64,000 nucleotides of DNA, from the NCBI GenBank assembly GCA_001773135.1, contig MEVX01000003.1, positions 172 through 64,171 of the forward strand, given 5' to 3'. Shown piece after piece: positions 1 to 64,000 of this stretch. Source of the stretch: a candidate division WWE3 bacterium RIFOXYB1_FULL_43_24 (GTDB lineage Bacteria > Patescibacteriota > WWE3 > UBA101185 > UBA10185). Positions within the stretch are counted from its first letter, which is position 1. Each line of letters starts with the position of its first letter. The translations under genes were made by a program, and so were the position numbers. The notes under the pieces were generated by a model. The model searched no databases. It had not been told where the DNA came from and saw only the letters and a list, made by a program, of their open reading frames with translations.

Positions 1-10
1 GGCACGCACC

Positions 11-1156
11 TTGGATCTGGAAACTTTCGGTAAGTATGCCCTGTTATCCACGCTTCTTCTTACTATTTCTAAAATCGTGGATTTCGGCGCAAATTCGGTT
101 TACGTTGCAAGATCTATAAAGGAACAAAATAGCAGCCTTTCCAACACACTCTTCACGTTAAAAGTAATTCAATTTTTAGTCTCGGTTCCTATTTCGTTAA
201 TCAGCTTAAAGTTATTAAATATTTTTGACGGGACAATTGCCACGTTGTTTATACTCGGAATTCTTGCCTACACGATGAACTACCTTTTCTATGCTTACTT
301 TCAACGCGCAGAAAAATATGCCGGGATGGTTCTTTTAAATACAGTCCCTCAGTTGATTAAAGGTGTTTTTGCTTTTCTATTTTTCGCGGCTACTGTAACA
401 CCCAGCCTTCACCTAGCTTTTGGAATTTTTTCGCTGTCTATTTTCGCCGGAGTAGTTTTATATTTCTTTTTACCCGCGGAGAACAAAAAGTTTATTTTCG
501 ATTTCCGCGGAGTCCGTGAACTTTTTAAGGAATCTTCACCGGCAGGTATTTCACAGATAGTTTATGAAAGCTGGGGGACCCTTAACAACGCGATCGCAAA
601 ATTTACAAAGGGTTTCGGCGACGTAGGAATACTATCGTTAGCAAACAAAATCTCGAATCTATTTTCCCTGGCATCACTTTCTATTTTTGCTGTTCTTTTG
701 CCGAAAAATGCCACACGCAAACTGACCGGAAAAAAATATGATTATCAGGAAACCGCACTTATAGCGGGTGGAATTATTGCCTTGGCGGTTGTGGCAATAG
801 CAGGTTCCGAGCTTTTTATTACAACCATATTCGGGGAGAAGTTTTCAGGGTCGGTAAAGCTCCTGGATATTTTAATTCTCGCCGCGGCAGTTTCGGCCAT
901 TCACACTTTCATAGAGAATCTTTTCTTCGTTGAGAGTAAGACCGGGTACATTATCGCCGCAACTGTCATAAAACTTTCTACGTACGGATTAACCGCCTTA
1001 ATTTTAGTACCGAAATTATCTTTATATGGAATTGCCTGGTCCAACCTAGTCTCTGCTATAGCGGGGCTAATAACGGCGCTCTATTTTATCTCCCGCTTTA
1101 AGGATTTACCACATCAGGAGCTGCAACCTGAGCATCATATTTCTTCTGAGATATAA
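11..1156 (+). CDS. MOP-superfamily polysaccharide biosynthesis protein / Wzx-like flippase, possibly 5'-partial
   Basis: The translation is multi-TM and hydrophobic with a typical flippase C-terminus (ALYFISRFK). The reading frame is open back to base 2, so the true start may lie upstream of the window. 381 aa is short for a 12-TM flippase. Confidence 0.5.
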   Translation: MDLETFGKYALLSTLLLTISKIVDFGANSVYVARSIKEQNSSLSNTLFTLKVIQFLVSVPISLISLKLLNIFDGTIATLFILGILAYTMNYLFYAYFQRAEKYAGMVLLNTVPQLIKGVFAFLFFAATVTPSLHLAFGIFSLSIFAGVVLYFFLPAENKKFIFDFRGVRELFKESSPAGISQIVYESWGTLNNAIAKFTKGFGDVGILSLANKISNLFSLASLSIFAVLLPKNATRKLTGKKYDYQETALIAGGIIALAVVAIAGSELFITTIFGEKFSGSVKLLDILILAAAVSAIHTFIENLFFVESKTGYIIAATVIKLSTYGLTALILVPKLSLYGIAWSNLVSAIAGLITALYFISRFKDLPHQELQPEHHISSEI

Positions 1157-3959
1157 AGTACCAAAGTACCCAGTCACCTCGCTCCTCAACAACAACCGGA
1201 TTGTAATTAAATCCGGCGACATTCTCGCTAAATCTTCCCTTTTTTGTAAGGAGAATAGTAGGCTTCTCGTACACAGGTATAGGTACGCGGTCGATCCTAT
1301 CCGCCCTAAAGTCCAGTATCTCAAACGGACCGTCGGTATAGTACACCGCAAGAGGAATGTCCATGCGGTCGATGTAAATTTTGGCATCTGTACCGAAGGT
1401 TTTATCCTTTAATACCAAAAGTTCGGCTTCAGCCCCCGTAAGATCTGACGTGTAGACCATGTCGCGGTAATAAAAAAGATACGCCAAAGATACAGCCACT
1501 ATTAAAAAGACGGCCGAGAGCTTGAACCAGAGCTTATCAAATTTCCTGAACCGTCCCATAAAATATCTAAGAAAACGGTCGATAAAAGAACCGACTATCA
1601 AAGCAAGTGGGGGATACAGCGGAATTACATACCACACAAGTTTGGATTTGGCGGTAGAGAAGAATAAAAATACAAACAAAGCCCAGATAAGTAAAAATGC
1701 ATAAACCCTTCTTTTTTTGAATACTTTATAAATTGCCGCGGGAAAGGCAGCTAATAAAACAATAAACCAGAGACGCATGCTGACCTTCAAAACTATCAGG
1801 TACCAGTAAAAAGGTCTTCCTTTATCTTCAATGGCTGTGGTAGCTCTATCCCAAACATGATAGCCTAGGTATTGGTTCAAAAATGCTATACCGAACGTTT
1901 TGAGCGTATAAAGATGCCACGGCAAAGCTATAACAGCCCAGCCTAATAACATAAATAAAAACGGTTTAAGTGCTTTAACCGACAACTTCGTCTGTTTTGT
2001 TAATAAAAGGTACAGCTCGCACAAAATGAGCACCGGAAATGGAATAAGCCCCACAACACCTTTTGTCATTACCGCAAACCCGGCAAACATCCCCGGGAAC
2101 AGCCACAAAAAAGTCTTTTTCTTTCCCCTTACAAAAATGTAGGAAAGGAGGGAAGCCGAGATGAAAAAAGTTACGGTCACATCCGTCATAGCAGCGCGTG
2201 AATAATATAAGTATTGGGTGGTTGTTAACAGTACTAGCGCGGATAAAAAGCCGGCTGTTTTGTTAAACATTTTTTTGCCGGCGAAATAAACCATCATCAC
2301 TATTAGAAATCCCATAATTGCGCTCGGGAACCTCGCGGCCAAAGGAATCACACCCATCACCGACATAAATCCGGACATCATCCACATGTATAAAGGAGGT
2401 TTTTCGTACCACACAGACGGGGGTCTCCATTCCTGAACAAGATACTCACCTGAAGTAACCATGTTCTTGGCAATTTTGGCATAAATTGCTTCGTCATAAG
2501 GAATTAGGTGATTTTTCCCAAGTCCCTGAAAGATGAGTACGCCTGCTAAAATACCCAAAACCAAAGGAACTATTTTCTCCGATCTGAAAAAGTATGAAAA
2601 GACGATACTTCTACCGTACTTTTCATAAACGGTGCCCGCACCCCACGCGGCAATAAAAGAAAATATTATCCAAAAAAATTCCGAATTATAAGAATAAAAA
2701 ATTCCCGCTGTGAGCCATCCGATAATTGTTGAAAAAAATACAGCACTAATTAAAAATTCTTTCTTTTTTTGTAATTTCAAAGCTCCATATAAAAGTGCGG
2801 CGAGCATGGCAAAAGCAAATACGGTAAATGTCGTTAATCCTAAGATACCAGTCTCTGCTATCAGCTCACCCCAGATTGTGTGAGCAGGAACTCTTGTGTT
2901 TAAAGCGGCGGGATCACGGCTAAAGTACGTAGGAGCTATTTTCGTGCTACTAAAATGTTCGAAAAATGACCCGTACCCTCCCCCGATCAAAGGGTACTCC
3001 TCAAATATCTGTGTTGCTCCGGTCAAAAGCATGAAGTGCGAGTCAAACGAATCCATTCTGTAATGAAAATATTGCTTAATGCGCGCTCTAAAAGGACTTG
3101 ATTTTATGCTGTATTCCCTTAAAAAGGGTACTGAGATCACGGCAAGAGCTACAAATAGATACAAAACGCCTTTTGACCCGATCTTCCTGAAAAGAAGCGT
3201 GGAGATGAATACTAAAAACGTAACTCCCGCCATAATCCAGGCTGTGCGGCTGTTAGTAAGTAAAAGCGCCGCAAGCATTGAGATAAACATCAGAACATCA
3301 ACTGCCCTACCTTTTAAGCTTTTTCCGGTTATTATTAAAACGCCTAACAAAGGTAACAAGGCTGACAGTAGCGCCCCGTAATGATTCACGTCCCAAAAAG
3401 TCGAACCGACCCGGGGCAAGTTTCCCGGAATATTCCACAACGCCCCGATTATTACGCCTTTAGTTTGATACAACCAAAACTGAAACCATCCGAACAACGT
3501 AAGCGTGAACGCCGTGTAAATATAAAAGCGGAGATATTTTACTATTTGGTGAGCATTCTTCTTGTACGTAAAGTAAACCAGCAAAAAAGCAGCTACAGAA
3601 GTCGTAAAAAATCCCAGCAAAAATATAGAGGATTGAATATTTTTCGAATTTATTAACGATATTAAACGCACAATCCATAACAGTACGAGAGAAACCACAA
3701 TCGGATCTTTTAGTTTTTCGAAAAGTGCGGGAAAATTTCTTTCTTTAATTAACCACATTACGGCACGCGTCAAAACCGCGGCAAGAAGTGCGAGCATAAA
3801 AGCTCGGATGGGCATCAAGTCCCATCTATAAAAGCTAAAAAGTTCTTTGTGAAGAAGGACGGAAAGTAAAATAAGAATATACACCGCAAAATTTAGGTTA
3901 CGGAGTATTAGTATGTACGACAGGATGCAAATTGTTGCTATTACTACGATTTCTGCCAT
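1098..3959 (-). CDS. Fusion membrane protein with an O-antigen-ligase (Wzy_C)-like domain and an ArnT/PMT-like GT-C glycosyltransferase domain
   Basis: 953 aa. The N-terminal half is polytopic and carries LLTNSRTAWIMAGVTFLVF, which resembles the Wzy_C/WaaL signature. The middle carries YDEAIYAKIAKNMVTSGEYLVQEW...WYEKPPLYMW, which parallels the ArnT N-terminal DE..Y..E...EKP motif. The C-terminal ~120 aa is soluble. Confidence 0.6.
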   Translation of the reverse strand: MAEIVVIATICILSYILILRNLNFAVYILILLSVLLHKELFSFYRWDLMPIRAFMLALLAAVLTRAVMWLIKERNFPALFEKLKDPIVVSLVLLWIVRLISLINSKNIQSSIFLLGFFTTSVAAFLLVYFTYKKNAHQIVKYLRFYIYTAFTLTLFGWFQFWLYQTKGVIIGALWNIPGNLPRVGSTFWDVNHYGALLSALLPLLGVLIITGKSLKGRAVDVLMFISMLAALLLTNSRTAWIMAGVTFLVFISTLLFRKIGSKGVLYLFVALAVISVPFLREYSIKSSPFRARIKQYFHYRMDSFDSHFMLLTGATQIFEEYPLIGGGYGSFFEHFSSTKIAPTYFSRDPAALNTRVPAHTIWGELIAETGILGLTTFTVFAFAMLAALLYGALKLQKKKEFLISAVFFSTIIGWLTAGIFYSYNSEFFWIIFSFIAAWGAGTVYEKYGRSIVFSYFFRSEKIVPLVLGILAGVLIFQGLGKNHLIPYDEAIYAKIAKNMVTSGEYLVQEWRPPSVWYEKPPLYMWMMSGFMSVMGVIPLAARFPSAIMGFLIVMMVYFAGKKMFNKTAGFLSALVLLTTTQYLYYSRAAMTDVTVTFFISASLLSYIFVRGKKKTFLWLFPGMFAGFAVMTKGVVGLIPFPVLILCELYLLLTKQTKLSVKALKPFLFMLLGWAVIALPWHLYTLKTFGIAFLNQYLGYHVWDRATTAIEDKGRPFYWYLIVLKVSMRLWFIVLLAAFPAAIYKVFKKRRVYAFLLIWALFVFLFFSTAKSKLVWYVIPLYPPLALIVGSFIDRFLRYFMGRFRKFDKLWFKLSAVFLIVAVSLAYLFYYRDMVYTSDLTGAEAELLVLKDKTFGTDAKIYIDRMDIPLAVYYTDGPFEILDFRADRIDRVPIPVYEKPTILLTKKGRFSENVAGFNYNPVVVEERGDWVLWYFISQKKYDAQVAAPDVVNP

Positions 3960-5092
3960 TTAGTTAGAACTTCCTGATAAACCTCAAGTGTTTTAGCTGC
4001 AGCTTTTTCCCAAGTATATTCCTTCCTTAACTCGTCGGCAATTTGAGGTCTCGGGGCTTTAAGCTGGGTTTTTATTGCATCGGCAATCGAGTCGACGTTT
4101 CCCGGGTCGCAATAAGAAGCATGGTCTTTAAGGTATTCGCGGGCTCTTTCACCTGAGGCCACGGCGTTTGCTCCGCAAAAGAGGGCTTCCAGACTGGTCA
4201 GGCCGGTTGTTTCGAACCAGCTTGCGCTAACCCCAACTTTAGCGTTTCTATAATAATCCGGCATCTCCTGGTAAGGAACTTTCTCTACGTGATGAATCCA
4301 CGGGCTCATAGCTTTTTTCTCATTAAACATTCTGCCGTATTCAAAGTGTTTTAATCCGGTCGAAACACCTATGAGAACTAACTGCAGATCTTCACCCACT
4401 TCACTGCGCAACTTTTCAACAGCAGAAATTATATTCAACTGATTTTTTCTGGGCTCTATACGTCCGACACAGATAATATAATCTTTCAAATTAAGGGGGT
4501 TCGTTTCGTCAGTCCCGGCGCCCTGTTCAATAAAGTTTCTGCTTACGCCGTTCGGAACTTTTACAGCGTCTATCTTTACACCGAATGTTTTTTCCAAATC
4601 TTTTGTCTCCAGGTCCGTCTGTACCAAAACCTTTTCCGACATTTCTAAAACTTCTTTTTGCATTTTTTGAAACCCGTGCGTAATGCTCACAAGCGTAGGT
4701 TTAATTTTTTTAGGGTCGGTTAATGATCTGTAAACATTTTTAAAAGTGTCGCGATGGAACTGGTTGCTGAAAAGAACTTTGGAAAGTCTTCGGAAGTCGA
4801 ACACGTACTCGTCATCAAATCTCTTCACCTCTTCTATGCTGTGATGTATGGGAGATAAAATTATGGGTTTTGCTGCGTCGTGTGCTTTCCGGGCGTATAA
4901 ATAGGTTTCGGGCGTCCAGTCCAGTTGAAATATATGGATGACATCGTAATTTTGAGGGATAAAATCCTCATCCGTCCTGATTTCAACATCGGCGCCCAGA
5001 GCTCTTAATTCACGGGCGGTGTTCTCTATCTGTACTTTGTCCCCGCCACCGTGTTCCATCAAGTGGTATCTCCCGAGCATTAATATTTTCAT
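3944..5092 (-). CDS. Glycosyltransferase family 4 (GT-B, GT1-domain)
   Basis: Translation is MKILMLGRYHLMEHGGGDKVQIENTARELRALGADVEI. It has the typical GT4 N-terminus and a C-terminal GT1 domain. It overlaps the downstream gene by 4 bp. Confidence 0.7.
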   Translation of the reverse strand: MKILMLGRYHLMEHGGGDKVQIENTARELRALGADVEIRTDEDFIPQNYDVIHIFQLDWTPETYLYARKAHDAAKPIILSPIHHSIEEVKRFDDEYVFDFRRLSKVLFSNQFHRDTFKNVYRSLTDPKKIKPTLVSITHGFQKMQKEVLEMSEKVLVQTDLETKDLEKTFGVKIDAVKVPNGVSRNFIEQGAGTDETNPLNLKDYIICVGRIEPRKNQLNIISAVEKLRSEVGEDLQLVLIGVSTGLKHFEYGRMFNEKKAMSPWIHHVEKVPYQEMPDYYRNAKVGVSASWFETTGLTSLEALFCGANAVASGERAREYLKDHASYCDPGNVDSIADAIKTQLKAPRPQIADELRKEYTWEKAAAKTLEVYQEVLTKWQKS

Positions 5093-6237
5093 TTTTTCTT
5101 TAGTAGCCTTTCGTAAAGAGAGACATAACTATTTGTAAAAGCTTTTATCGTGTAAAGTTCTGTGACTCTTTGCTTACCTTGCAGATGAGGAATGTTTTCG
5201 TTATTAACATACTTTTCATAAGCTTCTATCATTTTTTCGGCGAGGTCTGACGAGTCGCCTGCGCGAAAATATGTCACGGTGTCTCCCGCAACTTCTTTTA
5301 GTACCTCAAGGTCAGAGCATATAACAGGGAGTTCCGAATACATTGCCTCGATTAAGACTAGCCCGAAACCTTCGGCCAGTGTCGGGAACACAAAAAAGTC
5401 AAATGCCGAATAATACTTCACTAAATCCTCAGGAGGAAATTCCCCGGTAAAAATAACTTTATCCGCTATTCCTTTTGTGGCTGCTAGTTTCCTTATCTCA
5501 TCTTCGGACTCGCCACCTCCGGCGATAAACAGCATGAAGTCTTTAGAATGATACATGTCGGTGCCTAAGAATTTTTTGTACGCGTCTAAAAGAATATCGT
5601 GACCCTTTTCTCTGGAAATCCTACCCAAATTTCCGAATACGAAAGCGTTTTTATTTATTCCGTATCTTTTTCTGATCTCTTCTTCGTAGTCTGTTCTGGT
5701 GATTTGAGAAATAGTGAGTTTAGTTATGTCCAGACCGTTCGGGATAACAACAATCTTGTCTTTTTTTATACCCTCTTTTATTTTGACTTTCTTTTTTGAC
5801 TCCGTCAGGGCAATCTCCGCGTCGGAAAAACGATTAACAATAAAACTATAGAACAAAGAGTCTATTTTCCGTCTGGTCGGGCTTATTTTCCATTCTGAGA
5901 TAGGTGTGTGGACGTGTGTTATTTTGACCGGAGTGTGAGCGTTTCTGGCCGCAGCAAGAGCATTAGCTGCTGCCTTTAGTTCGTGTGCGTGAATTACATC
6001 AATTTTATTATCTACCAAAAAGGTGGTCAGCTCTGAGATGTAAGGAGCATCAAAATCAGAGGATATACTTTTTCTTGTTACTTTCGCTCCGGCTTCTTCA
6101 TAAATATCCGCAGGTTTTCCGACAGGGCACCAAACATAAACGTCGTGCCCCTCCCCCAACATTCCCTTAATTAAGTCCAGAACGTGTTGTTCCATCCCTC
6201 CCTGTTTAGATGAATTGTGTGAGTAAAGTATTTTCAT
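5089..6237 (-). CDS. Glycosyltransferase family 4
   Basis: Translation is MKILYSHNSSKQGGMEQHVLDLIKGMLGEGHDVYVW, with the GT1 domain FVFPTLAEGFGLVLIEAM (EX7E-like). Confidence 0.75.
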   Translation of the reverse strand: MKILYSHNSSKQGGMEQHVLDLIKGMLGEGHDVYVWCPVGKPADIYEEAGAKVTRKSISSDFDAPYISELTTFLVDNKIDVIHAHELKAAANALAAARNAHTPVKITHVHTPISEWKISPTRRKIDSLFYSFIVNRFSDAEIALTESKKKVKIKEGIKKDKIVVIPNGLDITKLTISQITRTDYEEEIRKRYGINKNAFVFGNLGRISREKGHDILLDAYKKFLGTDMYHSKDFMLFIAGGGESEDEIRKLAATKGIADKVIFTGEFPPEDLVKYYSAFDFFVFPTLAEGFGLVLIEAMYSELPVICSDLEVLKEVAGDTVTYFRAGDSSDLAEKMIEAYEKYVNNENIPHLQGKQRVTELYTIKAFTNSYVSLYERLLKKK

Positions 6238-6238
6238 T

Positions 6239-7456
6239 TCACTTTTTAATAAGATCGCCGATTATTCTCAACATTCTCTCAACTTTTCCGTCCCAATCGT
6301 TACTCTTTGCTACTTTTTGTCTGGCGGCTCTTTTTTCCGCATCATCTTCTTCTAAAGCTTTTCTCACGAACTGAGAAAACTCATTATAACTTTTTGCAAT
6401 GTAACAAACATCTGCGAACGGAGCGTACGCCGGAAGATCGGTAACAATTGTGGGTAAACCTGCCGCCAACCCTTCATGAAATTTTACAGGAAAACATCCC
6501 CCAACAGTATAGTCATTAAGTCTGTAAGGTATTATGGTGGCGTCGAAAGCTGCCACATATTTATGTATCTCGGAAAATTGTTTGGTGCCGAGGAAGTAAA
6601 GATTTGGTAATCCGCCTAGCCCCAATTCCTCAAGAGACCCCTCCCTATCTTTTAGTGCAATGGGCCCTATGATAACGAATGAGTATTTCGGGTAGTCAGT
6701 CACGATCTTTTTCATAAGATCTTTATCAAACTTGTAATCATCAACTGCCCCGTAAAAACCAACGATGGGGTGCGGAACTGATTTTATATCTTCGGGAAAA
6801 ACTTTTATTTTTTCTTTTATTCCGAAAAACTTAGGGTAATCACCGACGTTGGGGGTGAAATAAACATTAGAATTAAATTTCTTAAGCTTCTCCACCAACC
6901 CCGGAGCCGTTGAAAAAACTACATTTGCTCTCATTGCGAGATTCTGTTCTTTTTTGTTGATAGCTTCTTTTTTCTCGGGAGTGTTGTATTTGGGGAATCC
7001 GGAATAATTATCAACGCAGTCGTAAACCAGAAAATCGTGCTCGATGTATTTTAAATAACTCTCAAGACCCGCGATTTCCACGTGATATACCCAAAGTATA
7101 GTTTCACGGTCGGGATTAAAAAAATTCTGAGTGACTTTTTGTATAGATTTGGCATGAAACTCCGCGTGCTTTTCGTGAACGGGGGAAAAATCCAAAGGTG
7201 AGTATACGACTACGTTTCCGGATCTTTGTTTTTTCGTGATAAATCTTGAAAGGTTCCATTTTCCCTGCAAAACCTGGCGTATAAACAAACGCCCGGTGTT
7301 AATAGGAGGATCAACGAACAACACATTATGCCCAAGCTTCTCCAGCCTTGTCATGACATGCTTTTTGTTCGTCCAGAGGGGATAATCCCATAGTTGGTTC
7401 GAAAGGCAGATTATGTTGTATTTTTCACCTTGCTGATGCATATCCGAATTCCGCAC
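6239..7456 (-). CDS. Glycosyltransferase, GT1-domain (TuaH-like)
   Basis: N-terminus IICLSNQLWDYPLW. The C-terminus FPVKFHEGLAAGLPTIVTD resembles the GT1 nucleotide-sugar binding region. Confidence 0.5.
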   Translation of the reverse strand: MRNSDMHQQGEKYNIICLSNQLWDYPLWTNKKHVMTRLEKLGHNVLFVDPPINTGRLFIRQVLQGKWNLSRFITKKQRSGNVVVYSPLDFSPVHEKHAEFHAKSIQKVTQNFFNPDRETILWVYHVEIAGLESYLKYIEHDFLVYDCVDNYSGFPKYNTPEKKEAINKKEQNLAMRANVVFSTAPGLVEKLKKFNSNVYFTPNVGDYPKFFGIKEKIKVFPEDIKSVPHPIVGFYGAVDDYKFDKDLMKKIVTDYPKYSFVIIGPIALKDREGSLEELGLGGLPNLYFLGTKQFSEIHKYVAAFDATIIPYRLNDYTVGGCFPVKFHEGLAAGLPTIVTDLPAYAPFADVCYIAKSYNEFSQFVRKALEEDDAEKRAARQKVAKSNDWDGKVERMLRIIGDLIKK

Positions 7457-7525
7457 AATATCCTATCACTATTAGATAATTCAGTCTAACAGACATTGAG
7501 GTCATTTTAGCCTCTTTTTTTCCGA

Positions 7526-8899
7526 CTATAAACACTTCGGGCACGCTGAAGCCATCAAACCAAGCTTAACCAGCACCCGTCTTATATCAAATAAAAATTC
7601 AGAGTCTTTTATAGACCAAAGCCACGAGGTGTTTTCGTAGCCTAGGTCGTAGGCGGCGTGCCATATCCCGTCAAAGAAAAGTAATCCGTAGATTTCGATG
7701 AACACAGACAGCCCAAATAGAATAAAAAATAGTTTTTTAGTTTTTTCAAAAGCCGCGGAATTAATGTAGGGAACCATTAAAAAAATAAAATAAGGTAGGA
7801 CGTCGCTCGACATTCTATACCCGAACGACCAGCCTCCGTACCAATGCTTCCACAAACTTATAACGAGGGTATGCAGAAGGATTATCAGAGCGAACACTTT
7901 ATATAACCCGATCTTTTCAATTTTTCCTTTGACTGCCAGGTAGAAACCGTAGATTGAAAAAAACAATACAGGTGAAAAAATTAAAATTCCTTTACTGGGT
8001 GAAAGCCACACGCCCAAAAAACTTATAGGAAAAGGCGAGAGCCACGAACGGAAAAGCTGGTCCGAGTATCCCTGGTTCTGAATGTCATAGTAATAAACCG
8101 AGTTGTACCAAAGGAAAAATGATGCCGCGACAATCAAACCAGAAGTAAAGGTTATGGCAGATTTAAATAAGTTATCACTTTTATGAATATTAGTGAAAAT
8201 TAGGTATAACTCTATCAATAAAATGGGTAAGCCGGCGGTCGGTCTGGAAAGAAAAGCGAACCCGAAAAACAAACCGGACAATAGCATATTCATATACGCG
8301 GAGTGGTCTTTTTGATGTTTAAGAAAAAAGTAGATACCTAAAATTGACAGGAGCTGCAGCGCACCGTGCTGCCACATCGCTTGCGAAACCATCGCAAAGT
8401 TTACCGTGGCAAATAAGTATACCGCCGTAAGAATTGTAGATTTCTTTTCTTCCAGTCCGAATCCTTCGCGGAGAGTTTTAAACAGAAACAACCCCGCCAA
8501 CGCCATTATCAAGGCACCTGACAAATGATTTAACAATGCCAGGTTGTCCCATGTAATAGGCATTCCCAGGGCGAGTGGCAGTGCAAAAACCGGAACTGAC
8601 AAAATAGGAGTAATGATGGGGAATGCCGTAATATAACGATCCCCTACTTTTCTTAAATAAAACGGGGTCAGGTCTTTTTGAAAATCTTTGTCGTCGGGGT
8701 GCGGATACCTGTCTCTCATCATCACATAGTATTTGTCGAGATATAACGTGCGGTCTTTAATAATTGAGACGGTTGTGAAAATAGAAGGCACTGTATCTTC
8801 ACTTTGAATTATGAGCGAATTAACATTGCGAAAGCCGGGGATTATAAAAGGAACAAAAAATACCGCGAGGGAAATTAAAAATATTTTTAACTGAGACAT
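7526..8899 (-). CDS. Polytopic integral membrane protein, hypothetical (possible GT-C-like)
   Basis: 457 aa and very hydrophobic, with many predicted TM helices. No recognisable catalytic motif. Confidence 0.4.
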   Translation of the reverse strand: MSQLKIFLISLAVFFVPFIIPGFRNVNSLIIQSEDTVPSIFTTVSIIKDRTLYLDKYYVMMRDRYPHPDDKDFQKDLTPFYLRKVGDRYITAFPIITPILSVPVFALPLALGMPITWDNLALLNHLSGALIMALAGLFLFKTLREGFGLEEKKSTILTAVYLFATVNFAMVSQAMWQHGALQLLSILGIYFFLKHQKDHSAYMNMLLSGLFFGFAFLSRPTAGLPILLIELYLIFTNIHKSDNLFKSAITFTSGLIVAASFFLWYNSVYYYDIQNQGYSDQLFRSWLSPFPISFLGVWLSPSKGILIFSPVLFFSIYGFYLAVKGKIEKIGLYKVFALIILLHTLVISLWKHWYGGWSFGYRMSSDVLPYFIFLMVPYINSAAFEKTKKLFFILFGLSVFIEIYGLLFFDGIWHAAYDLGYENTSWLWSIKDSEFLFDIRRVLVKLGLMASACPKCL

Positions 8900-8936
8900 T
8901 GTAGTTTCATTATATAGCAGGAAAGAAGTAAAGAAA

Positions 8937-8968
8937 TGGGGCTAAAAGGATAAAGAAACTTTTAGCCC
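8937..8968 (-). terminator. Intrinsic terminator hairpin (perfect 11-bp stem ggggctaaaag/cttttagcccc)
   Basis: It is a perfect inverted repeat with a 10-nt loop. On the minus strand it is followed by the T-rich tract atttctttacttctttcc. It lies downstream of the minus-strand small ORF and GT4 gene and upstream of the 7526..8899 gene. Confidence 0.45.
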
Positions 8969-9023
8969 CGGGTGCTACGGTGTGGGGAGGAGAGGAACCA
9001 TTCCCGTAGCGGATGTAATCTTT

Positions 9024-9209
9024 TTACAGTCCGGGAAGTTTGGGTTGTTCTTTCCGGATTTTCTGCTGGCGTACATATGTTCCCTTTCTGATACAGTGAC
9101 CATCAAGGTGATAACGGACTTCCCCGATCGTAAGTGTCCCGGAAAGGTGCTTGCCACAATTAGGACACACATCAGGGATAACGTTAAACTGCTTTCTATC
9201 GCCCATCAC
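9024..9209 (-). CDS. Small zinc-ribbon protein (61 aa), hypothetical
   Basis: Translation carries CPNCGKH...HLDGHC (a CxxC pair plus a His/Cys cluster). A GGAG sits 7 nt upstream of the ATG on the minus strand. A terminator hairpin follows. Confidence 0.35.
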   Translation of the reverse strand: MMGDRKQFNVIPDVCPNCGKHLSGTLTIGEVRYHLDGHCIRKGTYVRQQKIRKEQPKLPGL

Positions 9210-9267
9210 TCTACTCCAGTCTTTCTAAGATTCCTGAATACTAACATACTGCGGGGGTTGTATCAAA

Positions 9268-10431
9268 CTATGGGTTGATGCCGAGAATAAGGGATAATTC
9301 GGTATCCGCAATCTTGTTCCAACTATACTTTTTGACAAATTCCCGGGCTTTTTGGGCCATTTTTGCCCTTTCCGGCTCGTTTTCAAGAAGATACATTACT
9401 TTATCCAGTAAGTCCTTTTTATCGCCTGTTTTAGCGTAAATCACGTTGTCCTCCCAAACTGCCCTAAGCTCTTTTAAGTCATAGCAAACGACAGGAATTC
9501 CTGCAGCCATGGCCTCGCCGATGACTATTGCCCAGTTTTCCTCATAGGAAGGGAGTACAAATACCTTAGACTGCCACATCTTTTTGAATTTTTCCGCCGG
9601 ATCGTAAATTACACCGGCAAACTCGATGTTTTTATCCAAGCCCTTGTCAGTAGACATTTTTCTGGCCTCTTCTCCGTCGATACCCTCGCCGATAACTAAT
9701 AATTTAGCGTCGGGTTTTACTTTCATAAGTTCCGCCCAAATTTCCACCAAATCTAAGATCCCTTTTGTACGTTGAAGGCGTTTCATAAAGACAGCGTCGT
9801 ATTTTTTTTCTTCTCTTTCAGGAAAATACGAATTAATTTCATCAAAATTTACGCCACACAAAACAAAGTGAGCGGGTTTGCGGTTGAAAATAGAAGTTTT
9901 CAAAGCACTCAACGTATCTTCAGAAACAGGCAACAGCACGTCAGCGTTTAAATTGGCAAATAACAATCCCAGCCTTTCACTAATTAAAAACATTAGCGAA
10001 AAAAGAAAATTAGAATTTTTTCTTTTCCAAAATAGTGCGGGAGGAAGCCAATGAGTAACAACCCCGAATCTGATTTTGGAAGGACGAAACAACTTTAGTA
10101 AAAAACCCGGAAAAACATCGTAAATTTGTTCGCTGCCCGAGTACACGATACCTTCCTTGAAGGAAAATAATAGTGCGGGTAGATGAAAAAGCATCTTGAA
10201 AAATACTGCAATTATTTCCAGTCTGCCGATATTGGGAGAATTAGAAATACTGTGCAAAGTAACGGGTAGGCCCATTTTTTCACAAAGCACTTTTCCTGCT
10301 TTGCCGGACATCAGGTGGATTTCGTAGCCTTTTTTACTCCAACACTTCGCCAGTTCAATAAATCTGCTTTCTCCTCCGGTCACACCGGGCTCTGCACCTA
10401 CTATTGAGTTGGCTATAATTAATATTTTCAT
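9268..10431 (-). CDS. Glycosyltransferase family 4
   Basis: Translation is MKILIIANSIVGAEPGVTGGESRFIELAKCWSKKGYEIHL, with the GT1 domain VLPSYEENWAIVIGEAMAAGIPVV. Confidence 0.7.
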   Translation of the reverse strand: MKILIIANSIVGAEPGVTGGESRFIELAKCWSKKGYEIHLMSGKAGKVLCEKMGLPVTLHSISNSPNIGRLEIIAVFFKMLFHLPALLFSFKEGIVYSGSEQIYDVFPGFLLKLFRPSKIRFGVVTHWLPPALFWKRKNSNFLFSLMFLISERLGLLFANLNADVLLPVSEDTLSALKTSIFNRKPAHFVLCGVNFDEINSYFPEREEKKYDAVFMKRLQRTKGILDLVEIWAELMKVKPDAKLLVIGEGIDGEEARKMSTDKGLDKNIEFAGVIYDPAEKFKKMWQSKVFVLPSYEENWAIVIGEAMAAGIPVVCYDLKELRAVWEDNVIYAKTGDKKDLLDKVMYLLENEPERAKMAQKAREFVKKYSWNKIADTELSLILGINP

Positions 10432-11105
10432 TTATTAACAACTGCTTTAACAATTAACGAACGGCCTAACGCGGGAAATAACTTCGCAAGAAAAGCCGAA
10501 GAAACGGAGCCGGAAAAATTCACAACCTCCGATGTTCTTTCTACTATGTTAAAACCGTGCGATTTCAAAAAATCCCTTAAAAGATCGTAAGTGAAATATC
10601 GTAAGTGTCCTGCGGCGGAATCCCCGGGGTACGTATAAGACGCCTCAAAAAATGGATTCCTACCCAGTAATAGTAATGTCCTTCTCGCCAAAGAGGCGGT
10701 GTTGGGGGTGGTAAGGACCAAAAAACCTTCTTTTTTTAATACTCTTTTAATTTCCCTGATAAAACCGTCTGTATTCACAAGGTGCTCTATAACCTCACCG
10801 GCAAACACAACATCAAACATGTTGTCGGCGTAAGGTAACATTTCCTCAATGTTTGCTTTTGTAAAATCTATTCCTGCCGCAGAAAATTCGGCTGCGAATG
10901 CGTCGGTTGCGTCGACCGCCCAAACTTCGTTTCCCGATTCTTTTATTTTTTTACTTATTTTTCCGTTATATGCACCGATGTCTAATACTTTTTTATTTTC
11001 TCCAATCATCCTCAACGCTATTTTTATTCTTATGTCCTCGGGTTTAGAAAACTCTGCCCACCTGGCGTCCGAATATTTTTTTTCAGAAAAAGTTTCGGAA
11101 TTCAT
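10428..11105 (-). CDS. Class I SAM-dependent methyltransferase
   Basis: Motif I is VLDIGAYNG and motif II is DVVFAGEVIEHL, followed by VLTTPN. Confidence 0.75.
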   Translation of the reverse strand: MNSETFSEKKYSDARWAEFSKPEDIRIKIALRMIGENKKVLDIGAYNGKISKKIKESGNEVWAVDATDAFAAEFSAAGIDFTKANIEEMLPYADNMFDVVFAGEVIEHLVNTDGFIREIKRVLKKEGFLVLTTPNTASLARRTLLLLGRNPFFEASYTYPGDSAAGHLRYFTYDLLRDFLKSHGFNIVERTSEVVNFSGSVSSAFLAKLFPALGRSLIVKAVVNK

Positions 11106-11971
11106 TTTTTCACTCCTTTTAGTGCCACGGCCATGGTCGATTTAGTCAACGGAAACTTCCTATTGTTCATGCTGTCCACCGCTTTTAAAAAACTAAATCC
11201 TGTGTTTAGTATAGAGGAAGAAAGTGTTCGGCGTTTTGCTGCGTCCTCTTCCCACTCAAACTTTTCCATCGATTTTATAACATCTTCCGAAACGGGTAGT
11301 TTTGTGTAAAGCGTTTTGCCCAGCCATAGAATTAAATGGTTAAAAGGGACACCGAAGTGAGTTAAAACCTTCAAGTCTTCCACCCAGAAACCCGCATTTT
11401 CAGCCAAACTCTTTAAGTTTTCAGGAAGATACAAACGTTTGTGATCCTTAGCCCAGATTCCTCCCCAAAAGCCACTCATGGGACTGAAGTGACCCAAACC
11501 GAGGCTTTCGCGGATTTTATTCAGGGGATCCCACAATAAAGGATAGTTCTTATTCGGCACCGTTATAGCTACAATACCGCCCGGTTTTAGAACGCGGTAA
11601 AGCTCTTTTATCGCGGTTTTATCGTCATCTATGTGTTCCAGAACTTCGGTGCACACGATTTTGTCGAAAAAATTATCCGGAAAACGCAGGTTAGTTATGT
11701 CGCCCTGCTCTATCGTCACGTTATTTCTCCCGTCCAGCCACTTGTGGGCCAAAATAAGGATTTCCGGATCGAAATCTACAGCTGTAATTTTGCAGTCATA
11801 AAGATTATCAAAAACCATTGAATAAAATCCTTCCCCGCACCCCATATCCAAAATGTGCTCACCCGGTTGAATATCCAGATATTCGAGCATGGTTATTACA
11901 CGGCGTCTGAAGTTTAGATCGCCGGTCTTGGAAAGAATCTTTTGAAGTTTTTGATTCGTCTCTTTATTCAT
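11102..11971 (-). CDS. Class I SAM-dependent methyltransferase
   Basis: Motif I is ILDMGCGEGFYS, with post-I VDFD and motif II DKIVCTEVLEHI, followed by AITVPN. Confidence 0.75.
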   Translation of the reverse strand: MNKETNQKLQKILSKTGDLNFRRRVITMLEYLDIQPGEHILDMGCGEGFYSMVFDNLYDCKITAVDFDPEILILAHKWLDGRNNVTIEQGDITNLRFPDNFFDKIVCTEVLEHIDDDKTAIKELYRVLKPGGIVAITVPNKNYPLLWDPLNKIRESLGLGHFSPMSGFWGGIWAKDHKRLYLPENLKSLAENAGFWVEDLKVLTHFGVPFNHLILWLGKTLYTKLPVSEDVIKSMEKFEWEEDAAKRRTLSSSILNTGFSFLKAVDSMNNRKFPLTKSTMAVALKGVKK

Positions 11972-13154
11972 TAATTTCGTACGCGTCGGTAATAATGCTT
12001 GCGTTTGAAAAACCCAAATATTTCAGAGCGTACTGCCGGCACTTGTTAATGCTTTCAAGGGTTTTTGGGTGCGCTGTAAGATTCTGCAATGTTTTTGTAA
12101 GAATTTCGGAATCAATTTCTGCGGGCATATAATGAGCTACATCCTTTGATAAAAAGGTGGGAGGAGATCCCCTTTCAGGAATAACAGGAACTGTGCCTGA
12201 CGAAACAGCTTCGCAAAGAGTTATTGAGTAGCCCTCATCATACAAATAGGGAGAGACAAAATAATCGGCAAGGGAATAAAGTTCGAGCAAAGTGTCGCAT
12301 TGTTTTGGGTCATTCTGGTTCAATAGCCCCATGTATTTTATATTTTCACTTTTAGAAACCAGTAAGTCCACCTCACGCTGAAGCTGGCCCGCCCCGACTA
12401 AATAGAAATTCGCTTCTTTTATTTTTTCCGCAGCTTTTAGATATAACAGAACACCTTTTTTCTCGATAAATCTGGAGACCATCAAAAAGTTTATTTTCTT
12501 GTCGGACTTTATAGAAAGTTTTTGTCTGTCGCGGGGTTTGAAAACATCCGTATCAACCCAGTTTCTGAAAGCTTCGATTCTTCTCGCGGGTAGACCTATT
12601 TTTATTAATTCCTGTTTGGAAACTTCCGAAACAGCGAGAATTTTATCGTAGAAAGATAGTATGCCCCAAACTAGAATTTTTAATAAACGTTTCCTGTTCT
12701 CAAACGAATATATTGCGTGTGTGCTCACTACCATTCTTTTGTTCACCAGAAGCTTACAAAATACTCCGATTGTTGCTGCAACCAAACCGTGGGCATGAAT
12801 TACATTTATATGTTTGTGATTCACCAAATAAAAAGCGATGGACTTTATAAAAAGGCCGGGAAAAACGTAAGCGAATACTAAAGGAAATTTTGTTTCGAGT
12901 TGTTCAAACAGACCTACGCCGTACCACTGCGTGCGGTGGATCTCGTAATTCTCCCCACGTTCTCTTCTGGCACCTTTTGTTTTTGATGCGAGGGGTTGGT
13001 AAGTAAGTACTGTCGAGTAGTAACCATTTTTTCCCAAATAATCTATTAAACGGTCCAGATGAGTTTCTACCCCGCCGATGTTTGGTCTAAAAAATGGGCA
13101 GATAATGAGTACGTTTTTCTTTTTTGTTTGCGTTTCTTTTTGCCTGAGTTCCAC
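11964..13154 (-). CDS. Glycosyltransferase family 4
   Basis: Translation is NVLIICPFFRPNIGGVETHLDRLIDYLGKNGY. The GT1 domain is near the C-terminus. The apparent start is GTG. Confidence 0.7.
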   Translation of the reverse strand: MELRQKETQTKKKNVLIICPFFRPNIGGVETHLDRLIDYLGKNGYYSTVLTYQPLASKTKGARRERGENYEIHRTQWYGVGLFEQLETKFPLVFAYVFPGLFIKSIAFYLVNHKHINVIHAHGLVAATIGVFCKLLVNKRMVVSTHAIYSFENRKRLLKILVWGILSFYDKILAVSEVSKQELIKIGLPARRIEAFRNWVDTDVFKPRDRQKLSIKSDKKINFLMVSRFIEKKGVLLYLKAAEKIKEANFYLVGAGQLQREVDLLVSKSENIKYMGLLNQNDPKQCDTLLELYSLADYFVSPYLYDEGYSITLCEAVSSGTVPVIPERGSPPTFLSKDVAHYMPAEIDSEILTKTLQNLTAHPKTLESINKCRQYALKYLGFSNASIITDAYEINE

Positions 13155-13197
13155 TGAGGAAATTATACATTAGGGGGGAAGGGGGGAGGGTTTGTAC

Positions 13198-14781
13198 TTA
13201 ATTTATTTTGTATAAGGTGGCGTCAGAAAAAACCTGAACCTCTTCAAGCATATTTAAAGTACTAATCTGTTCTGAATATTTCTCGGGTTCATAAAATAGG
13301 ATATGTGTAACTCCCAATTCTTTTCCTGTATCTATCATACCGGGCTCAAATATTTTTAACGTCAGCTCCTCGGCAGATATATTTGTAAACCTGTAACCTC
13401 TTACATTCATCAAACACTGCTTATGATCGGGCAGCCAAAAAAGGCTCTCGTTTGATTTCGAGTAGGGATAAACAAGGTACTTTATTGTCATCGGTTGTTG
13501 GGCACCCATATAAAGGTAAGGGTCGGGAACCTTGTCGTATTTTGTTATTTTGAAAGGAACAAAGGTTTCTGCGAGTGTAACGACTAGCAGAATAGGCATG
13601 AAATATTTGAAAAACTTTGGCTTGTTAACATGAATAACATTTATAATCTCTGCCATTATCAAAAGCATGAGAAGTAAAATCATGGGGCTAAACCTCGCGG
13701 TTACACGGAACATGGGGAAAAATGTTGCGATAAGGTGCCCCGGTGTGTATATTTTCCAACCGGCTATCGTAAAAAATGGCGGCATTGTGAATGAGATAAG
13801 AAGAATTGTGGTGAGAAGCAGTACGTTAACTTTTTGTTTGATTTCGGTATCCAATTTCTTATATCCGTATATGAGACACCCTGCAAATGTGATTAAAAAA
13901 AGGTAACCGAAAAAAGCCGCCGAGTGCTCTGCAGGAAAGTAGTCATCTGCCAAGAAATACCCTGTAGATTCAATTTTTGCGGTGATATTTTTAGAAAATT
14001 CACCATAAATTGGATTTTTAGGGGAGGGGGTGAAGAAGTACCACGGACGGAGTGAGAATGTAACGAAGTCCTCGTACGGTCTCGCATAATACCCTATGCT
14101 AGGAACATTTTCCTCAGTCGTAAAAAAAGCTGCACGTATATATGGAAAAATAGACATAACAATAATGGCAATTGCGGATACTAGACACACTAGAAGATTT
14201 CTTAACTTTACAAGACCTAACCTATCCTTAAACTTTAAAAACAAAAAATAACTAACAATTACTGCCAAACAAGTCACGAGCATTACAAAACCCAAATAAT
14301 TAGAAATTAAAGTGCTTAGAATTAAAAGGGCAGTCAGCGCAACGTAATTGCGGAAATACCGCCTGGAATCGAATAAGATAGCTAACAAGGAAAGAATAAA
14401 AAGTACAAATAACCATACCTGCATAAGCTCCTGGTGTATTCCAAACTTTATCCAAAAATAACTGCAAGATGAAAAGATGGCGGCGTATATATACCAATAT
14501 CTATATTTTTTAAATAGTATATAACTCGATAAAAGAGTTAAAAAGATAGTAATAAGGGCACTTAGGGGCAAGAAGATCCAATCTAACAAAAACAACATAT
14601 ACTTAGTTATGAGGAGAAAAACCGGTTGACTGCTCGTCATTGGGTTGCCTACACTATTTATTACCGACACATATTGCTTGCATAAATCGACCAAACGATA
14701 CTGATCAACACCTAAAAGGTGTATTGTGTTTTTCCATATGTACAGAGTTGTTTGATCTTGTAATCCATTTATGACGTACAT
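13198..14781 (-). CDS. Polytopic integral membrane protein (possible Wzy-like polymerase or GT-C)
   Basis: 527 aa with more than 10 hydrophobic segments. No soluble catalytic motif recognised. Confidence 0.4.
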   Translation of the reverse strand: MYVINGLQDQTTLYIWKNTIHLLGVDQYRLVDLCKQYVSVINSVGNPMTSSQPVFLLITKYMLFLLDWIFLPLSALITIFLTLLSSYILFKKYRYWYIYAAIFSSCSYFWIKFGIHQELMQVWLFVLFILSLLAILFDSRRYFRNYVALTALLILSTLISNYLGFVMLVTCLAVIVSYFLFLKFKDRLGLVKLRNLLVCLVSAIAIIVMSIFPYIRAAFFTTEENVPSIGYYARPYEDFVTFSLRPWYFFTPSPKNPIYGEFSKNITAKIESTGYFLADDYFPAEHSAAFFGYLFLITFAGCLIYGYKKLDTEIKQKVNVLLLTTILLISFTMPPFFTIAGWKIYTPGHLIATFFPMFRVTARFSPMILLLMLLIMAEIINVIHVNKPKFFKYFMPILLVVTLAETFVPFKITKYDKVPDPYLYMGAQQPMTIKYLVYPYSKSNESLFWLPDHKQCLMNVRGYRFTNISAEELTLKIFEPGMIDTGKELGVTHILFYEPEKYSEQISTLNMLEEVQVFSDATLYKIN

Positions 14782-14799
14782 AAAGTATTTATAGCCTAA

Positions 14800-15162
14800 T
14801 CAATACTCTTTGCGAACCAACAATATTGCAGTGCCGAAAAAGAAAAGAAACAGAGCCCAGGTGGATAATTTTTCAGCTAATACCTTAAGATCGAGTAATA
14901 AAACCAGCGGTATAAGACACAAACCAACTATAGCGGCGGTATATATAACTTCTACTCTAAACTTAAACCGTAACCACAAAATAAACCAAAACGTAAAATA
15001 CAGCCAAAAAACAAAATTAATAATATAGCCAGAAAACAGCAGATCACCGATAACTATGACAACAAAACACGTTAACAACCAAAAATCTATTTTTGATTTC
15101 CTATATAATTTATAAAGGCTCTTAGGTAAATTACTTACTAATTTAGTTATGCTTTTTTTCAT
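14800..15162 (-). CDS. Small membrane protein, hypothetical
   Basis: 120 aa with 3-4 hydrophobic helices. It overlaps the start of the upstream 1207-aa gene by 20 bp. Confidence 0.3.
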   Translation of the reverse strand: MKKSITKLVSNLPKSLYKLYRKSKIDFWLLTCFVVIVIGDLLFSGYIINFVFWLYFTFWFILWLRFKFRVEVIYTAAIVGLCLIPLVLLLDLKVLAEKLSTWALFLFFFGTAILLVRKEY

Positions 15163-18100
15163 GTTTCCGAATTAGTACCGTTACGATAAACAGTATAGCA
15201 GTTAAAATTAATGTGACAGTAGCGAGTGAGCAAACGTAAAAAATTCTCTGAGGCCAAAATTCTATTATCAACGTAAAATCCTCTCTTCCGACTACCGAGG
15301 GGTCAACAACCCATGCATTTGCAAAACCATTAGCGATGTAGTGAGTTTTTGGAAACATTGCCTGCTTACTCCAAGTATCTATTGTGTTTTCATCAAATAA
15401 TACATCATTTGATGATCTCTCCACGATATCACCGTTGAAATAACTTTTCGAACCGAACTGATGTCGTTCTGACTGATTAAATATATCGAAAAAAGCTTTA
15501 GATATCTTAGTCAAGGTGCTATACAAAACACCTGACTGATTTTTTCTATCCATGCCCTCTGCAGAGTATAACCGCCACCCACTGTGGAAATTCTCTTGAA
15601 ATACCAGATCAAACGTGCTGGTAGCTCCAGAAACATTTACTACATATTTCGTGGGGTTTACCCGCGTATAAGAGATTTTGGGAACAGCTCTATTAATACA
15701 CCCACCTTCCTGGATATAAGCAACGGGCGGTATCGACCTTTTTTTAACACTTAGATTTTTTATCAAAACATCAGATTTGTGTTCTTTTGCCTCAACAGGG
15801 GTTTTAATAAAGACATATCCATTTTCAGACTCCGAACTAGAAGTGAATGTTTTCTGAAAGTGAGAATAACAGGGCTGAGATTGGTCGACACAGTATGCGA
15901 ACCCAAAAATCTCCTCATTAAATATCTTTCGCCTTTGAACAGGAAACTCTCCTTTCCCTATCAAATCCCAATCGATAACACCTGTACCCCTATCAACTAA
16001 CGAGTAGTCTAGTGTATCTTCATATACTCCAACTTCTACGTTAACCATACTAGATAAATAATCAAAAGAGACAGTATACTCGGTACTAGTTTCCCAATCA
16101 TTTACCTGTTGAAATTTCGCTATGTCATTCACATCTAGCTGCGAGGTTTTAATTAGTTCTCTATTATCACTTTGAGTGAAGTCTGCACACTTCAATTCTA
16201 TCGTTGAAGTCGTGTCGTAAATGTCTGTTCTTAACTTACGCCAAGAACCCGATTCTTCCGTGAATAATTCATAGTTACCTTCCTTCGGTATATTGAACAC
16301 ATACTCACAACCCGCCTGCTCAGATACCCCGCCTATCCATTGTTTTATCTCCTCAAAAAGACTTATAGAATCAGATACTTCGGTGTACGGAATCTCACTT
16401 CTAGAACTCAGTAAATTTATAGATACGCCTGCATATGCGTAGAGCTTTTTCACCAGTCCCCAGTATGTATCGGGACTTATTTTTGGATTAAGATTGACTG
16501 AAGCTGAATGCTCATCGAGGCTAGTGCGAAGTGTGTTAAACGCAAATCTAATACCATTATTGAACCTAATAATGTTTTTAACACGATCGTCTCCTGTAAG
16601 ATTGTACTCCAAAATTTCTTGAATCCTTTTAGAGGAGTTCCATATTTCGTAATCTGTACGCACCAGCTTGTCGGGAGCAGAAACTAGTCTTATTTTTTCA
16701 CTGAGTAGCATAATGTCATGTCTAAAAGTTCTGGGCTGTTTCTCTACCTTCGGCCACACCCACCCTTTATTCCAAGTCAGGGATTCGAGATTAATTTCTG
16801 GTTCTTCATCGTTAATTTGACCGTATGATATTACCGGGCAATAGTTATCTTGTGAAGAATAAACCTCAGCTTGGTTAATTTTGTAAACCGTCCTTACATC
16901 GGGAAAATATACATCTCTCATATAAACAACGTCTTCATTTCTTCCAGTGCCATAAACAATGTTTTTTGGTATGTAAAATTTGGGCAGATACTCATCCTCA
17001 TTTACTGTAAAAACACAAAGTGCCGGTTGATTCAGCAATTTAACATAAAGCTCATTTCTAACGCTGCTGTCTGTATCCTTGTTAAGAACCTTTTCCAAGT
17101 ATGTCTGATCAAACTTACCGTATTTATGGGAACATTCCCCTAGGATTCGTTTCGTGTCACTTTCAATATTTTCAGGATTGCTATATCTAAACTCAAAATC
17201 CGATTGATAAAGAATATGCAGCACGTTGAAAAAACCAATGTTATCAACCTTATTCCGATACAATGCGTTGACAACTGCGTCGCCTTCGGTAGATAAAGTG
17301 TCTGTTTTCCTCAAAACCTGCAGGTTAGTTGCTATTTCTGGGTAAGGCCAAACCATATTTGCACCTTGCAACCAGTTGTAACTGTTCCCATAACCTCTAG
17401 ACGGAAGCAGCAAATAGTGCTCTTTTGTGGAGGCCTCGCTGATAAATTCTTCCCAATATTCCGGAACCTTTACTACGCTACCCCACTGACCTGCATTCCA
17501 CCTATCATAGTTTAATAAAGCTTTTACATCTAAAACTGGGGCAACATATACAAAGACTAAAAGGGCCGTAATCAAAAATACAAGAGTTTTTCTTTTCCTA
17601 AACCTAAGAAGCAGATATTGTACGGACAGCGCGAAAATGAGCGTAAACCCTAAAGAGTACAGTGCCATAAACTTAGTAAAAGGCTCTCTATAAGGCTTGA
17701 GGAAAACGGTATTGTTATAAAACAAATCATAAAGAAAACCAAAGGGGGCCTTTGTACCCAACACAAGAAACATACCTATTAGCGGAATCAAATACACCAG
17801 TACTGAGAGGTTTGCTCTTATGAGACGTAACTTTTTAATTGATTTAAAAAGGGGGTACGCTAAAAAACCCATAAATACAACTGAGTAGGAAGCTATTATT
17901 ACTAGGGGGAGCTGATAATACGAACTTGCAAGGTAATAAGGCTGCCCATTATGCCCGGAGTACCAAGACCACGAGCCCAGCATTCTAAAAAAATCGAAAT
18001 AATATCCGGACCCAAGTGAACTAAACATCTGCAGCCCGTTGTTGGTAGCTCTAAACGATACAAATAAGGAATCTACTACAAGGTATATCCAATATGAATT

Positions 18101-18766
18101 TATTAAAAAAATTAGCACCATTAAAACTAAGTAATAGATGATAAATTTTATCTCCAATCTAGATACTGTTAACAGATGGGTTATATAAACAAACGGGAAC
18201 ACGAGATAACATAGGGTATATAACGCAATATTTGAAGAGACCGGAGTTAGGAGATTAAATACTAAGAATAGTAGTAGATAGTAAAAATGTATCTTACGAT
18301 AAATAATACCGACAGATAAATGGAATATTATTGGAAGAGCCGCATAAAACATTACGTATGGAACAGATATTGGGTAAAGAACCCTAAATGGATTTAGTGC
18401 GTACAAAGCTGCAGACAAATATATACCGGTGCGACTAATATTAAGCAACGACCCCAGTAAGAGCCTCATACTAATATATGGGGCAAAGTAGAAAAATACC
18501 ATAAAAATCTGGGATATATAAATATCTAATGGGGTGTTTTTTAACAAAGCAATAAGCAGATTCACAATATTTGTGTTCAATCTCCCGAAGTTGGCACTAC
18601 TATCCCACAAGTAAGGGGTTAGGTCCCTTGCTAAAAACGTGTAATTTTCTCCACCACCTAGGGAGATATCTTTTTCCCAAAAAACAAAAAAGTATACACT
18701 TAGACCTAGCAAAATTAATATATCAAACACAAAACCAGCTTTTATTAAATCTTTTAGTCTATGCAT
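15143..18766 (-). CDS. Giant membrane protein with an N-terminal polytopic GT-C-like domain and a ~770-aa extracytoplasmic C-terminal domain
   Basis: 1207 aa. About the first 430 aa are multi-TM and the remainder is soluble and rich in W/Y/N. This architecture is reminiscent of AftD-like arabinofuranosyltransferases, but I cannot confirm the family. Confidence 0.5.
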   Translation of the reverse strand: MHRLKDLIKAGFVFDILILLGLSVYFFVFWEKDISLGGGENYTFLARDLTPYLWDSSANFGRLNTNIVNLLIALLKNTPLDIYISQIFMVFFYFAPYISMRLLLGSLLNISRTGIYLSAALYALNPFRVLYPISVPYVMFYAALPIIFHLSVGIIYRKIHFYYLLLFLVFNLLTPVSSNIALYTLCYLVFPFVYITHLLTVSRLEIKFIIYYLVLMVLIFLINSYWIYLVVDSLFVSFRATNNGLQMFSSLGSGYYFDFFRMLGSWSWYSGHNGQPYYLASSYYQLPLVIIASYSVVFMGFLAYPLFKSIKKLRLIRANLSVLVYLIPLIGMFLVLGTKAPFGFLYDLFYNNTVFLKPYREPFTKFMALYSLGFTLIFALSVQYLLLRFRKRKTLVFLITALLVFVYVAPVLDVKALLNYDRWNAGQWGSVVKVPEYWEEFISEASTKEHYLLLPSRGYGNSYNWLQGANMVWPYPEIATNLQVLRKTDTLSTEGDAVVNALYRNKVDNIGFFNVLHILYQSDFEFRYSNPENIESDTKRILGECSHKYGKFDQTYLEKVLNKDTDSSVRNELYVKLLNQPALCVFTVNEDEYLPKFYIPKNIVYGTGRNEDVVYMRDVYFPDVRTVYKINQAEVYSSQDNYCPVISYGQINDEEPEINLESLTWNKGWVWPKVEKQPRTFRHDIMLLSEKIRLVSAPDKLVRTDYEIWNSSKRIQEILEYNLTGDDRVKNIIRFNNGIRFAFNTLRTSLDEHSASVNLNPKISPDTYWGLVKKLYAYAGVSINLLSSRSEIPYTEVSDSISLFEEIKQWIGGVSEQAGCEYVFNIPKEGNYELFTEESGSWRKLRTDIYDTTSTIELKCADFTQSDNRELIKTSQLDVNDIAKFQQVNDWETSTEYTVSFDYLSSMVNVEVGVYEDTLDYSLVDRGTGVIDWDLIGKGEFPVQRRKIFNEEIFGFAYCVDQSQPCYSHFQKTFTSSSESENGYVFIKTPVEAKEHKSDVLIKNLSVKKRSIPPVAYIQEGGCINRAVPKISYTRVNPTKYVVNVSGATSTFDLVFQENFHSGWRLYSAEGMDRKNQSGVLYSTLTKISKAFFDIFNQSERHQFGSKSYFNGDIVERSSNDVLFDENTIDTWSKQAMFPKTHYIANGFANAWVVDPSVVGREDFTLIIEFWPQRIFYVCSLATVTLILTAILFIVTVLIRKHEKKHN

Positions 18767-19880
18767 TGCGGATACTTGTCTCGAATATCTTCATATTCCT
18801 CTCAAAATTTATTACGGAGTTGTAATTCTTCTCTACACTCAGTCTTGCATTATTCTTTATACTTTCTTTCTGCGTTTTTGAAAGGGCAAGAACATAATGT
18901 ATTTTATCAGCGATCTCTTCTGAATCCTCACTTATAAAAAAACCGTTCTGACCATCTTTAATTATCGTGGATATCTCACCATACTTGGTAACAAGTACAA
19001 GTTGCCCAACCATCATGGCCTCTAACAAAGACCGCGACACTGTCGGTGCGTAAGAAAAAGGCAATATTGTTATATCCGACGATCTAATAGCATCGTTCAC
19101 GGCATCGAAGGGTAGAAACTTTTCAATAATCACGTTAGCTTCGGCGTCGAGTTCTTTTATGTGATCTATTACTTCCTGCTCTTGATTTTCTCCTCTAAAA
19201 TATAAGGTCAGCTTGTAACTAGACCCATATTTTTTTTTGTAAGTCTCTAATGCATCGAGTAGTGTGATTGCGGCGGTTCCGTTGGGCTTGTATAGTGGTT
19301 TGACAAAATGAATCTTAAGCTCGGCCATCCCGGGGCCATCCCAACTAGCTGTTCTACTCACAGATCGATCAATTATTTTTATACCGGGGGGAACAACAAC
19401 TGCATTGTTCCAATTCTTAAAATATTTATCTTTATAATACTGCGACCATAATATAATCTTATAGGGTTTACAAAGTTTGAGTATATATCTGTAAGAAAAT
19501 ACCGACAGGTGTGACAAAAACCCACCACTAGAGTCACCTACCATCTCAACTGTAACTACAAATTTTTTGTGGTAAATCAGCTTCGCGATAAATCCAAATA
19601 ATACTCCCCTGGTTCCTATCGAATGATAAACATCAGAGGTTCGTATTTCAACATGCGAAAGATATTTAAATACTCTAAAAATGAAGGACAACTCACTTTT
19701 ATCACGACTTACCCAAAGATACGTTAGGTTCTTCACTACCGGGAGTTCGGCACCATTGGGGTACTTTTCTGAGATTAGCACGCTGGAAACATCGTTTTCA
19801 CCAAGATACCTAAGGTACTCTGTAAGGTAACAACCTCTACTATACAGGGGGTAACGGAAATATATATGAGTTATTTTCAT
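18759..19880 (-). CDS. Glycosyltransferase family 4
   Basis: The C-terminal GT1 domain is ILPFSYAPTVSRSLLEAMMVGQLVLVTKYGE...GFFI. Confidence 0.6.
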   Translation of the reverse strand: MKITHIYFRYPLYSRGCYLTEYLRYLGENDVSSVLISEKYPNGAELPVVKNLTYLWVSRDKSELSFIFRVFKYLSHVEIRTSDVYHSIGTRGVLFGFIAKLIYHKKFVVTVEMVGDSSGGFLSHLSVFSYRYILKLCKPYKIILWSQYYKDKYFKNWNNAVVVPPGIKIIDRSVSRTASWDGPGMAELKIHFVKPLYKPNGTAAITLLDALETYKKKYGSSYKLTLYFRGENQEQEVIDHIKELDAEANVIIEKFLPFDAVNDAIRSSDITILPFSYAPTVSRSLLEAMMVGQLVLVTKYGEISTIIKDGQNGFFISEDSEEIADKIHYVLALSKTQKESIKNNARLSVEKNYNSVINFERNMKIFETSIRNA

Positions 19881-21268
19881 TCTTTATGTGCAACTAGCAA
19901 CTGCTGCGTCCCAAGTATTACAGCATTGGTACGGAATTTATTGTACGGGAGTGAATCTACACCCCTTCTTGTTTTATTCACTAAATCACTAACCCTAATA
20001 CCAGATCTAGATATCTTCTTCCCTAAAGGGTATATGATTTTCCTACCCATGTAATCCCATACACTAAATCCTGAAACCTCGTGTAAATCAACAATAAATC
20101 CTTTTTCTCTAATCAGGTGTTCCAACTCATTAAATGTCATCTCAGAAAAATGGGTCTCATCTAAATTTTTAACCAATATGTTTTTGTTCGGTGTCGTGAT
20201 AACTATTTCCCCTCCTATTTTCAGAAAACTGGAAATATAGTCTAGGGATGTTCCTGGATTTTTTATATGTTCTATAACCTCGTTCATAATGATTGTGTCA
20301 AAAAATCCATGGGCGTACGGTATTTCAAATGATTCGTTTAACACACCCACATTTAACCCATTGCCCCTGGCGTAATCTACGGCAAAGTCGTTGGTCTCGA
20401 GACCGTATTTTTCACCACCACCCACATCAATCAGACTTAGCAAAGTACCGTACCCACATCCATAGTCAAGTACCTTTTTATCTTTAAAATCGACGACCTC
20501 CAGTATCCTTTTATGGTCTTCTCGATTAGTGTTCTGGAACCCGTACTCATACTGTTTATAATAGTCTTCCGAATATTTTGGTTTCTGAATAAATTTAACA
20601 GCAAACAGCTCAAAACTAAGCTTAGGCATCTTATAAGTTAGTAGCTGCGATACTGTGGCTATCACAAACCAAAATATTTTAGGTCTGTACCGTATAGAAA
20701 TAGCCAAGTCATCGTCCATCGAATCATTCTCTCCCTTACCTTTCCTAAGATGCTTAATCCCCGCAAGTCCAAGTACCTTTGAAAAACCGAGATTAGTCAG
20801 ATCCTCCACACTCCAACCGGATAAATGTGTTTGTAAAACGTTATTGTCTAGCACCGATTGATTAACAAATCCGTTCGGTGTGGTTATTATCAGCTTTTTC
20901 CTTGCCCACTTTTCTGCTTTCTCCAGGAGCTTTACAGCATCGGGTTTTTCCAAATGTTCTAATACCTCTATCAACAAAACTGCGTCAAAGGATTTTTCTT
21001 CAAATTCTAGATTTTTGATATCACCGAGTATAAACTCATCGTGGGTACCGTTTCTTTTAGCAACTTTTATATATTCCTCGTAACCATCAACTCCGACTGT
21101 GTGTTTCAACCACGTAATACTGGCTATAGGTGAACTTGGACCACAACCCAAGTCAAGCACGGATTCACAGTTTGATAATTCATTTCTCAAACAATAGTTT
21201 GTGGTGTGAAAGATCTTTTCGAAAAAAGGTTTCTTATAAAAAAATTTAATTAGTTCTTTTAGGCTCAT
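19877..21268 (-). CDS. Tandem di-domain class I SAM-dependent methyltransferase
   Basis: There are two complete MTase cores. The first is VLDLGCGPSS...DAVLLIEVLEHL...IITTPNGF. The second is VLDYGCGYGTL...DTIIMNEVIEHI...IVITTPNKN. Confidence 0.7.
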   Translation of the reverse strand: MSLKELIKFFYKKPFFEKIFHTTNYCLRNELSNCESVLDLGCGPSSPIASITWLKHTVGVDGYEEYIKVAKRNGTHDEFILGDIKNLEFEEKSFDAVLLIEVLEHLEKPDAVKLLEKAEKWARKKLIITTPNGFVNQSVLDNNVLQTHLSGWSVEDLTNLGFSKVLGLAGIKHLRKGKGENDSMDDDLAISIRYRPKIFWFVIATVSQLLTYKMPKLSFELFAVKFIQKPKYSEDYYKQYEYGFQNTNREDHKRILEVVDFKDKKVLDYGCGYGTLLSLIDVGGGEKYGLETNDFAVDYARGNGLNVGVLNESFEIPYAHGFFDTIIMNEVIEHIKNPGTSLDYISSFLKIGGEIVITTPNKNILVKNLDETHFSEMTFNELEHLIREKGFIVDLHEVSGFSVWDYMGRKIIYPLGKKISRSGIRVSDLVNKTRRGVDSLPYNKFRTNAVILGTQQLLVAHKE

Positions 21269-22277
21269 AATTAAAATTTATACCTCCTATAATAGCGTGG
21301 TTGACTGAATCTTTATACCAATCCACTAACCCAATAAGTATAAATGGCGGAATTATTATTGTACCAAATGCAAAAAACCAAAAATAAACACTAAATAAGT
21401 TAGAGGGTCGGTATTTTATAAGGTAAATAATCTCTCTAATAAGGTATTTGAATTTGGCGTAATTCCTTATTTGCACTAAACCTACATAATTGTTGGCAAC
21501 AAAATTCTTTATCATATGTTCTCGAAAGCCTTTCCATTCAGGCTCGGGATACACACTTTTAAATAACTCAACCCACGAAAGTAAAGGTGAGACATTATAT
21601 ATCGAGGACACGTGCCTAGTTTGACTTGTGCTAATTCTTACAGCAACATTATAATCTTTTAAGAAAACTACCGGGTGCTTCTTAAAAATAGAGGCAAAGG
21701 GGTAAACATGACATGGAAAAATATCCGAGTGGAAAGGTATATCAAAAAAGTCACTTCTAAAAGACAGGCCTGTTAGCTGATCTAATGTGGAGAACATCGT
21801 GATAATATCAGTTGGATTAGAATCCATGGTTAACACCGTGTCTTGACCTTTCTCTAGAGTTTTCTTTTTTCTTACTGGTCTAAACTCGTTACTATTAAAC
21901 CAGTAGTAAGGTCTGGTTACTGCGCCAATGTCTGGGGAAAGCTCAAATGCATTTAGTGTATTTTTTAGAGCGTCCTTCGCTACCAAGTCATCCTGGCCCA
22001 CTAGGTATAAATATTTTCCTGTTGCGTGGGCCCTAGCAAATTCTAAGTTAGTGGGGTAACCAACATTTGTGCTATTCTCAAAATATTTAATCCGCCCGTC
22101 ACCATAACTATCAATCACATCTTTTATTCCATCTCTCGAACAATCCTCACTGATGATAATCTCAAAATCTTGATACGTCTGATTCAATATACTTTCTAAA
22201 GTTTCCCTTATGACTGTGCTACCCTTATATGTAGGTATCAAAATACTAAATGTAGGTATGTTTTTCACTGCCCCCAC
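21246..22277 (-). CDS. Glycosyltransferase family 2
   Basis: The GT-A N-terminus is FSILIPTYKGSTVIRETLESILNQTYQDFEIIISEDCSRDG, with a DxD-like QDD motif. Confidence 0.7.
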   Translation of the reverse strand: MGAVKNIPTFSILIPTYKGSTVIRETLESILNQTYQDFEIIISEDCSRDGIKDVIDSYGDGRIKYFENSTNVGYPTNLEFARAHATGKYLYLVGQDDLVAKDALKNTLNAFELSPDIGAVTRPYYWFNSNEFRPVRKKKTLEKGQDTVLTMDSNPTDIITMFSTLDQLTGLSFRSDFFDIPFHSDIFPCHVYPFASIFKKHPVVFLKDYNVAVRISTSQTRHVSSIYNVSPLLSWVELFKSVYPEPEWKGFREHMIKNFVANNYVGLVQIRNYAKFKYLIREIIYLIKYRPSNLFSVYFWFFAFGTIIIPPFILIGLVDWYKDSVNHAIIGGINFNYEPKRTN

Positions 22278-23302
22278 CCCTCCCGGCTCAACTCCGCCGT
22301 CTTAAAATAACCGCCAATCCTGCCCCACCCGTACTCCCACAACGTAATCCAGCACGCAACCGGATGGAAAAACCACGCAAAATCAGCCTTTTTCAGAAAC
22401 CCCACAATAGCTTGCCCCACCACAGGCACCACCAGCAACGTATACAGCACAAACCTCACCATCCCGCCTGATTTTTTTCCTCCCAAGTCCATTTCACCCC
22501 ACCCGAACTCCCTGCCACCCTTTTTATTCAAGTGAAATAAATAGTCTTTCACTCTTCTTCTCTGTTTTCTTGCAAACTTTCCGATATCGCTTCCACAAAA
22601 AGTATGAATAATTCCATTTTTAACTTTAATAAATTTCACCGAGCCTTTTTCTTTGATCTCCGAAGCAATTATATCTATATCAAACAAGTAATCTCCTTTT
22701 ACACGCCCTTTCAAAAACCCGGTCCTAAACACAGTTCCATTGGCGCCTATAGTAGGCACCCCTCTTTTATCCAAACCCAGCAACAAATAGCCACCCATAT
22801 CTTCTTCGTCGTGTTCAACTTCCGTCCACTTTCCCGTCAGTAAATTCACCCTATCGTAGTTTCCCAAAAACATTACAAACGGATCGTTCATTCCGATTAA
22901 CGCGCAATACCTATCTATAAACCCGTCTTCTTTCCTCCAAATATACTTCCACGGTTCGCTTCCTACAGCTTCAGCATGTTTCAACAAAGGCTCAATCATC
23001 TGATTTAGCCACTCCCCATCGGGTAAAATGTTATCCGAATCAATGAGCGCAACAAATTCACCGCCAGCTGCTCTCAGCGCCGCCGCTTTTCCCGCTTCTC
23101 CCGTTTTTAATTTATTTTCAACAACAACTGCCCCATACTTTTTAGCCATTTCCACTGTTCCGTCAGTAGACCCGCCGTCTGCAACAATAATTTCGATTTT
23201 TTCAGTTGGGTAATTTTGTTTTTTAATAGATTCCAGACAATTTTCGAGTACAGAACTTGCGTTTAAAGTCGGTATTAAAATCGACACGGCCGGTTTTTCC
23301 AT
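22265..23302 (-). CDS. Glycosyltransferase family 2
   Basis: Translation carries VSILIPTLNASSVLENCLESIKKQNYPTEKIEIIVADGGSTDGT and the DSD motif. The 3' end is visibly G+C richer than the neighbouring genes. Confidence 0.7.
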   Translation of the reverse strand: MEKPAVSILIPTLNASSVLENCLESIKKQNYPTEKIEIIVADGGSTDGTVEMAKKYGAVVVENKLKTGEAGKAAALRAAGGEFVALIDSDNILPDGEWLNQMIEPLLKHAEAVGSEPWKYIWRKEDGFIDRYCALIGMNDPFVMFLGNYDRVNLLTGKWTEVEHDEEDMGGYLLLGLDKRGVPTIGANGTVFRTGFLKGRVKGDYLFDIDIIASEIKEKGSVKFIKVKNGIIHTFCGSDIGKFARKQRRRVKDYLFHLNKKGGREFGWGEMDLGGKKSGGMVRFVLYTLLVVPVVGQAIVGFLKKADFAWFFHPVACWITLWEYGWGRIGGYFKTAELSREGWGQ

Positions 23303-23321
23303 TTGTATATTGTACTACAAC

Positions 23322-23762
23322 CTAGAAAGCGAAGAGTTTATCCAGCGCGAATCCCTGTAAATACCTCGCAATAATAAAGTACGTGTACCAGTGGGCCGGA
23401 TTGGTTAAGTAATCCCACAATAAATGAAGGGTCAATCCCAAAATTAAAGGGCACCAAATATGTTTTTTCTTTGAAAAATATGCAAAGACGCCCAAGAGCA
23501 AAACAAGCTCCCAGCTATGAAAAAATATAAAGGAGGTGTTGGTTTCGTGATAATGCTGACCGGACAGAAAATCGCTTAAATTAAAATAAAAGCCTCTATG
23601 GATAAAGTAATCCAGCAGATGATCCAGATCAACAAAAAATCCTGATAATAAGGCAACTACGTAACTTGAAAGTCTTTTATATCGTTTAAAACAGAAGTAC
23701 CCGGCGACTAAAGAAAACGCCAAGTGCCCCATTTCTGTTGTTAAAAGGTACATCCTATACAT
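23322..23762 (-). CDS. Membrane-bound metal-dependent hydrolase-like protein (YdjM/DUF457-like)
   Basis: 146 aa. It carries MGHLAFSLVAG...FFVDLDHLLDYFIH, which gives the HxxxG and DxDH pattern typical of that family. Confidence 0.45.
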   Translation of the reverse strand: MYRMYLLTTEMGHLAFSLVAGYFCFKRYKRLSSYVVALLSGFFVDLDHLLDYFIHRGFYFNLSDFLSGQHYHETNTSFIFFHSWELVLLLGVFAYFSKKKHIWCPLILGLTLHLLWDYLTNPAHWYTYFIIARYLQGFALDKLFAF

Positions 23763-23830
23763 TTTACTCTACCGGACTTTTTTGGTAGACTGTCCGCAGA
23801 AAATCAATCAAATCAGGTTAAGGAGGGGAG

Positions 23831-24031
23831 ATGTGGGAGTTCGTTTTTTCTGATAGGCACGGCTTTGAAACGGCCGTAAACCGGCTAAATCATAGCGACG
23901 TGCCGTCCTGGCTTCATTCTTTGGTCGAGCTACGGATTCTAATATATTCCGCTGACGACAAGGAATTCCTGCTTCAACAGCTGGTTCTTTTGGGAGTGCC
24001 GGAAACATCGTACCGGATTAAAAAAATATGA
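23831..24031 (+). CDS. Small protein P1 (66 aa), hypothetical. Paralog of P4
   Basis: AGGAGG sits 5 nt upstream. It aligns with P4 over its full length (M..F.F...F..A..L..SD..W..S..L.I.Y...D..FL..LVLLGV...YR). Confidence 0.6.
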   Translation: MWEFVFSDRHGFETAVNRLNHSDVPSWLHSLVELRILIYSADDKEFLLQQLVLLGVPETSYRIKKI

Positions 24032-24053
24032 CTGATTGAGAAGAGGTGTACGG

Positions 24054-24278
24054 ATGCATGAATGGGTACGTTTGCGGAAGAAACAGGATATGTCAGTAAT
24101 ACAAGCTCTTCTTGACGGGATGGAAGGAAGGGATTCGGAAGGATACATAATAGACTTCTGTACCAAAAATGTCCTACCCGGCTCTGAAAGGGACACTATG
24201 AGATTTAAAGAGGTACTGACGTCCCGTGGCATTCCGTTTGGACTTAAAGCAATAAAAATGGATGAGGAGGAAAAATGA
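24054..24278 (+). CDS. Small protein P2 (~74 aa), hypothetical. Distant paralog of P7
   Basis: The ATG has GAAGAGGTG upstream. The ORF track extends it to a TTG at 24036. The stop overlaps the P3 start (ATGA). It shares ..LL...EG...E...I.....M.RFK..L with P7. Confidence 0.5.
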   Translation: MHEWVRLRKKQDMSVIQALLDGMEGRDSEGYIIDFCTKNVLPGSERDTMRFKEVLTSRGIPFGLKAIKMDEEEK

Positions 24279-24493
24279 TCGTATTCTTTGACAACCAAGA
24301 GGGCCTGACCAAAGCCATAACGGTTGGGAACAAAGTGGGAATCTGCGATTGCGAAGACTTCAGGGTCGACGCGGCTCAAAACGCAATAGTGTTTGATGAC
24401 ACTTGCGAGGTGGAAATAACCGAGTTCATTTCTGCCCTGGAAAAGAATAACAACGGATCGGAGGAACTTATATACTTTCGAGCCAGATACTAG
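24275..24493 (+). CDS. Small protein P3 (72 aa), hypothetical. Paralog of P5
   Basis: A GAGGAGG SD lies inside the P2 3' end. It aligns with P5 (M..F....L..A..G..V....VDA..N.I.FD.....FISA.....E.IYF). Confidence 0.6.
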   Translation: MIVFFDNQEGLTKAITVGNKVGICDCEDFRVDAAQNAIVFDDTCEVEITEFISALEKNNNGSEELIYFRARY

Positions 24494-24499
24494 CCCGAT

Positions 24500-24539
24500 A
24501 AGCCCGTTGTTCCAACAAAAAACAACGGGCTTTCTTTTT
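24500..24539 (+). terminator. Rho-independent terminator T1
   Basis: The stem is aagcccgttgtt / aacaacgggctt with a 9-nt loop, followed by tctttttc. It is nearly identical to T2. Confidence 0.7.
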
Positions 24540-24552
24540 CGAGGAGGGACAA

Positions 24553-24798
24553 ATGTACAACTTTTTTTTCTTTACGGAAGAAGCGTTTTCTCTAGCATTG
24601 GAGAAACTTCGTAAGAGCGATAGGAATTGGTTTTACAGCTACAAAAATCTTCTTATCAGTTTTTACGAGGGTTGCGACGCCGATTTCCTGGTAGGAGAAC
24701 TTGTTTTACTGGGAGTTTCCGGCGGGGCATACAGACTGGAGCGCCCGGAAAGGAAGAAGGGAGGAACCGAATTAAAAACTAGGGGACGTGTTAAGTAA
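24553..24798 (+). CDS. Small protein P4 (81 aa), hypothetical. Paralog of P1
   Basis: A GAGGAGGG SD is present. It carries the conserved ELVLLGV...YR block and has a basic C-terminal tail. Confidence 0.6.
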   Translation: MYNFFFFTEEAFSLALEKLRKSDRNWFYSYKNLLISFYEGCDADFLVGELVLLGVSGGAYRLERPERKKGGTELKTRGRVK

Positions 24799-24847
24799 TA
24801 CATATCTTTTTCAGACATGTAGCCGGAATAGAAAGGCAAGGGAGGAT

Positions 24848-25072
24848 ATGTACTTAATTTTTGGTTCACCTGATGATTTGCGGAGAGCGATGCGGATTGG
24901 CGAAAGGGTGCACGTGTTTGAAAGTCAGCACTACACCGTAGACGCAGAAAAAAACCGGATAAACTTTGATCGTGACATCTATCCGGAAAAAGTCCGAAGT
25001 TTTATCTCGGCTATCAGACACGTTAACTCCTGCCCTGATAAAGAACCGATTTACTTTAGTACTGCTCATTAG
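24848..25072 (+). CDS. Small protein P5 (75 aa), hypothetical. Paralog of P3
   Basis: I chose the start at the ATG preceded by GGGAGGA. The ORF track extends it upstream to 24788 without an SD. Confidence 0.55.
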   Translation: MYLIFGSPDDLRRAMRIGERVHVFESQHYTVDAEKNRINFDRDIYPEKVRSFISAIRHVNSCPDKEPIYFSTAH

Positions 25073-25097
25073 GTTAAATTTTTATTAATGAAACCTT

Positions 25098-25138
25098 AAG
25101 CCCGTTGTTTCAACAAAACACAACGGGCTTTCTTTTTT
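25098..25138 (+). terminator. Rho-independent terminator T2, a duplicate of T1
   Basis: The stem is aagcccgttgt / acaacgggctt followed by tcttttttcg. It matches T1 at almost every base. Confidence 0.7.
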
Positions 25139-25180
25139 CGGAAGGCAGTCGTGCTTGTTTAAAAGAAGGGTTTTTCAAAG

Positions 25181-25209
25181 TTGTAAACAGCCCTTTATGC
25201 TGTTAGAAT
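25181..25209 (+). promoter_or_regulatory. Sigma70-like promoter (TTGTAA, 17 nt spacer, TAGAAT) upstream of P6
   Basis: The -35 element TTGTAA is at 25181-25186 and the -10 element TAGAAT is at 25204-25209. The spacer is exactly 17 nt. This sits about 38 nt upstream of the P6 ATG. Confidence 0.5.
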
Positions 25210-25247
25210 CCCATGCAGAAAGATAATCTGGAAAAAGGAGAGAAAAT

Positions 25248-25511
25248 ATGTCCGATACGATTATAAGGCTGTTGAAAAACGGCGGGTTTGGCTATATCCG
25301 CGGGGAAGACCTCTGCAAAAGCGACACGTGTGAGTATTATGTAAGCCGGGATAACGAGTGCTTTGGTAAGCAATCAGAGACCCATAACATAATGGTCAAA
25401 CGTGCGGGCCCAATCCTGCAGGTAACAGACTCTGGTGTTGAAAAGGCAGGGTGTAAATCCATAACCCGGGAGGATCTGATGACGGGAGATTATATCTCGG
25501 TAGAAGTGTGA
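25248..25511 (+). CDS. Small protein P6 (87 aa), 4 Cys, hypothetical
   Basis: An AAAGGAGAG SD is present. It carries CKSDTC...C...C and a GFGYIRGED segment. No paralog is seen. Confidence 0.55.
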   Translation: MSDTIIRLLKNGGFGYIRGEDLCKSDTCEYYVSRDNECFGKQSETHNIMVKRAGPILQVTDSGVEKAGCKSITREDLMTGDYISVEV

Positions 25512-25563
25512 AAAGAGGCATATCTCTCAAAGGGATTCGAAACTGACTGAATAAGGGGAGGAG

Positions 25564-25797
25564 ATGAAACATTTTTTGTCCTACGACAGCGCACGTGAAA
25601 TGAAAGACTATGTGGTCAAACTGCTCCAAACCGAGGGCTACAGCACAGAATACCTCAAAATTGAAATAGTAAGGGACAAACGGGGGTTTTTCATTGAGGC
25701 ATCCTCTGAAACTGACCCACAGATGGTAACACGTTTTAAACACCTGCTACGTGAACGATTGAGAACACTTCGCAGTGCCTTAAACCTAACAATCTAG
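25564..25797 (+). CDS. Small protein P7 (77 aa), hypothetical. Distant paralog of P2
   Basis: A GGGGAGGAG SD is present. Confidence 0.55.
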   Translation: MKHFLSYDSAREMKDYVVKLLQTEGYSTEYLKIEIVRDKRGFFIEASSETDPQMVTRFKHLLRERLRTLRSALNLTI

Positions 25798-25813
25798 GTG
25801 ATGGAGGGGGAAA

Positions 25814-26107
25814 ATGCTGACTAGGATAGAAGATTTACCGAGACGTGCAGTTGCTTATGCATCAGCCTCCGCGCTGATTTTGTACAGAGGAAACCTGTAC
25901 ATAAACTTCAAAACGGGAGTCAGCTTCTCACCCGATCCGGCTACCGGCAGGACAATGCGTTTTACAACTTTGGGATCAAGCGTAGTTGTATACGACTGCA
26001 CTTTGCCCCGTGAACTTGTTGTCCGTGTACTGGATAACTGGGATATTGCAGGCATGAGCTTTCGTCCTGTCGAAATAGAAGAGAGCCTTACCGGATATTC
26101 AAACTAA
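25814..26107 (+). CDS. Small protein P8 (97 aa), hypothetical. Paralog of P9
   Basis: A GGAGGGGG SD is present. It aligns with P9 at a constant 5-residue offset (LP...., G.L.IN, TLPRE versus TLPED). Confidence 0.55.
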   Translation: MLTRIEDLPRRAVAYASASALILYRGNLYINFKTGVSFSPDPATGRTMRFTTLGSSVVVYDCTLPRELVVRVLDNWDIAGMSFRPVEIEESLTGYSN

Positions 26108-26117
26108 GAGAAAAGGA

Positions 26118-26426
26118 GTGAAAATGTTTTTTCCGAGTGTACCTCTAAGGTTGCTACCCGCAAATTCTAGGGTATTCGTATCTCCGGGGGCGTTTGTGAA
26201 ATTTGAGGGAAAACTGCACATCAACCTCAATTCCTACATAAACGACGTCTATGACCCGGACCGTTATTTTACGGTCGAAGTCACGAGGTTAGAACAGGGC
26301 GTTCTGGTAAACATGAGCACTTTACCGGAAGATTTACGCCCGCCTGAGATCAATAACAAGACAATTATCGAAAAACACTTTAACCCGATTACTAAACAGG
26401 GTTTCAGGATAGTTGACGCCTGTTAA
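26118..26426 (+). CDS. Small protein P9 (102 aa), hypothetical. Paralog of P8
   Basis: An AAAGGAG SD is present. Confidence 0.55.
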   Translation: MKMFFPSVPLRLLPANSRVFVSPGAFVKFEGKLHINLNSYINDVYDPDRYFTVEVTRLEQGVLVNMSTLPEDLRPPEINNKTIIEKHFNPITKQGFRIVDAC

Positions 26427-26433
26427 AATGCTC

Positions 26434-26477
26434 AAAGCCGCGACGTTTAATAAAATAAACCCGCGGCTTCTTTTTTA
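26434..26477. terminator. Bidirectional terminator hairpin between convergent P9 and the radical SAM gene
   Basis: The stem is aagccgcg / cgcggctt with an ~19-nt loop. It is followed by cttttttac on the plus strand, and A/T-rich sequence follows on the minus strand. Confidence 0.45.
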
Positions 26478-26514
26478 CTCAAAAGCATCCTGCCTTTTTT
26501 ACTAAATGCACGTT

Positions 26515-28125
26515 CTACTCTTTTTTTGCAGTAACACTTCCGAACATACTCTTGAGTGCATTTCCCCAAAATTTCGGTGAAGTCCAATTTACCTTTGTCT
26601 GTTCTTTATCAAAATCTAATAAATGCCCTATCAACTTCCATGCCGAATACCATAAAAATCTTACGTCGTTAAGATTTCTGACAGAAAGTATTTTTCTGAA
26701 AATATACTGCGGTGTAAAAAAAGATGAGTACAAAGATTGAGTTAATTCATACAAACGCTCGTTTGAAAAAGGAATTTTCATCACCGGTGCTCTCATATCA
26801 AATTTCTCATAATCTTTTGCGTCAACCTGCAACCAATCTTTTTCTACACATTCTTTATATAAAGGTGTGCCGGGGTAAGGAATGACGATAGTAGCCTGCA
26901 TAGTGTCTACATAACCCTTTTTAAACAAATCTTTGGCCAAGTCTATAGTCTTTTGAGCCATTTCCTCGGTCTCCCAGGGATAACCCAACATAACGGTTAT
27001 GTGAGGTTCCAAACCTGCCTTTTTAGCTATTCTGGCGCCTTCTGCAATCTCCTCTACCTTCAGTCCTTTATCCAGTTTGTCCAAAGTAAACTGATTCGCC
27101 GATTCCATTCCGTATAAAATGAATCTGAAATTGGCCTTGTTCATTAATTCGTAGTATTCGGACGTAAGGGCATTCAGTCTCATGTTGCACCCGATGACTA
27201 CTTTTTTGTTGTACCCTGACTCGATTAACAGCTCACAAAACTTTTTCAACGGTGGTCCGACAAATAAAGTTCCGGCGTCATCGAATATTTCTTTAACACC
27301 GTAGTTATCGACAACATGTTTAACTTCGGCAAAAAGTCTTTCGGGAGAAAATCTTCTATAAAAACCCTGGGGATTTAACGTGTGATCCCAGACACAAAAT
27401 GTACATCTATTCCACCAACAGTCTCTTCCCGAATACATGTAGGTCGCCGGCGTATATTTATAATTTCCGTTCGCATACGCATAGAGTTTCCATTTTGTAA
27501 GGTCGCGGTCAACAAATGGAAGGTCGTCGAGATTATGTTGAAGTTCTAAAGGACCGCTTTGAAAGTACTCTTCTTCGCCGGATATTTCAGACTTGTGCAT
27601 TTTTAACCACTTGGGATCGATTGAAACTCTTTTGTCTCCTTTTCTACCATAGATTCCACCGGGCAAAAAAGTCTTATTTTTTATGGCATCCAGCATATCG
27701 CTTAGTAAAAAGTCGTAATCACCCCCTGTAATAATGTAATCGATTTTGCAGGCATCCAGGGTTTCTATGGGGTTCCAGGTTACATGGTCTCCGACAAGAA
27801 TGATTGTCATTTCAGGGAATTTCTCTTTTAACTCGTCAATTATTTTCCAGTGAAATTTCAAAACGGGAGCTTTGGTTTCCAGCATAAGGTAATCGGGCTT
27901 TTCGTTATCGAGCTCTGTGAGCCATTCTGCGTACGTTTTTTTCTCGGCAATACCGTCCATCCACACGACATCGTATCCGCGCTCTTTGGCTAAAGAGGCT
28001 GCGTAAGCCGGTACCATGGGATATATGTATGTCGGGGCGTTGAAATACTGGAACTGTCTGTTTTGAGACAGCAGGGGCACTCCTTTGAGTTGATCTATTG
28101 GAGGATAACCTATGACTAACTTCAC
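26515..28125 (-). CDS. B12-binding-domain radical SAM protein with non-canonical CX4CX2C spacing
   Basis: The N-terminus has a Rossmann-like B12-binding fold (IGYPPI...MTIILVGDHVTW). The radical SAM core carries RDCWWNRCTFCVW. The DNA reads GGA AGA GAC TGT TGG TGG AAT AGA TGT ACA TTT TGT on the minus strand, which confirms the spacing. Confidence 0.65.
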   Translation of the reverse strand: MKLVIGYPPIDQLKGVPLLSQNRQFQYFNAPTYIYPMVPAYAASLAKERGYDVVWMDGIAEKKTYAEWLTELDNEKPDYLMLETKAPVLKFHWKIIDELKEKFPEMTIILVGDHVTWNPIETLDACKIDYIITGGDYDFLLSDMLDAIKNKTFLPGGIYGRKGDKRVSIDPKWLKMHKSEISGEEEYFQSGPLELQHNLDDLPFVDRDLTKWKLYAYANGNYKYTPATYMYSGRDCWWNRCTFCVWDHTLNPQGFYRRFSPERLFAEVKHVVDNYGVKEIFDDAGTLFVGPPLKKFCELLIESGYNKKVVIGCNMRLNALTSEYYELMNKANFRFILYGMESANQFTLDKLDKGLKVEEIAEGARIAKKAGLEPHITVMLGYPWETEEMAQKTIDLAKDLFKKGYVDTMQATIVIPYPGTPLYKECVEKDWLQVDAKDYEKFDMRAPVMKIPFSNERLYELTQSLYSSFFTPQYIFRKILSVRNLNDVRFLWYSAWKLIGHLLDFDKEQTKVNWTSPKFWGNALKSMFGSVTAKKE

Positions 28126-28179
28126 CTGAACAGTATATATAAACTATCTAATAAGTTCAAGGAGTATATAGATGGGTAT

Positions 28180-28437
28180 CTATTTGTTCTCAGGGTACAA
28201 AACGTTACCTTCAAGATCTTCAACAATTATTGCTGTTGTCGGGCAGCTTTTAGCGCCTTTTATGATTTCTTCCGCTTCATTCCACGTGCCTTCTTTCGCG
28301 TAAACGATTCCATTGGGGTCAAGATCAAAAGTTTCGGGCGCATGTATTACACAGGTCGCCGCACTTATACATTTTTCATTTATAACTTTTATAATTACCT
28401 TTGAGTTTGGATTCCTATAAGTAGAGATCTCTTCCAT
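28180..28437 (-). CDS. Single-cluster [3Fe-4S]/[4Fe-4S] ferredoxin
   Basis: 85 aa. It carries CISAATC...CP (CxxAxxC...CP), which is typical of small single-cluster ferredoxins. It lies immediately upstream of the radical SAM gene. Confidence 0.6.
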   Translation of the reverse strand: MEEISTYRNPNSKVIIKVINEKCISAATCVIHAPETFDLDPNGIVYAKEGTWNEAEEIIKGAKSCPTTAIIVEDLEGNVLYPENK

Positions 28438-28439
28438 TT

Positions 28440-29453
28440 TTATCCTCCTAAATAATTTCCTGTTGCTTTATCGATGCCCCTTAATTTTAACTTGGGTTTT
28501 TTGATTATACCAACTATAAAATTAAATCCATAAACTACGTGGGTCAAAAATATTCCTGCGGGAACGTAAAAAAGTGTTTTTAAATTTCTGTCTTTTAAAA
28601 AAACGCGCAGCCCTTCAATCAATAACATCGCTGTGTATATTAATAAACCGGCCAGATAAAATTTCCATAATTGCGGAACTAGTAAAGACACAAAAGGACC
28701 GGACACCAAACCGGTCAGAAACACCGATGGGGCAAAATATGAAGGAAGTCTGGAGGTCTCGGGAAATATCCTGGCAAACTGCCCCCTGTGGCGTCCGTAC
28801 CTGGATATTTGCTTTAGGTGCGGGATAAAAAGGTTCCTCCTGTGGTGGTACACGACCGGTTTAGAGTCATATTTAAACTTACGACCGTAGGTTTTTACAA
28901 GTTCCAGACAGAGCTTAGTGTCCTCTCCGGGCCAAAATTCGATTGGAAACCCCCCTGCTCTCTCGAAAGCTTCTTTTCTCACAAACAAATTGACGGTGGG
29001 GTAGTCAGATATTTCCATACTTTTTCCGGGTTTATGTCTGTATACTGTTCCGGCGCTTGCCATGTATGACTCCAGTACTCTGCCCGACATTTTTTCCAAA
29101 AATTGGGCGTCTTTCGGTGTCATAGCCGGACCTCCTAATGCGTACACCCCGCTATCTGCAAAAATTTCAACTGCCCTATCCAGCCAATCTTTCTCGGGGT
29201 AGGCGTCATCGTCCAAAAAGGCTAATATATCTCCCAATGCTTTTACTGCCCCGACATTCCTTTTTTCTCCCGGACCTATCGGTCCTGAAGCGACTAAAAC
29301 AAACCTTTGATCCTGAAAATCATACTTCTCTTCTTCATCCGTAATTATTATTACTTCAAAATTTTTGTAAGAAAGTTCTTTCAGATGGGAAATGTTCTCT
29401 TGCAAGAACACATTTATTTTTCTGACTGGGATAATAATACTGAACTTATTCAT
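28440..29453 (-). CDS. Glycosyltransferase family 2
   Basis: Translation carries FSIIIPVRKINVFLQENISHLKELSYKNFEVIIITDEEE with a DDD motif. The C-terminus is TM-rich. Confidence 0.65.
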   Translation of the reverse strand: MNKFSIIIPVRKINVFLQENISHLKELSYKNFEVIIITDEEEKYDFQDQRFVLVASGPIGPGEKRNVGAVKALGDILAFLDDDAYPEKDWLDRAVEIFADSGVYALGGPAMTPKDAQFLEKMSGRVLESYMASAGTVYRHKPGKSMEISDYPTVNLFVRKEAFERAGGFPIEFWPGEDTKLCLELVKTYGRKFKYDSKPVVYHHRRNLFIPHLKQISRYGRHRGQFARIFPETSRLPSYFAPSVFLTGLVSGPFVSLLVPQLWKFYLAGLLIYTAMLLIEGLRVFLKDRNLKTLFYVPAGIFLTHVVYGFNFIVGIIKKPKLKLRGIDKATGNYLGG

Positions 29454-30279
29454 CTTTTAACTCTCCGGTGTTTACTCTCATTTCCAGTTCTTTGTCGTAT
29501 ACCCACTTACGGTTGCTATGATCATCGTAATATTTTAGAATTTTTAATCTATAAAAAACCGCGGCCGTGTCCGCGAGCATATTTCTGATGTGTTTGTCGA
29601 AGACAAAAAATGGCGAAAAAGTTGAAGCTGAAAAATCAATCGTGACATAGACCGGTGCTTCGTATATTTTGTCAAAGCCCAGGTGATTAGCCACAGCTAA
29701 AAGCTCTATATCAAAGGCAAACTTCTTTATCGCCAATCTGGATAGTACCTTTTCCAGAACTTCCCTCTTCATAACTTTCAGGCCTGTTTGTGTATCCTTT
29801 AGCTTTAAACCGAAAAGAAGCCGCACCATCGTGTGATAACCCCAGCTATATACTCTCCTAACGGCAGGATAATTAACTTTTGAAACCGGGTGTTTCTTAC
29901 TCCCCACAATAATATCGGCCCCGTACCACTCCATATGTTCCAACAACATTGAGATCCCGTTCGGGTTTATATCCATTCCCGCGTCTATAAAACAAACATA
30001 ATCTCCCGACGCCCTTGCCATTCCATATCTTATTGCGTAGCCCTTACCTTTATTAGTTTCGTAACCGAAAACTTTCAGTTTTTTATTCTGTAAAGATTTG
30101 GCAATGTCGTATGTTTTATCTAGTAAGCCGTCGACAACAACAATTATTTCAAAATCCCATCTGGTCTGAAGCATCGTGTTCAGGATATTTTCAAGATCTT
30201 GTTTGATAGTTTTTTCTTGTTTATAGGCAGGGACAATTATCGAAACTAGTTTTTCAGATTTCTTTTGCTCTTTTTCCAT
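29446..30279 (-). CDS. Glycosyltransferase family 2
   Basis: Translation carries VSIIVPAYKQEKTIKQDLENILNTMLQTRWDFEIIVVVDG and FIDAGMD (DxD). Confidence 0.7.
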   Translation of the reverse strand: MEKEQKKSEKLVSIIVPAYKQEKTIKQDLENILNTMLQTRWDFEIIVVVDGLLDKTYDIAKSLQNKKLKVFGYETNKGKGYAIRYGMARASGDYVCFIDAGMDINPNGISMLLEHMEWYGADIIVGSKKHPVSKVNYPAVRRVYSWGYHTMVRLLFGLKLKDTQTGLKVMKREVLEKVLSRLAIKKFAFDIELLAVANHLGFDKIYEAPVYVTIDFSASTFSPFFVFDKHIRNMLADTAAVFYRLKILKYYDDHSNRKWVYDKELEMRVNTGELKDE

Positions 30280-31531
30280 TGTTACCTACTATAAAGAATA
30301 TTGTAAGAAGTACTAGGCTGATTATACCAGCATATATGTCAGCTCTGATTATATCGTACAACGTCGCGTGGTTTGTAGTTATAAGCACGTACTGTACAAC
30401 TAAGCCGGGGAATAGCAGCAAGAACACCGAGGTTCTACTGACGGCCAAAAAGAAGAGTACAAGAAAGTTTATGATTATGTACAACCCTATAAATAAGGCA
30501 AAAGCAGGCAAGTATTCTACGGAGTTCATAAACCTTTCTCCGAAGAACAACCTGGTAAGGAAGCCCGGGAAAACAGAAAAAGCTACCAATCCTCCGGCAA
30601 CCAGCACTAACTGCAGTGATAAAAATTTGAAAAACGCCCGGCCATAATTTAAACCCCGTGCTGCCAAAGAAGATATTGTAGGGAACATTACCGTAGAAAC
30701 TGCTCCTGCACCGAACAAAAATATTTTTCCCAAAGTAACGGTGCCCGCATAATAACCTGCCATCTCAGGTTCAAAATATTTTTTAACTAAAATAAGGTCT
30801 ATATTATTTAAAAACATTAATCCGAAATTCACGAACATTACAGGCAAACTAAACGCGACCAATCTTTTATAGTCTTGCATCAGACTAATGTTTTCAAATA
30901 CAGTAAGGTTTCTCCGTAAAATAAAAAATGCGCTAACCAATGCTGCCACACCTCCGACAAACATTCCCCCGAAAGCACCCGCTAATTTAAACCCCAACAG
31001 TACGGCAAGAACCGAAAACGTAAAACGGTACGCACTCGACATTACGTTAAAAAACGCGAAAGCACGGTATCTTAGCAAACCCTGAAAGTACGCGGACGGT
31101 ATCACCCCGGCAAAGGCTAATCCCATAGAAATACCATAAACACTAATAATCCCAATATCATAAATCTTTAACTGTTCTGAGATACTAAATCTTAGTAAAA
31201 AGATAGCGAGTGAGATTCCGATCCCGAGCACCAGTGATATAACTAGTAACTTCCAATATAAAGCTGTAAGTTTTTTTGAATCCTGCCTCGAAGAAAGTTC
31301 AGAAACATATTTTATAAGGGATACACTAAAAACCCCGGCAGGGACACCGACTAAATATGACAAAGAAATTAGAGCGTTAAAAGTTCCGAAGTCCGCGACC
31401 GAAAGTATTCTTCCGAAAATAAACTGCAGTAAATAGGAAAAAATTGATGCCAGAACACTTCCGGCTCCTATGTATACCGTACCCATCAAATATTTATTAG
31501 TCTTAACTTTTTGTATGAAAGCGCCGATCAT
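30254..31531 (-). CDS. MOP-superfamily flippase (Wzx-like polysaccharide biosynthesis protein)
   Basis: 425 aa and about 12 TM helices. It has the typical Wzx-like hydrophobic profile. Confidence 0.6.
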   Translation of the reverse strand: MIGAFIQKVKTNKYLMGTVYIGAGSVLASIFSYLLQFIFGRILSVADFGTFNALISLSYLVGVPAGVFSVSLIKYVSELSSRQDSKKLTALYWKLLVISLVLGIGISLAIFLLRFSISEQLKIYDIGIISVYGISMGLAFAGVIPSAYFQGLLRYRAFAFFNVMSSAYRFTFSVLAVLLGFKLAGAFGGMFVGGVAALVSAFFILRRNLTVFENISLMQDYKRLVAFSLPVMFVNFGLMFLNNIDLILVKKYFEPEMAGYYAGTVTLGKIFLFGAGAVSTVMFPTISSLAARGLNYGRAFFKFLSLQLVLVAGGLVAFSVFPGFLTRLFFGERFMNSVEYLPAFALFIGLYIIINFLVLFFLAVSRTSVFLLLFPGLVVQYVLITTNHATLYDIIRADIYAGIISLVLLTIFFIVGNNGKRAKEI

Positions 31532-33120
31532 AATGAAGTTCTCTCGTAGACCTTATACACTTCAACACCTCTAAGATAAATGCTATCTATATACTTCAAA
31601 CCAAATCTTTTCTCTTCCGTAGAAATATCATCCCAAACAGGATAGACAAAATACTTCGTCTTTACCGCAAAAGGTGTCAGATCCTCAATAACTGCATATC
31701 CCCCTATTACGCGGAAAAACGGGTGAATCTGGGTGTAATATTTTTCCTGAAAAGCTACGGTTAGTGCGTCCTGCGGGTCAGCCCCGTTTAAAACTTTTTC
31801 CAGAGACGTGTCACCGTAAATAGGCTCAGTTCCGTCTTCAATCATTTTCTTTTCAAAAAAGTTAATCACTTCTCTTTCCCCGATCAACCACTTAGGTTCC
31901 AAAATATTAATTCCTTTTTTAAGGCCGCCGAACATCGGGTTGTAATACGACAAGTAATCGGGGTGAAGATAAAACGCCGGTACCGCCGCCACAGCTATCA
32001 AAGGAATGAATTTTAAGAAACTTCTCCCCTTTACTTTTTCTATCAGCCATATCCAGAAAAATGAGGTAACCATGGATAGCATCATTAAGTTCGGCAAAAT
32101 ATAACGGTCCAGTTTTTTTGTGGGGATTATTAACTGTACAAAATAAAATCCTACGAACAGCAAAGAGTAAAGTAAAAACTTGCGGTGACCTTCATTAAAT
32201 ATTTTTTTCCAAAAAAGCGCGGTTCCGATTAAACCTAAAATCAAGAGATACGAAGATCTTAGACCTAAAACAACAAAATAATAGAAAAAGCCCGGATCCT
32301 CTACCAGTTTTCCGAAGTAAAACTGAGCATGTTCTCTTTCTATTCCTATCTCCGAAACCCCGCGGTATAACGCGGCAAGAGCCTGCCCCGGAAATGCCCA
32401 CATGGCGGGCCAAACTGCCACAAATGTCGCTAAAAACACTAGCAACCATATTCCAATCTTCGGTAAGGTATTCACAATATTTTTGCGTCCCTCTATCAGC
32501 AGAATCAAACCAGCGTAAGGGAACATGAACAAAGCCGATGTCTTGGTTAAAAAAGCTAATCCTGCGAATACTGCGGAGATTATCAATCTTTTTTTCTTAC
32601 CCGACTCCAGCGTGTAATAGTAAAGCCACAAAAAAGACGCCAGCATAAATGTTGACATCAAACCTTCCAAATGAAATTCACGGGTCAGTGCAATATAAAA
32701 CGGCTCCAACGAAAGCAGCGCAAGAACCAACAAAGCTTTTCTTGCCCCGAATAATTTTTTAAGTACAAAAAGTGAGAAACCGAGTGTTACCGCTATTGTT
32801 ATTACAACAAAAAGTTTCTGCACAAAGTGGAGCTGAAAAATCATTGAGACACTATTTTCAGCCGGATAATATCCGGAGTAAAAATTGTAAGCTTTTATCG
32901 CAGCCGTCCCGAGCCACATTAAAGTAACCCCGGGATGATATTTTTGTATTGTCTTTTCCGGATCCCATGTAAAAACTCCCGTCCCGAAATCATAACTCCG
33001 TGCCTTCCATTTCCATACATCGGTATTAAACGTATCGTTTCCCAGATCCGGTAACCTGAAGATTATAAAAAGAAGGACAAAAAGTATACCGAACATATGT
33101 TTCTTTATAAATTTAAGCAT
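31528..33120 (-). CDS. Polytopic GT-C-like membrane glycosyltransferase (putative). Paralog of 34603..36177
   Basis: It shares the blocks YHPGVTLMW, LEPFYIA and KKLDRYILP with the 34603..36177 product. Confidence 0.5.
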   Translation of the reverse strand: MLKFIKKHMFGILFVLLFIIFRLPDLGNDTFNTDVWKWKARSYDFGTGVFTWDPEKTIQKYHPGVTLMWLGTAAIKAYNFYSGYYPAENSVSMIFQLHFVQKLFVVITIAVTLGFSLFVLKKLFGARKALLVLALLSLEPFYIALTREFHLEGLMSTFMLASFLWLYYYTLESGKKKRLIISAVFAGLAFLTKTSALFMFPYAGLILLIEGRKNIVNTLPKIGIWLLVFLATFVAVWPAMWAFPGQALAALYRGVSEIGIEREHAQFYFGKLVEDPGFFYYFVVLGLRSSYLLILGLIGTALFWKKIFNEGHRKFLLYSLLFVGFYFVQLIIPTKKLDRYILPNLMMLSMVTSFFWIWLIEKVKGRSFLKFIPLIAVAAVPAFYLHPDYLSYYNPMFGGLKKGINILEPKWLIGEREVINFFEKKMIEDGTEPIYGDTSLEKVLNGADPQDALTVAFQEKYYTQIHPFFRVIGGYAVIEDLTPFAVKTKYFVYPVWDDISTEEKRFGLKYIDSIYLRGVEVYKVYERTSL

Positions 33121-34646
33121 CAGCGGATCATCTCCTCGACCGTGATATACGGGCCTATTCTACCCTTATTAGACACTTCAAAAATTGCACGGCCTGAAGA
33201 AGTACCTTTATTTAATTCTATGTAATAATACCGCGTACCTTTCGGTAATTTCGCCGGATCTTTTATGGCATCGTTAAATACATACCTGGCCACGGGTTCT
33301 ACATCGGAGCTTCCGTAAACTATTCTAGTTCCCAGCGGAACTTCCTTTTCCAGGAATTTTTTCAAATCAAGACGGGTGTCGTTTCTTAAAAATCTGACCG
33401 AGTTATTAACAGATAAATAGAACGGCGGTAAAAATAATATTAGCATTATAGGAAAGTACAGAGATTTCATTCCCAAACTTGCCTTATTCATAGCCCACAC
33501 ACAGAAGTAACCGAATATTACAGAAAGGAACGGGTACGTAATAAAGTAGTATTGCGAGCGGCTTTTTTCAAAACCCGAAATATAATAAATCAAAGCAAAA
33601 GCCGGAACTATTAAAAACATCAACGAAATATCAAACCTTGAAAATGTTCCTTTTAAAAATCTAATTAGTACTAGGCCGGAAGTTAGAAACAACGCGACTA
33701 AAATTGTATAGCCCAAATCGTCCGAAATCTTGAAACTCATGTCCGTGAAAAACTTTCCCACATGGTCAGCAAAGTTCACTGATCCTACATTTGTGAACTG
33801 CCAAAAAGCCCCGGCCGCAGAGTCGGTTCTGCTAAAAGTCTTGTAGTCTAATAGTGCGTACGGGGTACCGAGTAAAAACCCTAAAAAGGCAAATATTGCG
33901 GACAAAATAAGGTTCAAAATCGTGTGAAAATAGGGAAAATCGCCCCTTGTTTCAGAAAGGCGCATTTTCACCAAAACCCAGCGTAAAAACGCCGCCAAAG
34001 GCACCGTAATGGCTCCCAGACCCCCGTTATATTTGTTCGATGCTGCTATCCCTATAAAAAACCCTGAAAGTATATAGTCTATAGGGTATCCGCGTGCGAG
34101 AATTCGCGCTGCGAAATAAACTCCCCAAGCCATAAAGAACAACATGGGCGCGTCCGGCAGCGAATAATGGGAATGCCACACGTGGAAAGGAATTAGGGTA
34201 AAAGCCAGGGCAGACAAAAGACCGACTTTGTCGCCAAACAAAACTTTACCTGTTTTGTATATCGGAATTACAGTTAAAGCCCCGAGCACTGCTGCAAAAA
34301 CGCGCGTAATAAAATAGAATACGACCGTATCGTCCCACATAAGGGGGAATATTTTTATCATAAAGTTTTGAAAATTATAATCGACTGCGAGATCCCGGAT
34401 CTTTGCAAAAACTTTGAACACAAAATAGTTAGCATATATAAAAAAGTGGGGCCAATCGAAATGACCGGGATTCGGATCAAACCTCACGTCCAGAGCAGAA
34501 CGCACAATGGTGGGTTCGTCGGGGTGAAAAATAAAAGGAAAGCCGTGATTTATTCCGGCCAATCTTAATGCAAGGGCAAGAAATATTATCAGGTATAAAA
34601 GACTACTTGTCTTCCTTGACATATATTCTCCAATACTCCAACCCAT
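33120..34646 (-). CDS. Polytopic GT-C-like membrane glycosyltransferase (putative, ArnT/PMT-like)
   Basis: It carries FHPDEPTIVRSALDV, which is an early-loop DE motif as in GT-C enzymes. It has about 12 TM helices and a C-terminal soluble domain. Confidence 0.5.
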   Translation of the reverse strand: MGWSIGEYMSRKTSSLLYLIIFLALALRLAGINHGFPFIFHPDEPTIVRSALDVRFDPNPGHFDWPHFFIYANYFVFKVFAKIRDLAVDYNFQNFMIKIFPLMWDDTVVFYFITRVFAAVLGALTVIPIYKTGKVLFGDKVGLLSALAFTLIPFHVWHSHYSLPDAPMLFFMAWGVYFAARILARGYPIDYILSGFFIGIAASNKYNGGLGAITVPLAAFLRWVLVKMRLSETRGDFPYFHTILNLILSAIFAFLGFLLGTPYALLDYKTFSRTDSAAGAFWQFTNVGSVNFADHVGKFFTDMSFKISDDLGYTILVALFLTSGLVLIRFLKGTFSRFDISLMFLIVPAFALIYYISGFEKSRSQYYFITYPFLSVIFGYFCVWAMNKASLGMKSLYFPIMLILFLPPFYLSVNNSVRFLRNDTRLDLKKFLEKEVPLGTRIVYGSSDVEPVARYVFNDAIKDPAKLPKGTRYYYIELNKGTSSGRAIFEVSNKGRIGPYITVEEMIR

Positions 34647-36177
34647 TAATGTAAAGCGACGAATCTTTTTTGAATCGGGTTCGGCTCTTCAGCACTTTCT
34701 CAGGCATTTCCTCGTTTATTCCAAGTATCAATAATTCGTAGTCGCTAACCCCGTTAATACGGATGTCTACCACTTTTGAATTTGAATAAATGGCCTTCAT
34801 GGGCTTTGTATCTATAAACCCCAGCTCAACCTCGCTACCGTACCTGTCAACTATGTAATCCTTTAGCGCGGGAACAGCGATACCGAAAGGTTTTTGGGCG
34901 ATGATTCTATTAGCGGATTCGGCCGTACCAACCACCGGGCTTGTGTATGTAAAGTAATAAGGAAAATCTACAACTGCCGGTAATATGTAAAAAAGAGTAA
35001 ACAGGAAAATTGCTATGCTTATAAAAATTTTCCTTAACCTGGCTTTTTTAATTGAAGAGTAGAAACGTACAATTCCGTGCGCTGCCAAAAGTGCTAAAAA
35101 CGGATAAAGGGGCAGCATGTACCTATCAAGTTTTTTTGACGGATAAATCATAACGGAAAAATATCCGAGATAAAATACTGCGAGATAAAGATAAGGGTTA
35201 GAATATTTGGAAGCAACGTTTTTCAGAATTGCCCGAACGGATTTTGTACATTTTATCAAACACAACATAAGGCCTATTATTAAAAACGGTGTGGTTTTAA
35301 TTAGAAGTACCAACGGATAGAATAAAATTCCTGCGTCCTGAGTAGTTTCCCCGAACAGAATTTGTTCGTGACCTTTTCTTATTCCCACTCTTTCGGATTC
35401 GGCAAAAATTTCCGTCAGGTAGTAAACGGGTCTTACCCACATTGCAGGAAAAAGCAGAAAAGTTGTTAATATAAACGAACCCAATATCGTGAAAAAATAT
35501 TTCAAAAGTCCCTTTAAATCTTTTTTATGCGCAAAATAAGCGATCGAAAAAAGTAACACAAAAAAGAGGGCGCCTATACCGATGCTTTTAGTGAGAAATG
35601 AAAGTGATAAGAACACCCCCGCCAAAACTGCCCCTTTATAGCTAAATTCCTTTAAATTTAACCAGCTTATTAGTAGGGCAATAAGCACAAAAAGTGCTAA
35701 CAGCACATCCATGTGGTATAGCCTGGAGTTGCCTATAAAGAAAGGCTCCAGCGAGAAAAGAAACACCGAAAAATAGGCTATTTTGAACCCAAAAACCCGT
35801 GTCAGGTAATATAAAAGGATAAACGTCAAAATTAACTGGGCAAATACCACCGAAACTTTTGCTACGGTGTTAAAGGCTAGGAAGTTGTGCTGGTCATAAG
35901 TGGTGATTCCTGTAATTTGTTTATAAATCTCTATCGGTACTCCGCTAATCCACATTAAAGTCACCCCGGGGTGGTAATGCTGGTAAGTACGTTCAAAATC
36001 CCTCAACTTCAAACCGACTATAAATTGTTGGGACCTGTAGTGCCAATTAACCCCATCGGGATTTACTTCATCGGGGCCGAGAAAAAGAAAACGTGTAAGA
36101 CCGAAGACTAAAATAAAAAAAATGATAGCTACATACTTATTTTTAATAAAACCGATCAAACGTTCGCGTGTTTTCAT
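34603..36177 (-). CDS. Polytopic GT-C-like membrane glycosyltransferase (putative). Paralog of 31528..33120
   Basis: It carries YQHYHPGVTLMW, LEPFFIGNSRLYHMD and KKLDRYMLP. Confidence 0.5.
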   Translation of the reverse strand: MKTRERLIGFIKNKYVAIIFFILVFGLTRFLFLGPDEVNPDGVNWHYRSQQFIVGLKLRDFERTYQHYHPGVTLMWISGVPIEIYKQITGITTYDQHNFLAFNTVAKVSVVFAQLILTFILLYYLTRVFGFKIAYFSVFLFSLEPFFIGNSRLYHMDVLLALFVLIALLISWLNLKEFSYKGAVLAGVFLSLSFLTKSIGIGALFFVLLFSIAYFAHKKDLKGLLKYFFTILGSFILTTFLLFPAMWVRPVYYLTEIFAESERVGIRKGHEQILFGETTQDAGILFYPLVLLIKTTPFLIIGLMLCLIKCTKSVRAILKNVASKYSNPYLYLAVFYLGYFSVMIYPSKKLDRYMLPLYPFLALLAAHGIVRFYSSIKKARLRKIFISIAIFLFTLFYILPAVVDFPYYFTYTSPVVGTAESANRIIAQKPFGIAVPALKDYIVDRYGSEVELGFIDTKPMKAIYSNSKVVDIRINGVSDYELLILGINEEMPEKVLKSRTRFKKDSSLYINGLEYWRIYVKEDK

Positions 36178-36178
36178 A

Positions 36179-37648
36179 TTATTTTTTCAGTGCCTTGACA
36201 AATTTTTTAACGTAACCGATTCCGCTCTGTACTTCTTTTTTAGTCAGATAGCCCGGTATGAAAAACGCCCATATTAACATTCCGAATAAAAACGGAAAGA
36301 AGATTATCTTCATGTTTAACGGCAACAAGGCGATCATGGAAATTGAAAAAGCCTGCGCAAGTATTGCAAGATGGTCGATGTTGAAATAACTAAATTTTAG
36401 TTTTTTATTGATCGCAAGACTGATATATAAAAAGGACGCCGCAGAACCGAAAGCCATTGCCCAAGCCATACCCTGAAGGGCACCGATAGTGTGGTAAGTT
36501 GCGAAAAAGAATGCTGCTGTAGCAGCTATCAATAATGTAAAACCGGCTATCATGTGCTTAACCATCTTCGCGGGAATTAAAACACTTGATTTCACAATAT
36601 TAATAAAAGAGTAGAGGATAAAAGCAAAAATCACCGGTGCAATTAAGACATACGAATCCTGATATTTATCCCCTCCCACTACCAAATTTACTATCTCAGG
36701 AGCCCAATAGGATGCAAATGCAGCTGCCGCTATAACACTTATAAAAATCTTGTCAAAGTTTTTGGTAAAAAGTCTTTTGAAATCCGCGAAATCTTTTACG
36801 TATTTTTCGGAAAGAACCGGAAGGCTTACGTCGGTAACCGCGTCAGAAATACTTAGTAATTTTTTTGCGTACAACAAAGCAAACGCAAAAATGGCGACTA
36901 CTTCAGGAGAGTTAAATAATCCAAGTACATTATTTCCGAATTTCTCCCAGTTGGTATAAATAATTTTTACAAGATAAATTCCCATACTTATAGAAAATAT
37001 TTCTTTAAACAAACGTTTAAAATCCGAGCGGCTCGGCAACTGCATACTGCCTCTCAGAGGTTTGAAAGCCATATAACCCAAAATAACGGAACTTAACGCA
37101 TTAAACATAAAAAACGCGTAGAAATAGCCATTTACTCTGTAAGTTAATACCAATGGGATAAAGATAACCACGCTTGCCGCGGCTATCGCTATTTGGTAAA
37201 GAAAAAGTTGCTTAAATCTTTTTGTACCTGATATAACCGAGTTCATAATACTTTGCACACCTTGAAACAGTAATGTCAGCGCATAAATTTTAATGGGTAA
37301 GACGAGAACCTCATTTTTATAAATATCGATGGCAACATATTTTGCCGCGAAAAAAAGTCCGATAGAGATAGGGACCGTAATGGCGTAACGTATTACGGCT
37401 GAAGTTATGAATATTTTGAATACTTCCTTGTCGTCTTCCGCCGAGGAAATTTCACGGGTGCTTGCCGAGGCAAGACCAAGGTGCTGATAAATTCCCAGCG
37501 CACCACCAATGGAAATTGCGAGCTGAATAACTCCCCACTCCCCCACGCTTAAAACGCGGATTATCACAAACGTCTGAACCAGTCCCAAAAGCATTGCCGT
37601 GGACCTCGACGCAAAACTTATTATTTGCCACTTCCCGAGTTCTTTCAT
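36179..37648 (-). CDS. MOP-superfamily flippase / polysaccharide biosynthesis protein
   Basis: 489 aa and multi-TM. It is a Wzx/MurJ-like membrane transporter. Confidence 0.55.
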   Translation of the reverse strand: MKELGKWQIISFASRSTAMLLGLVQTFVIIRVLSVGEWGVIQLAISIGGALGIYQHLGLASASTREISSAEDDKEVFKIFITSAVIRYAITVPISIGLFFAAKYVAIDIYKNEVLVLPIKIYALTLLFQGVQSIMNSVISGTKRFKQLFLYQIAIAAASVVIFIPLVLTYRVNGYFYAFFMFNALSSVILGYMAFKPLRGSMQLPSRSDFKRLFKEIFSISMGIYLVKIIYTNWEKFGNNVLGLFNSPEVVAIFAFALLYAKKLLSISDAVTDVSLPVLSEKYVKDFADFKRLFTKNFDKIFISVIAAAAFASYWAPEIVNLVVGGDKYQDSYVLIAPVIFAFILYSFINIVKSSVLIPAKMVKHMIAGFTLLIAATAAFFFATYHTIGALQGMAWAMAFGSAASFLYISLAINKKLKFSYFNIDHLAILAQAFSISMIALLPLNMKIIFFPFLFGMLIWAFFIPGYLTKKEVQSGIGYVKKFVKALKK

Positions 37649-37652
37649 AGTT

Positions 37653-39761
37653 CTACTTTATAAGTATATTCCCCAGGTATAAATTTCTGGTCTTCACTTT
37701 ATTAGACATGCCGGCAAAAACCCTGTAATCACCGGGGTCCAAAAAAGACGGGAAGTTAATCTTAAGATCCTCAATATAGTAGCGGTCAGAATCCCAATCG
37801 GCAGGCTGAATTAGCGAAAAAGACGGGAGGCTCGCTATTTCGTAAAGATCGCCTGTCTTCTCATTCATAAAAGTCATATACATAACAAAACCGTTTAAGG
37901 AATCACTTTCTCTTTTGAAAAAGACAAGTCTGAAATTTTCCGGAATACCTCTTGACACTTCTTTAGGATAATCAAAATCAGCTATTTCGGTTCCGAACAA
38001 AATATTGTATTCGTATTTTGCCGGATAATTGAACTTTTCCTGCATAGGAAGCAGATCAGTTTTTTCATGCGGACCTACCTTTTTGAAAACAAATAAGTTT
38101 CCGCACCCGGTCAGCAGTTCATAATCTTTGCTTTTAATTATATCTCCGGTGACGTCGCGCACTAAGCTTGTTTCAACATCTAATATGGTTAGTATTTTGC
38201 GCGAGAAAACATCGACTATCACATAATCAGCGCTGGTGTACAAAGCCGGGAATATTGCGTAAGTTTCTCTTAAAGACAAATGAGCTCCTAAATAGTCAGG
38301 GCCTGTAACCGAAACTCCATCAGGTATCAAACCGACTATCTTCTCGGCGCACTCAACGTCTTTGTTATCCAAGTCCGGAAGTTTTACTACATCTCCCACT
38401 TTTAGTCTGCTTTTCCACACAGCTTCGGGGTCCGACCCTGCAAAAACCCTTTTTCGCACTGCCTGGTCTATCCAAAGATAGACGGGGTTGTTAAAGGCGT
38501 ACGATGTCCTAATACCTGCAACAACCAAAACCAGGGAAAAGAGTATCTGAACGCCTTTTATTACACGCGGGCGCCTTTTTCTAAAGTTACCCAAAGCATC
38601 CGCAATCATTCCGATGGCATAAATAGTTGATATGAAAAGAACAGGAATTATCATGGAGATTCTATGGTTCGTTATTTCTGCCGTACCGACACCGTCCGCC
38701 GAAGTCAGGTAATTTATTAAAAAGTCGGGGACGGCCATTAGTAATATCTGAGGGTATGCTAGGGGTAAAAATAAAAGGGGATCAAAAGTTTTTCTTAGAT
38801 TATCTATCCTGTCCCCTCCGAAAAATATTCTGATTGCTTTTTGGTGGTCCAGAACCATTCCTACAAGAACGTCGGTGTAGGATTCGCCGAAGGCATCGTA
38901 TCTGCTTAAAAAATAGTTGGGTTTTGAAACGTCACGTGTGGTATCACCCACAATACCTATCTCACGCGCAAACTTGTTATATCCCGTAACTCTATACTGT
39001 GAGTATGCCGGTATTATTATAAAGAATGCGGCTACAAACCAAAGAGAAGCAACCACAAACATAGACAACGCGAGTTTGCCCGTGATAGTTTGATAAAATT
39101 TCTTGCCTTCTTCTTTAAGAGGTCTGCAAAAAAGTATAAACAGCGAATACATAATGACATATAGAGGGAGCTGTTCTTTTCCGGCCATTGTAATGATAAG
39201 AAGCACCCAAAATATAATTAGGTTCTTTTTGCTGAAGTTTTTCTCTTTATACATTTTCTCGAAAACGTAGAATGCCCCGAAAAAGAAAGGTACTGCCGCC
39301 GTAACCCCGTGAAATCCGGTCCACGCGTTTAAATAACCTAAAGCCGGGTATAAAAGATATGAGATGCCCAGCATTGCCGACGCCGCCTTAGAGCCCAGCC
39401 TCAGATAAGCGATCTTGTAGACCAAAAAGGCTGAAAGGATAACCATCACGAACTGCGAGACTACCAGCGTGAGTGGGTGCTGATATAGTGCGAACAAAGG
39501 AAGGAACAGCAGTAGTATCGGATCGACATGACTCATTGCCCACCTGGGTAAGTTGGTTCCGAAATAATCGGTGAGATACATAAATCTCCCGTGCATGGTG
39601 TTCCAAAGCATCTGCGACATGTTACCAAGATCAAATTTTCCGAAATCGAAATTGTTGTAGCGAAATATATTTATACGTAAATTCACGGCAATATTTATTA
39701 CAGCAAGTGCCGCAAGTAACAATATAAATATATTTTCCCTAATAAATTTTATGATTTTCAT
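37653..39761 (-). CDS. Large polytopic membrane protein with a C-terminal extracytoplasmic domain, hypothetical
   Basis: 702 aa. The N-terminal ~450 aa is TM-rich and the C-terminal ~250 aa is soluble. Confidence 0.4.
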   Translation of the reverse strand: MKIIKFIRENIFILLLAALAVINIAVNLRINIFRYNNFDFGKFDLGNMSQMLWNTMHGRFMYLTDYFGTNLPRWAMSHVDPILLLFLPLFALYQHPLTLVVSQFVMVILSAFLVYKIAYLRLGSKAASAMLGISYLLYPALGYLNAWTGFHGVTAAVPFFFGAFYVFEKMYKEKNFSKKNLIIFWVLLIITMAGKEQLPLYVIMYSLFILFCRPLKEEGKKFYQTITGKLALSMFVVASLWFVAAFFIIIPAYSQYRVTGYNKFAREIGIVGDTTRDVSKPNYFLSRYDAFGESYTDVLVGMVLDHQKAIRIFFGGDRIDNLRKTFDPLLFLPLAYPQILLMAVPDFLINYLTSADGVGTAEITNHRISMIIPVLFISTIYAIGMIADALGNFRKRRPRVIKGVQILFSLVLVVAGIRTSYAFNNPVYLWIDQAVRKRVFAGSDPEAVWKSRLKVGDVVKLPDLDNKDVECAEKIVGLIPDGVSVTGPDYLGAHLSLRETYAIFPALYTSADYVIVDVFSRKILTILDVETSLVRDVTGDIIKSKDYELLTGCGNLFVFKKVGPHEKTDLLPMQEKFNYPAKYEYNILFGTEIADFDYPKEVSRGIPENFRLVFFKRESDSLNGFVMYMTFMNEKTGDLYEIASLPSFSLIQPADWDSDRYYIEDLKINFPSFLDPGDYRVFAGMSNKVKTRNLYLGNILIK

Positions 39762-39769
39762 CTTACCCG

Positions 39770-40456
39770 TCAGTCCGTAAATCTATATTTTATTAGCGTG
39801 AACAATGCGTGTATTCCATCTCTCCAAGTTATCTTTTTACCTTCGCTATGTGTACGCCCTCTATATGAGATTGGAACTTCTCTTATCTTTAAACCCGACT
39901 TCAATATTTTTGCCGTAATTTCAGGTTCAAAATCAAACCTTTCTGATTTTATATTCACTTTTCTCACAAAATCTCCCGGCATTAATTTATAGCAGGTCTC
40001 CATATCGGTAAGCATTACACCGAAGAAAATGTTCGTAATTAACGTAAGTAATTTGTTACCGAAGTAATGTAGTGTTGACATATCCTCGTAACTTCCCGAA
40101 AATCTGCTTCCATATATAACCTGCGCGTTGTACTCGTCTAACGCACGGATAAGTTTGTGGTAATCATTGGGATCGTACTCAAGGTCGGCGTCTTGCACAA
40201 TTACGTAGTCTCCGGTAGTATGCTGAAACCCGAGCTTCAGTGTGTGACCTTTTCCCCTATTTTTCTCTTTATAGTAGAACCGGATATCGGGATGAACCTT
40301 TTCCAACTCTTTTAGAATGTCGGTTGTGCCGTCGGTAGAAGCGTCGTCCACTACGATTATTTCTTTGTCTATACCTTCAACAGCCTTGATCTCGTCCAAA
40401 ATTTTCTCGATCGTGTTTTTTTCGTTGTACACGGGAACAACAATAGATAGTTTCAT
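39770..40456 (-). CDS. GT2 polyprenol-phosphate glycosyltransferase (DPM1-like)
   Basis: It carries LSIVVPVYNEKNTIEKILDEIKAVEGIDKEIIVVDDASTDGT and VQDADLEYDP. Confidence 0.75.
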   Translation of the reverse strand: MKLSIVVPVYNEKNTIEKILDEIKAVEGIDKEIIVVDDASTDGTTDILKELEKVHPDIRFYYKEKNRGKGHTLKLGFQHTTGDYVIVQDADLEYDPNDYHKLIRALDEYNAQVIYGSRFSGSYEDMSTLHYFGNKLLTLITNIFFGVMLTDMETCYKLMPGDFVRKVNIKSERFDFEPEITAKILKSGLKIREVPISYRGRTHSEGKKITWRDGIHALFTLIKYRFTD

Positions 40457-40458
40457 AT

Positions 40459-41970
40459 TTAGTCCTTCCGTTCAAACCTTACAATTTTAGCAAAAAACTC
40501 CGCACCATTTACATTATAACTAAAATCCTTCACAGGCTTCAGATATGGCCTGGATTCCAAATCCAGCTCCATTGTAGTGTTGTGCTCATTAGTAATTAGA
40601 AAATAATCCGCTCCGGTCGATTTTAAGGCTTCGTAAGTCAGGTTCTTTTTACTTTCGGTGTTGTAGTAAAAACCGGATATCTTCGGGGTATCCAAAACAT
40701 TAAGATAAAAATCCGAAACACTACTAACGTCATTGTAAGCAACCTTACCTTCAAGATTGTAGGATGCGTATTCTGCCGCATTTTTTACCGAAATGAAGAT
40801 ATCTTTGTGTAATTTAATTACCGATCCGGACCAAAGCGACATAATCACCGCCAGAGAGACTGCCGAAAGGAGAAAGTTCTTTTTTACTATAAAAAATACA
40901 GCAGCTATCTGGAATAAAAATAAAACTCCCAGCAACACCTTATCCAAAACCAGAAATTGTAATTTGAGAAAATACTGAGAACCTGCGTACAAGAATAGTA
41001 AGGACGCCGCACAAATATATATAAATTTACTTTCTTTCCCATCCTCCCACCACTTTTCCAAACTCAAGGTTAGCAAGAGGATCAAAAGAGGAACAACGGC
41101 GACGAATAATCTGGGTATCGCTGCCGGCCACAGAAGTATCAATAAAAGTTCGAGGAATAGAAATATTGAAATGTGAGGATTACTTGTAATAAATTTCCAC
41201 GTACTCTTTTTTACAAATGAAAACGCCGGGACAAAACCAAAGATCGCAAGCAGACTCGCAATATAAATCCAAATCATCCGCGAGTCGTAAGCGCGGCCTG
41301 CCGGTTCCTCCAGGTATGTGGACGAGAACGGGCTGCGGTATAAAAACCAGGGCAATAAAACAACCAACGCTCCAAGTCCGTAATAAACGTAATTTTTTAG
41401 CTTTCTTCTGTGCTCGATAGATAATGCTAGAAATAAAGAACCTGCCAGAATATATCCTTCAAATCTGGTGAGAATGGATAGCCCGGCAACAACACCTAGG
41501 ATAAATAACCTTTTATTACTCCAACTGCCCTTCCATTTTTTATACAAATAAATTGCGAGAAGAGACAGCAGCGCAAACGGAACATCAGCCATTACTCTTA
41601 TCGACCAGTACAAAAAATCCGGATTAAAAAGAAGTAGTAGCATCCCCAAAAAGACAAAACGTTCGTCTTTAATATACTGCTTTAAAAATTTACTGAATAA
41701 AACCATTCCGGCAAACCCGGCTACGAGCATAAACCCTCTTGCCCACATAACGGGATCAATTGCTTCCGGTCTGACGGCTAAAAACAGCGAGTACAAGGGA
41801 GGCCTCTTCTCATCTTCAGGATAACTTCCGTCTCTAATAAATTCAGATGCTCGGAGAATTCTGTAAGAATCCCCCCATTCCGCCGTGTTTATATTTAGCA
41901 AAAGAAAATGCACAATAATAAACAAAACGTAGGGTAGGTACTTAAATATAGTTTTTGATTGCAAAGTCAT
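40459..41970 (-). CDS. ArnT/PMT-like GT-C membrane glycosyltransferase
   Basis: It carries YPEDEKRPPLYSL (DE plus a PPL motif). It is polytopic with a C-terminal soluble domain. Confidence 0.55.
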   Translation of the reverse strand: MTLQSKTIFKYLPYVLFIIVHFLLLNINTAEWGDSYRILRASEFIRDGSYPEDEKRPPLYSLFLAVRPEAIDPVMWARGFMLVAGFAGMVLFSKFLKQYIKDERFVFLGMLLLLFNPDFLYWSIRVMADVPFALLSLLAIYLYKKWKGSWSNKRLFILGVVAGLSILTRFEGYILAGSLFLALSIEHRRKLKNYVYYGLGALVVLLPWFLYRSPFSSTYLEEPAGRAYDSRMIWIYIASLLAIFGFVPAFSFVKKSTWKFITSNPHISIFLFLELLLILLWPAAIPRLFVAVVPLLILLLTLSLEKWWEDGKESKFIYICAASLLFLYAGSQYFLKLQFLVLDKVLLGVLFLFQIAAVFFIVKKNFLLSAVSLAVIMSLWSGSVIKLHKDIFISVKNAAEYASYNLEGKVAYNDVSSVSDFYLNVLDTPKISGFYYNTESKKNLTYEALKSTGADYFLITNEHNTTMELDLESRPYLKPVKDFSYNVNGAEFFAKIVRFERKD

Positions 41971-43135
41971 ATATTCCGTCTATTCCCTCTATTTTTGTAT
42001 TCCACGAGTGTTTAGATCTTATGAGCTGGACATCAACATCTCTCGGGGTACTTGTTATTTCTAAAATTTTATTTGCAATCGTTTGGGGTTCCAGATTTTC
42101 AAGATAAAACACGCCTCTTATATCTTCGTTTATTTTAAAACCGGAAACCAGACAGGGAATACCGCACGACAGCCCCTGCATAACAGCTTTAGGCAACCCT
42201 TCCCATGAGGAAGGAAGCACGAATATATCTGATACCTGGTAAGCAATTGGAACGTGGGGGTAGGGAGTATAGCCTGTTTTAATTATTCTGGACTCCAGTT
42301 TTTTTAGTTTTATCTGCTCATTTAACTTTTCTACATAAGTCGGATCGCCCGTTCCTGAAAGCAGTAATTTATAATCTCCGGGTAACAACGCGAGCGCATC
42401 AATTAACAAGTGGATGTTTTTTCTTTCGTTCATTACACCGTGGTTGAGTATAACTTTATCGAATCTGTCGAATCCTATTTCTCTGCGGGACTTATCTTTT
42501 TCTTCCTCGCCCACGGGTACGAACATTTCCGTGTTTACTCCGGTCTCGATTAAGAAACATTTGGCCGGATTTGCACCGTAATATTCCTGCGCTTCTTTAA
42601 CGTTATCCGCACTAACAAAAATACACGCAGATGCCGCTTTTACTGCCATCTTGTCAGAAAAAACAGCCATCGGCCAACCCAGCATCTTAGACATGGGCTT
42701 GATGGGCTTTCCCTGCTTCTCAAACGTAACCCATCTGCCTTTTGCGGTATTGTGAAAGTGAACAACTAAAGGTATTTTAAGTTCTTTTGCCCAGGGGAAA
42801 TGCTTTTTCAAAAATACTCTGTAAACGTAAAGCCATATTGCAAAATGCCCGTGGCAGTGAATTACGTCAGGCTTATTTGTTTTTCTGTATTTTAAATAGC
42901 GGAAAAATAGAACAACACTGCTTGTGAAAAAAATTGTATCGGGGTAAGGTTCCCGGTCGATGGCGTTGATTTCTAAACCGTCAAGTTTTACGGGGCCGCC
43001 CGAGTTAGGCCACTGTCCGCAGAACAAAGTTACTTTATGCCCTTGCTTCAGCTGTGCTGCCGTAATTTCGTATGGATGGGGAGCCAGTCCCTGCCAGGGA
43101 TTTGGCCAGTCATATACTATTCTTAAAATATTCAT
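41942..43135 (-). CDS. Glycosyltransferase family 4
   Basis: The GT1 domain is VLPSSWEGLPKAVMQGLSCGIPCLVS. Confidence 0.7.
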   Translation of the reverse strand: MNILRIVYDWPNPWQGLAPHPYEITAAQLKQGHKVTLFCGQWPNSGGPVKLDGLEINAIDREPYPDTIFFTSSVVLFFRYLKYRKTNKPDVIHCHGHFAIWLYVYRVFLKKHFPWAKELKIPLVVHFHNTAKGRWVTFEKQGKPIKPMSKMLGWPMAVFSDKMAVKAASACIFVSADNVKEAQEYYGANPAKCFLIETGVNTEMFVPVGEEEKDKSRREIGFDRFDKVILNHGVMNERKNIHLLIDALALLPGDYKLLLSGTGDPTYVEKLNEQIKLKKLESRIIKTGYTPYPHVPIAYQVSDIFVLPSSWEGLPKAVMQGLSCGIPCLVSGFKINEDIRGVFYLENLEPQTIANKILEITSTPRDVDVQLIRSKHSWNTKIEGIDGIYDFAIKNYI

Positions 43136-44325
43136 GCTCTTATTTCCTTAAATATTTCCTCATAAGAGTCTAACATTTTATCAAGCGTAAATCTCTCCAT
43201 TGCCTTGTTTAAAGCATTAGCACCCATCTTTCGTGCCGTTTCCGGACTATTTTTCAGCTCATTCAATTTACTCTTGAATACATAGAATTTGCCGGGATTT
43301 ACGAGGTATCCCGTCTCCCCGTCTGTAATGGCATCCGAAACACCCCCAAGATTAAAGGCTACGATAGGAAGTTGCCCGAACATAGATTCAACTAAAACCA
43401 TTGGAAAACCTTCGATTCTTGAAGTAGGAAAAACAAAAGCATCGAACCTTGCCGGATTGTACATCCGTAAAACTTCGGTGTAGTCGAGTTTCCCACGCAA
43501 AATTATTCTTCCCTCGCTTTTTCCGGAAATCACACCCAGCTCTTCCTGTAATTCACCTGCTCCTACAATATCTAATGTAAAATCTTTCATGTCTTCGCCG
43601 GCAATTATTTCGGCGAGCTTTCCTATACCCTTCGAACGTATAAGTTGACCCACGTAAAGTAAACGGAATTTTCCGGCAATACCTCTGTCGCCTTCAACCG
43701 GTTCGGTTTTTAGAGGTTTTATTCCATTATTTATGACCCTGACTTTTGATTCTTCAACGAAAGTCTCTTCGACCAAAGCCTTTTTTACTGAATTAGACAC
43801 CGCCACAACAACACCGGAACCATGTACAAACTCACGCTGTACTGTAAAAAAATTTTTAAACACGTGAGGAAGGTCGAGGAAAGATTTTAACAAACCCTTA
43901 ACAGACGGATCGCTTTTTAACTTTGTATGAAGTTCGCCAATCTTCGTTCCGTGAGATATAGAAACGATAGGCAACCCAAACTCTTCCTTGTTTCTAGTCA
44001 CACCTACCGCACCCGAACTCTGTCCTAAAATTAATTCAAATTTTTCTTCTCCGTGCATATCACGGAACACTTCATAAGACTTTGCCACCCAGCTATCTTT
44101 TTTCGAAACTGTTACAGAACTGTACTGCGCTGTTTTACACTCTACAAAAATATATTTAACTCCGTTTTCTACCGCCTGTTCTTTTTCTTTAATAATTCTT
44201 GGGGTAAACACCGTAACTTTGTGGCCGCGTGAAACCAATCCCTCACATAAAAGTTTGTTCTGAGTTTCCAGCCCACCGTAAGAACCGCTGAAGGTCGTGG
44301 ATTTTATAAAGACGGCGATTTTCAT
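43132..44325 (-). CDS. Glycosyltransferase family 4
   Basis: The GT1 domain is VFPTSRIEGFPMVLVESMFGQLPIVAF. Confidence 0.7.
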   Translation of the reverse strand: MKIAVFIKSTTFSGSYGGLETQNKLLCEGLVSRGHKVTVFTPRIIKEKEQAVENGVKYIFVECKTAQYSSVTVSKKDSWVAKSYEVFRDMHGEEKFELILGQSSGAVGVTRNKEEFGLPIVSISHGTKIGELHTKLKSDPSVKGLLKSFLDLPHVFKNFFTVQREFVHGSGVVVAVSNSVKKALVEETFVEESKVRVINNGIKPLKTEPVEGDRGIAGKFRLLYVGQLIRSKGIGKLAEIIAGEDMKDFTLDIVGAGELQEELGVISGKSEGRIILRGKLDYTEVLRMYNPARFDAFVFPTSRIEGFPMVLVESMFGQLPIVAFNLGGVSDAITDGETGYLVNPGKFYVFKSKLNELKNSPETARKMGANALNKAMERFTLDKMLDSYEEIFKEIRA

Positions 44326-45531
44326 TTACAGTGACTCCTTTACAATAAGGTCTTCCAGTTCAACAGCGTTTCTTTCAATATCAAATTCCGAAGATACTTT
44401 ACGGTACGCTTCTTTGGCGAGTCCTTCTGCCAATTGTTTATCGTTTAAAATAAGTTTAAGACCGTCTGCCAAAGCTGACGGGTCTTTTTGAGGAACTATT
44501 ACCCCACTGACACCGTTTTCCAAAAACTCTTTTGTACTCCCGGAGTCCGTGGCCACAATGGGCAAATGCGAGGCAGCTGCCTCTAGCAGAACATTCGCAA
44601 TGCCGTCGGCATCCCCTTCCTCCGTGTTAATGCCGGAAAATACGAATACGTCACTTTCGGCATAATATTTTTGGGTTTCCGAAAACGGAAGACCGGCGCC
44701 CCCTCCCAATATCTCAACATAATCCGATAATCCCAAAGATGAAATCTGTTCACTAAGTTCCGCGTATAAACTACCGGGACCTATTAGCAACATTTTGAAA
44801 CTCATGCCGTCGTTACGGAGAATTTTTGCAGCTTCCAACAAATATTTATGACCTTTTTTCTCTTCGAGACGGCCGATGTTAAGTATCACAGGCACGTCAG
44901 ACTTCCTTCCTGCGCTATCGAACTTTGTGAGGTCTAATCCGTGATATTTTAATATAACTTTGTGGGAATAATCGGGAGCAACTGCCTTAACACAACTTTC
45001 ATGCGCGTGCTTATTGCAGATTAAAACAAAGGTCGCATTCTCGGATTTTTCTTTCATGCAGTGAGGACTAACTGTTATATCTTTCGCGTGCGCAGATATT
45101 GCGTAAGGAACATCGAGCACCATCGCAGCCACCATCACAATGGTGCTGGATTCAGACATAAAGTGTGCGAGTATGAAGTCCGGTTTGGAGGATGAGAAGA
45201 TTTGCGCATAGCCCATACCTTTTAACAAGGTGTAGTACGGGCTGCCACACCCCTTTATAACACCCAAAGCTTTGGAAATATTTTTTCCGGCGTTGAAGAA
45301 AAACCTCAACGACAGTATAAGGTCCAAAATGGAAAGTCTTTTGTATCTCACGAGAGGTTCGAGAACGGGACTCACTTCACCCGACGCCCTAAGCAAAGAC
45401 ATTACGGAAAGGTCCAGATTTCCTCTTTCAGCTATTTTCGCGATCTCGCGTTCAATGAAAGTCTCCGTCAGCACCGGAAATTCCGGTATGAAGATAATGA
45501 CCTTCTTTTTAGTGCTGTCCGGTTGAACCAT
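44326..45531 (-). CDS. Glycosyltransferase family 4
   Basis: The GT1 domain is EGDADGIANVLLEAAASHLPIVATDSGSTKEF. Confidence 0.7.
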   Translation of the reverse strand: MVQPDSTKKKVIIFIPEFPVLTETFIEREIAKIAERGNLDLSVMSLLRASGEVSPVLEPLVRYKRLSILDLILSLRFFFNAGKNISKALGVIKGCGSPYYTLLKGMGYAQIFSSSKPDFILAHFMSESSTIVMVAAMVLDVPYAISAHAKDITVSPHCMKEKSENATFVLICNKHAHESCVKAVAPDYSHKVILKYHGLDLTKFDSAGRKSDVPVILNIGRLEEKKGHKYLLEAAKILRNDGMSFKMLLIGPGSLYAELSEQISSLGLSDYVEILGGGAGLPFSETQKYYAESDVFVFSGINTEEGDADGIANVLLEAAASHLPIVATDSGSTKEFLENGVSGVIVPQKDPSALADGLKLILNDKQLAEGLAKEAYRKVSSEFDIERNAVELEDLIVKESL

Positions 45532-46894
45532 TGGTGTTAAGTAGTACCGTCTGATACAAGTTCCTTGTATCTATTTTAACCATACCGTTAGTCCTTTTAC
45601 CAACAGCAAAGTATGTAAAGCCCGTGCTCTCAACTTTTGAACGATCCAGAAGGTTTCTTCCATCAAAAATAACTGGCGATTTCAACATTGCTTTTACCTT
45701 GTCGAGCTCGATTGTTGCAAATTCCTGCCACTCGGTTAGTACAAACAAAGCATCCGCACCCGGCATAGTTTCGTATTTATCCAGACAATATTCAACGTTT
45801 ACCGAACCTAAAACCTGCTTAGCGTTGTACATAGCTTCGGGGTCGTAAACCTTCAATGTTGCACCTAATCCGCGCAACTTCTTGCACAATTCTATTGAAA
45901 CGGAATCTCTTATGTCGTCGGTGTTGCCTTTAAATGCCAAACCTAATATTGCGAACGTTCTTCCGGAAAGATTTTTTCCGAAATGTCTGAGAACTTTATT
46001 CATAAAGTTCTCTCTTTGAGCAATATTGACTTCCATAACGCTTCTTAAAAGCTTGAAATCGTAGTCCTGGTCGGTTGATGTTTTGTATAAGGCTGCAACG
46101 TCCTTAGGGAAACAGCTTCCGCCGTATCCTATACCTGCGTTCAGAAAAGCTGCACCTACTCTTTTGTCTAAACCCATACCTTTTGCAACTACCGTAACGT
46201 CGGCTCCGGCTCTTTCACAGATTTGAGCAATCTCGTTGATAAATGATATTTTTGCAGCCAAAAATCCGTTTGAAGCATACTTAATCATTTCAGCTGACCT
46301 GAGGTCGCACTCAACAATAGGGGTATTCAGATGCTCGTAGAGTCTTCTCATTACAGAGTGAGCTTTTTCGGTCTCGGCACCGACAACAGTTCTGTCGGGT
46401 TTAGCCATATCTTCAACCGAAGAACCTTCTCTTAAAAATTCCGGATTTGAGGCGACATCAAACTCAATCTGCTGGTTAGCAAGATTTTCTTTGATGATCA
46501 TTTTTACTTTTTCATTTGTTCCTACCGGAACAGTACTTTTTGTAACAATAACTTTGTATCCGTTCATACTCTTACCGATGTCTTTTGCAACTTCCCACAC
46601 CTGCGAGAGATCTGCCGCACCCGTGTCGCTTTGAGGAGTGCCCACGCAGATAAATACAATTTCGGCGTCTTTAATACCATCTGCAATTGAAGTCGTGAAC
46701 GAAAGTCTATTTTGCGCTATGTTTCTTAAAACGATCTCTGATAAACCGGGTTCGTAAATCGGCATTTCGCCTTTTTTTATTCTTTCGATCTTTTCGGTGT
46801 CTATATCAACACCCACAACTTCATTACCCCAATCCGAAAAAATTGCAGCTCCTACCAAACCTACATAACCTGTTCCTATTACGCATAGTTTCAT
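45509..46894 (-). CDS. ugd: UDP-glucose 6-dehydrogenase (nucleotide-sugar dehydrogenase family)
   Basis: The N-terminal Rossmann motif is MKLCVIGTGYVGLV. The catalytic region is GGSCFPKD. The C-terminal UDP-binding domain is present. Confidence 0.85.
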   Translation of the reverse strand: MKLCVIGTGYVGLVGAAIFSDWGNEVVGVDIDTEKIERIKKGEMPIYEPGLSEIVLRNIAQNRLSFTTSIADGIKDAEIVFICVGTPQSDTGAADLSQVWEVAKDIGKSMNGYKVIVTKSTVPVGTNEKVKMIIKENLANQQIEFDVASNPEFLREGSSVEDMAKPDRTVVGAETEKAHSVMRRLYEHLNTPIVECDLRSAEMIKYASNGFLAAKISFINEIAQICERAGADVTVVAKGMGLDKRVGAAFLNAGIGYGGSCFPKDVAALYKTSTDQDYDFKLLRSVMEVNIAQRENFMNKVLRHFGKNLSGRTFAILGLAFKGNTDDIRDSVSIELCKKLRGLGATLKVYDPEAMYNAKQVLGSVNVEYCLDKYETMPGADALFVLTEWQEFATIELDKVKAMLKSPVIFDGRNLLDRSKVESTGFTYFAVGKRTNGMVKIDTRNLYQTVLLNTNGSTGQH

Positions 46895-46946
46895 AGTTTT
46901 ATAAATTTCACCCCGAAATATATACTTAATGACTTTATGAGGGGCG

Positions 46947-47720
46947 TTACTTGGCAGTGTTGTAAAGGCCCATAATATCGTTCAGCCTTATCTTCAAAAC
47001 GTCAAGTCCCATTTTAACGGAATCACGGACGGGGCTTACCCGCGTGGTCTTAACGTGAGTCCAGACTATCGGAACTTGTTTGACATTATACCCCAGTTTC
47101 TTGGCTAAGTACAAAACCTCTACATCCCATGCTCCGGTGTATGGTTTGTCCAATTCTTTGGTGTTTTTACCGTAAACTTTCATTCTTCCGAAGATATCCT
47201 TGGCCACAGAACCCTTGAAAAGCTTAAATCCGCACTGGCTGTCTCTGATACCGGGCAAAGCAACAATTTGTATCATCAGGTTGAAAACCCTACCCATCGC
47301 GTGACGGTAAAAAGGTTCTCCCACCCTTTCGGCTCCTATTCCTTCTCTGGATGCGATTGCGATATCAAAGTTTTGATCGGTAATCCAAATAGCCAGCTTC
47401 TTTAGTTCCGTCATGGGAGCTGAAAGATCGGCGTCCGCCATATAAATAAGATCACCAACTGCCGTGTTCATTCCGGTCAAAACTGCAAAACCTTTTCCTT
47501 TATGTGGATTTCTTATCACTCTGACTTCGGGATTTTCCACCGCATACTCTTCCACTATAGAAGCAGTAGCGTCCTTGCTACCATCGTCGACTACGATAAT
47601 CTCAAAAGTGTCTGTAAAAGTTTTCATAAAATTAACGGCTTGTGTTAGTGATGAAGATATTTTGTCCGCCTCGTTGTATGCGGGTATAACTATTGAGTAA
47701 TTCATTTTTTGCCCTTCCAA
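46947..47720 (-). CDS. GT2 polyprenol-phosphate glycosyltransferase (DPM1/GtrB-like)
   Basis: It carries YSIVIPAYNEADKISSSLTQAVN...FEIIVVDDGSKDAT and MADADLS. Confidence 0.75.
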   Translation of the reverse strand: MEGQKMNYSIVIPAYNEADKISSSLTQAVNFMKTFTDTFEIIVVDDGSKDATASIVEEYAVENPEVRVIRNPHKGKGFAVLTGMNTAVGDLIYMADADLSAPMTELKKLAIWITDQNFDIAIASREGIGAERVGEPFYRHAMGRVFNLMIQIVALPGIRDSQCGFKLFKGSVAKDIFGRMKVYGKNTKELDKPYTGAWDVEVLYLAKKLGYNVKQVPIVWTHVKTTRVSPVRDSVKMGLDVLKIRLNDIMGLYNTAK

Positions 47721-48823
47721 ATTATTTTACTATAAACAGTAAAATTCCATATCAGCCCGAATATTATACCAATTAAAAACGCCGTGTTTGAAACAAGTGC
47801 GGTATCACCGAATGTGCTGACCGCAAATCCTACAAGTTTTGAACGGACGAATATAGGTATGAACGAAGAAGTAATGTAAATAACAAACCCTAAAACTTTC
47901 TCTTTCACTCCCTCAATCTTTCGTTCGCCGAAAGACCAGTAGTTATTTAACAGGAACGTCACCATCATTGCAACAAACCCTGATGCCAGTGCAGCATTGC
48001 GGGAACTTAAAATACTGATTCTTAAAATATTAAATAGACTGGCGTCAACTATAAATCCTGCAACACCTACGAAAAGAAATTTGACGAAGCTTTTATTTTC
48101 GTTGTACCTGAGCAGGACGACAACTCTTAGCGAGTCCCTTAAATTGTTTTTTTCCATTTTGGAATCACCGCGGTCACGTAGTCCGAATTTTATCGGAACT
48201 TCCTTTATTTTTGCTCCCAATCTGTGCATTTTGAACAGGAGGTCAATCTTATAAGCGAATCCCTGAGAAAGTATTTTGTCCAATGACAGCCTGTCGACAA
48301 ATCCTTTAACACGTGAGGCTTTAAAACCGGAAGTGAAATCGTTTACATTAAAAATACCTAAAACTAGTTTTGAAAAAATGTTTCCGCCCACACTGAAAAA
48401 TTTCCTTTTAAAGGCCCATTCTTCCGGTATGCTTCCGCCCTTTGTAAATCTGGAACCTATTACGTAGTCATAACCATTATCTATTTCGTCGATAAGTCTC
48501 ACCATATCTTTTGGGTCGTGCTGGAAGTCTGCGTCCATCTCAACTATCACGTCGGCTTTCAGTTCGTTCATTGCTTCTCTGAAACCGTAAACGTACGCTG
48601 CACCTAAACCGGCCTTAACTTTTTCCATTAGTAAATGAACGTTCAGATTACTTTTCATCTTTTCACGGACTATGTTGGCTGTACCGTCGGGAGAATTTCC
48701 TTCAACAACCAGGATATGAAAATCGTGTTGAGGTCTTTTCAGAAACTCCTGCTGAAGAACATCTGTGAGCCTTCCTATATTTTCCGCCTCATTATAAGTA
48801 GGTATAACAATAACTATTTTCAT
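47702..48823 (-). CDS. GT2 polyprenol-phosphate glycosyltransferase fused to a C-terminal GtrA-like membrane domain
   Basis: The N-terminus is MKIVIVIPTYNEAENIGRL...VEMDADFQHDP. The C-terminus has 4 TM helices (FLFVGVAGFIVDASLFN...) typical of GtrA. Confidence 0.7.
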   Translation of the reverse strand: MKIVIVIPTYNEAENIGRLTDVLQQEFLKRPQHDFHILVVEGNSPDGTANIVREKMKSNLNVHLLMEKVKAGLGAAYVYGFREAMNELKADVIVEMDADFQHDPKDMVRLIDEIDNGYDYVIGSRFTKGGSIPEEWAFKRKFFSVGGNIFSKLVLGIFNVNDFTSGFKASRVKGFVDRLSLDKILSQGFAYKIDLLFKMHRLGAKIKEVPIKFGLRDRGDSKMEKNNLRDSLRVVVLLRYNENKSFVKFLFVGVAGFIVDASLFNILRISILSSRNAALASGFVAMMVTFLLNNYWSFGERKIEGVKEKVLGFVIYITSSFIPIFVRSKLVGFAVSTFGDTALVSNTAFLIGIIFGLIWNFTVYSKIIWKGKK

Positions 48824-48825
48824 AT

Positions 48826-49086
48826 TTAGAAATTCAGGACAGTATACATCAGGAAAAAGACAAGCGTACCGAACACTATATATTCGGCTGCTATAAATTT
48901 TGTCAGTCTTCCTTCAAGAGCATGGTGTAGTACACCCCAAATAATGTAAGCAAGTGAGGAAACGCCCGATAAAAATATCAAAACCCCGTGGTTGTATCTG
49001 AAATAGTAGAACAACAAACTTATTATTACTGCCAAGGTAGCCAACACCGCGTATTCAACTAAATGTGTGTCGCTTTTATCTTTCAT
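48826..49086 (-). CDS. Small membrane protein (86 aa), hypothetical
   Basis: It has three hydrophobic helices and is tightly coupled to its flanking genes. Confidence 0.35.
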   Translation of the reverse strand: MKDKSDTHLVEYAVLATLAVIISLLFYYFRYNHGVLIFLSGVSSLAYIIWGVLHHALEGRLTKFIAAEYIVFGTLVFFLMYTVLNF

Positions 49087-50072
49087 AGAACTATTCCCGG
49101 TGTCAGAACAAACCAGATACTGGCAACCACAAGTATCAAAATCCCGAGGTGGGCAGCTGTATGGCCTGTAAACTTGTGAATTCCTCTCGTTTTTGAGTAC
49201 CAGACATCAAGCGCTAAAAGCGTTCCGACGAACCCGCCGAAAACAGCGCTCACCGTCTTAGTAGCCGTCGTTACGTCGATAGCAGGCTTCTCGGGGGCTA
49301 CAGGAGTGTAGACAGGCTCCGAAACAGCCTCGGGGACACCTTCGGCCTCAGGCTCCCTCTCCGACACCGCAGCAGTTGCAGAGGACTCTTTCTGCAGGAC
49401 TGTCTGCTCCTCGTAAACTGAAGCTACCTGAGCGGCATTTCTTGGCCTGCCGAACATCTGCACGACAAGGGTAGTCTCGTACCCCTCCATAACACCGTTT
49501 ACCACGGCAAATCCTATCTCATCGTAGTTCGGGCTCAGTAGGTTTTCTTTATGTGAGGAGGATTTCATCCACGCTTCAACCACGTCTCTCGAATTGTTAA
49601 AATTTTTCGCCAAATTCTCACCGGCATAAATGTAATCGTAGTTTTGTCCCAGAATAAAATCCCACGGTTCCGTACCGTCGGGTGAAATATGAGCCCAGTA
49701 CTGATCTTTGAACATATCCTCTGCTTTTTGGTGGGCAGCTGAAGTAAGCGCAGAATTTAGACGCAACTCAGATAGCCCCGCTTCTTTTCTTTTCACATTC
49801 GTATAAGTGAGGAGATCCTTTACGGCGATGTCTGAAGCATACCCAAGTACTCCGGGTACGATTTTGGGAAGAATCCTGAATATACCCGCGATAAGTAGCA
49901 TCGCGACGCAGTATACGATAACGGCCCTGTTTGAAAGTAGTGTCGCTCTTCTTTTTTCCTCCGGATGAGGTAAAAAGTGGTGCACAAACTGGAATTTTTC
50001 AATGGATTTAGGCTGTTGGCGCCAATCTTTTATAATATTCGACTTCTTTTTGCCTTTAAGTACGGACATCAA
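49083..50072 (-). CDS. CAP/SCP (YkwD-like) domain protein with an N-terminal TM, an E/P/A-rich linker and a C-terminal TM hairpin
   Basis: The CAP domain carries HQKAEDMFKDQYWAHISPDG...YAGENLA...WMKSSSHKENLL. The linker is EREPEAEGVPEAVSEPVYTPVAPEKP. Two TM helices sit at the C-terminus. Confidence 0.65.
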   Translation of the reverse strand: MMSVLKGKKKSNIIKDWRQQPKSIEKFQFVHHFLPHPEEKRRATLLSNRAVIVYCVAMLLIAGIFRILPKIVPGVLGYASDIAVKDLLTYTNVKRKEAGLSELRLNSALTSAAHQKAEDMFKDQYWAHISPDGTEPWDFILGQNYDYIYAGENLAKNFNNSRDVVEAWMKSSSHKENLLSPNYDEIGFAVVNGVMEGYETTLVVQMFGRPRNAAQVASVYEEQTVLQKESSATAAVSEREPEAEGVPEAVSEPVYTPVAPEKPAIDVTTATKTVSAVFGGFVGTLLALDVWYSKTRGIHKFTGHTAAHLGILILVVASIWFVLTPGIVL

Positions 50073-50133
50073 AGAAATTATATCCCAAAGACGGGAAAAG
50101 GACTAGAAAAGAGGGGTGTTACAAGGATGACAG

Positions 50134-50748
50134 CTACAGATACTTCTTCACTTCTTCAAAAACTTCTTCGGGAGAACCCGAACCGTCTATTTCAATAAGA
50201 ACGCCCTGGGAACGGAATTTTTCTATCTGCTCACCTGTTTCGTTGGCGAATATCCCGAGTCTTTTTAATATAGCCTCTTCTTTATCGTCGTCTCTTTGTT
50301 TGAGCGCGCCTCCGCACTTATCGCAAACACCTTCTACTTTCGGGGGCTTTGACACCACGTTATAAACAGCACCGCACGACTCGCATGTTCTTCTGGTGGA
50401 AAGTCTCATTAACGATATCTCACGTGGAATGTTAATTAAAAACACCTTATCGTAATTCGGGTCAAAAAATACCAGGTCCTCAGTTGTCCTGCCCCAGCCA
50501 TCCATAATGTAACCTTTTTCAAAACCGGGGGAGGCAACCGCTTCTTTTAATATTTCGGCAACTTTATCCTGAGGTGCAAGTCGTCCTGCCACAAGAGCAT
50601 CGTTGATTTCTTTGTACCACGGGTGTTCGGGTGCGAGGTCGCGTAAAGCCTGCCCTACGGAGATTAAAGGCAAACTCAGGTATTTACTCAACATTTCTCC
50701 TTGTGTACCTTTCCCTGACCCCACAGGGCCCATTAACAGTATCTTCAT
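50134..50748 (-). CDS. adk: Adenylate kinase
   Basis: The P-loop is MKILLMGPVGSGKGTQG. The zinc-lid region is CESCGAVYN...CDKCGG. Confidence 0.9.
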   Translation of the reverse strand: MKILLMGPVGSGKGTQGEMLSKYLSLPLISVGQALRDLAPEHPWYKEINDALVAGRLAPQDKVAEILKEAVASPGFEKGYIMDGWGRTTEDLVFFDPNYDKVFLINIPREISLMRLSTRRTCESCGAVYNVVSKPPKVEGVCDKCGGALKQRDDDKEEAILKRLGIFANETGEQIEKFRSQGVLIEIDGSGSPEEVFEEVKKYL

Positions 50749-50756
50749 AGTGAGGT

Positions 50757-51023
50757 TTAGAGCCCGGGGAGACCGAGATCCTGTAACTGTCCTCTCATTT
50801 GTTTCTCAACTTTTTTATCAACATCCTTGAAAGCATCATTTAATAATTCCCTCAAAAGCTTATCGTCCTCACCATCAATTTCAAGTTTCTCGATTCTTTT
50901 GTCGCCTCTTATAACAATTCTTAATCTACCCTTTTCCGAAGTTACAAAAATATTCTCCATTTGTTTTTTAATATCGGATTGGGTTTTTCTTAATTTATTT
51001 ATGTCTTTTAATTTATCGAACAT
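50757..51023 (-). CDS. ybaB: YbaB/EbfC-family nucleoid-associated protein
   Basis: 88 aa. It aligns with E. coli YbaB in the central region (DDKLLRELLNDAFKD versus DDKEMLEDLVAAAFNDA) and at the G-L-P-G C-terminus. Confidence 0.65.
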   Translation of the reverse strand: MFDKLKDINKLRKTQSDIKKQMENIFVTSEKGRLRIVIRGDKRIEKLEIDGEDDKLLRELLNDAFKDVDKKVEKQMRGQLQDLGLPGL

Positions 51024-51034
51024 TATTAACCTCC

Positions 51035-52291
51035 TTAGAACAAAAACTTGTCGTAGCTTCTTGTTACCATTAAAGATTCTGTCTGTCTAATTGTTTCGAG
51101 GACAACGGACACTACGATGAGTAAGCTTGTGCCTCCAACGGTCATGGCGGTAGTTCCGGCAGCCCCCTGAAAAAAGTACGGGAGTATGGCTATTAAGCCC
51201 AAAAAGACTGCACCCGCCAGAGTAATTCTGTTAACAACACTTTTGAGATAACGCGCGGTACCCATACCCGGTCTGATTCCCGGAATAAAACCTCCCCGCT
51301 TTTTTACATCATCCGCAATCTTTTGGGGATTGAATTGAATACCTGTGTAAAAAAAGGTGAATGCGACGACCAACAAGAAATATAAAATGTTGTAAGCAAT
51401 ATCGTTTTGGCCAAAATTGACCGACAAGAATGTTCCTATGCTTTGCAAAGTTCCATTACTTGAACTCGTCAGCGGTCCTGCCAGAAGGGAAGGTACCATG
51501 ACCACTGAAACAGCAAAAATTATAGGTATGACACCGGCCTGATTGATCTTAAGCGGAAGGTAGTTGGTGACCTTCTGGCTTCTGGTGCCTGTTCTACCGT
51601 ATTCGATGACGATGTTTCTGGTACCTTCGTTAACCAGTACCACGCTGGCAACAATTACCACCGCCAGGACAGCGAACAAAATAGCACTGAAAAATGTTTC
51701 GGCTGTAAGTGTGGCTATGTATGAGTATATCTGTTGAGGAAATCTGCTTATTATTCCCACAAAAATTAAAAGCGAAACTCCATTACCCACGCCTCGTTCT
51801 GTGACAAGATCGCCAAGCCAAACAAGAAACATTGCTCCCGCTGACATCGTAACTATTAAGACCAGAAGATCGATGGAATTTAGAATCGGGATAGCACCTT
51901 GTTTATTTAATAGAAAATATATTCCGTAAGCCTGGATCAGCGTCATCGGAACACTAAGATATTTTGTGTAAAGGTTTATTTTTTCTCTACCGTACTCACC
52001 TTCTTTAGCCATCTCTTCGAGTGAAGGCACCATCACAGTCAAGAGTTGCATGATGATAGACGCGTTAATGTACGGCCCCAACCCGAGGGTAACAATTGAA
52101 AAGTTTTGAAAACCACCACCACTGAAAAGATCGAACATACCGAATAGTGCGTTGCCGGATAAAAATGACCTGATGGTAGCGACATCGACGCCCGGAACAG
52201 GGACATGCGCCAAAAATCTGAATATTACAATGATTGAAAGGGTAAAAATAATTTTTCTTCTTACTTCAGGGTATCTGAATAGTTTAATCAT
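51035..52291 (-). CDS. secY: Preprotein translocase subunit SecY
   Basis: 418 aa with 10 TM helices. It sits in the conserved position after rplO. Confidence 0.9.
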
Positions 52292-52721
52292 TTAGGGTAG
52301 AGCCCGATTTTTTTGCTTCCTCAAGTGCTCCTTTAGAATAAGTGAACCCCTTAAGGATCAGTTTCTTTTTAAGGCTTCCTCCACCAATGATTTTAACACC
52401 CTGGCGTGTGATAGTTCTAATTATTCTTTTTTTCAGGAGAACTTCGGGAGTTACTTCAGTACCTTCGTCAAACTTGTTCAATTCTTCCAGTCTTATACCT
52501 ACAGCCTTTTTTAGAGACTTGAAACCGCCAAGCTGTGGTAATCTTTTATAAAGGGGCACCTGCCCTCCTTCAAATCCTACCGACAGGCTATGACCGGTTC
52601 TGGATAACTGACCCTTCATTCCTCTTCCGACTGTGTGGCCACCTTTACCTGAACCGTAACCACGTCCCAATCTTTTTTTGCTTCTTTTTGTTTTTAAAGA
52701 TACTAAGTTAGATAAATCCAT
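52284..52721 (-). CDS. rplO: 50S ribosomal protein L15
   Basis: Translation carries [22 protein letters not shown]. Confidence 0.9.
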
Positions 52722-52725
52722 ATAA

Positions 52726-53184
52726 TTATCCTTTTAATTTCTTCAGGGCTTTTAAAGTACATCTCACATTACTTATCTTATTGTTTGACCCGATCATTTT
52801 TGCCGAGATGTCTTTTATTCCTGCTAATTCCAAAACAGCTCTTACTGCGCCGCCCGCAATTACTCCGGTACCTTTAGGAGCCGGCTTTAAGAAAACCTTG
52901 GCTGACTCGTACTTTGCTGTGACTTCGTGAGCTATAGTTGGGCCGCTTAATTTTATTTCCACCATCGATTTCTTTGCCTTACCCATTGCTTTGTTTATAG
53001 AAGTCGCGACGTCAGGTGCTTTTCCATAACCTACGCCGACCCTACCGTTATGATTTCCCACAACAGCAAGTACTGCGAAAGCAATTGTGTTGCCTCCTTT
53101 GGTCTTTTTGGAAACTCTTCTGATTTCCAAAACCTTCTCTTCTATTTCATCGAATTTCGCTGTGTTTACATCTGCGGTTATCAT
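52726..53184 (-). CDS. rpsE: 30S ribosomal protein S5
   Basis: Translation carries VSKKTKGGNTIAFAVLAVVGNHNGRVGVGYGKA. It is only 4 nt from rplO, so there is no room for rpmD. Confidence 0.9.
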   Translation of the reverse strand: MITADVNTAKFDEIEEKVLEIRRVSKKTKGGNTIAFAVLAVVGNHNGRVGVGYGKAPDVATSINKAMGKAKKSMVEIKLSGPTIAHEVTAKYESAKVFLKPAPKGTGVIAGGAVRAVLELAGIKDISAKMIGSNNKISNVRCTLKALKKLKG

Positions 53185-53540
53185 AGTTTTAAGCCACCTT
53201 CCCTGGCTCCGTCAGCTAAAGCTTTTACTCTTCCGTGAAATCTGAATCCATTCCTGTCAAACACCGCTTCTTTTATTTTATGTTCTGTAGCTTTTGCAGC
53301 TAAAGCTTTTCCTGCTTCGAATGCGATTTCCGTCTTGGTTTTTCCTTTTACCTTTTTTTCAACTTCTACAGACACGGAGGCAATAGTATGTCCCTTAACG
53401 TCATCAATAAGCTGGGCGTAAATGTGCTTGTTAGTTCTAAAGACTGAGATTCTTGGAATCTTTCCGGTTCCTGAGATCTTTTTCCTAACTCTCAATTTTC
53501 GTCTTTCAATATTTGTTTTTCTTAAATTTACTTTATACAT
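53181..53540 (-). CDS. rplR: 50S ribosomal protein L18
   Basis: Translation carries RISVFRTNKHIYAQLIDD...NGFRFHGRVKALADGAREGGL. Confidence 0.85.
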   Translation of the reverse strand: MYKVNLRKTNIERRKLRVRKKISGTGKIPRISVFRTNKHIYAQLIDDVKGHTIASVSVEVEKKVKGKTKTEIAFEAGKALAAKATEHKIKEAVFDRNGFRFHGRVKALADGAREGGLKL

Positions 53541-53547
53541 ATATCTA

Positions 53548-54096
53548 CTACTTGGCGGATTTCGCTGCCTTTCCCGCTTTCCTTCTAATTTTCTCGCCAG
53601 CGTATTTTATTCCCTTACCCTTATAGGGTTCCGGTTTTCTTAGTTTTCTAATCTTAGCAGCTGTTAATCCTACCAGATCCTTATCTATTCCTCTAACTGT
53701 TAAGGTTTGGTTTTCCCCTACTTCGAATTTTATGCCTTCCGGAGCTTTAATTTTCACCGGGTGGGAAAAGCCCAAAGTAAGCGAAATCATGTCGGGAGCT
53801 TCTTGCTTAACTCTGTACCCTACTCCGATAAGTTCGAGGTTCTTATTAAATCCTTCGGTAACACCTTCCACCATATTGGCAATCAAAGACCTAGTCATTC
53901 CCCAAAATGCGCCGGACTGCTTCGTGTCTAGGGCTATAGAAACCTTTGCCTCGTCGCCCTCAACCGCTACCGCTATTTCAGGCCTTACATTAAGTTTGAG
54001 TTCACCCTTAGGTCCCTTCACGGTAACCAGTGAGTCTTTGATCTCAAGTGTGACCCCTGCGGGTATTTTTACAGGTAGCTTTCCTAATCGGCTCAT
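53548..54096 (-). CDS. rplF: 50S ribosomal protein L6
   Basis: I chose the start at MSRLGKLPVKIPAGV, as in the E. coli L6 N-terminus. The ORF track extends it 11 codons upstream into rpsH. Confidence 0.85.
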   Translation of the reverse strand: MSRLGKLPVKIPAGVTLEIKDSLVTVKGPKGELKLNVRPEIAVAVEGDEAKVSIALDTKQSGAFWGMTRSLIANMVEGVTEGFNKNLELIGVGYRVKQEAPDMISLTLGFSHPVKIKAPEGIKFEVGENQTLTVRGIDKDLVGLTAAKIRKLRKPEPYKGKGIKYAGEKIRRKAGKAAKSAK

Positions 54097-54097
54097 A

Positions 54098-54496
54098 TTA
54101 ATAAACCTCGCAAATAATCTCTCCTCCAATTTTTTTCTTTCTGGCCTCGGTAGAACTCATGATACCTTTTGATGTCGAGACGACCATAACACCGAAACCT
54201 CTTTTAAAAGTACCTATTTCATCGGCTCCTCTGTATATCCTTCTTCCGGGTTTCGATACTCTTCTTGCTTCGGTAAGAACAAAAACGTTCTCGTCTTTTG
54301 CCAGCTCTATGTGTAATCTCTTTACGGTTGTCTTTTCAGGTTTAAACACCTTAACACTTTCCAGGAAACCTTTCTCTTTTAAGACCTTGGCTACTTCCTC
54401 ACACTCTCTGGAATACCTTGTTTCCACAACTTTCTTACCCGCCATCGAGGCGTTTTTTAAAGAACTTAACATGTTAGATAATCTGTCCATCGACAT
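54098..54496 (-). CDS. rpsH: 30S ribosomal protein S8
   Basis: Translation carries MSMDRLSNMLSSLKNA...GGEIICEVY. Confidence 0.9.
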   Translation of the reverse strand: MSMDRLSNMLSSLKNASMAGKKVVETRYSRECEEVAKVLKEKGFLESVKVFKPEKTTVKRLHIELAKDENVFVLTEARRVSKPGRRIYRGADEIGTFKRGFGVMVVSTSKGIMSSTEARKKKIGGEIICEVY

Positions 54497-54501
54497 AGAA
54501 G

Positions 54502-54687
54502 TTACCAGCTAGCCTTTCTTATTCCGGGTAACACGCCTGAGTGAGCGAGTTCCCTAAAACACTTCCTGCACATTTTAAATCTTCTGTAATACCCTCTGGG
54601 GTTTCCACATAACGGGCATCTGTGGTAAGCCCTGCTACTGAATTTTGCTTCTCTTTTTTGTTTTGCAATTAAAGATTTTTTAGCCAT
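54502..54687 (-). CDS. rpsZ: 30S ribosomal protein S14 type Z (zinc-binding, 61 aa)
   Basis: Translation is [16 protein letters not shown]...[24 protein letters not shown] chose the start at the conserved MAKK. The ORF track's upstream ATG would overlap rplE. Confidence 0.85.
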
Positions 54688-54688
54688 A

Positions 54689-55234
54689 TTAATCGTCCTT
54701 CCTAAACGGCATCCCCAAACCTGCAAGTAAATATTTGTTATGTTCGACATCTTTTGTGCTGAAAACCACGGTGATCTGCATACTTCTCAAACCTTTTGTG
54801 GTGTTTGGGTTAACTTCCGGGAAAATAACATGTTCTCTAATGCCAAGGGAATAATTTCCATTGCCATCGAAGGACGTGTCCTCTAACCCTCTGAAGTCTC
54901 TAACCCTGGGTATCGCAATATTGATTAATTTATCAAGAAACGCCCACATTCTCTCGCCCCTCAGAGTTACTGAGTAACCCACTATATCACCTTGTCTTAT
55001 CTTAAATCCAGCTACTGATTGGCGGGCCTTTCTGGGGAAAGCTTTTTGTCCGGCTAAAGATGAAAGTTCCTCCAGGAATGAGTCCAAAGCTTCTCTGTTT
55101 TCTCTAAAAGGACCAACACCGGCGTTTATTGAAACCTTCAATACTTTTGGCAAAGCCATGATGTTAGAAATTTTTAGTTCTTTCATCATCTTTGGCGCTA
55201 TTTCTTTAATGTATTTTTCTCTAAGTCTGTTCAT
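54689..55234 (-). CDS. rplE: 50S ribosomal protein L5
   Basis: Translation carries [20 protein letters not shown]... Confidence 0.9.
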
Positions 55235-55554
55235 TTGCTTTTTTTAATTTCAATAACCTCACCTGACTTTTTATTTACTCTGTATTTCTTGCCGTCAATT
55301 ATTTTGTAACCGACTCTAATCGGGTCTCCGGACTTCTGGTCAATCAACATAACATTGGAGACATTTACCGGCTTCTCCATGCTTATAATTCCGCCCTCTT
55401 TTGAAACTTTGCCGGGTTTTACAGCTTTCTTTATTATGTTCACGCCTTCTACGACAACTTTTCCTTTGGCGGGGAACACCTTCAACACTTTTCCGGTTTT
55501 ACCCTTGTCTTTTCCTGCTATTACTTTTACTTTGTCGTCCTTTTTTATTTTCAT
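55231..55554 (-). CDS. rplX: 50S ribosomal protein L24
   Basis: I chose the start at [23 protein letters not shown], the KOW motif. The ORF track start at 55587 would overlap rplN. Confidence 0.85.
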
Positions 55555-55558
55555 ATGC

Positions 55559-55924
55559 TTACCAAACTTCCTTAGCCAAAGATACAATCTTCAAAAGTCC
55601 TCTATCTCTGATTTCTCTTGCAATGGGACCGAAGATACGTGTACCAATCAGGTTCCTATCTTTGTCTACAACCACTGCTGCATTGTCATCGAATCTAATA
55701 TAACTTCCGTCTTTTCTTCTGACCTCTTTTTTAGTTCTCACTACAATGGCTTTCACAACAGTGTGGTCTTTTACCGCACCTGCGGAATCGGCACCTTTTA
55801 CTACTGCAGTTACCAGATCACCTATCCTAGCAACGGTTTTTCTTGACCCTGGAATGCCAATTATCTTTAACTTCTTGGCTCCTGAGTTATCCGCTAGATT
55901 TACTGTAGTACCGATCTGTAACAT
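55559..55924 (-). CDS. rplN: 50S ribosomal protein L14
   Basis: Translation carries [23 protein letters not shown]. Confidence 0.9.
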
Positions 55925-55925
55925 C

Positions 55926-56204
55926 TTATTTCTCCTTAGTGCCCTTTCCTTCCGGCTGTTTGACTACTTCTATAACTTTCCATGTGACTTCTTTACTGAA
56001 AGGAGCGCATTCCTCAACTATGACTTCGTCTCCCAAAGAAACTCCCATCTCATCTCTGACTTTTAATCTCTTATTTGTCTTTACAGGTTTACTGTATAAA
56101 GGGTGTCTGGTAGAAATATCTATTTTCACCACAACAGTTTTCTGCATTTTAGTAGAGACAACTTTTCCTTTTATTTTTCTTGCACTAGTAGTTTTTTCTG
56201 TCAT
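55926..56204 (-). CDS. rpsQ: 30S ribosomal protein S17
   Basis: Translation carries GKVVSTKMQKTVVVKIDISTRHPLYSK. The start was trimmed to the Met after the rpmC stop. Confidence 0.85.
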   Translation of the reverse strand: MTEKTTSARKIKGKVVSTKMQKTVVVKIDISTRHPLYSKPVKTNKRLKVRDEMGVSLGDEVIVEECAPFSKEVTWKVIEVVKQPEGKGTKEK

Positions 56205-56205
56205 A

Positions 56206-56418
56206 TTACCCCTCAAGCTTTTCAGCGCTTAAAATTTTCTTCTCATTTAAAACAGTAAGTATTCTGGACATGTCTTTTCTGAGCAATCCCGCCTTTTTAA
56301 CATTTTTCTCCTTACCCTGTAAAGTGTTTAACGAAACTTCCCTTATTTCCTTCTCCAGGTTTTTCTTTGCGTCTAAAAGTTCCTGTTCATTTTTTTGTCT
56401 TAGTTCTTTTGCGTTCAT
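56206..56418 (-). CDS. rpmC: 50S ribosomal protein L29
   Basis: Translation carries MNAKELRQKNEQELLDAKKNLEKEI. The start was trimmed so that it does not overlap rplP. Confidence 0.75.
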   Translation of the reverse strand: MNAKELRQKNEQELLDAKKNLEKEIREVSLNTLQGKEKNVKKAGLLRKDMSRILTVLNEKKILSAEKLEG

Positions 56419-56422
56419 ATGT

Positions 56423-56830
56423 TTATTCCTTAGATACAAACTTCATTTTAATAGGAAGTTTAGCGGAAGCTTTCCTAAAAGCGTGTTTAGCCAAATCTCT
56501 TGTAACGCCGCCAATTTCAAATACTACCTTTCCGGGTTTTATAACAGCTGCGTAGTGATCGGTATTTGCCTTACCGCTTCCCATCCTTGTTTCTGCAGGC
56601 TTAGCCACAACAGGCTTATCAGGGAAAACCCTAATCCATAGCTTGCCTCCTCTTTTAGTCTCGTGCATTACAGCCTTTCTTGCAGCTTCTATCTGTCTCG
56701 AAGTCAAAAGTCCCCTGTCAGCAGCTTTCAAAGCATAATCGCCGTAAACGATCTTAGATCCTCTGACAGCAATACCCTTGTTGTTGCCTCGTTGCTGTTT
56801 TCTAAATTTTACTTTCTTCGGCATCAACAT
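56423..56830 (-). CDS. rplP: 50S ribosomal protein L16
   Basis: Translation carries MPKKVKFRKQQRG... Confidence 0.9.
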   Translation of the reverse strand: MLMPKKVKFRKQQRGNNKGIAVRGSKIVYGDYALKAADRGLLTSRQIEAARKAVMHETKRGGKLWIRVFPDKPVVAKPAETRMGSGKANTDHYAAVIKPGKVVFEIGGVTRDLAKHAFRKASAKLPIKMKFVSKE

Positions 56831-56832
56831 AG

Positions 56833-57465
56833 TTAAATCGTCTTTTCACCTTTATAAATCCATACTTTAATTCCGATAGTTCCGTAAAGTAAGTGACAAT
56901 CAACTTGAGCGTAATCTATCTCCGCCCTGAGTGTCTGAAGTGGGATAGAACCCAACGTGTACTGTTCGGATCTGGAAATTGTGTTGCTTCCGCTTAAAAC
57001 TCCCGACAATCTTATTTTTATTCCCTTCGCTCCTTTATCCATCGCACCGCTCAACGCGAACTTTACGACTCTTCTGTAAGGCATTCTTCTTTTTATTTGT
57101 CTTGCTAAGTAATCTCCTACAAGCTGGGCTTCCGTTTCAGGAGATTTAACTTCTTCAGCCGTAATCTTAACTTTGGCTTTTGTAAGCTTCTTAATTTCTT
57201 TTTCAATTTCTTCCACTCCGGTACCGCCTCTTCCTATAACAACCCCTGGTTTGGACACTCTTACTGTTATGCTTATGTCGTTCTCAGTTCTCTCGATATC
57301 TATCTCTTTCAAACCAGCCATCTCCAGTTTCTTTTTAAGGTACTTCCTTATCTTTATATCTTCGTGTGCTACATCAGCATAAGAAGAAGGTGGTGCGTAC
57401 CATCTGGACTGCCAGTCCCTTGATATTCCTAATCTGTACCCAATCGGGTTTATTTTTTGTCCCAT
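56833..57465 (-). CDS. rpsC: 30S ribosomal protein S3
   Basis: Translation carries MGQKINPIGYRLGISRDWQSRWYA. Confidence 0.9.
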   Translation of the reverse strand: MGQKINPIGYRLGISRDWQSRWYAPPSSYADVAHEDIKIRKYLKKKLEMAGLKEIDIERTENDISITVRVSKPGVVIGRGGTGVEEIEKEIKKLTKAKVKITAEEVKSPETEAQLVGDYLARQIKRRMPYRRVVKFALSGAMDKGAKGIKIRLSGVLSGSNTISRSEQYTLGSIPLQTLRAEIDYAQVDCHLLYGTIGIKVWIYKGEKTI

Positions 57466-57466
57466 A

Positions 57467-57835
57467 TTATTTAACCTTTTTACCTATCTGACTTAACCCA
57501 ACATAAATATGACTCGTTCTTTTTAAAATGGGGCTAAATCTTCCTTTTGCAACGAATTTTCCGCTTTTTTGAACAGGTCCTCCGCTAACCCAAAGCTCGG
57601 ATAAGACCAGATTTTCTTTTTCAAACTTGTTGTTATTCACGGCGTTCGCCTCGGCAGATTTTAACACCTTTAACACCAAAGCAGCAGCCTTAGTTCTATC
57701 AAAGGCAAGTATCAACTTGGCTTCTTCTACCGGTTTCCCTCTGACAAGATCCATCACCGGAGCAACCTTCTTAGGCGATATTCTTGCTTTCATGTGTTTT
57801 GCATATACTTCCGACTTGTTCATATTTTTATGCAA
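57467..57835 (-). CDS. rplV: 50S ribosomal protein L22
   Basis: Translation carries [28 protein letters not shown]. Confidence 0.85.
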
Positions 57836-58097
57836 CCTTCTTAGAAGAGTGGGCTCTAAATGTTCTCGTAGGTGAGAACTCTCCTAATTTATGACCCACC
57901 ATAGATTCAGTTACAAAAACAGGGATGTGTTTTTTGCCGTTGTGTACTTCGAATGTCAGCCCCACCATCTCTGGTACAATGGTTGATCTTCTTGCCCATG
58001 TTTTTATAGGAGTTCTTGCTCCGTTAGAAAGGGCTGTCTGTACCTTCTTCATTAATTTTTCGTCTGTATATATTCCTTTTTTTAATGACCTTGTCAT
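57828..58097 (-). CDS. rpsS: 30S ribosomal protein S19
   Basis: Translation carries [19 protein letters not shown]...[23 protein letters not shown]. Confidence 0.9.
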
Positions 58098-58141
58098 AAT
58101 TTGTTCCTTTAAAAATCAGGGTAGCCTTGCTGACAAGCTGA

Positions 58142-58975
58142 CTACTTCCTCTTTTTCTCCCTTCTTTTAACTATGGTGTAATCAGTGTGGACACGCTTTC
58201 TGCTTTTTACACCCCTTGTTTTCCATCCCCAAGGAGATAGAGGTGCGGGTCGTCCGATACCTGTTGTACCGTATTTACCTGCGTGCGGGTGGTCCTTCTT
58301 CGGGTTTGCCATCGCAACACCACGAACGTGAGGTCTAAAGCCAAGGTATCTTTTCTTTCCGGCTCTACCTAACCGCACATTCCTGGTATCGGGATTGGAT
58401 AACGTACCGATAGAAGCGTAGCACTTTCCAAGTACCTTCTTCACCTCACCGCTCGGGAGCCTCAGATTAACATATGCTCCCTCTTTGGCCAATATCAGGG
58501 CTGAATTTCCTGCTCCTCTTGCCATAACGCCCCCCGCACCTATATTTACCTCTATGTTGTGCACGAACGTGCCCAAAGGTATGTTCTCTAAAGGCAACGC
58601 GTTACCGGGGTTAAGCTCGGCCTCGGGACCTGAAACAACCTCCATGCCTACCGCCAATCCTTCGGGAGCGAGAATGTATCTCTTTTCGCCGTCTACAAAG
58701 TTAAGAAGAGCTATATTTGAGCCTCTGTTGGGATCGTATTCGATAGAAGCTACTTTGGCGGGTACAAGCAGTTTATTTCTTTTAAAATCGATTATTCTAT
58801 ATCTCTTTTTTGTTCCTCTTTCTCTATATCTTGTGGCAATTCTCCCGCGGCTTCTCCCGGCAGGACCCTTCAACGGCGAGGTTAGAGCCTTTAAGGGCCT
58901 TTCCTTGCTCACCTCTCTAACTAGAGTTTTTCTTGTTCGCTGTCCTTGACTTGTAGGTTTATATCTTTTTAACAT
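58142..58975 (-). CDS. rplB: 50S ribosomal protein L2
   Basis: Translation carries MLKRYKPTSQGQRTRK... Confidence 0.9.
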   Translation of the reverse strand: MLKRYKPTSQGQRTRKTLVREVSKERPLKALTSPLKGPAGRSRGRIATRYRERGTKKRYRIIDFKRNKLLVPAKVASIEYDPNRGSNIALLNFVDGEKRYILAPEGLAVGMEVVSGPEAELNPGNALPLENIPLGTFVHNIEVNIGAGGVMARGAGNSALILAKEGAYVNLRLPSGEVKKVLGKCYASIGTLSNPDTRNVRLGRAGKKRYLGFRPHVRGVAMANPKKDHPHAGKYGTTGIGRPAPLSPWGWKTRGVKSRKRVHTDYTIVKRREKKRK

Positions 58976-58977
58976 GT

Positions 58978-59268
58978 TTACTCCTTCGGCATTATATCAA
59001 TTGTCTGGCCTTCTTTTAACTTTACTATGGCCTTTTTCCATTTAACTCTTCCTGAGAATCTTCTGGTTCCTGAAACTCTTCTTGGTTTTCCCGGCACGAC
59101 TATCGTTTTTACAGCGGTAATTTTGACTCCGTACATTTTTTCTATTTCCTTTGCTACAGATTCTTTATTGGCATCCATTGCAACCTTAAAAGAGTAGAAG
59201 CCGTTGGCCGCCTGGGCGTACGTCTTTTCGGTAACTATTGGTTTGTATATCAAATTGTTTAGTCTCAT
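58978..59268 (-). CDS. rplW: 50S ribosomal protein L23
   Basis: Translation carries YKPIVTEKTYAQAANGFYSFKV. Confidence 0.85.
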   Translation of the reverse strand: MRLNNLIYKPIVTEKTYAQAANGFYSFKVAMDANKESVAKEIEKMYGVKITAVKTIVVPGKPRRVSGTRRFSGRVKWKKAIVKLKEGQTIDIMPKE

Positions 59269-59888
59269 TTTTTAAACCTCTCGTTTATATCAAGTATGGC
59301 GTCTTTTTCAAATAGGACTGTCTTGGCCGAAATCAGATCGTAGGGATTCAAAGATCCGGCATAAGCAGCCCGTATATTAGTTAAGTTAGAGATGCTTTTC
59401 ATTACCTTCTCGTCTTTTTTATTCCAAACATAAAGTACGGAACCTTTGAGTCCGAGGGTCTTTACTGCAGTTGACATGGCTGACGTTGATATTTTGTCCA
59501 CACCAAAATCGTTAACTACAAAAAGCGAATCTGCGGCCTCTTTCAACGAAAGGGCAGATCTCATAGCTAATTTCTTCATTTTCTTAGGCAATTTCAACGT
59601 CCAATCCTTGGGAAGTGGGCCGTGTGTAACACCCCCGTGAACCCATATAGGGCTCCTTGAGGACCCTGCTCTTGCTCTGCCCGTACCTTTTTGTCTCCAG
59701 GGCTTCGCTCCGCCTCCGGCAACCTCTGCTTTATTCTTTACTTTTGAGGTCCCGGTTCTCTGGTTAGTTGTATAAACTCTTATGTACTGAACTAGTACGT
59801 TGTTGTTAGGTTCGGCTTTAAATACCTCATCGTGGAGGGTTATTTCTTCAACCTTATTACCTTTTTTATCTAACACTTGTTTTTTCAT
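59265..59888 (-). CDS. rplD: 50S ribosomal protein L4
   Basis: 207 aa in the conserved position. Translation carries GGGAKPWRQKGTGRARAGS. Confidence 0.85.
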   Translation of the reverse strand: MKKQVLDKKGNKVEEITLHDEVFKAEPNNNVLVQYIRVYTTNQRTGTSKVKNKAEVAGGGAKPWRQKGTGRARAGSSRSPIWVHGGVTHGPLPKDWTLKLPKKMKKLAMRSALSLKEAADSLFVVNDFGVDKISTSAMSTAVKTLGLKGSVLYVWNKKDEKVMKSISNLTNIRAAYAGSLNPYDLISAKTVLFEKDAILDINERFKK

Positions 59889-59890
59889 AT

Positions 59891-60319
59891 TTACTTTAAC
59901 TCGATCGTAATTTTTGAATTTCTCGCCCCAGGTACAGGACCTGAAACCATAAGTTGGTTTTGTTCTGGCATTACTTTTACGATTTTTAGACCTTTTATCG
60001 TCACTCTTTCCCCGCCCATTCTTCCTGCCATCTTCTTACCTTTTCTGACTCTTCCCGGTGTCTGGCTTCCGATAGAACCCGGAGCTCTGGGTTTTGTGCT
60101 TTGTCCGCCTGTCGCGGGCCCTCCTGAGAAGTGCCATCTCTTCATAACCCCGGCAAAACCCTTTCCTTTAGAAACTCCAACAATCTTCACATATTTATTT
60201 TCCATATCCGAAGTCAGATCCTCGTCAATTTTGCCGATTACCGTTACAGGAACAACTTTTCCCGTGTCGAGAAATATTTGGCTCATGTTTAGTTTTATTC
60301 CTTTTATCTTTTCAGTCAT
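59891..60319 (-). CDS. rplC: 50S ribosomal protein L3, unusually short at 142 aa
   Basis: Translation carries KGKGFAGVMKRWHF...QTPGRVRKGKKMAGRMGGERVTIKGLKIVKV. Roughly 60 residues present in the middle of the ~210-aa E. coli L3 are absent. Confidence 0.7.
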   Translation of the reverse strand: MTEKIKGIKLNMSQIFLDTGKVVPVTVIGKIDEDLTSDMENKYVKIVGVSKGKGFAGVMKRWHFSGGPATGGQSTKPRAPGSIGSQTPGRVRKGKKMAGRMGGERVTIKGLKIVKVMPEQNQLMVSGPVPGARNSKITIELK

Positions 60320-60339
60320 GGCAAAAAATTAGCGCCCAA

Positions 60340-60372
60340 GGGGCGCCCACTAATGTAACCCTTGTTATTAAT
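60340..60372 (-). promoter_or_regulatory. GC-rich stem-loop plus U-tract immediately upstream of the rplC start (terminator/attenuator-like)
   Basis: The minus strand reads gggcgccccttgggcgc then taattttttgcc then ATG. There is no SD-like sequence between the hairpin and the ATG. Confidence 0.35.
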
Positions 60373-60481
60373 TACTTTTGCCGGACAAACCGGCTATTTT
60401 TAAACGTTTCTTGCATTGAGCGACTTATATTACCCTAGATTACGGCAAAAATCCATACTTTTACCGCAACCGGTCCACAAC

Positions 60482-60802
60482 TTACATCTTCATCGTAATG
60501 CCAACACCGGCCGGCAAACTGAGCTTTGAAAGGCTCTCTACGGTCTGTGCTGTCGGATTCAAGACGTCTACCACTCTTTTGTGGGTTCTTAGCTCAAATT
60601 GTTCACGTGACCTCTTATCGATATGAGGGCCCCTGATTACCGTGAATTTCTCTATTCTGGTGGGAAGGGGCACCGGCCCTACTACCTTGGCTCCGGTCCT
60701 TATCGCCGTATCAACTATCTTTGAGCAGCTAAGATCTATGATCCTGCTGTCGTATGAATTGAGTTTTATTCTGATTTTTGTTTCTTTTTGAGCTTTAGCC
60801 AT
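60482..60802 (-). CDS. rpsJ: 30S ribosomal protein S10
   Basis: Translation carries [23 protein letters not shown]... Confidence 0.9.
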
Positions 60803-60814
60803 TTTGTTTTACCG

Positions 60815-60838
60815 ATAGAACTGCCCCCTTTCGGGGGC
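60815..60838 (-). promoter_or_regulatory. Leader stem-loop with a GAAA tetraloop upstream of rpsJ
   Basis: The sequence is ctgcccccGAAAgggggcag, a 8-bp GC-rich stem. It lies 12 nt upstream of the rpsJ ATG. No U-run follows it. Confidence 0.4.
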
Positions 60839-60853
60839 AGTTGAAAAATCAAG

Positions 60854-62032
60854 TTATGCGTTTACTTTAGAGATAGCTCCTGCTCCTACAGTGTGGCCGC
60901 CTTCTCTTATAGCGAATCTCATACCGTCTTCGAGTGCAACCGGTGTAATGAGTTTAACTTTCATAGCTACCTTATCTCCTGGCATGACCATCTCGACACC
61001 TTCAGGGAGTACTATTTCGCCTGTAACGTCAGTGGTTCTGATATAGAACTGGGGTCTGTATCCGCTGAAGAAAGGTTTCTGTCTTCCACCCTCTTCCTTG
61101 GACAATATGTAAACCTCAGCATCAAAATCTGTGTGGGGTTTTGTGCTTCCGGGCTTGGCCAACACCTGACCTCTTTCCACATCAGTTCTCTCAATACCTC
61201 TAAGAAGTATGCCGACGTTATCTCCTGCGAGACCTTCCTGCATCTGCTTCTTGAACATTTCTACACCTGTAACTACCGATTTCTTTGTGTCCTTAATTCC
61301 GACAATTTCAATTTCTTCGTTGATCTTTACCTTGCCTCTTTCGATTCTTCCCGTAACGACAGTCCCTCTTCCCGAGATTGTAAATACGTCTTCAACGGGC
61401 ATTAGGAACGGTTTATCGAGTTCTCTTACCGGAGTAGGTATGAACGTATCAACTGCCTCCATAAGTTCCTCGATGCTTTTTATAGCTTCCGCGTCACCTT
61501 CCAAAGCTTTCATAGCGGATCCTTTAATTATTGGTGTGGTGTCCCCTGGGAATCCGTACTTGGTCAATAATTCTCTTACTTCGAGCTCAACGAGATCAAG
61601 AATCTCTTTGTCCTGTACCATATCCGTCTTATTCATGAAGACGACCATAGCAGGGACGTTAACTTGCTTAGCTAACAAAATATGCTCTCTTGTCTGAGGC
61701 ATCGGTCCATCAGGAGCGGAGACCACGAGTATTGCGCCGTCCATCTGAGCGGCACCGGTGATCATGTTCTTGATGTAGTCCGCGTGTCCGGGAGCATCGA
61801 TGTGAGCGTAGTGCCTCTTGTCGGTTTCATACTCAACGTGTGTGATGTTGATTGTGATACCTCGGGCCCTCTCTTCAGGAGCCTTATCGATGTTTTCGTA
61901 ACTTACAAACTGTGCCTGACCCTTGCCTGAAAGCACTTTTGTAATAGCTGCGGTCAATGTGGTTTTTCCATGGTCAACGTGACCAATGGTACCTATGTTT
62001 ACGTGTTCTTTATTTCTTACAAATTCGGCCAT
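60854..62032 (-). CDS. tuf: Elongation factor Tu
   Basis: Translation carries [34 protein letters not shown]. Confidence 0.95.
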
Positions 62033-62152
62033 GTTAAATTAACTATCCTTTCAAAATTATATAAATTAATACTTTAAGATATTCAGACTAATTCGACAAC
62101 TGCTAGTTAACCAGATTAATACCTAAAAATCAAGCGTTTTCAGGGGAAAAAC

Positions 62153-64000
62153 CTATCTCCTGCCTGTCTTGACCAATTCGGGTAAGATGCTGGACGGAAC
62201 CTCCTCGTAATGACTCGGCTCCATCGCAAAAGAGGCTCTTCCTTGCGTTAAACCTCTTAACTCCGTTGCATACCCGAACATCTCGGCCAAAGGTGCCGTA
62301 CAGGTTATAACACGGGCGTTTCCACGCTGCTCGGTGCTCTCAATCTTGCCTCTTTTTGAGGACAGGTTGCCGATAACATCCCCCATAAACTCATCCGGTG
62401 TAACAACTTCAATTTTCATTATAGGCTCGATTATGAAAGAGTCGGCGGTTCTCTGTGCGTCCCTCATTGCTTCTATTGCTGCCATCTTAAATGCCATTTC
62501 CGAAGAGTCGACTTCGTGGAAGGATCCGTCATGAAGTGTAACCCTGATGTCTACTAACGGGTATCCCGCCAGTATTCCGCTTTCAACAGCTTCCTTTACT
62601 CCTTTTTCAACTGCCGGAACATATTCCCTTGGTATAGAGCCGCCAACTAGCTTATCTACGAATTCCAAACCCTTTCCCCGTTCCAGGGGTTCGACCTTAA
62701 CAACAACGTGACCATATTGCCCACGTCCGCCTGATTGACGTATGTATTTGCCTTCGATATCGACAGTTTTTCTAATAGTTTCTCTGTAAGCAACCTGGGG
62801 TTTACCGGTGTTGACCTCAACACCGAACTCTCTTTTCATACGGTCAACAATTATTTCAAGGTGAAGTTCTCCCATTCCGTATAAAACACCTTGTCCGGTT
62901 TCTTCGTTTGTTTTTATTTTTAAGGTCGGGTCTTCTTCCAAAAACTTCTTGATGGCGACCGACATTTTATCTCTGTCCGCTTTTGACTTGGGCTCCAGTA
63001 CTAATCCGATAACCGGTTCTGCAAAACTAATAGATTCCAAAACGATCGGATACTCTTCGCTGCACAAAGTATCTCCTGTTACAGCGTCAAGTCCTACGGC
63101 AGCACAAATTTCACCGGCTTTTATTTCATGTAACTCTTCCCGGTGGTTCGCGTGCATCAAAAGAATACGTCCGATTCTTTCTTTCTTGTCTTTAGTTGAA
63201 TTATAAATATAAGAACCTGCGGTAATTTTTCCGGAATAAATTCTAAGGTAGGTCAATCTACCCACATAAGAGTCGGTTTGAACTTTAAATGCAAGAGCAA
63301 CAAAAGGCCCGTTTTCGTCATGGGCAAGATGCATTTTTTCTCCGGTTTTCTGATCAAAACCTTCCGTTTCCGGCGTATCTGAAGGAGAAGGAAGATAGGA
63401 AACAACCCCATCCAACAGTTTTTGAATTCCTATATTTGATAAGGAAGCTCCACAAAACACGGGATACATTTTAGTTTGAACGGTTAGTTTTCTTATTCCG
63501 GATTTTATTTCCTCAACACTCAGTTCTTCTCCGTTCAAATATTTTTCTATAAGTGAGTCGTCGCTCTCTGCAACTTTTTCAACCAGCTTCTGTCTGAACT
63601 CTTCTACCTTTTGTTTCATATCTTCCGGAATTTCAACTTCGATGATATTTTCTCCGAGATTTCCCTCGAATTTATAAGCTTTTCTTTCAATCAAATCTAT
63701 GACCGCATTAAATTCGTTCTCTATTCCGATTGGAAGTTGTACTGCAACAGCATTGGGTGCTAGTTTTTCATAAACTGAACCGACGGACATATAAAAATCT
63801 CCGCCTATCTTGTCTAATTTATTTACAAAAAATATTAAAGGAACATGGTATTTTTGAGCCTGCCTGAAAACAGTTTCTGATTGAGGCTCGACGCCCTGTG
63901 AACCATCCAAAATAATAACGCCTCCATCAAGAACTCTTAGTGATCTTTCAACCTCAGCTGTAAAGTCAACGTGACCGGGGGTATCGATAATATTTATTCT
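62153..64000 (-). CDS. fusA: Elongation factor G, 5'-partial (continues beyond the window end)
   Basis: The frame is open to base 64000. The final codons translate as ...INIIDTPGHVDFTAEVERSLRVLDGGVIILDGSQGVEPQ, which is the G domain. The ORF-track start is an internal TTG. Confidence 0.9.
   Translation of the reverse strand, partial: RINIIDTPGHVDFTAEVERSLRVLDGGVIILDGSQGVEPQSETVFRQAQKYHVPLIFFVNKLDKIGGDFYMSVGSVYEKLAPNAVAVQLPIGIENEFNAVIDLIERKAYKFEGNLGENIIEVEIPEDMKQKVEEFRQKLVEKVAESDDSLIEKYLNGEELSVEEIKSGIRKLTVQTKMYPVFCGASLSNIGIQKLLDGVVSYLPSPSDTPETEGFDQKTGEKMHLAHDENGPFVALAFKVQTDSYVGRLTYLRIYSGKITAGSYIYNSTKDKKERIGRILLMHANHREELHEIKAGEICAAVGLDAVTGDTLCSEEYPIVLESISFAEPVIGLVLEPKSKADRDKMSVAIKKFLEEDPTLKIKTNEETGQGVLYGMGELHLEIIVDRMKREFGVEVNTGKPQVAYRETIRKTVDIEGKYIRQSGGRGQYGHVVVKVEPLERGKGLEFVDKLVGGSIPREYVPAVEKGVKEAVESGILAGYPLVDIRVTLHDGSFHEVDSSEMAFKMAAIEAMRDAQRTADSFIIEPIMKIEVVTPDEFMGDVIGNLSSKRGKIESTEQRGNARVITCTAPLAEMFGYATELRGLTQGRASFAMEPSHYEEVPSSILPELVKTGRR

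What the first reader, a model, noticed from the sequence alone, without database searches (positions are those of the whole stretch)
26515..28437. B12-binding radical SAM enzyme with non-canonical CX4CX2C cluster spacing, co-transcribed with a single-cluster ferredoxin inside the glycan cluster
The translation reads RDCWWNRCTFC and the DNA confirms the codons. This gives CX4CX2C instead of the canonical CX3CX2C. An N-terminal Rossmann-like cobalamin-binding domain precedes it. Immediately upstream is an 85-aa CxxAxxC...CP ferredoxin, a likely dedicated reductant. B12-rSAM enzymes catalyse C-methylation or other radical chemistry at unactivated carbons. In this context a sugar C-methyltransferase or epimerase acting on a nucleotide- or lipid-linked sugar is plausible.
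Basis: partly seen in the sequence, partly recalled or inferred. Interest (0 to 1): 0.6.

Follow-up and report, generated by a model that had tools for sequence, protein, structure and literature searches.

The report
Uncharacterised radical SAM enzyme, glycan cluster
This is an intact, very strongly conserved but uncharacterised radical SAM enzyme of candidate-phyla-radiation bacteria that always sits beside a membrane glycosyltransferase and usually a small ferredoxin, so it most likely modifies a membrane-anchored sugar; its odd cysteine spacing is real but already known from other enzymes of this class.

Summary
Window 26515-28125 (-) encodes an unbroken 536-aa protein with RDCWWNRCTFC (CX4CX2C). 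An 85-aa, three-cysteine CxxAxxC...CP ferredoxin lies 54 nt upstream (28180-28437).

- **Motif:** All 120 closest homologues (71-92% identical; WWE3 and other Patescibacteria) keep CX4CX2C. The SAM-binding motifs are invariant.
- **Spacing is not new:** OxsB and GenD1 have CX4CX2C. In this clade the loop varies (X3, X4, X7, X9 and longer), and some paralogues have no cysteines.
- **Fold:** The fold is class-B-like, a Rossmann domain plus a radical SAM barrel. Cobalamin binding is unproven: Pfam B12-binding scores below threshold, and the top structural match, AprD4, binds no cobalamin.
- **Closest characterised family:** HpnJ, but far below its cutoff.
- **Synteny (80 species genomes):** A membrane GT2 lies upstream in 68 of 69 informative loci and the ferredoxin in 53 of 69. 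The ferredoxin sits at the GT2's 3' end.

Best reading: a ferredoxin-fed radical SAM enzyme that modifies a lipid-linked sugar made by the neighbouring GT2s, before flipping and GT-C transfer. The chemistry is unresolved; C-methylation is favoured, and HpnJ-like rearrangement or deoxygenation remain open. It is a new member of a known kind, of moderate interest.

The parts
26515..28125 (-). Radical SAM enzyme, 536 aa, GTG start; class-B-like architecture
   Evidence: ORF. Pfam Radical_SAM 66.4 bits. Best NCBIfam hit is HpnJ at 154.8 bits, far below the 577.6 cutoff. AF2 model pLDDT 82.8. Foldseek top hits are AprD4, MgmA, TsrM, OxsB, CysS and TokK.
27661..28125 (-). N-terminal Rossmann-like (cobalamin-binding-type) domain, about aa 1-155
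   Evidence: Pfam B12-binding 24.4 bits over aa 34-134, below the 32.1 cutoff. Relatives score 34-40 bits. The model has five beta/alpha units: E2-7, E52-57, E79-84, E107-112, E130-132.
27394..27420 (-). Cluster-binding loop C236-WWNR-C241-TF-C244 (CX4CX2C)
   Evidence: Codons read directly. Present in 120 of 120 close homologues. Invariant in A1.
26836..27447 (-). Radical SAM partial TIM-barrel core, about aa 227-430, with the SAM-binding motifs FDDAGT (281-286), GMES (339-342), MLGYPWET (379-386) and PYPGTPLY (416-423)
   Evidence: These residues are invariant in A1. They align to ISGGTGT, YGIESGS, VGYPGEDE and PIPGTEL of the solved methylase MgmA 9ccb.
28180..28437 (-). 85-aa single-cluster ferredoxin with three Cys (CxxAxxC...CP), i.e. 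[3Fe-4S]-type
   Evidence: Pfam Fer4_13 38.6 bits. Best PDB relatives are single-cluster ferredoxins 4id8 and 1dax. Present upstream of the radical SAM gene in 53 of 69 informative loci; 47 of 53 have exactly three Cys with Ala at the second-Cys position.
28132..28160 (-). Weak promoter-like site (TTGAAC-17-TATACT) in the 54-nt ferredoxin-to-radical-SAM gap
   Evidence: 9 of 12 consensus match. The number of such sites in the region is not above shuffled controls. Function not shown.
26435..26469 (.). 8-bp perfect GC-rich inverted repeat (AAGCCGCG/CGCGGCTT, 19-nt loop) 46 nt past the radical SAM stop; a candidate terminator between convergent genes
28440..29453 (-). Membrane GT2 (337 aa) with DDD, GED and QISRY motifs and three C-terminal TM segments; the constant partner of the radical SAM gene
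   Evidence: Pfam Glycos_transf_2 and Glyco_trans_2_3. TM segments at aa 240-317. Motifs. AF2 pLDDT 91.6. Foldseek matches PcManGT 6yv7 and hyaluronan and cellulose synthases. Upstream on the same strand in 68 of 69 loci.
29446..30279 (-). GT2 (277 aa) resembling polyprenyl-phosphate glycosyltransferases
   Evidence: Best PDB relatives are P. furiosus Dol-P-Man synthase 5mlz, GtrB 5ekp and ArnC. NCBIfam hits include PpgS, ArnC and Dol-P-hexose transferase, all sub-threshold. Syntenic in most loci.
30254..31531 (-). Wzx-like flippase (Polysacc_synt)
31528..36177 (-). Three tandem GT-C (PMT_2/PMT) glycosyltransferases that use lipid-phosphate-sugar donors

Best explanation
The gene encodes a functional radical SAM enzyme of the class-B (cobalamin-domain) architecture. 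A [4Fe-4S] cluster held by C236, C241 and C244 is reduced, most likely by the adjacent [3Fe-4S]-type ferredoxin. The reduced cluster cleaves SAM to a 5'-deoxyadenosyl radical. That radical abstracts a hydrogen from a sugar carbon of a membrane-anchored (polyprenyl-phosphate- or lipid-linked) glycosyl intermediate made by the two GT2 enzymes encoded just upstream. The modified sugar is then flipped by the Wzx-like protein and transferred to the cell surface by the GT-C (PMT_2) enzymes of the same operon. The extra residue in the CX4CX2C loop is a tolerated, lineage-fixed length variant of the cluster loop, as in OxsB and GenD1; it is not a new cofactor-binding mode. What is shown: an intact gene, conserved cluster and SAM motifs, the fold, and the gene association. 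What is inferred: the substrate class, the ferredoxin as reductant, and cobalamin use. The chemical outcome is not resolved. My estimates are about 40% for cobalamin-dependent C-methylation of the sugar, about 20-25% for an HpnJ/Cds-like ring rearrangement, and about 15% for deoxygenation or epimerisation.
For: The cluster motif is intact and invariant. The GGE-like, GxES, GxPxE and beta-6 motifs are invariant and align to those of the solved enzyme MgmA. The model is confident, and its best structural matches are all Rossmann-plus-radical-SAM enzymes, two of which (AprD4, OxsB) act on sugars or nucleosides. Synteny across 80 species genomes shows GT2_337 upstream in 68 of 69 informative loci and the ferredoxin in 53 of 69, with GT2_277, a flippase and PMT_2 further upstream. 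The radical SAM protein is the best conserved protein of the block: 63-92% identical, against 32-81% for GT2_337 and 22-90% for the flippase. GT2_277 resembles Dol-P-Man synthase, GtrB and ArnC. GT2_337 is a minimal cellulose-synthase-like membrane GT2. More distant relatives from other lineages also lie in glycan clusters: next to a GT2_337-like gene with PMT, YfhO and epimerases (L086), next to a Bac_transf phosphoglycosyltransferase (L087), and with GTs and methyltransferases (L088, L089, Lawsonia plasmid L004). The closest characterised family, HpnJ, likewise follows a membrane GT2 (hpnI) and is thought to act on a lipid-linked sugar (PMC13459092).
Against: There is no biochemical or genetic data for any member of this family, and four literature searches on CPR/WWE3/Patescibacteria radical SAM, ferredoxin and cobalamin found nothing on it. 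Cobalamin binding is unproven: Pfam B12-binding is sub-threshold, and AprD4, the top structural hit, does not bind cobalamin (PMC12931638). CPR bacteria are generally regarded as unable to make cobalamin (my own knowledge, not checked here). The ferredoxin is missing in 16 of 69 loci, and where genes are inserted it stays with the GT2 rather than with the radical SAM gene. [3Fe-4S] ferredoxins often have potentials too high for easy reduction of a radical SAM cluster (general knowledge). GT2_337 shows no specific similarity to HpnI (E = 0.13). Gene neighbourhood cannot tell a lipid-linked substrate from a nucleotide-linked one.
Confidence: 0.55

Rival explanations
1. HpnJ/Cds-type non-methylating rearrangement. 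The radical at a ring carbon of a lipid-linked hexose or hexosamine opens and re-closes the ring to give a carbocyclic (cyclitol-like) or otherwise rearranged head group.
For: HpnJ is the best NCBIfam hit by a wide margin (E = 3e-45, against 6e-28 for BchE, also a non-methylase, and 1e-19 or weaker for the rest, which include the methylase families). The operon logic is the same, a membrane GT2 followed by the radical SAM gene. The other CX4CX2C enzyme with a solved structure, OxsB, is a ring-contracting enzyme (PMC9204698).
Against: The score is only 154.8 bits against a cutoff of 577.6, and tblastn identity to HpnJ genes is about 29%. In a rough NJ tree the query clade is separate from the HpnJ clade. 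No HpnK-like deacetylase or hopanoid genes are present. HpnJ's own chemistry is only inferred from a knockout (PMC13459092). In published similarity networks HpnJ co-clusters with the methylases Fom3 and MoeK5 (PMC9204698).
Confidence: 0.2
2. Cobalamin-independent sugar chemistry in an AprD4-like manner (1,2-diol dehydration leading to deoxygenation, or epimerisation). The Rossmann domain would serve as a scaffold or substrate-binding module rather than as a B12 site.
For: AprD4 is the top Foldseek hit (E = 2.9e-18) and one of only two PDB sequence hits. It acts on an amino sugar and binds no cobalamin (PMC12931638). The Pfam B12-binding score is sub-threshold. This reading removes the need for B12 scavenging in a minimal genome.
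Against: The NCBIfam AprD4 model scores only 42.6 bits against a cutoff of 500. Cobalamin-binding enzymes (MgmA, TsrM, OxsB, CysS, TokK) match almost as well structurally. The N-terminal domain is extremely conserved, with dozens of invariant residues at aa 7-160, as expected for a cofactor site. No AprD3-like reductase partner was recognised in the operon.
Confidence: 0.15
3. The enzyme does not act on a glycan. It modifies a protein or peptide, RNA, or the lipid carrier itself, and its position in the glycan operon is incidental.
For: Radical SAM enzymes of this architecture include peptide and protein methylases (MgmA, TsrM-like, RiPP enzymes), which score weakly here.
Against: The GT2 association holds in 68 of 69 loci across divergent CPR lineages and reappears in distant relatives. 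No precursor-peptide or RiPP genes were seen nearby.
Confidence: 0.07
4. The CX4CX2C protein is a catalytically dead or degenerate paralogue.
For: Related subfamilies without any cluster cysteines do exist (P0141, P0143, P0148, P0150, P0154).
Against: All three Cys and all SAM motifs are invariant over 63 sequences. Protein identity stays at 63-92% across the 80 species-representative CPR loci. CX4CX2C supports an active cluster in OxsB (PMC9204698).
Confidence: 0.03

Closest known systems
HpnJ (hopanoid-associated B12-type radical SAM protein, TIGR03471)
   Same: Best-scoring characterised family. Same two-domain architecture. The gene follows a membrane GT2 (hpnI). The presumed substrate is a lipid-anchored sugar.
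   Different: 154.8 bits against a 577.6 cutoff and about 29% identity. HpnJ has the canonical CX3CX2C (CRSRCTFC). There is no hpnK, shc or hopanoid context. GT2_337 is not HpnI-like. No ferredoxin gene was annotated in the roughly 11 kb of the one hpnJ locus examined.
OxsB and GenD1/Sis14 (cobalamin-dependent radical SAM enzymes with CX4CX2C)
   Same: Same non-canonical CX4CX2C spacing in a class-B architecture. Their substrates are a nucleoside sugar (OxsB) or an aminoglycoside sugar (GenD1) (PMC9204698, PMC4340712). OxsB is among the top structural matches.
   Different: OxsB shares only about 14% identity and is a larger protein of 729 aa. The one-residue insertion appears to have arisen independently: a rough NJ tree also shows a second CX4 subclade inside the CX3 group.
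AprD4 (radical SAM 1,2-diol dehydratase, PDB 6fd2)
   Same: Top Foldseek hit and a PDB sequence hit. It has a Rossmann-like N-domain plus a radical SAM core and takes a sugar substrate.
   Different: 16-17% identity. The NCBIfam AprD4 model scores 42.6 against a 500 cutoff. AprD4 binds no cobalamin (PMC12931638); whether this protein does is unknown.
MgmA/QCMT (methyl-coenzyme M reductase glutamine C-methyltransferase, PDB 9ccb)
   Same: Best PDB sequence hit (E = 4.7e-9). The SAM-binding motifs align one to one.
   Different: It has a protein substrate, CX3CX2C (CPGNCTFC) and an archaeal methanogen context. TIGR04014 scores 48.6 against a 360 cutoff.
Und-P-sugar modification pathways (ArnC/ArnD/ArnT; DPR-to-DPA epimerisation feeding GT-C arabinosyltransferases)
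   Same: The same logic: a GT2 makes a polyprenyl-P-monosaccharide, an enzyme tailors it on the carrier, and a flippase and a GT-C transferase deliver it outside (general knowledge; GT2_277 matches ArnC, GtrB and DPMS).
   Different: None of those pathways uses a radical SAM enzyme for the tailoring step.

Membership tests
Radical SAM superfamily | PF04055 core above the gathering score | tested here: met
   66.4 bits against 29.5, aa 234-397
Radical SAM superfamily | Three-Cys motif for the SAM-binding [4Fe-4S] cluster (canonically CX3CX2C) | tested here: met
   The three Cys are present and invariant, but spaced CX4CX2C. This spacing is an accepted variant (PMC9477430, PMC9204698).
Radical SAM superfamily | SAM-binding motifs (GGE-like, ribose/GxES, GxIxGxxE, beta-6) | tested here: met
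   FDDAGT, GMES, MLGYPWET and PYPGTPLY are invariant and align to the corresponding motifs of MgmA.
Class B (cobalamin-dependent) radical SAM enzymes | N-terminal cobalamin-binding Rossmann domain (PF02310) | tested here: inconclusive
   24.4 bits, below the 32.1 cutoff, in this protein. Relatives at 50-53% identity score 34-40 bits. The fold matches TsrM, OxsB, TokK, CysS and MgmA, but equally AprD4, which binds no cobalamin (PMC12931638).
Class B (cobalamin-dependent) radical SAM enzymes | Actual binding and use of cobalamin | not testable with these tools
   This needs purified protein or at least cofactor-aware modelling. No model coordinates were available for pocket analysis.
HpnJ (TIGR03471) | Score at or above the curated equivalog cutoff | tested here: not met
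   154.8 against 577.6 bits
HpnJ (TIGR03471) | hpnI-hpnJ-hpnK / hopanoid gene context | tested here: not met
   No HpnK or hopanoid genes were found in the annotated stretches of the window (13.2-23.8 kb and 26.5-47.7 kb). GT2_337 against HpnI gives E = 0.13.
AprD4 family diol dehydratase (NF033070) | Score at or above the curated cutoff | tested here: not met
   42.6 against 500 bits, although it is the top structural neighbour.
[3Fe-4S]/[4Fe-4S] single-cluster ferredoxins (Fer4_13/Fer4_15) | Pfam domain above cutoff and a CxxXxxC...CP ligand pattern | tested here: met
   38.6 against 24.5 bits. Three Cys with Ala at the second-Cys position in 47 of 53 orthologues.
Polyprenyl-phosphate glycosyltransferases (DPMS/GtrB/ArnC type), for GT2_277 | Specific similarity to solved members | tested here: inconclusive
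   The best PDB hits are DPMS 5mlz (E = 3e-14), GtrB and ArnC, but over the GT-A domain only. No TM segment is predicted, and all NCBIfam hits are sub-threshold.

The most novel reading that the evidence does not exclude
A radical enzyme found so far in WWE3, Roizmanbacteria/Microgenomates and other Patescibacteria builds an unusual sugar directly on a membrane carrier. The sugar could be C-branched, carbocyclic (HpnJ/Cds-like) or deoxygenated. The enzyme is fed by its own [3Fe-4S] ferredoxin. This would define a previously unknown, strongly conserved building block of the CPR cell surface, possibly with scavenged cobalamin as an obligatory cofactor in organisms with minimal genomes.
Probability: 0.15. 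Interest if true: 0.7.

Novelty: new member of a known kind. Interest (0 to 1): 0.4.

Why it matters
CPR/Patescibacteria have tiny genomes and depend on hosts. Their surface glycans are probably central to attachment, yet their chemistry is essentially unknown. In this block the radical SAM protein is the most conserved protein: 63-92% identical across WWE3 and Roizmanbacteria/Microgenomates loci in which the neighbouring glycosyltransferase drops to about 35%. It is always paired with the same membrane GT2, and in some lineages inteins are inserted at its catalytic cysteines. These are hallmarks of an important function under strong selection. Identifying its product would reveal a conserved envelope modification of a major uncultured radiation. 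It would also show whether these organisms depend on scavenged cobalamin. As a point of enzymology, the family offers a natural series of cluster-loop lengths (X3, X4, X7, X9 and longer, and cysteine-free) for studying how loop length affects radical SAM clusters. The CX4CX2C spacing taken alone is not a discovery.

Tried and rejected
1. Frameshift or alignment artefact for the extra residue: rejected. The ORF is full length, and the motif is identical in 120 of 120 homologues.
2. Membership of HpnJ, BchE, AprD4, MgmA, PhpK or HpnR: all NCBIfam scores are far below the cutoffs.
3. GT2_337 as an HpnI orthologue: BLASTP gives E = 0.13.
4. A cobalamin riboswitch or any other Rfam RNA in the window: no match at gathering thresholds.
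5. A terminator between the ferredoxin and radical SAM genes: none found. The promoter-like site in the gap is no better than shuffled background.
6. Function from the genes inserted between the ferredoxin and radical SAM genes in other genomes: a 319-aa cluster, the 241-aa ORF of L002 and the 336-aa ORF of L001 gave no significant Pfam hit.
7. An auxiliary cluster from the extra invariant cysteines (C297, C313, C426): C313 is a general feature of the wider family (present in HpnJ and in the Lawsonia protein), while C297 and C426 are not conserved there. I therefore see no support for an auxiliary cluster.
8. Literature on this family in CPR: four searches found nothing relevant.
10. Names or taxonomy for the mid-distance relatives: largely absent.
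Full report
**1. What is in the sequence**

The finding's range holds two minus-strand ORFs. One is a 536-aa protein at 26515..28125 with a GTG start. The other is an 85-aa protein at 28180..28437. The DNA at 27420..27394 reads tgt tgg tgg aat aga tgt aca ttt tgt, which is C-W-W-N-R-C-T-F-C. The CX4CX2C spacing is therefore real. The ORF is unbroken, and homologues up to 92% identical align over its whole length.

Pfam finds Radical_SAM at 66.4 bits against a cutoff of 29.5. It finds the B12-binding domain at only 24.4 bits, below the 32.1 cutoff. The small protein matches the single-cluster ferredoxin families Fer4_13, Fer4_19 and Fer4_15. It has exactly three cysteines, arranged CxxAxxC...CP. 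That is the ligand pattern of [3Fe-4S] ferredoxins (established knowledge). Its nearest solved relatives are single-cluster ferredoxins.

**2. Is the spacing an artefact, and is it unusual?**

All 120 best homologues (71-92% identical, named WWE3 or Patescibacteria where named) have C-x4-C-x2-C, and none has C-x3-C-x2-C. C236, C241 and C244 are invariant in a 63-sequence alignment.

The same alignment shows FDDAGT (281-286), GMES (339-342), MLGYPWET (379-386) and PYPGTPLY (416-423) as invariant. In the HMMER alignment to the solved methylase MgmA (9ccb), these line up with its ISGGTGT, YGIESGS, VGYPGEDE and PIPGTEL motifs.

The spacing is not new, however. OxsB has CX4CX2C in a crystal structure (PMC9204698). 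GenD1 and Sis14 have it (PMC4340712). RadicalSAM.org lists clusters with CX4 and CX7 spacing (PMC9477430).

A search of 1.84 billion representatives found 266 clusters at E < 1e-30. Among the best 150, the loop is X3 in 53, X4 in 33 and X7 in 7, with X9 to X16 in a few. Several full-length relatives have no cluster cysteines at all, yet still match Radical_SAM, and in some cases B12-binding, above Pfam's cutoffs. True HpnJ (Mycetohabitans) and a Lawsonia plasmid homologue have the canonical CX3.

A rough neighbour-joining tree, without support values, places the query in a clade where loop length is variable. It also shows a second, separate CX4 subclade inside the CX3 group. The extra residue is best seen as a tolerated, lineage-fixed loop-length variant.

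**3. Fold and family**

An AlphaFold2 model built on 63 homologues is confident (pLDDT 82.8, pTM 0.85). It is weak only in the cofactor-dependent Cys loop and in a loop at aa 19-29. It shows a five-stranded beta/alpha N-terminal domain, a linker, the radical SAM barrel and a helical C-terminal region.

Foldseek against the PDB ranks AprD4 first, followed by MgmA, TsrM, OxsB, CysS and TokK, and then MiaB. All of these are Rossmann-plus-radical-SAM enzymes. AprD4 does not bind cobalamin despite having such a domain (PMC12931638), so cobalamin use here is an inference. Partial support comes from relatives that are 50-53% identical and pass Pfam's B12-binding cutoff at 34-40 bits, and from the very high conservation of the N-terminal domain.

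By NCBIfam the closest characterised family is HpnJ at 154.8 bits (E = 3e-45), against a cutoff of 577.6. BchE follows at 98 bits, and the methylases score 57 bits or less. The protein is therefore not a member of any named equivalog family.

**4. Organism and context**

The nearest genome is the complete WWE3 genome RAAC2_WWE3_1, with 92% identity for this protein. The gene closes a long minus-strand operon. In the direction of transcription, that operon holds:
- a UDP-sugar dehydrogenase, three GT4 genes, a PMT_2 gene, a GT2 gene, a DUF2079 gene and a flippase;
- three PMT_2/PMT GT-C genes and a second flippase;
- GT2 (277 aa), GT2 (337 aa), the ferredoxin and the radical SAM gene.

No Rfam family, including cobalamin riboswitches, is found in the window.

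The ferredoxin start lies 2 nt after the GT2_337 stop, and the ferredoxin-to-radical-SAM gap is 54 nt. No terminator-like site lies in that gap. It contains one weak promoter-like match that is no better than shuffled controls. An 8-bp GC-rich inverted repeat follows the radical SAM stop. Co-transcription is likely but not demonstrated.

**5. Conserved synteny**

I compared 80 species-representative loci from WWE3, Roizmanbacteria, Microgenomates and other Patescibacteria.
- Of the 69 loci with at least 1.8 kb of upstream sequence, 68 have a GT2_337 homologue upstream on the same strand.
- 53 of the 69 (77%) have the ferredoxin.
- The ferredoxin directly follows GT2_337 in 48 of those 53.
- In 15 of the 53, at least 0.8 kb of extra DNA is inserted between the ferredoxin and the radical SAM gene, in 11 loci a 319-aa ORF family with no significant Pfam hit. 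In one locus (L047) the ferredoxin stays next to the radical SAM gene instead.
- 47 of the 53 ferredoxins have exactly three Cys with Ala at the second-Cys position.

The radical SAM protein is the best conserved member of the block. It is 63-92% identical, against 32-81% for GT2_337 and 22-90% for the flippase.

**6. The partner enzymes**

GT2_277 is most similar to the P. furiosus Dol-P-Man synthase, to GtrB and to ArnC. GT2_337 has three C-terminal TM segments and DDD, GED and QISRY motifs, a signature of the D,D,D,QxxRW type. Its confident model (pLDDT 91.6) matches the minimal cellulose-synthase-like PcManGT and hyaluronan and cellulose synthases. It shows no specific similarity to HpnI.

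More distant relatives of the radical SAM protein also sit in glycan clusters:
- P0128 (41% identical, CX3) lies beside a GT2_337-like gene, with three further B12-type radical SAM paralogues, PMT, YfhO and sugar epimerases (L086).
- P0135 is followed by a Bac_transf phosphoglycosyltransferase (L087).
- P0289 is overlapped by a class I methyltransferase gene (L088).
- P0140 lies in an array of radical SAM genes, GTs and methyltransferases (L089).
- A Lawsonia plasmid homologue lies among GT2, GalE, SIS, GHMP-kinase and HAD (heptose-type) genes and methyltransferase genes.

**7. Mechanism**

Shown: an intact radical SAM active site, a class-B-like fold, and a near-obligate association with a membrane GT2 inside an operon rich in GT-C enzymes and flippases.

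Inferred: the enzyme abstracts a hydrogen from a sugar on a membrane carrier made by the adjacent GT2 enzymes. The ferredoxin supplies the electrons; glycosyltransferases need none, so the radical SAM enzyme is the only obvious client. The product is then flipped and transferred by the GT-C enzymes. This mirrors known tailoring of sugars on the carrier (ArnC/ArnD/ArnT; DPR to DPA) and the hpnI-hpnJ logic.

The chemistry is open. C-methylation is the commonest outcome in class B. The nearest characterised families, HpnJ and BchE, are non-methylases. AprD4-like deoxygenation without cobalamin is not excluded. Two caveats apply. The ferredoxin is absent from 23% of loci. [3Fe-4S] clusters are not ideal low-potential donors (general knowledge).

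**8. Novelty and verdict**

No paper in the searchable library discusses this family. It is an uncharacterised subfamily of a well-known enzyme class, with a cysteine spacing that has precedent. The noteworthy aspects are its extreme conservation in CPR bacteria, the fixed GT2-(ferredoxin)-radical SAM module, and the loop-length plasticity, cysteine-free paralogues and inteins among its relatives. I rate it a new member of a known kind, with interest 0.4.

Noticed in passing
Relatives P0122, P0124, P0125, P0126 (intein at the third cluster Cys) and P0123 (intein at the first cluster Cys): Homologues of 665-972 aa carry inteins (Pfam Intein_splicing; all except P0125 also LAGLIDADG_3) inserted exactly at a cysteine of the radical SAM cluster motif. 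The forms are CTF|C...N|CSWT and RD|C...HN|CWWRR. There are two different insertion sites in one 9-14-residue motif.
   Followed up: partly
Relatives P0141, P0143, P0148, P0150, P0154: These full-length paralogues have lost all three cluster cysteines. Of the three scanned, P0141 still passes Pfam's cutoffs for both B12-binding and Radical_SAM, P0143 for Radical_SAM only, and P0150 for neither (31.8 and 24.8 bits). They are possible pseudoenzymes or non-radical relatives.
   Followed up: partly
window 23831-26426 (+ strand): A roughly 2.6-kb island of nine small ORFs (66-102 aa) lies on the opposite strand. It has internal paralogy by eye (23831-24031 resembles 24553-24798; 24275-24493 resembles 24788-25072). 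In the 24-26 kb bin the GC content is higher (0.44) and the GC skew is reversed (+0.15). It sits between the radical SAM gene and a YdjM-like gene (23322-23762) that lies directly downstream of the radical SAM gene in other CPR genomes. It looks like an inserted cassette of unknown function.
   Followed up: no
L086 (whole locus) and L089 (3549-13123): In other lineages, relatives form arrays of four B12-domain-type radical SAM paralogues (in L089 plus one SPASM-type radical SAM gene), interleaved with GT2/GT4, YfhO/PMT GT-C and class I methyltransferase genes. This suggests heavily radical-tailored glycans.
   Followed up: partly
window 15143-18766, 13198-14781 and 14800-15162 (- strand): Large ORFs of 1207 and 527 aa, plus one of 120 aa, lie downstream of the glycan genes. 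None has a Pfam match at E <= 0.001.
   Followed up: no
L004 (Lawsonia intracellularis 27-kb plasmid) 2455-16195: About half of this small plasmid of an obligate intracellular pathogen is a glycan-tailoring cluster. It holds three GT2 genes, GalE, SIS/GHMP-kinase/HAD heptose-type genes, two radical SAM genes and six annotated class I methyltransferase CDSs.
   Followed up: no
window 19877-21268 (- strand): A 463-aa protein with two tandem class I SAM-methyltransferase domains lies in the adjacent GT2/GT4 operon.
   Followed up: no
L013 -1047..-88 relative to the radical SAM start, and 10 other loci (cluster 11): A conserved 319-aa ORF family, rich in Cys (CYCDRC motif) and with only a faint Glyco_hydro_42-like hit, is inserted between the ferredoxin and the radical SAM gene in 11 species.
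   Followed up: partly
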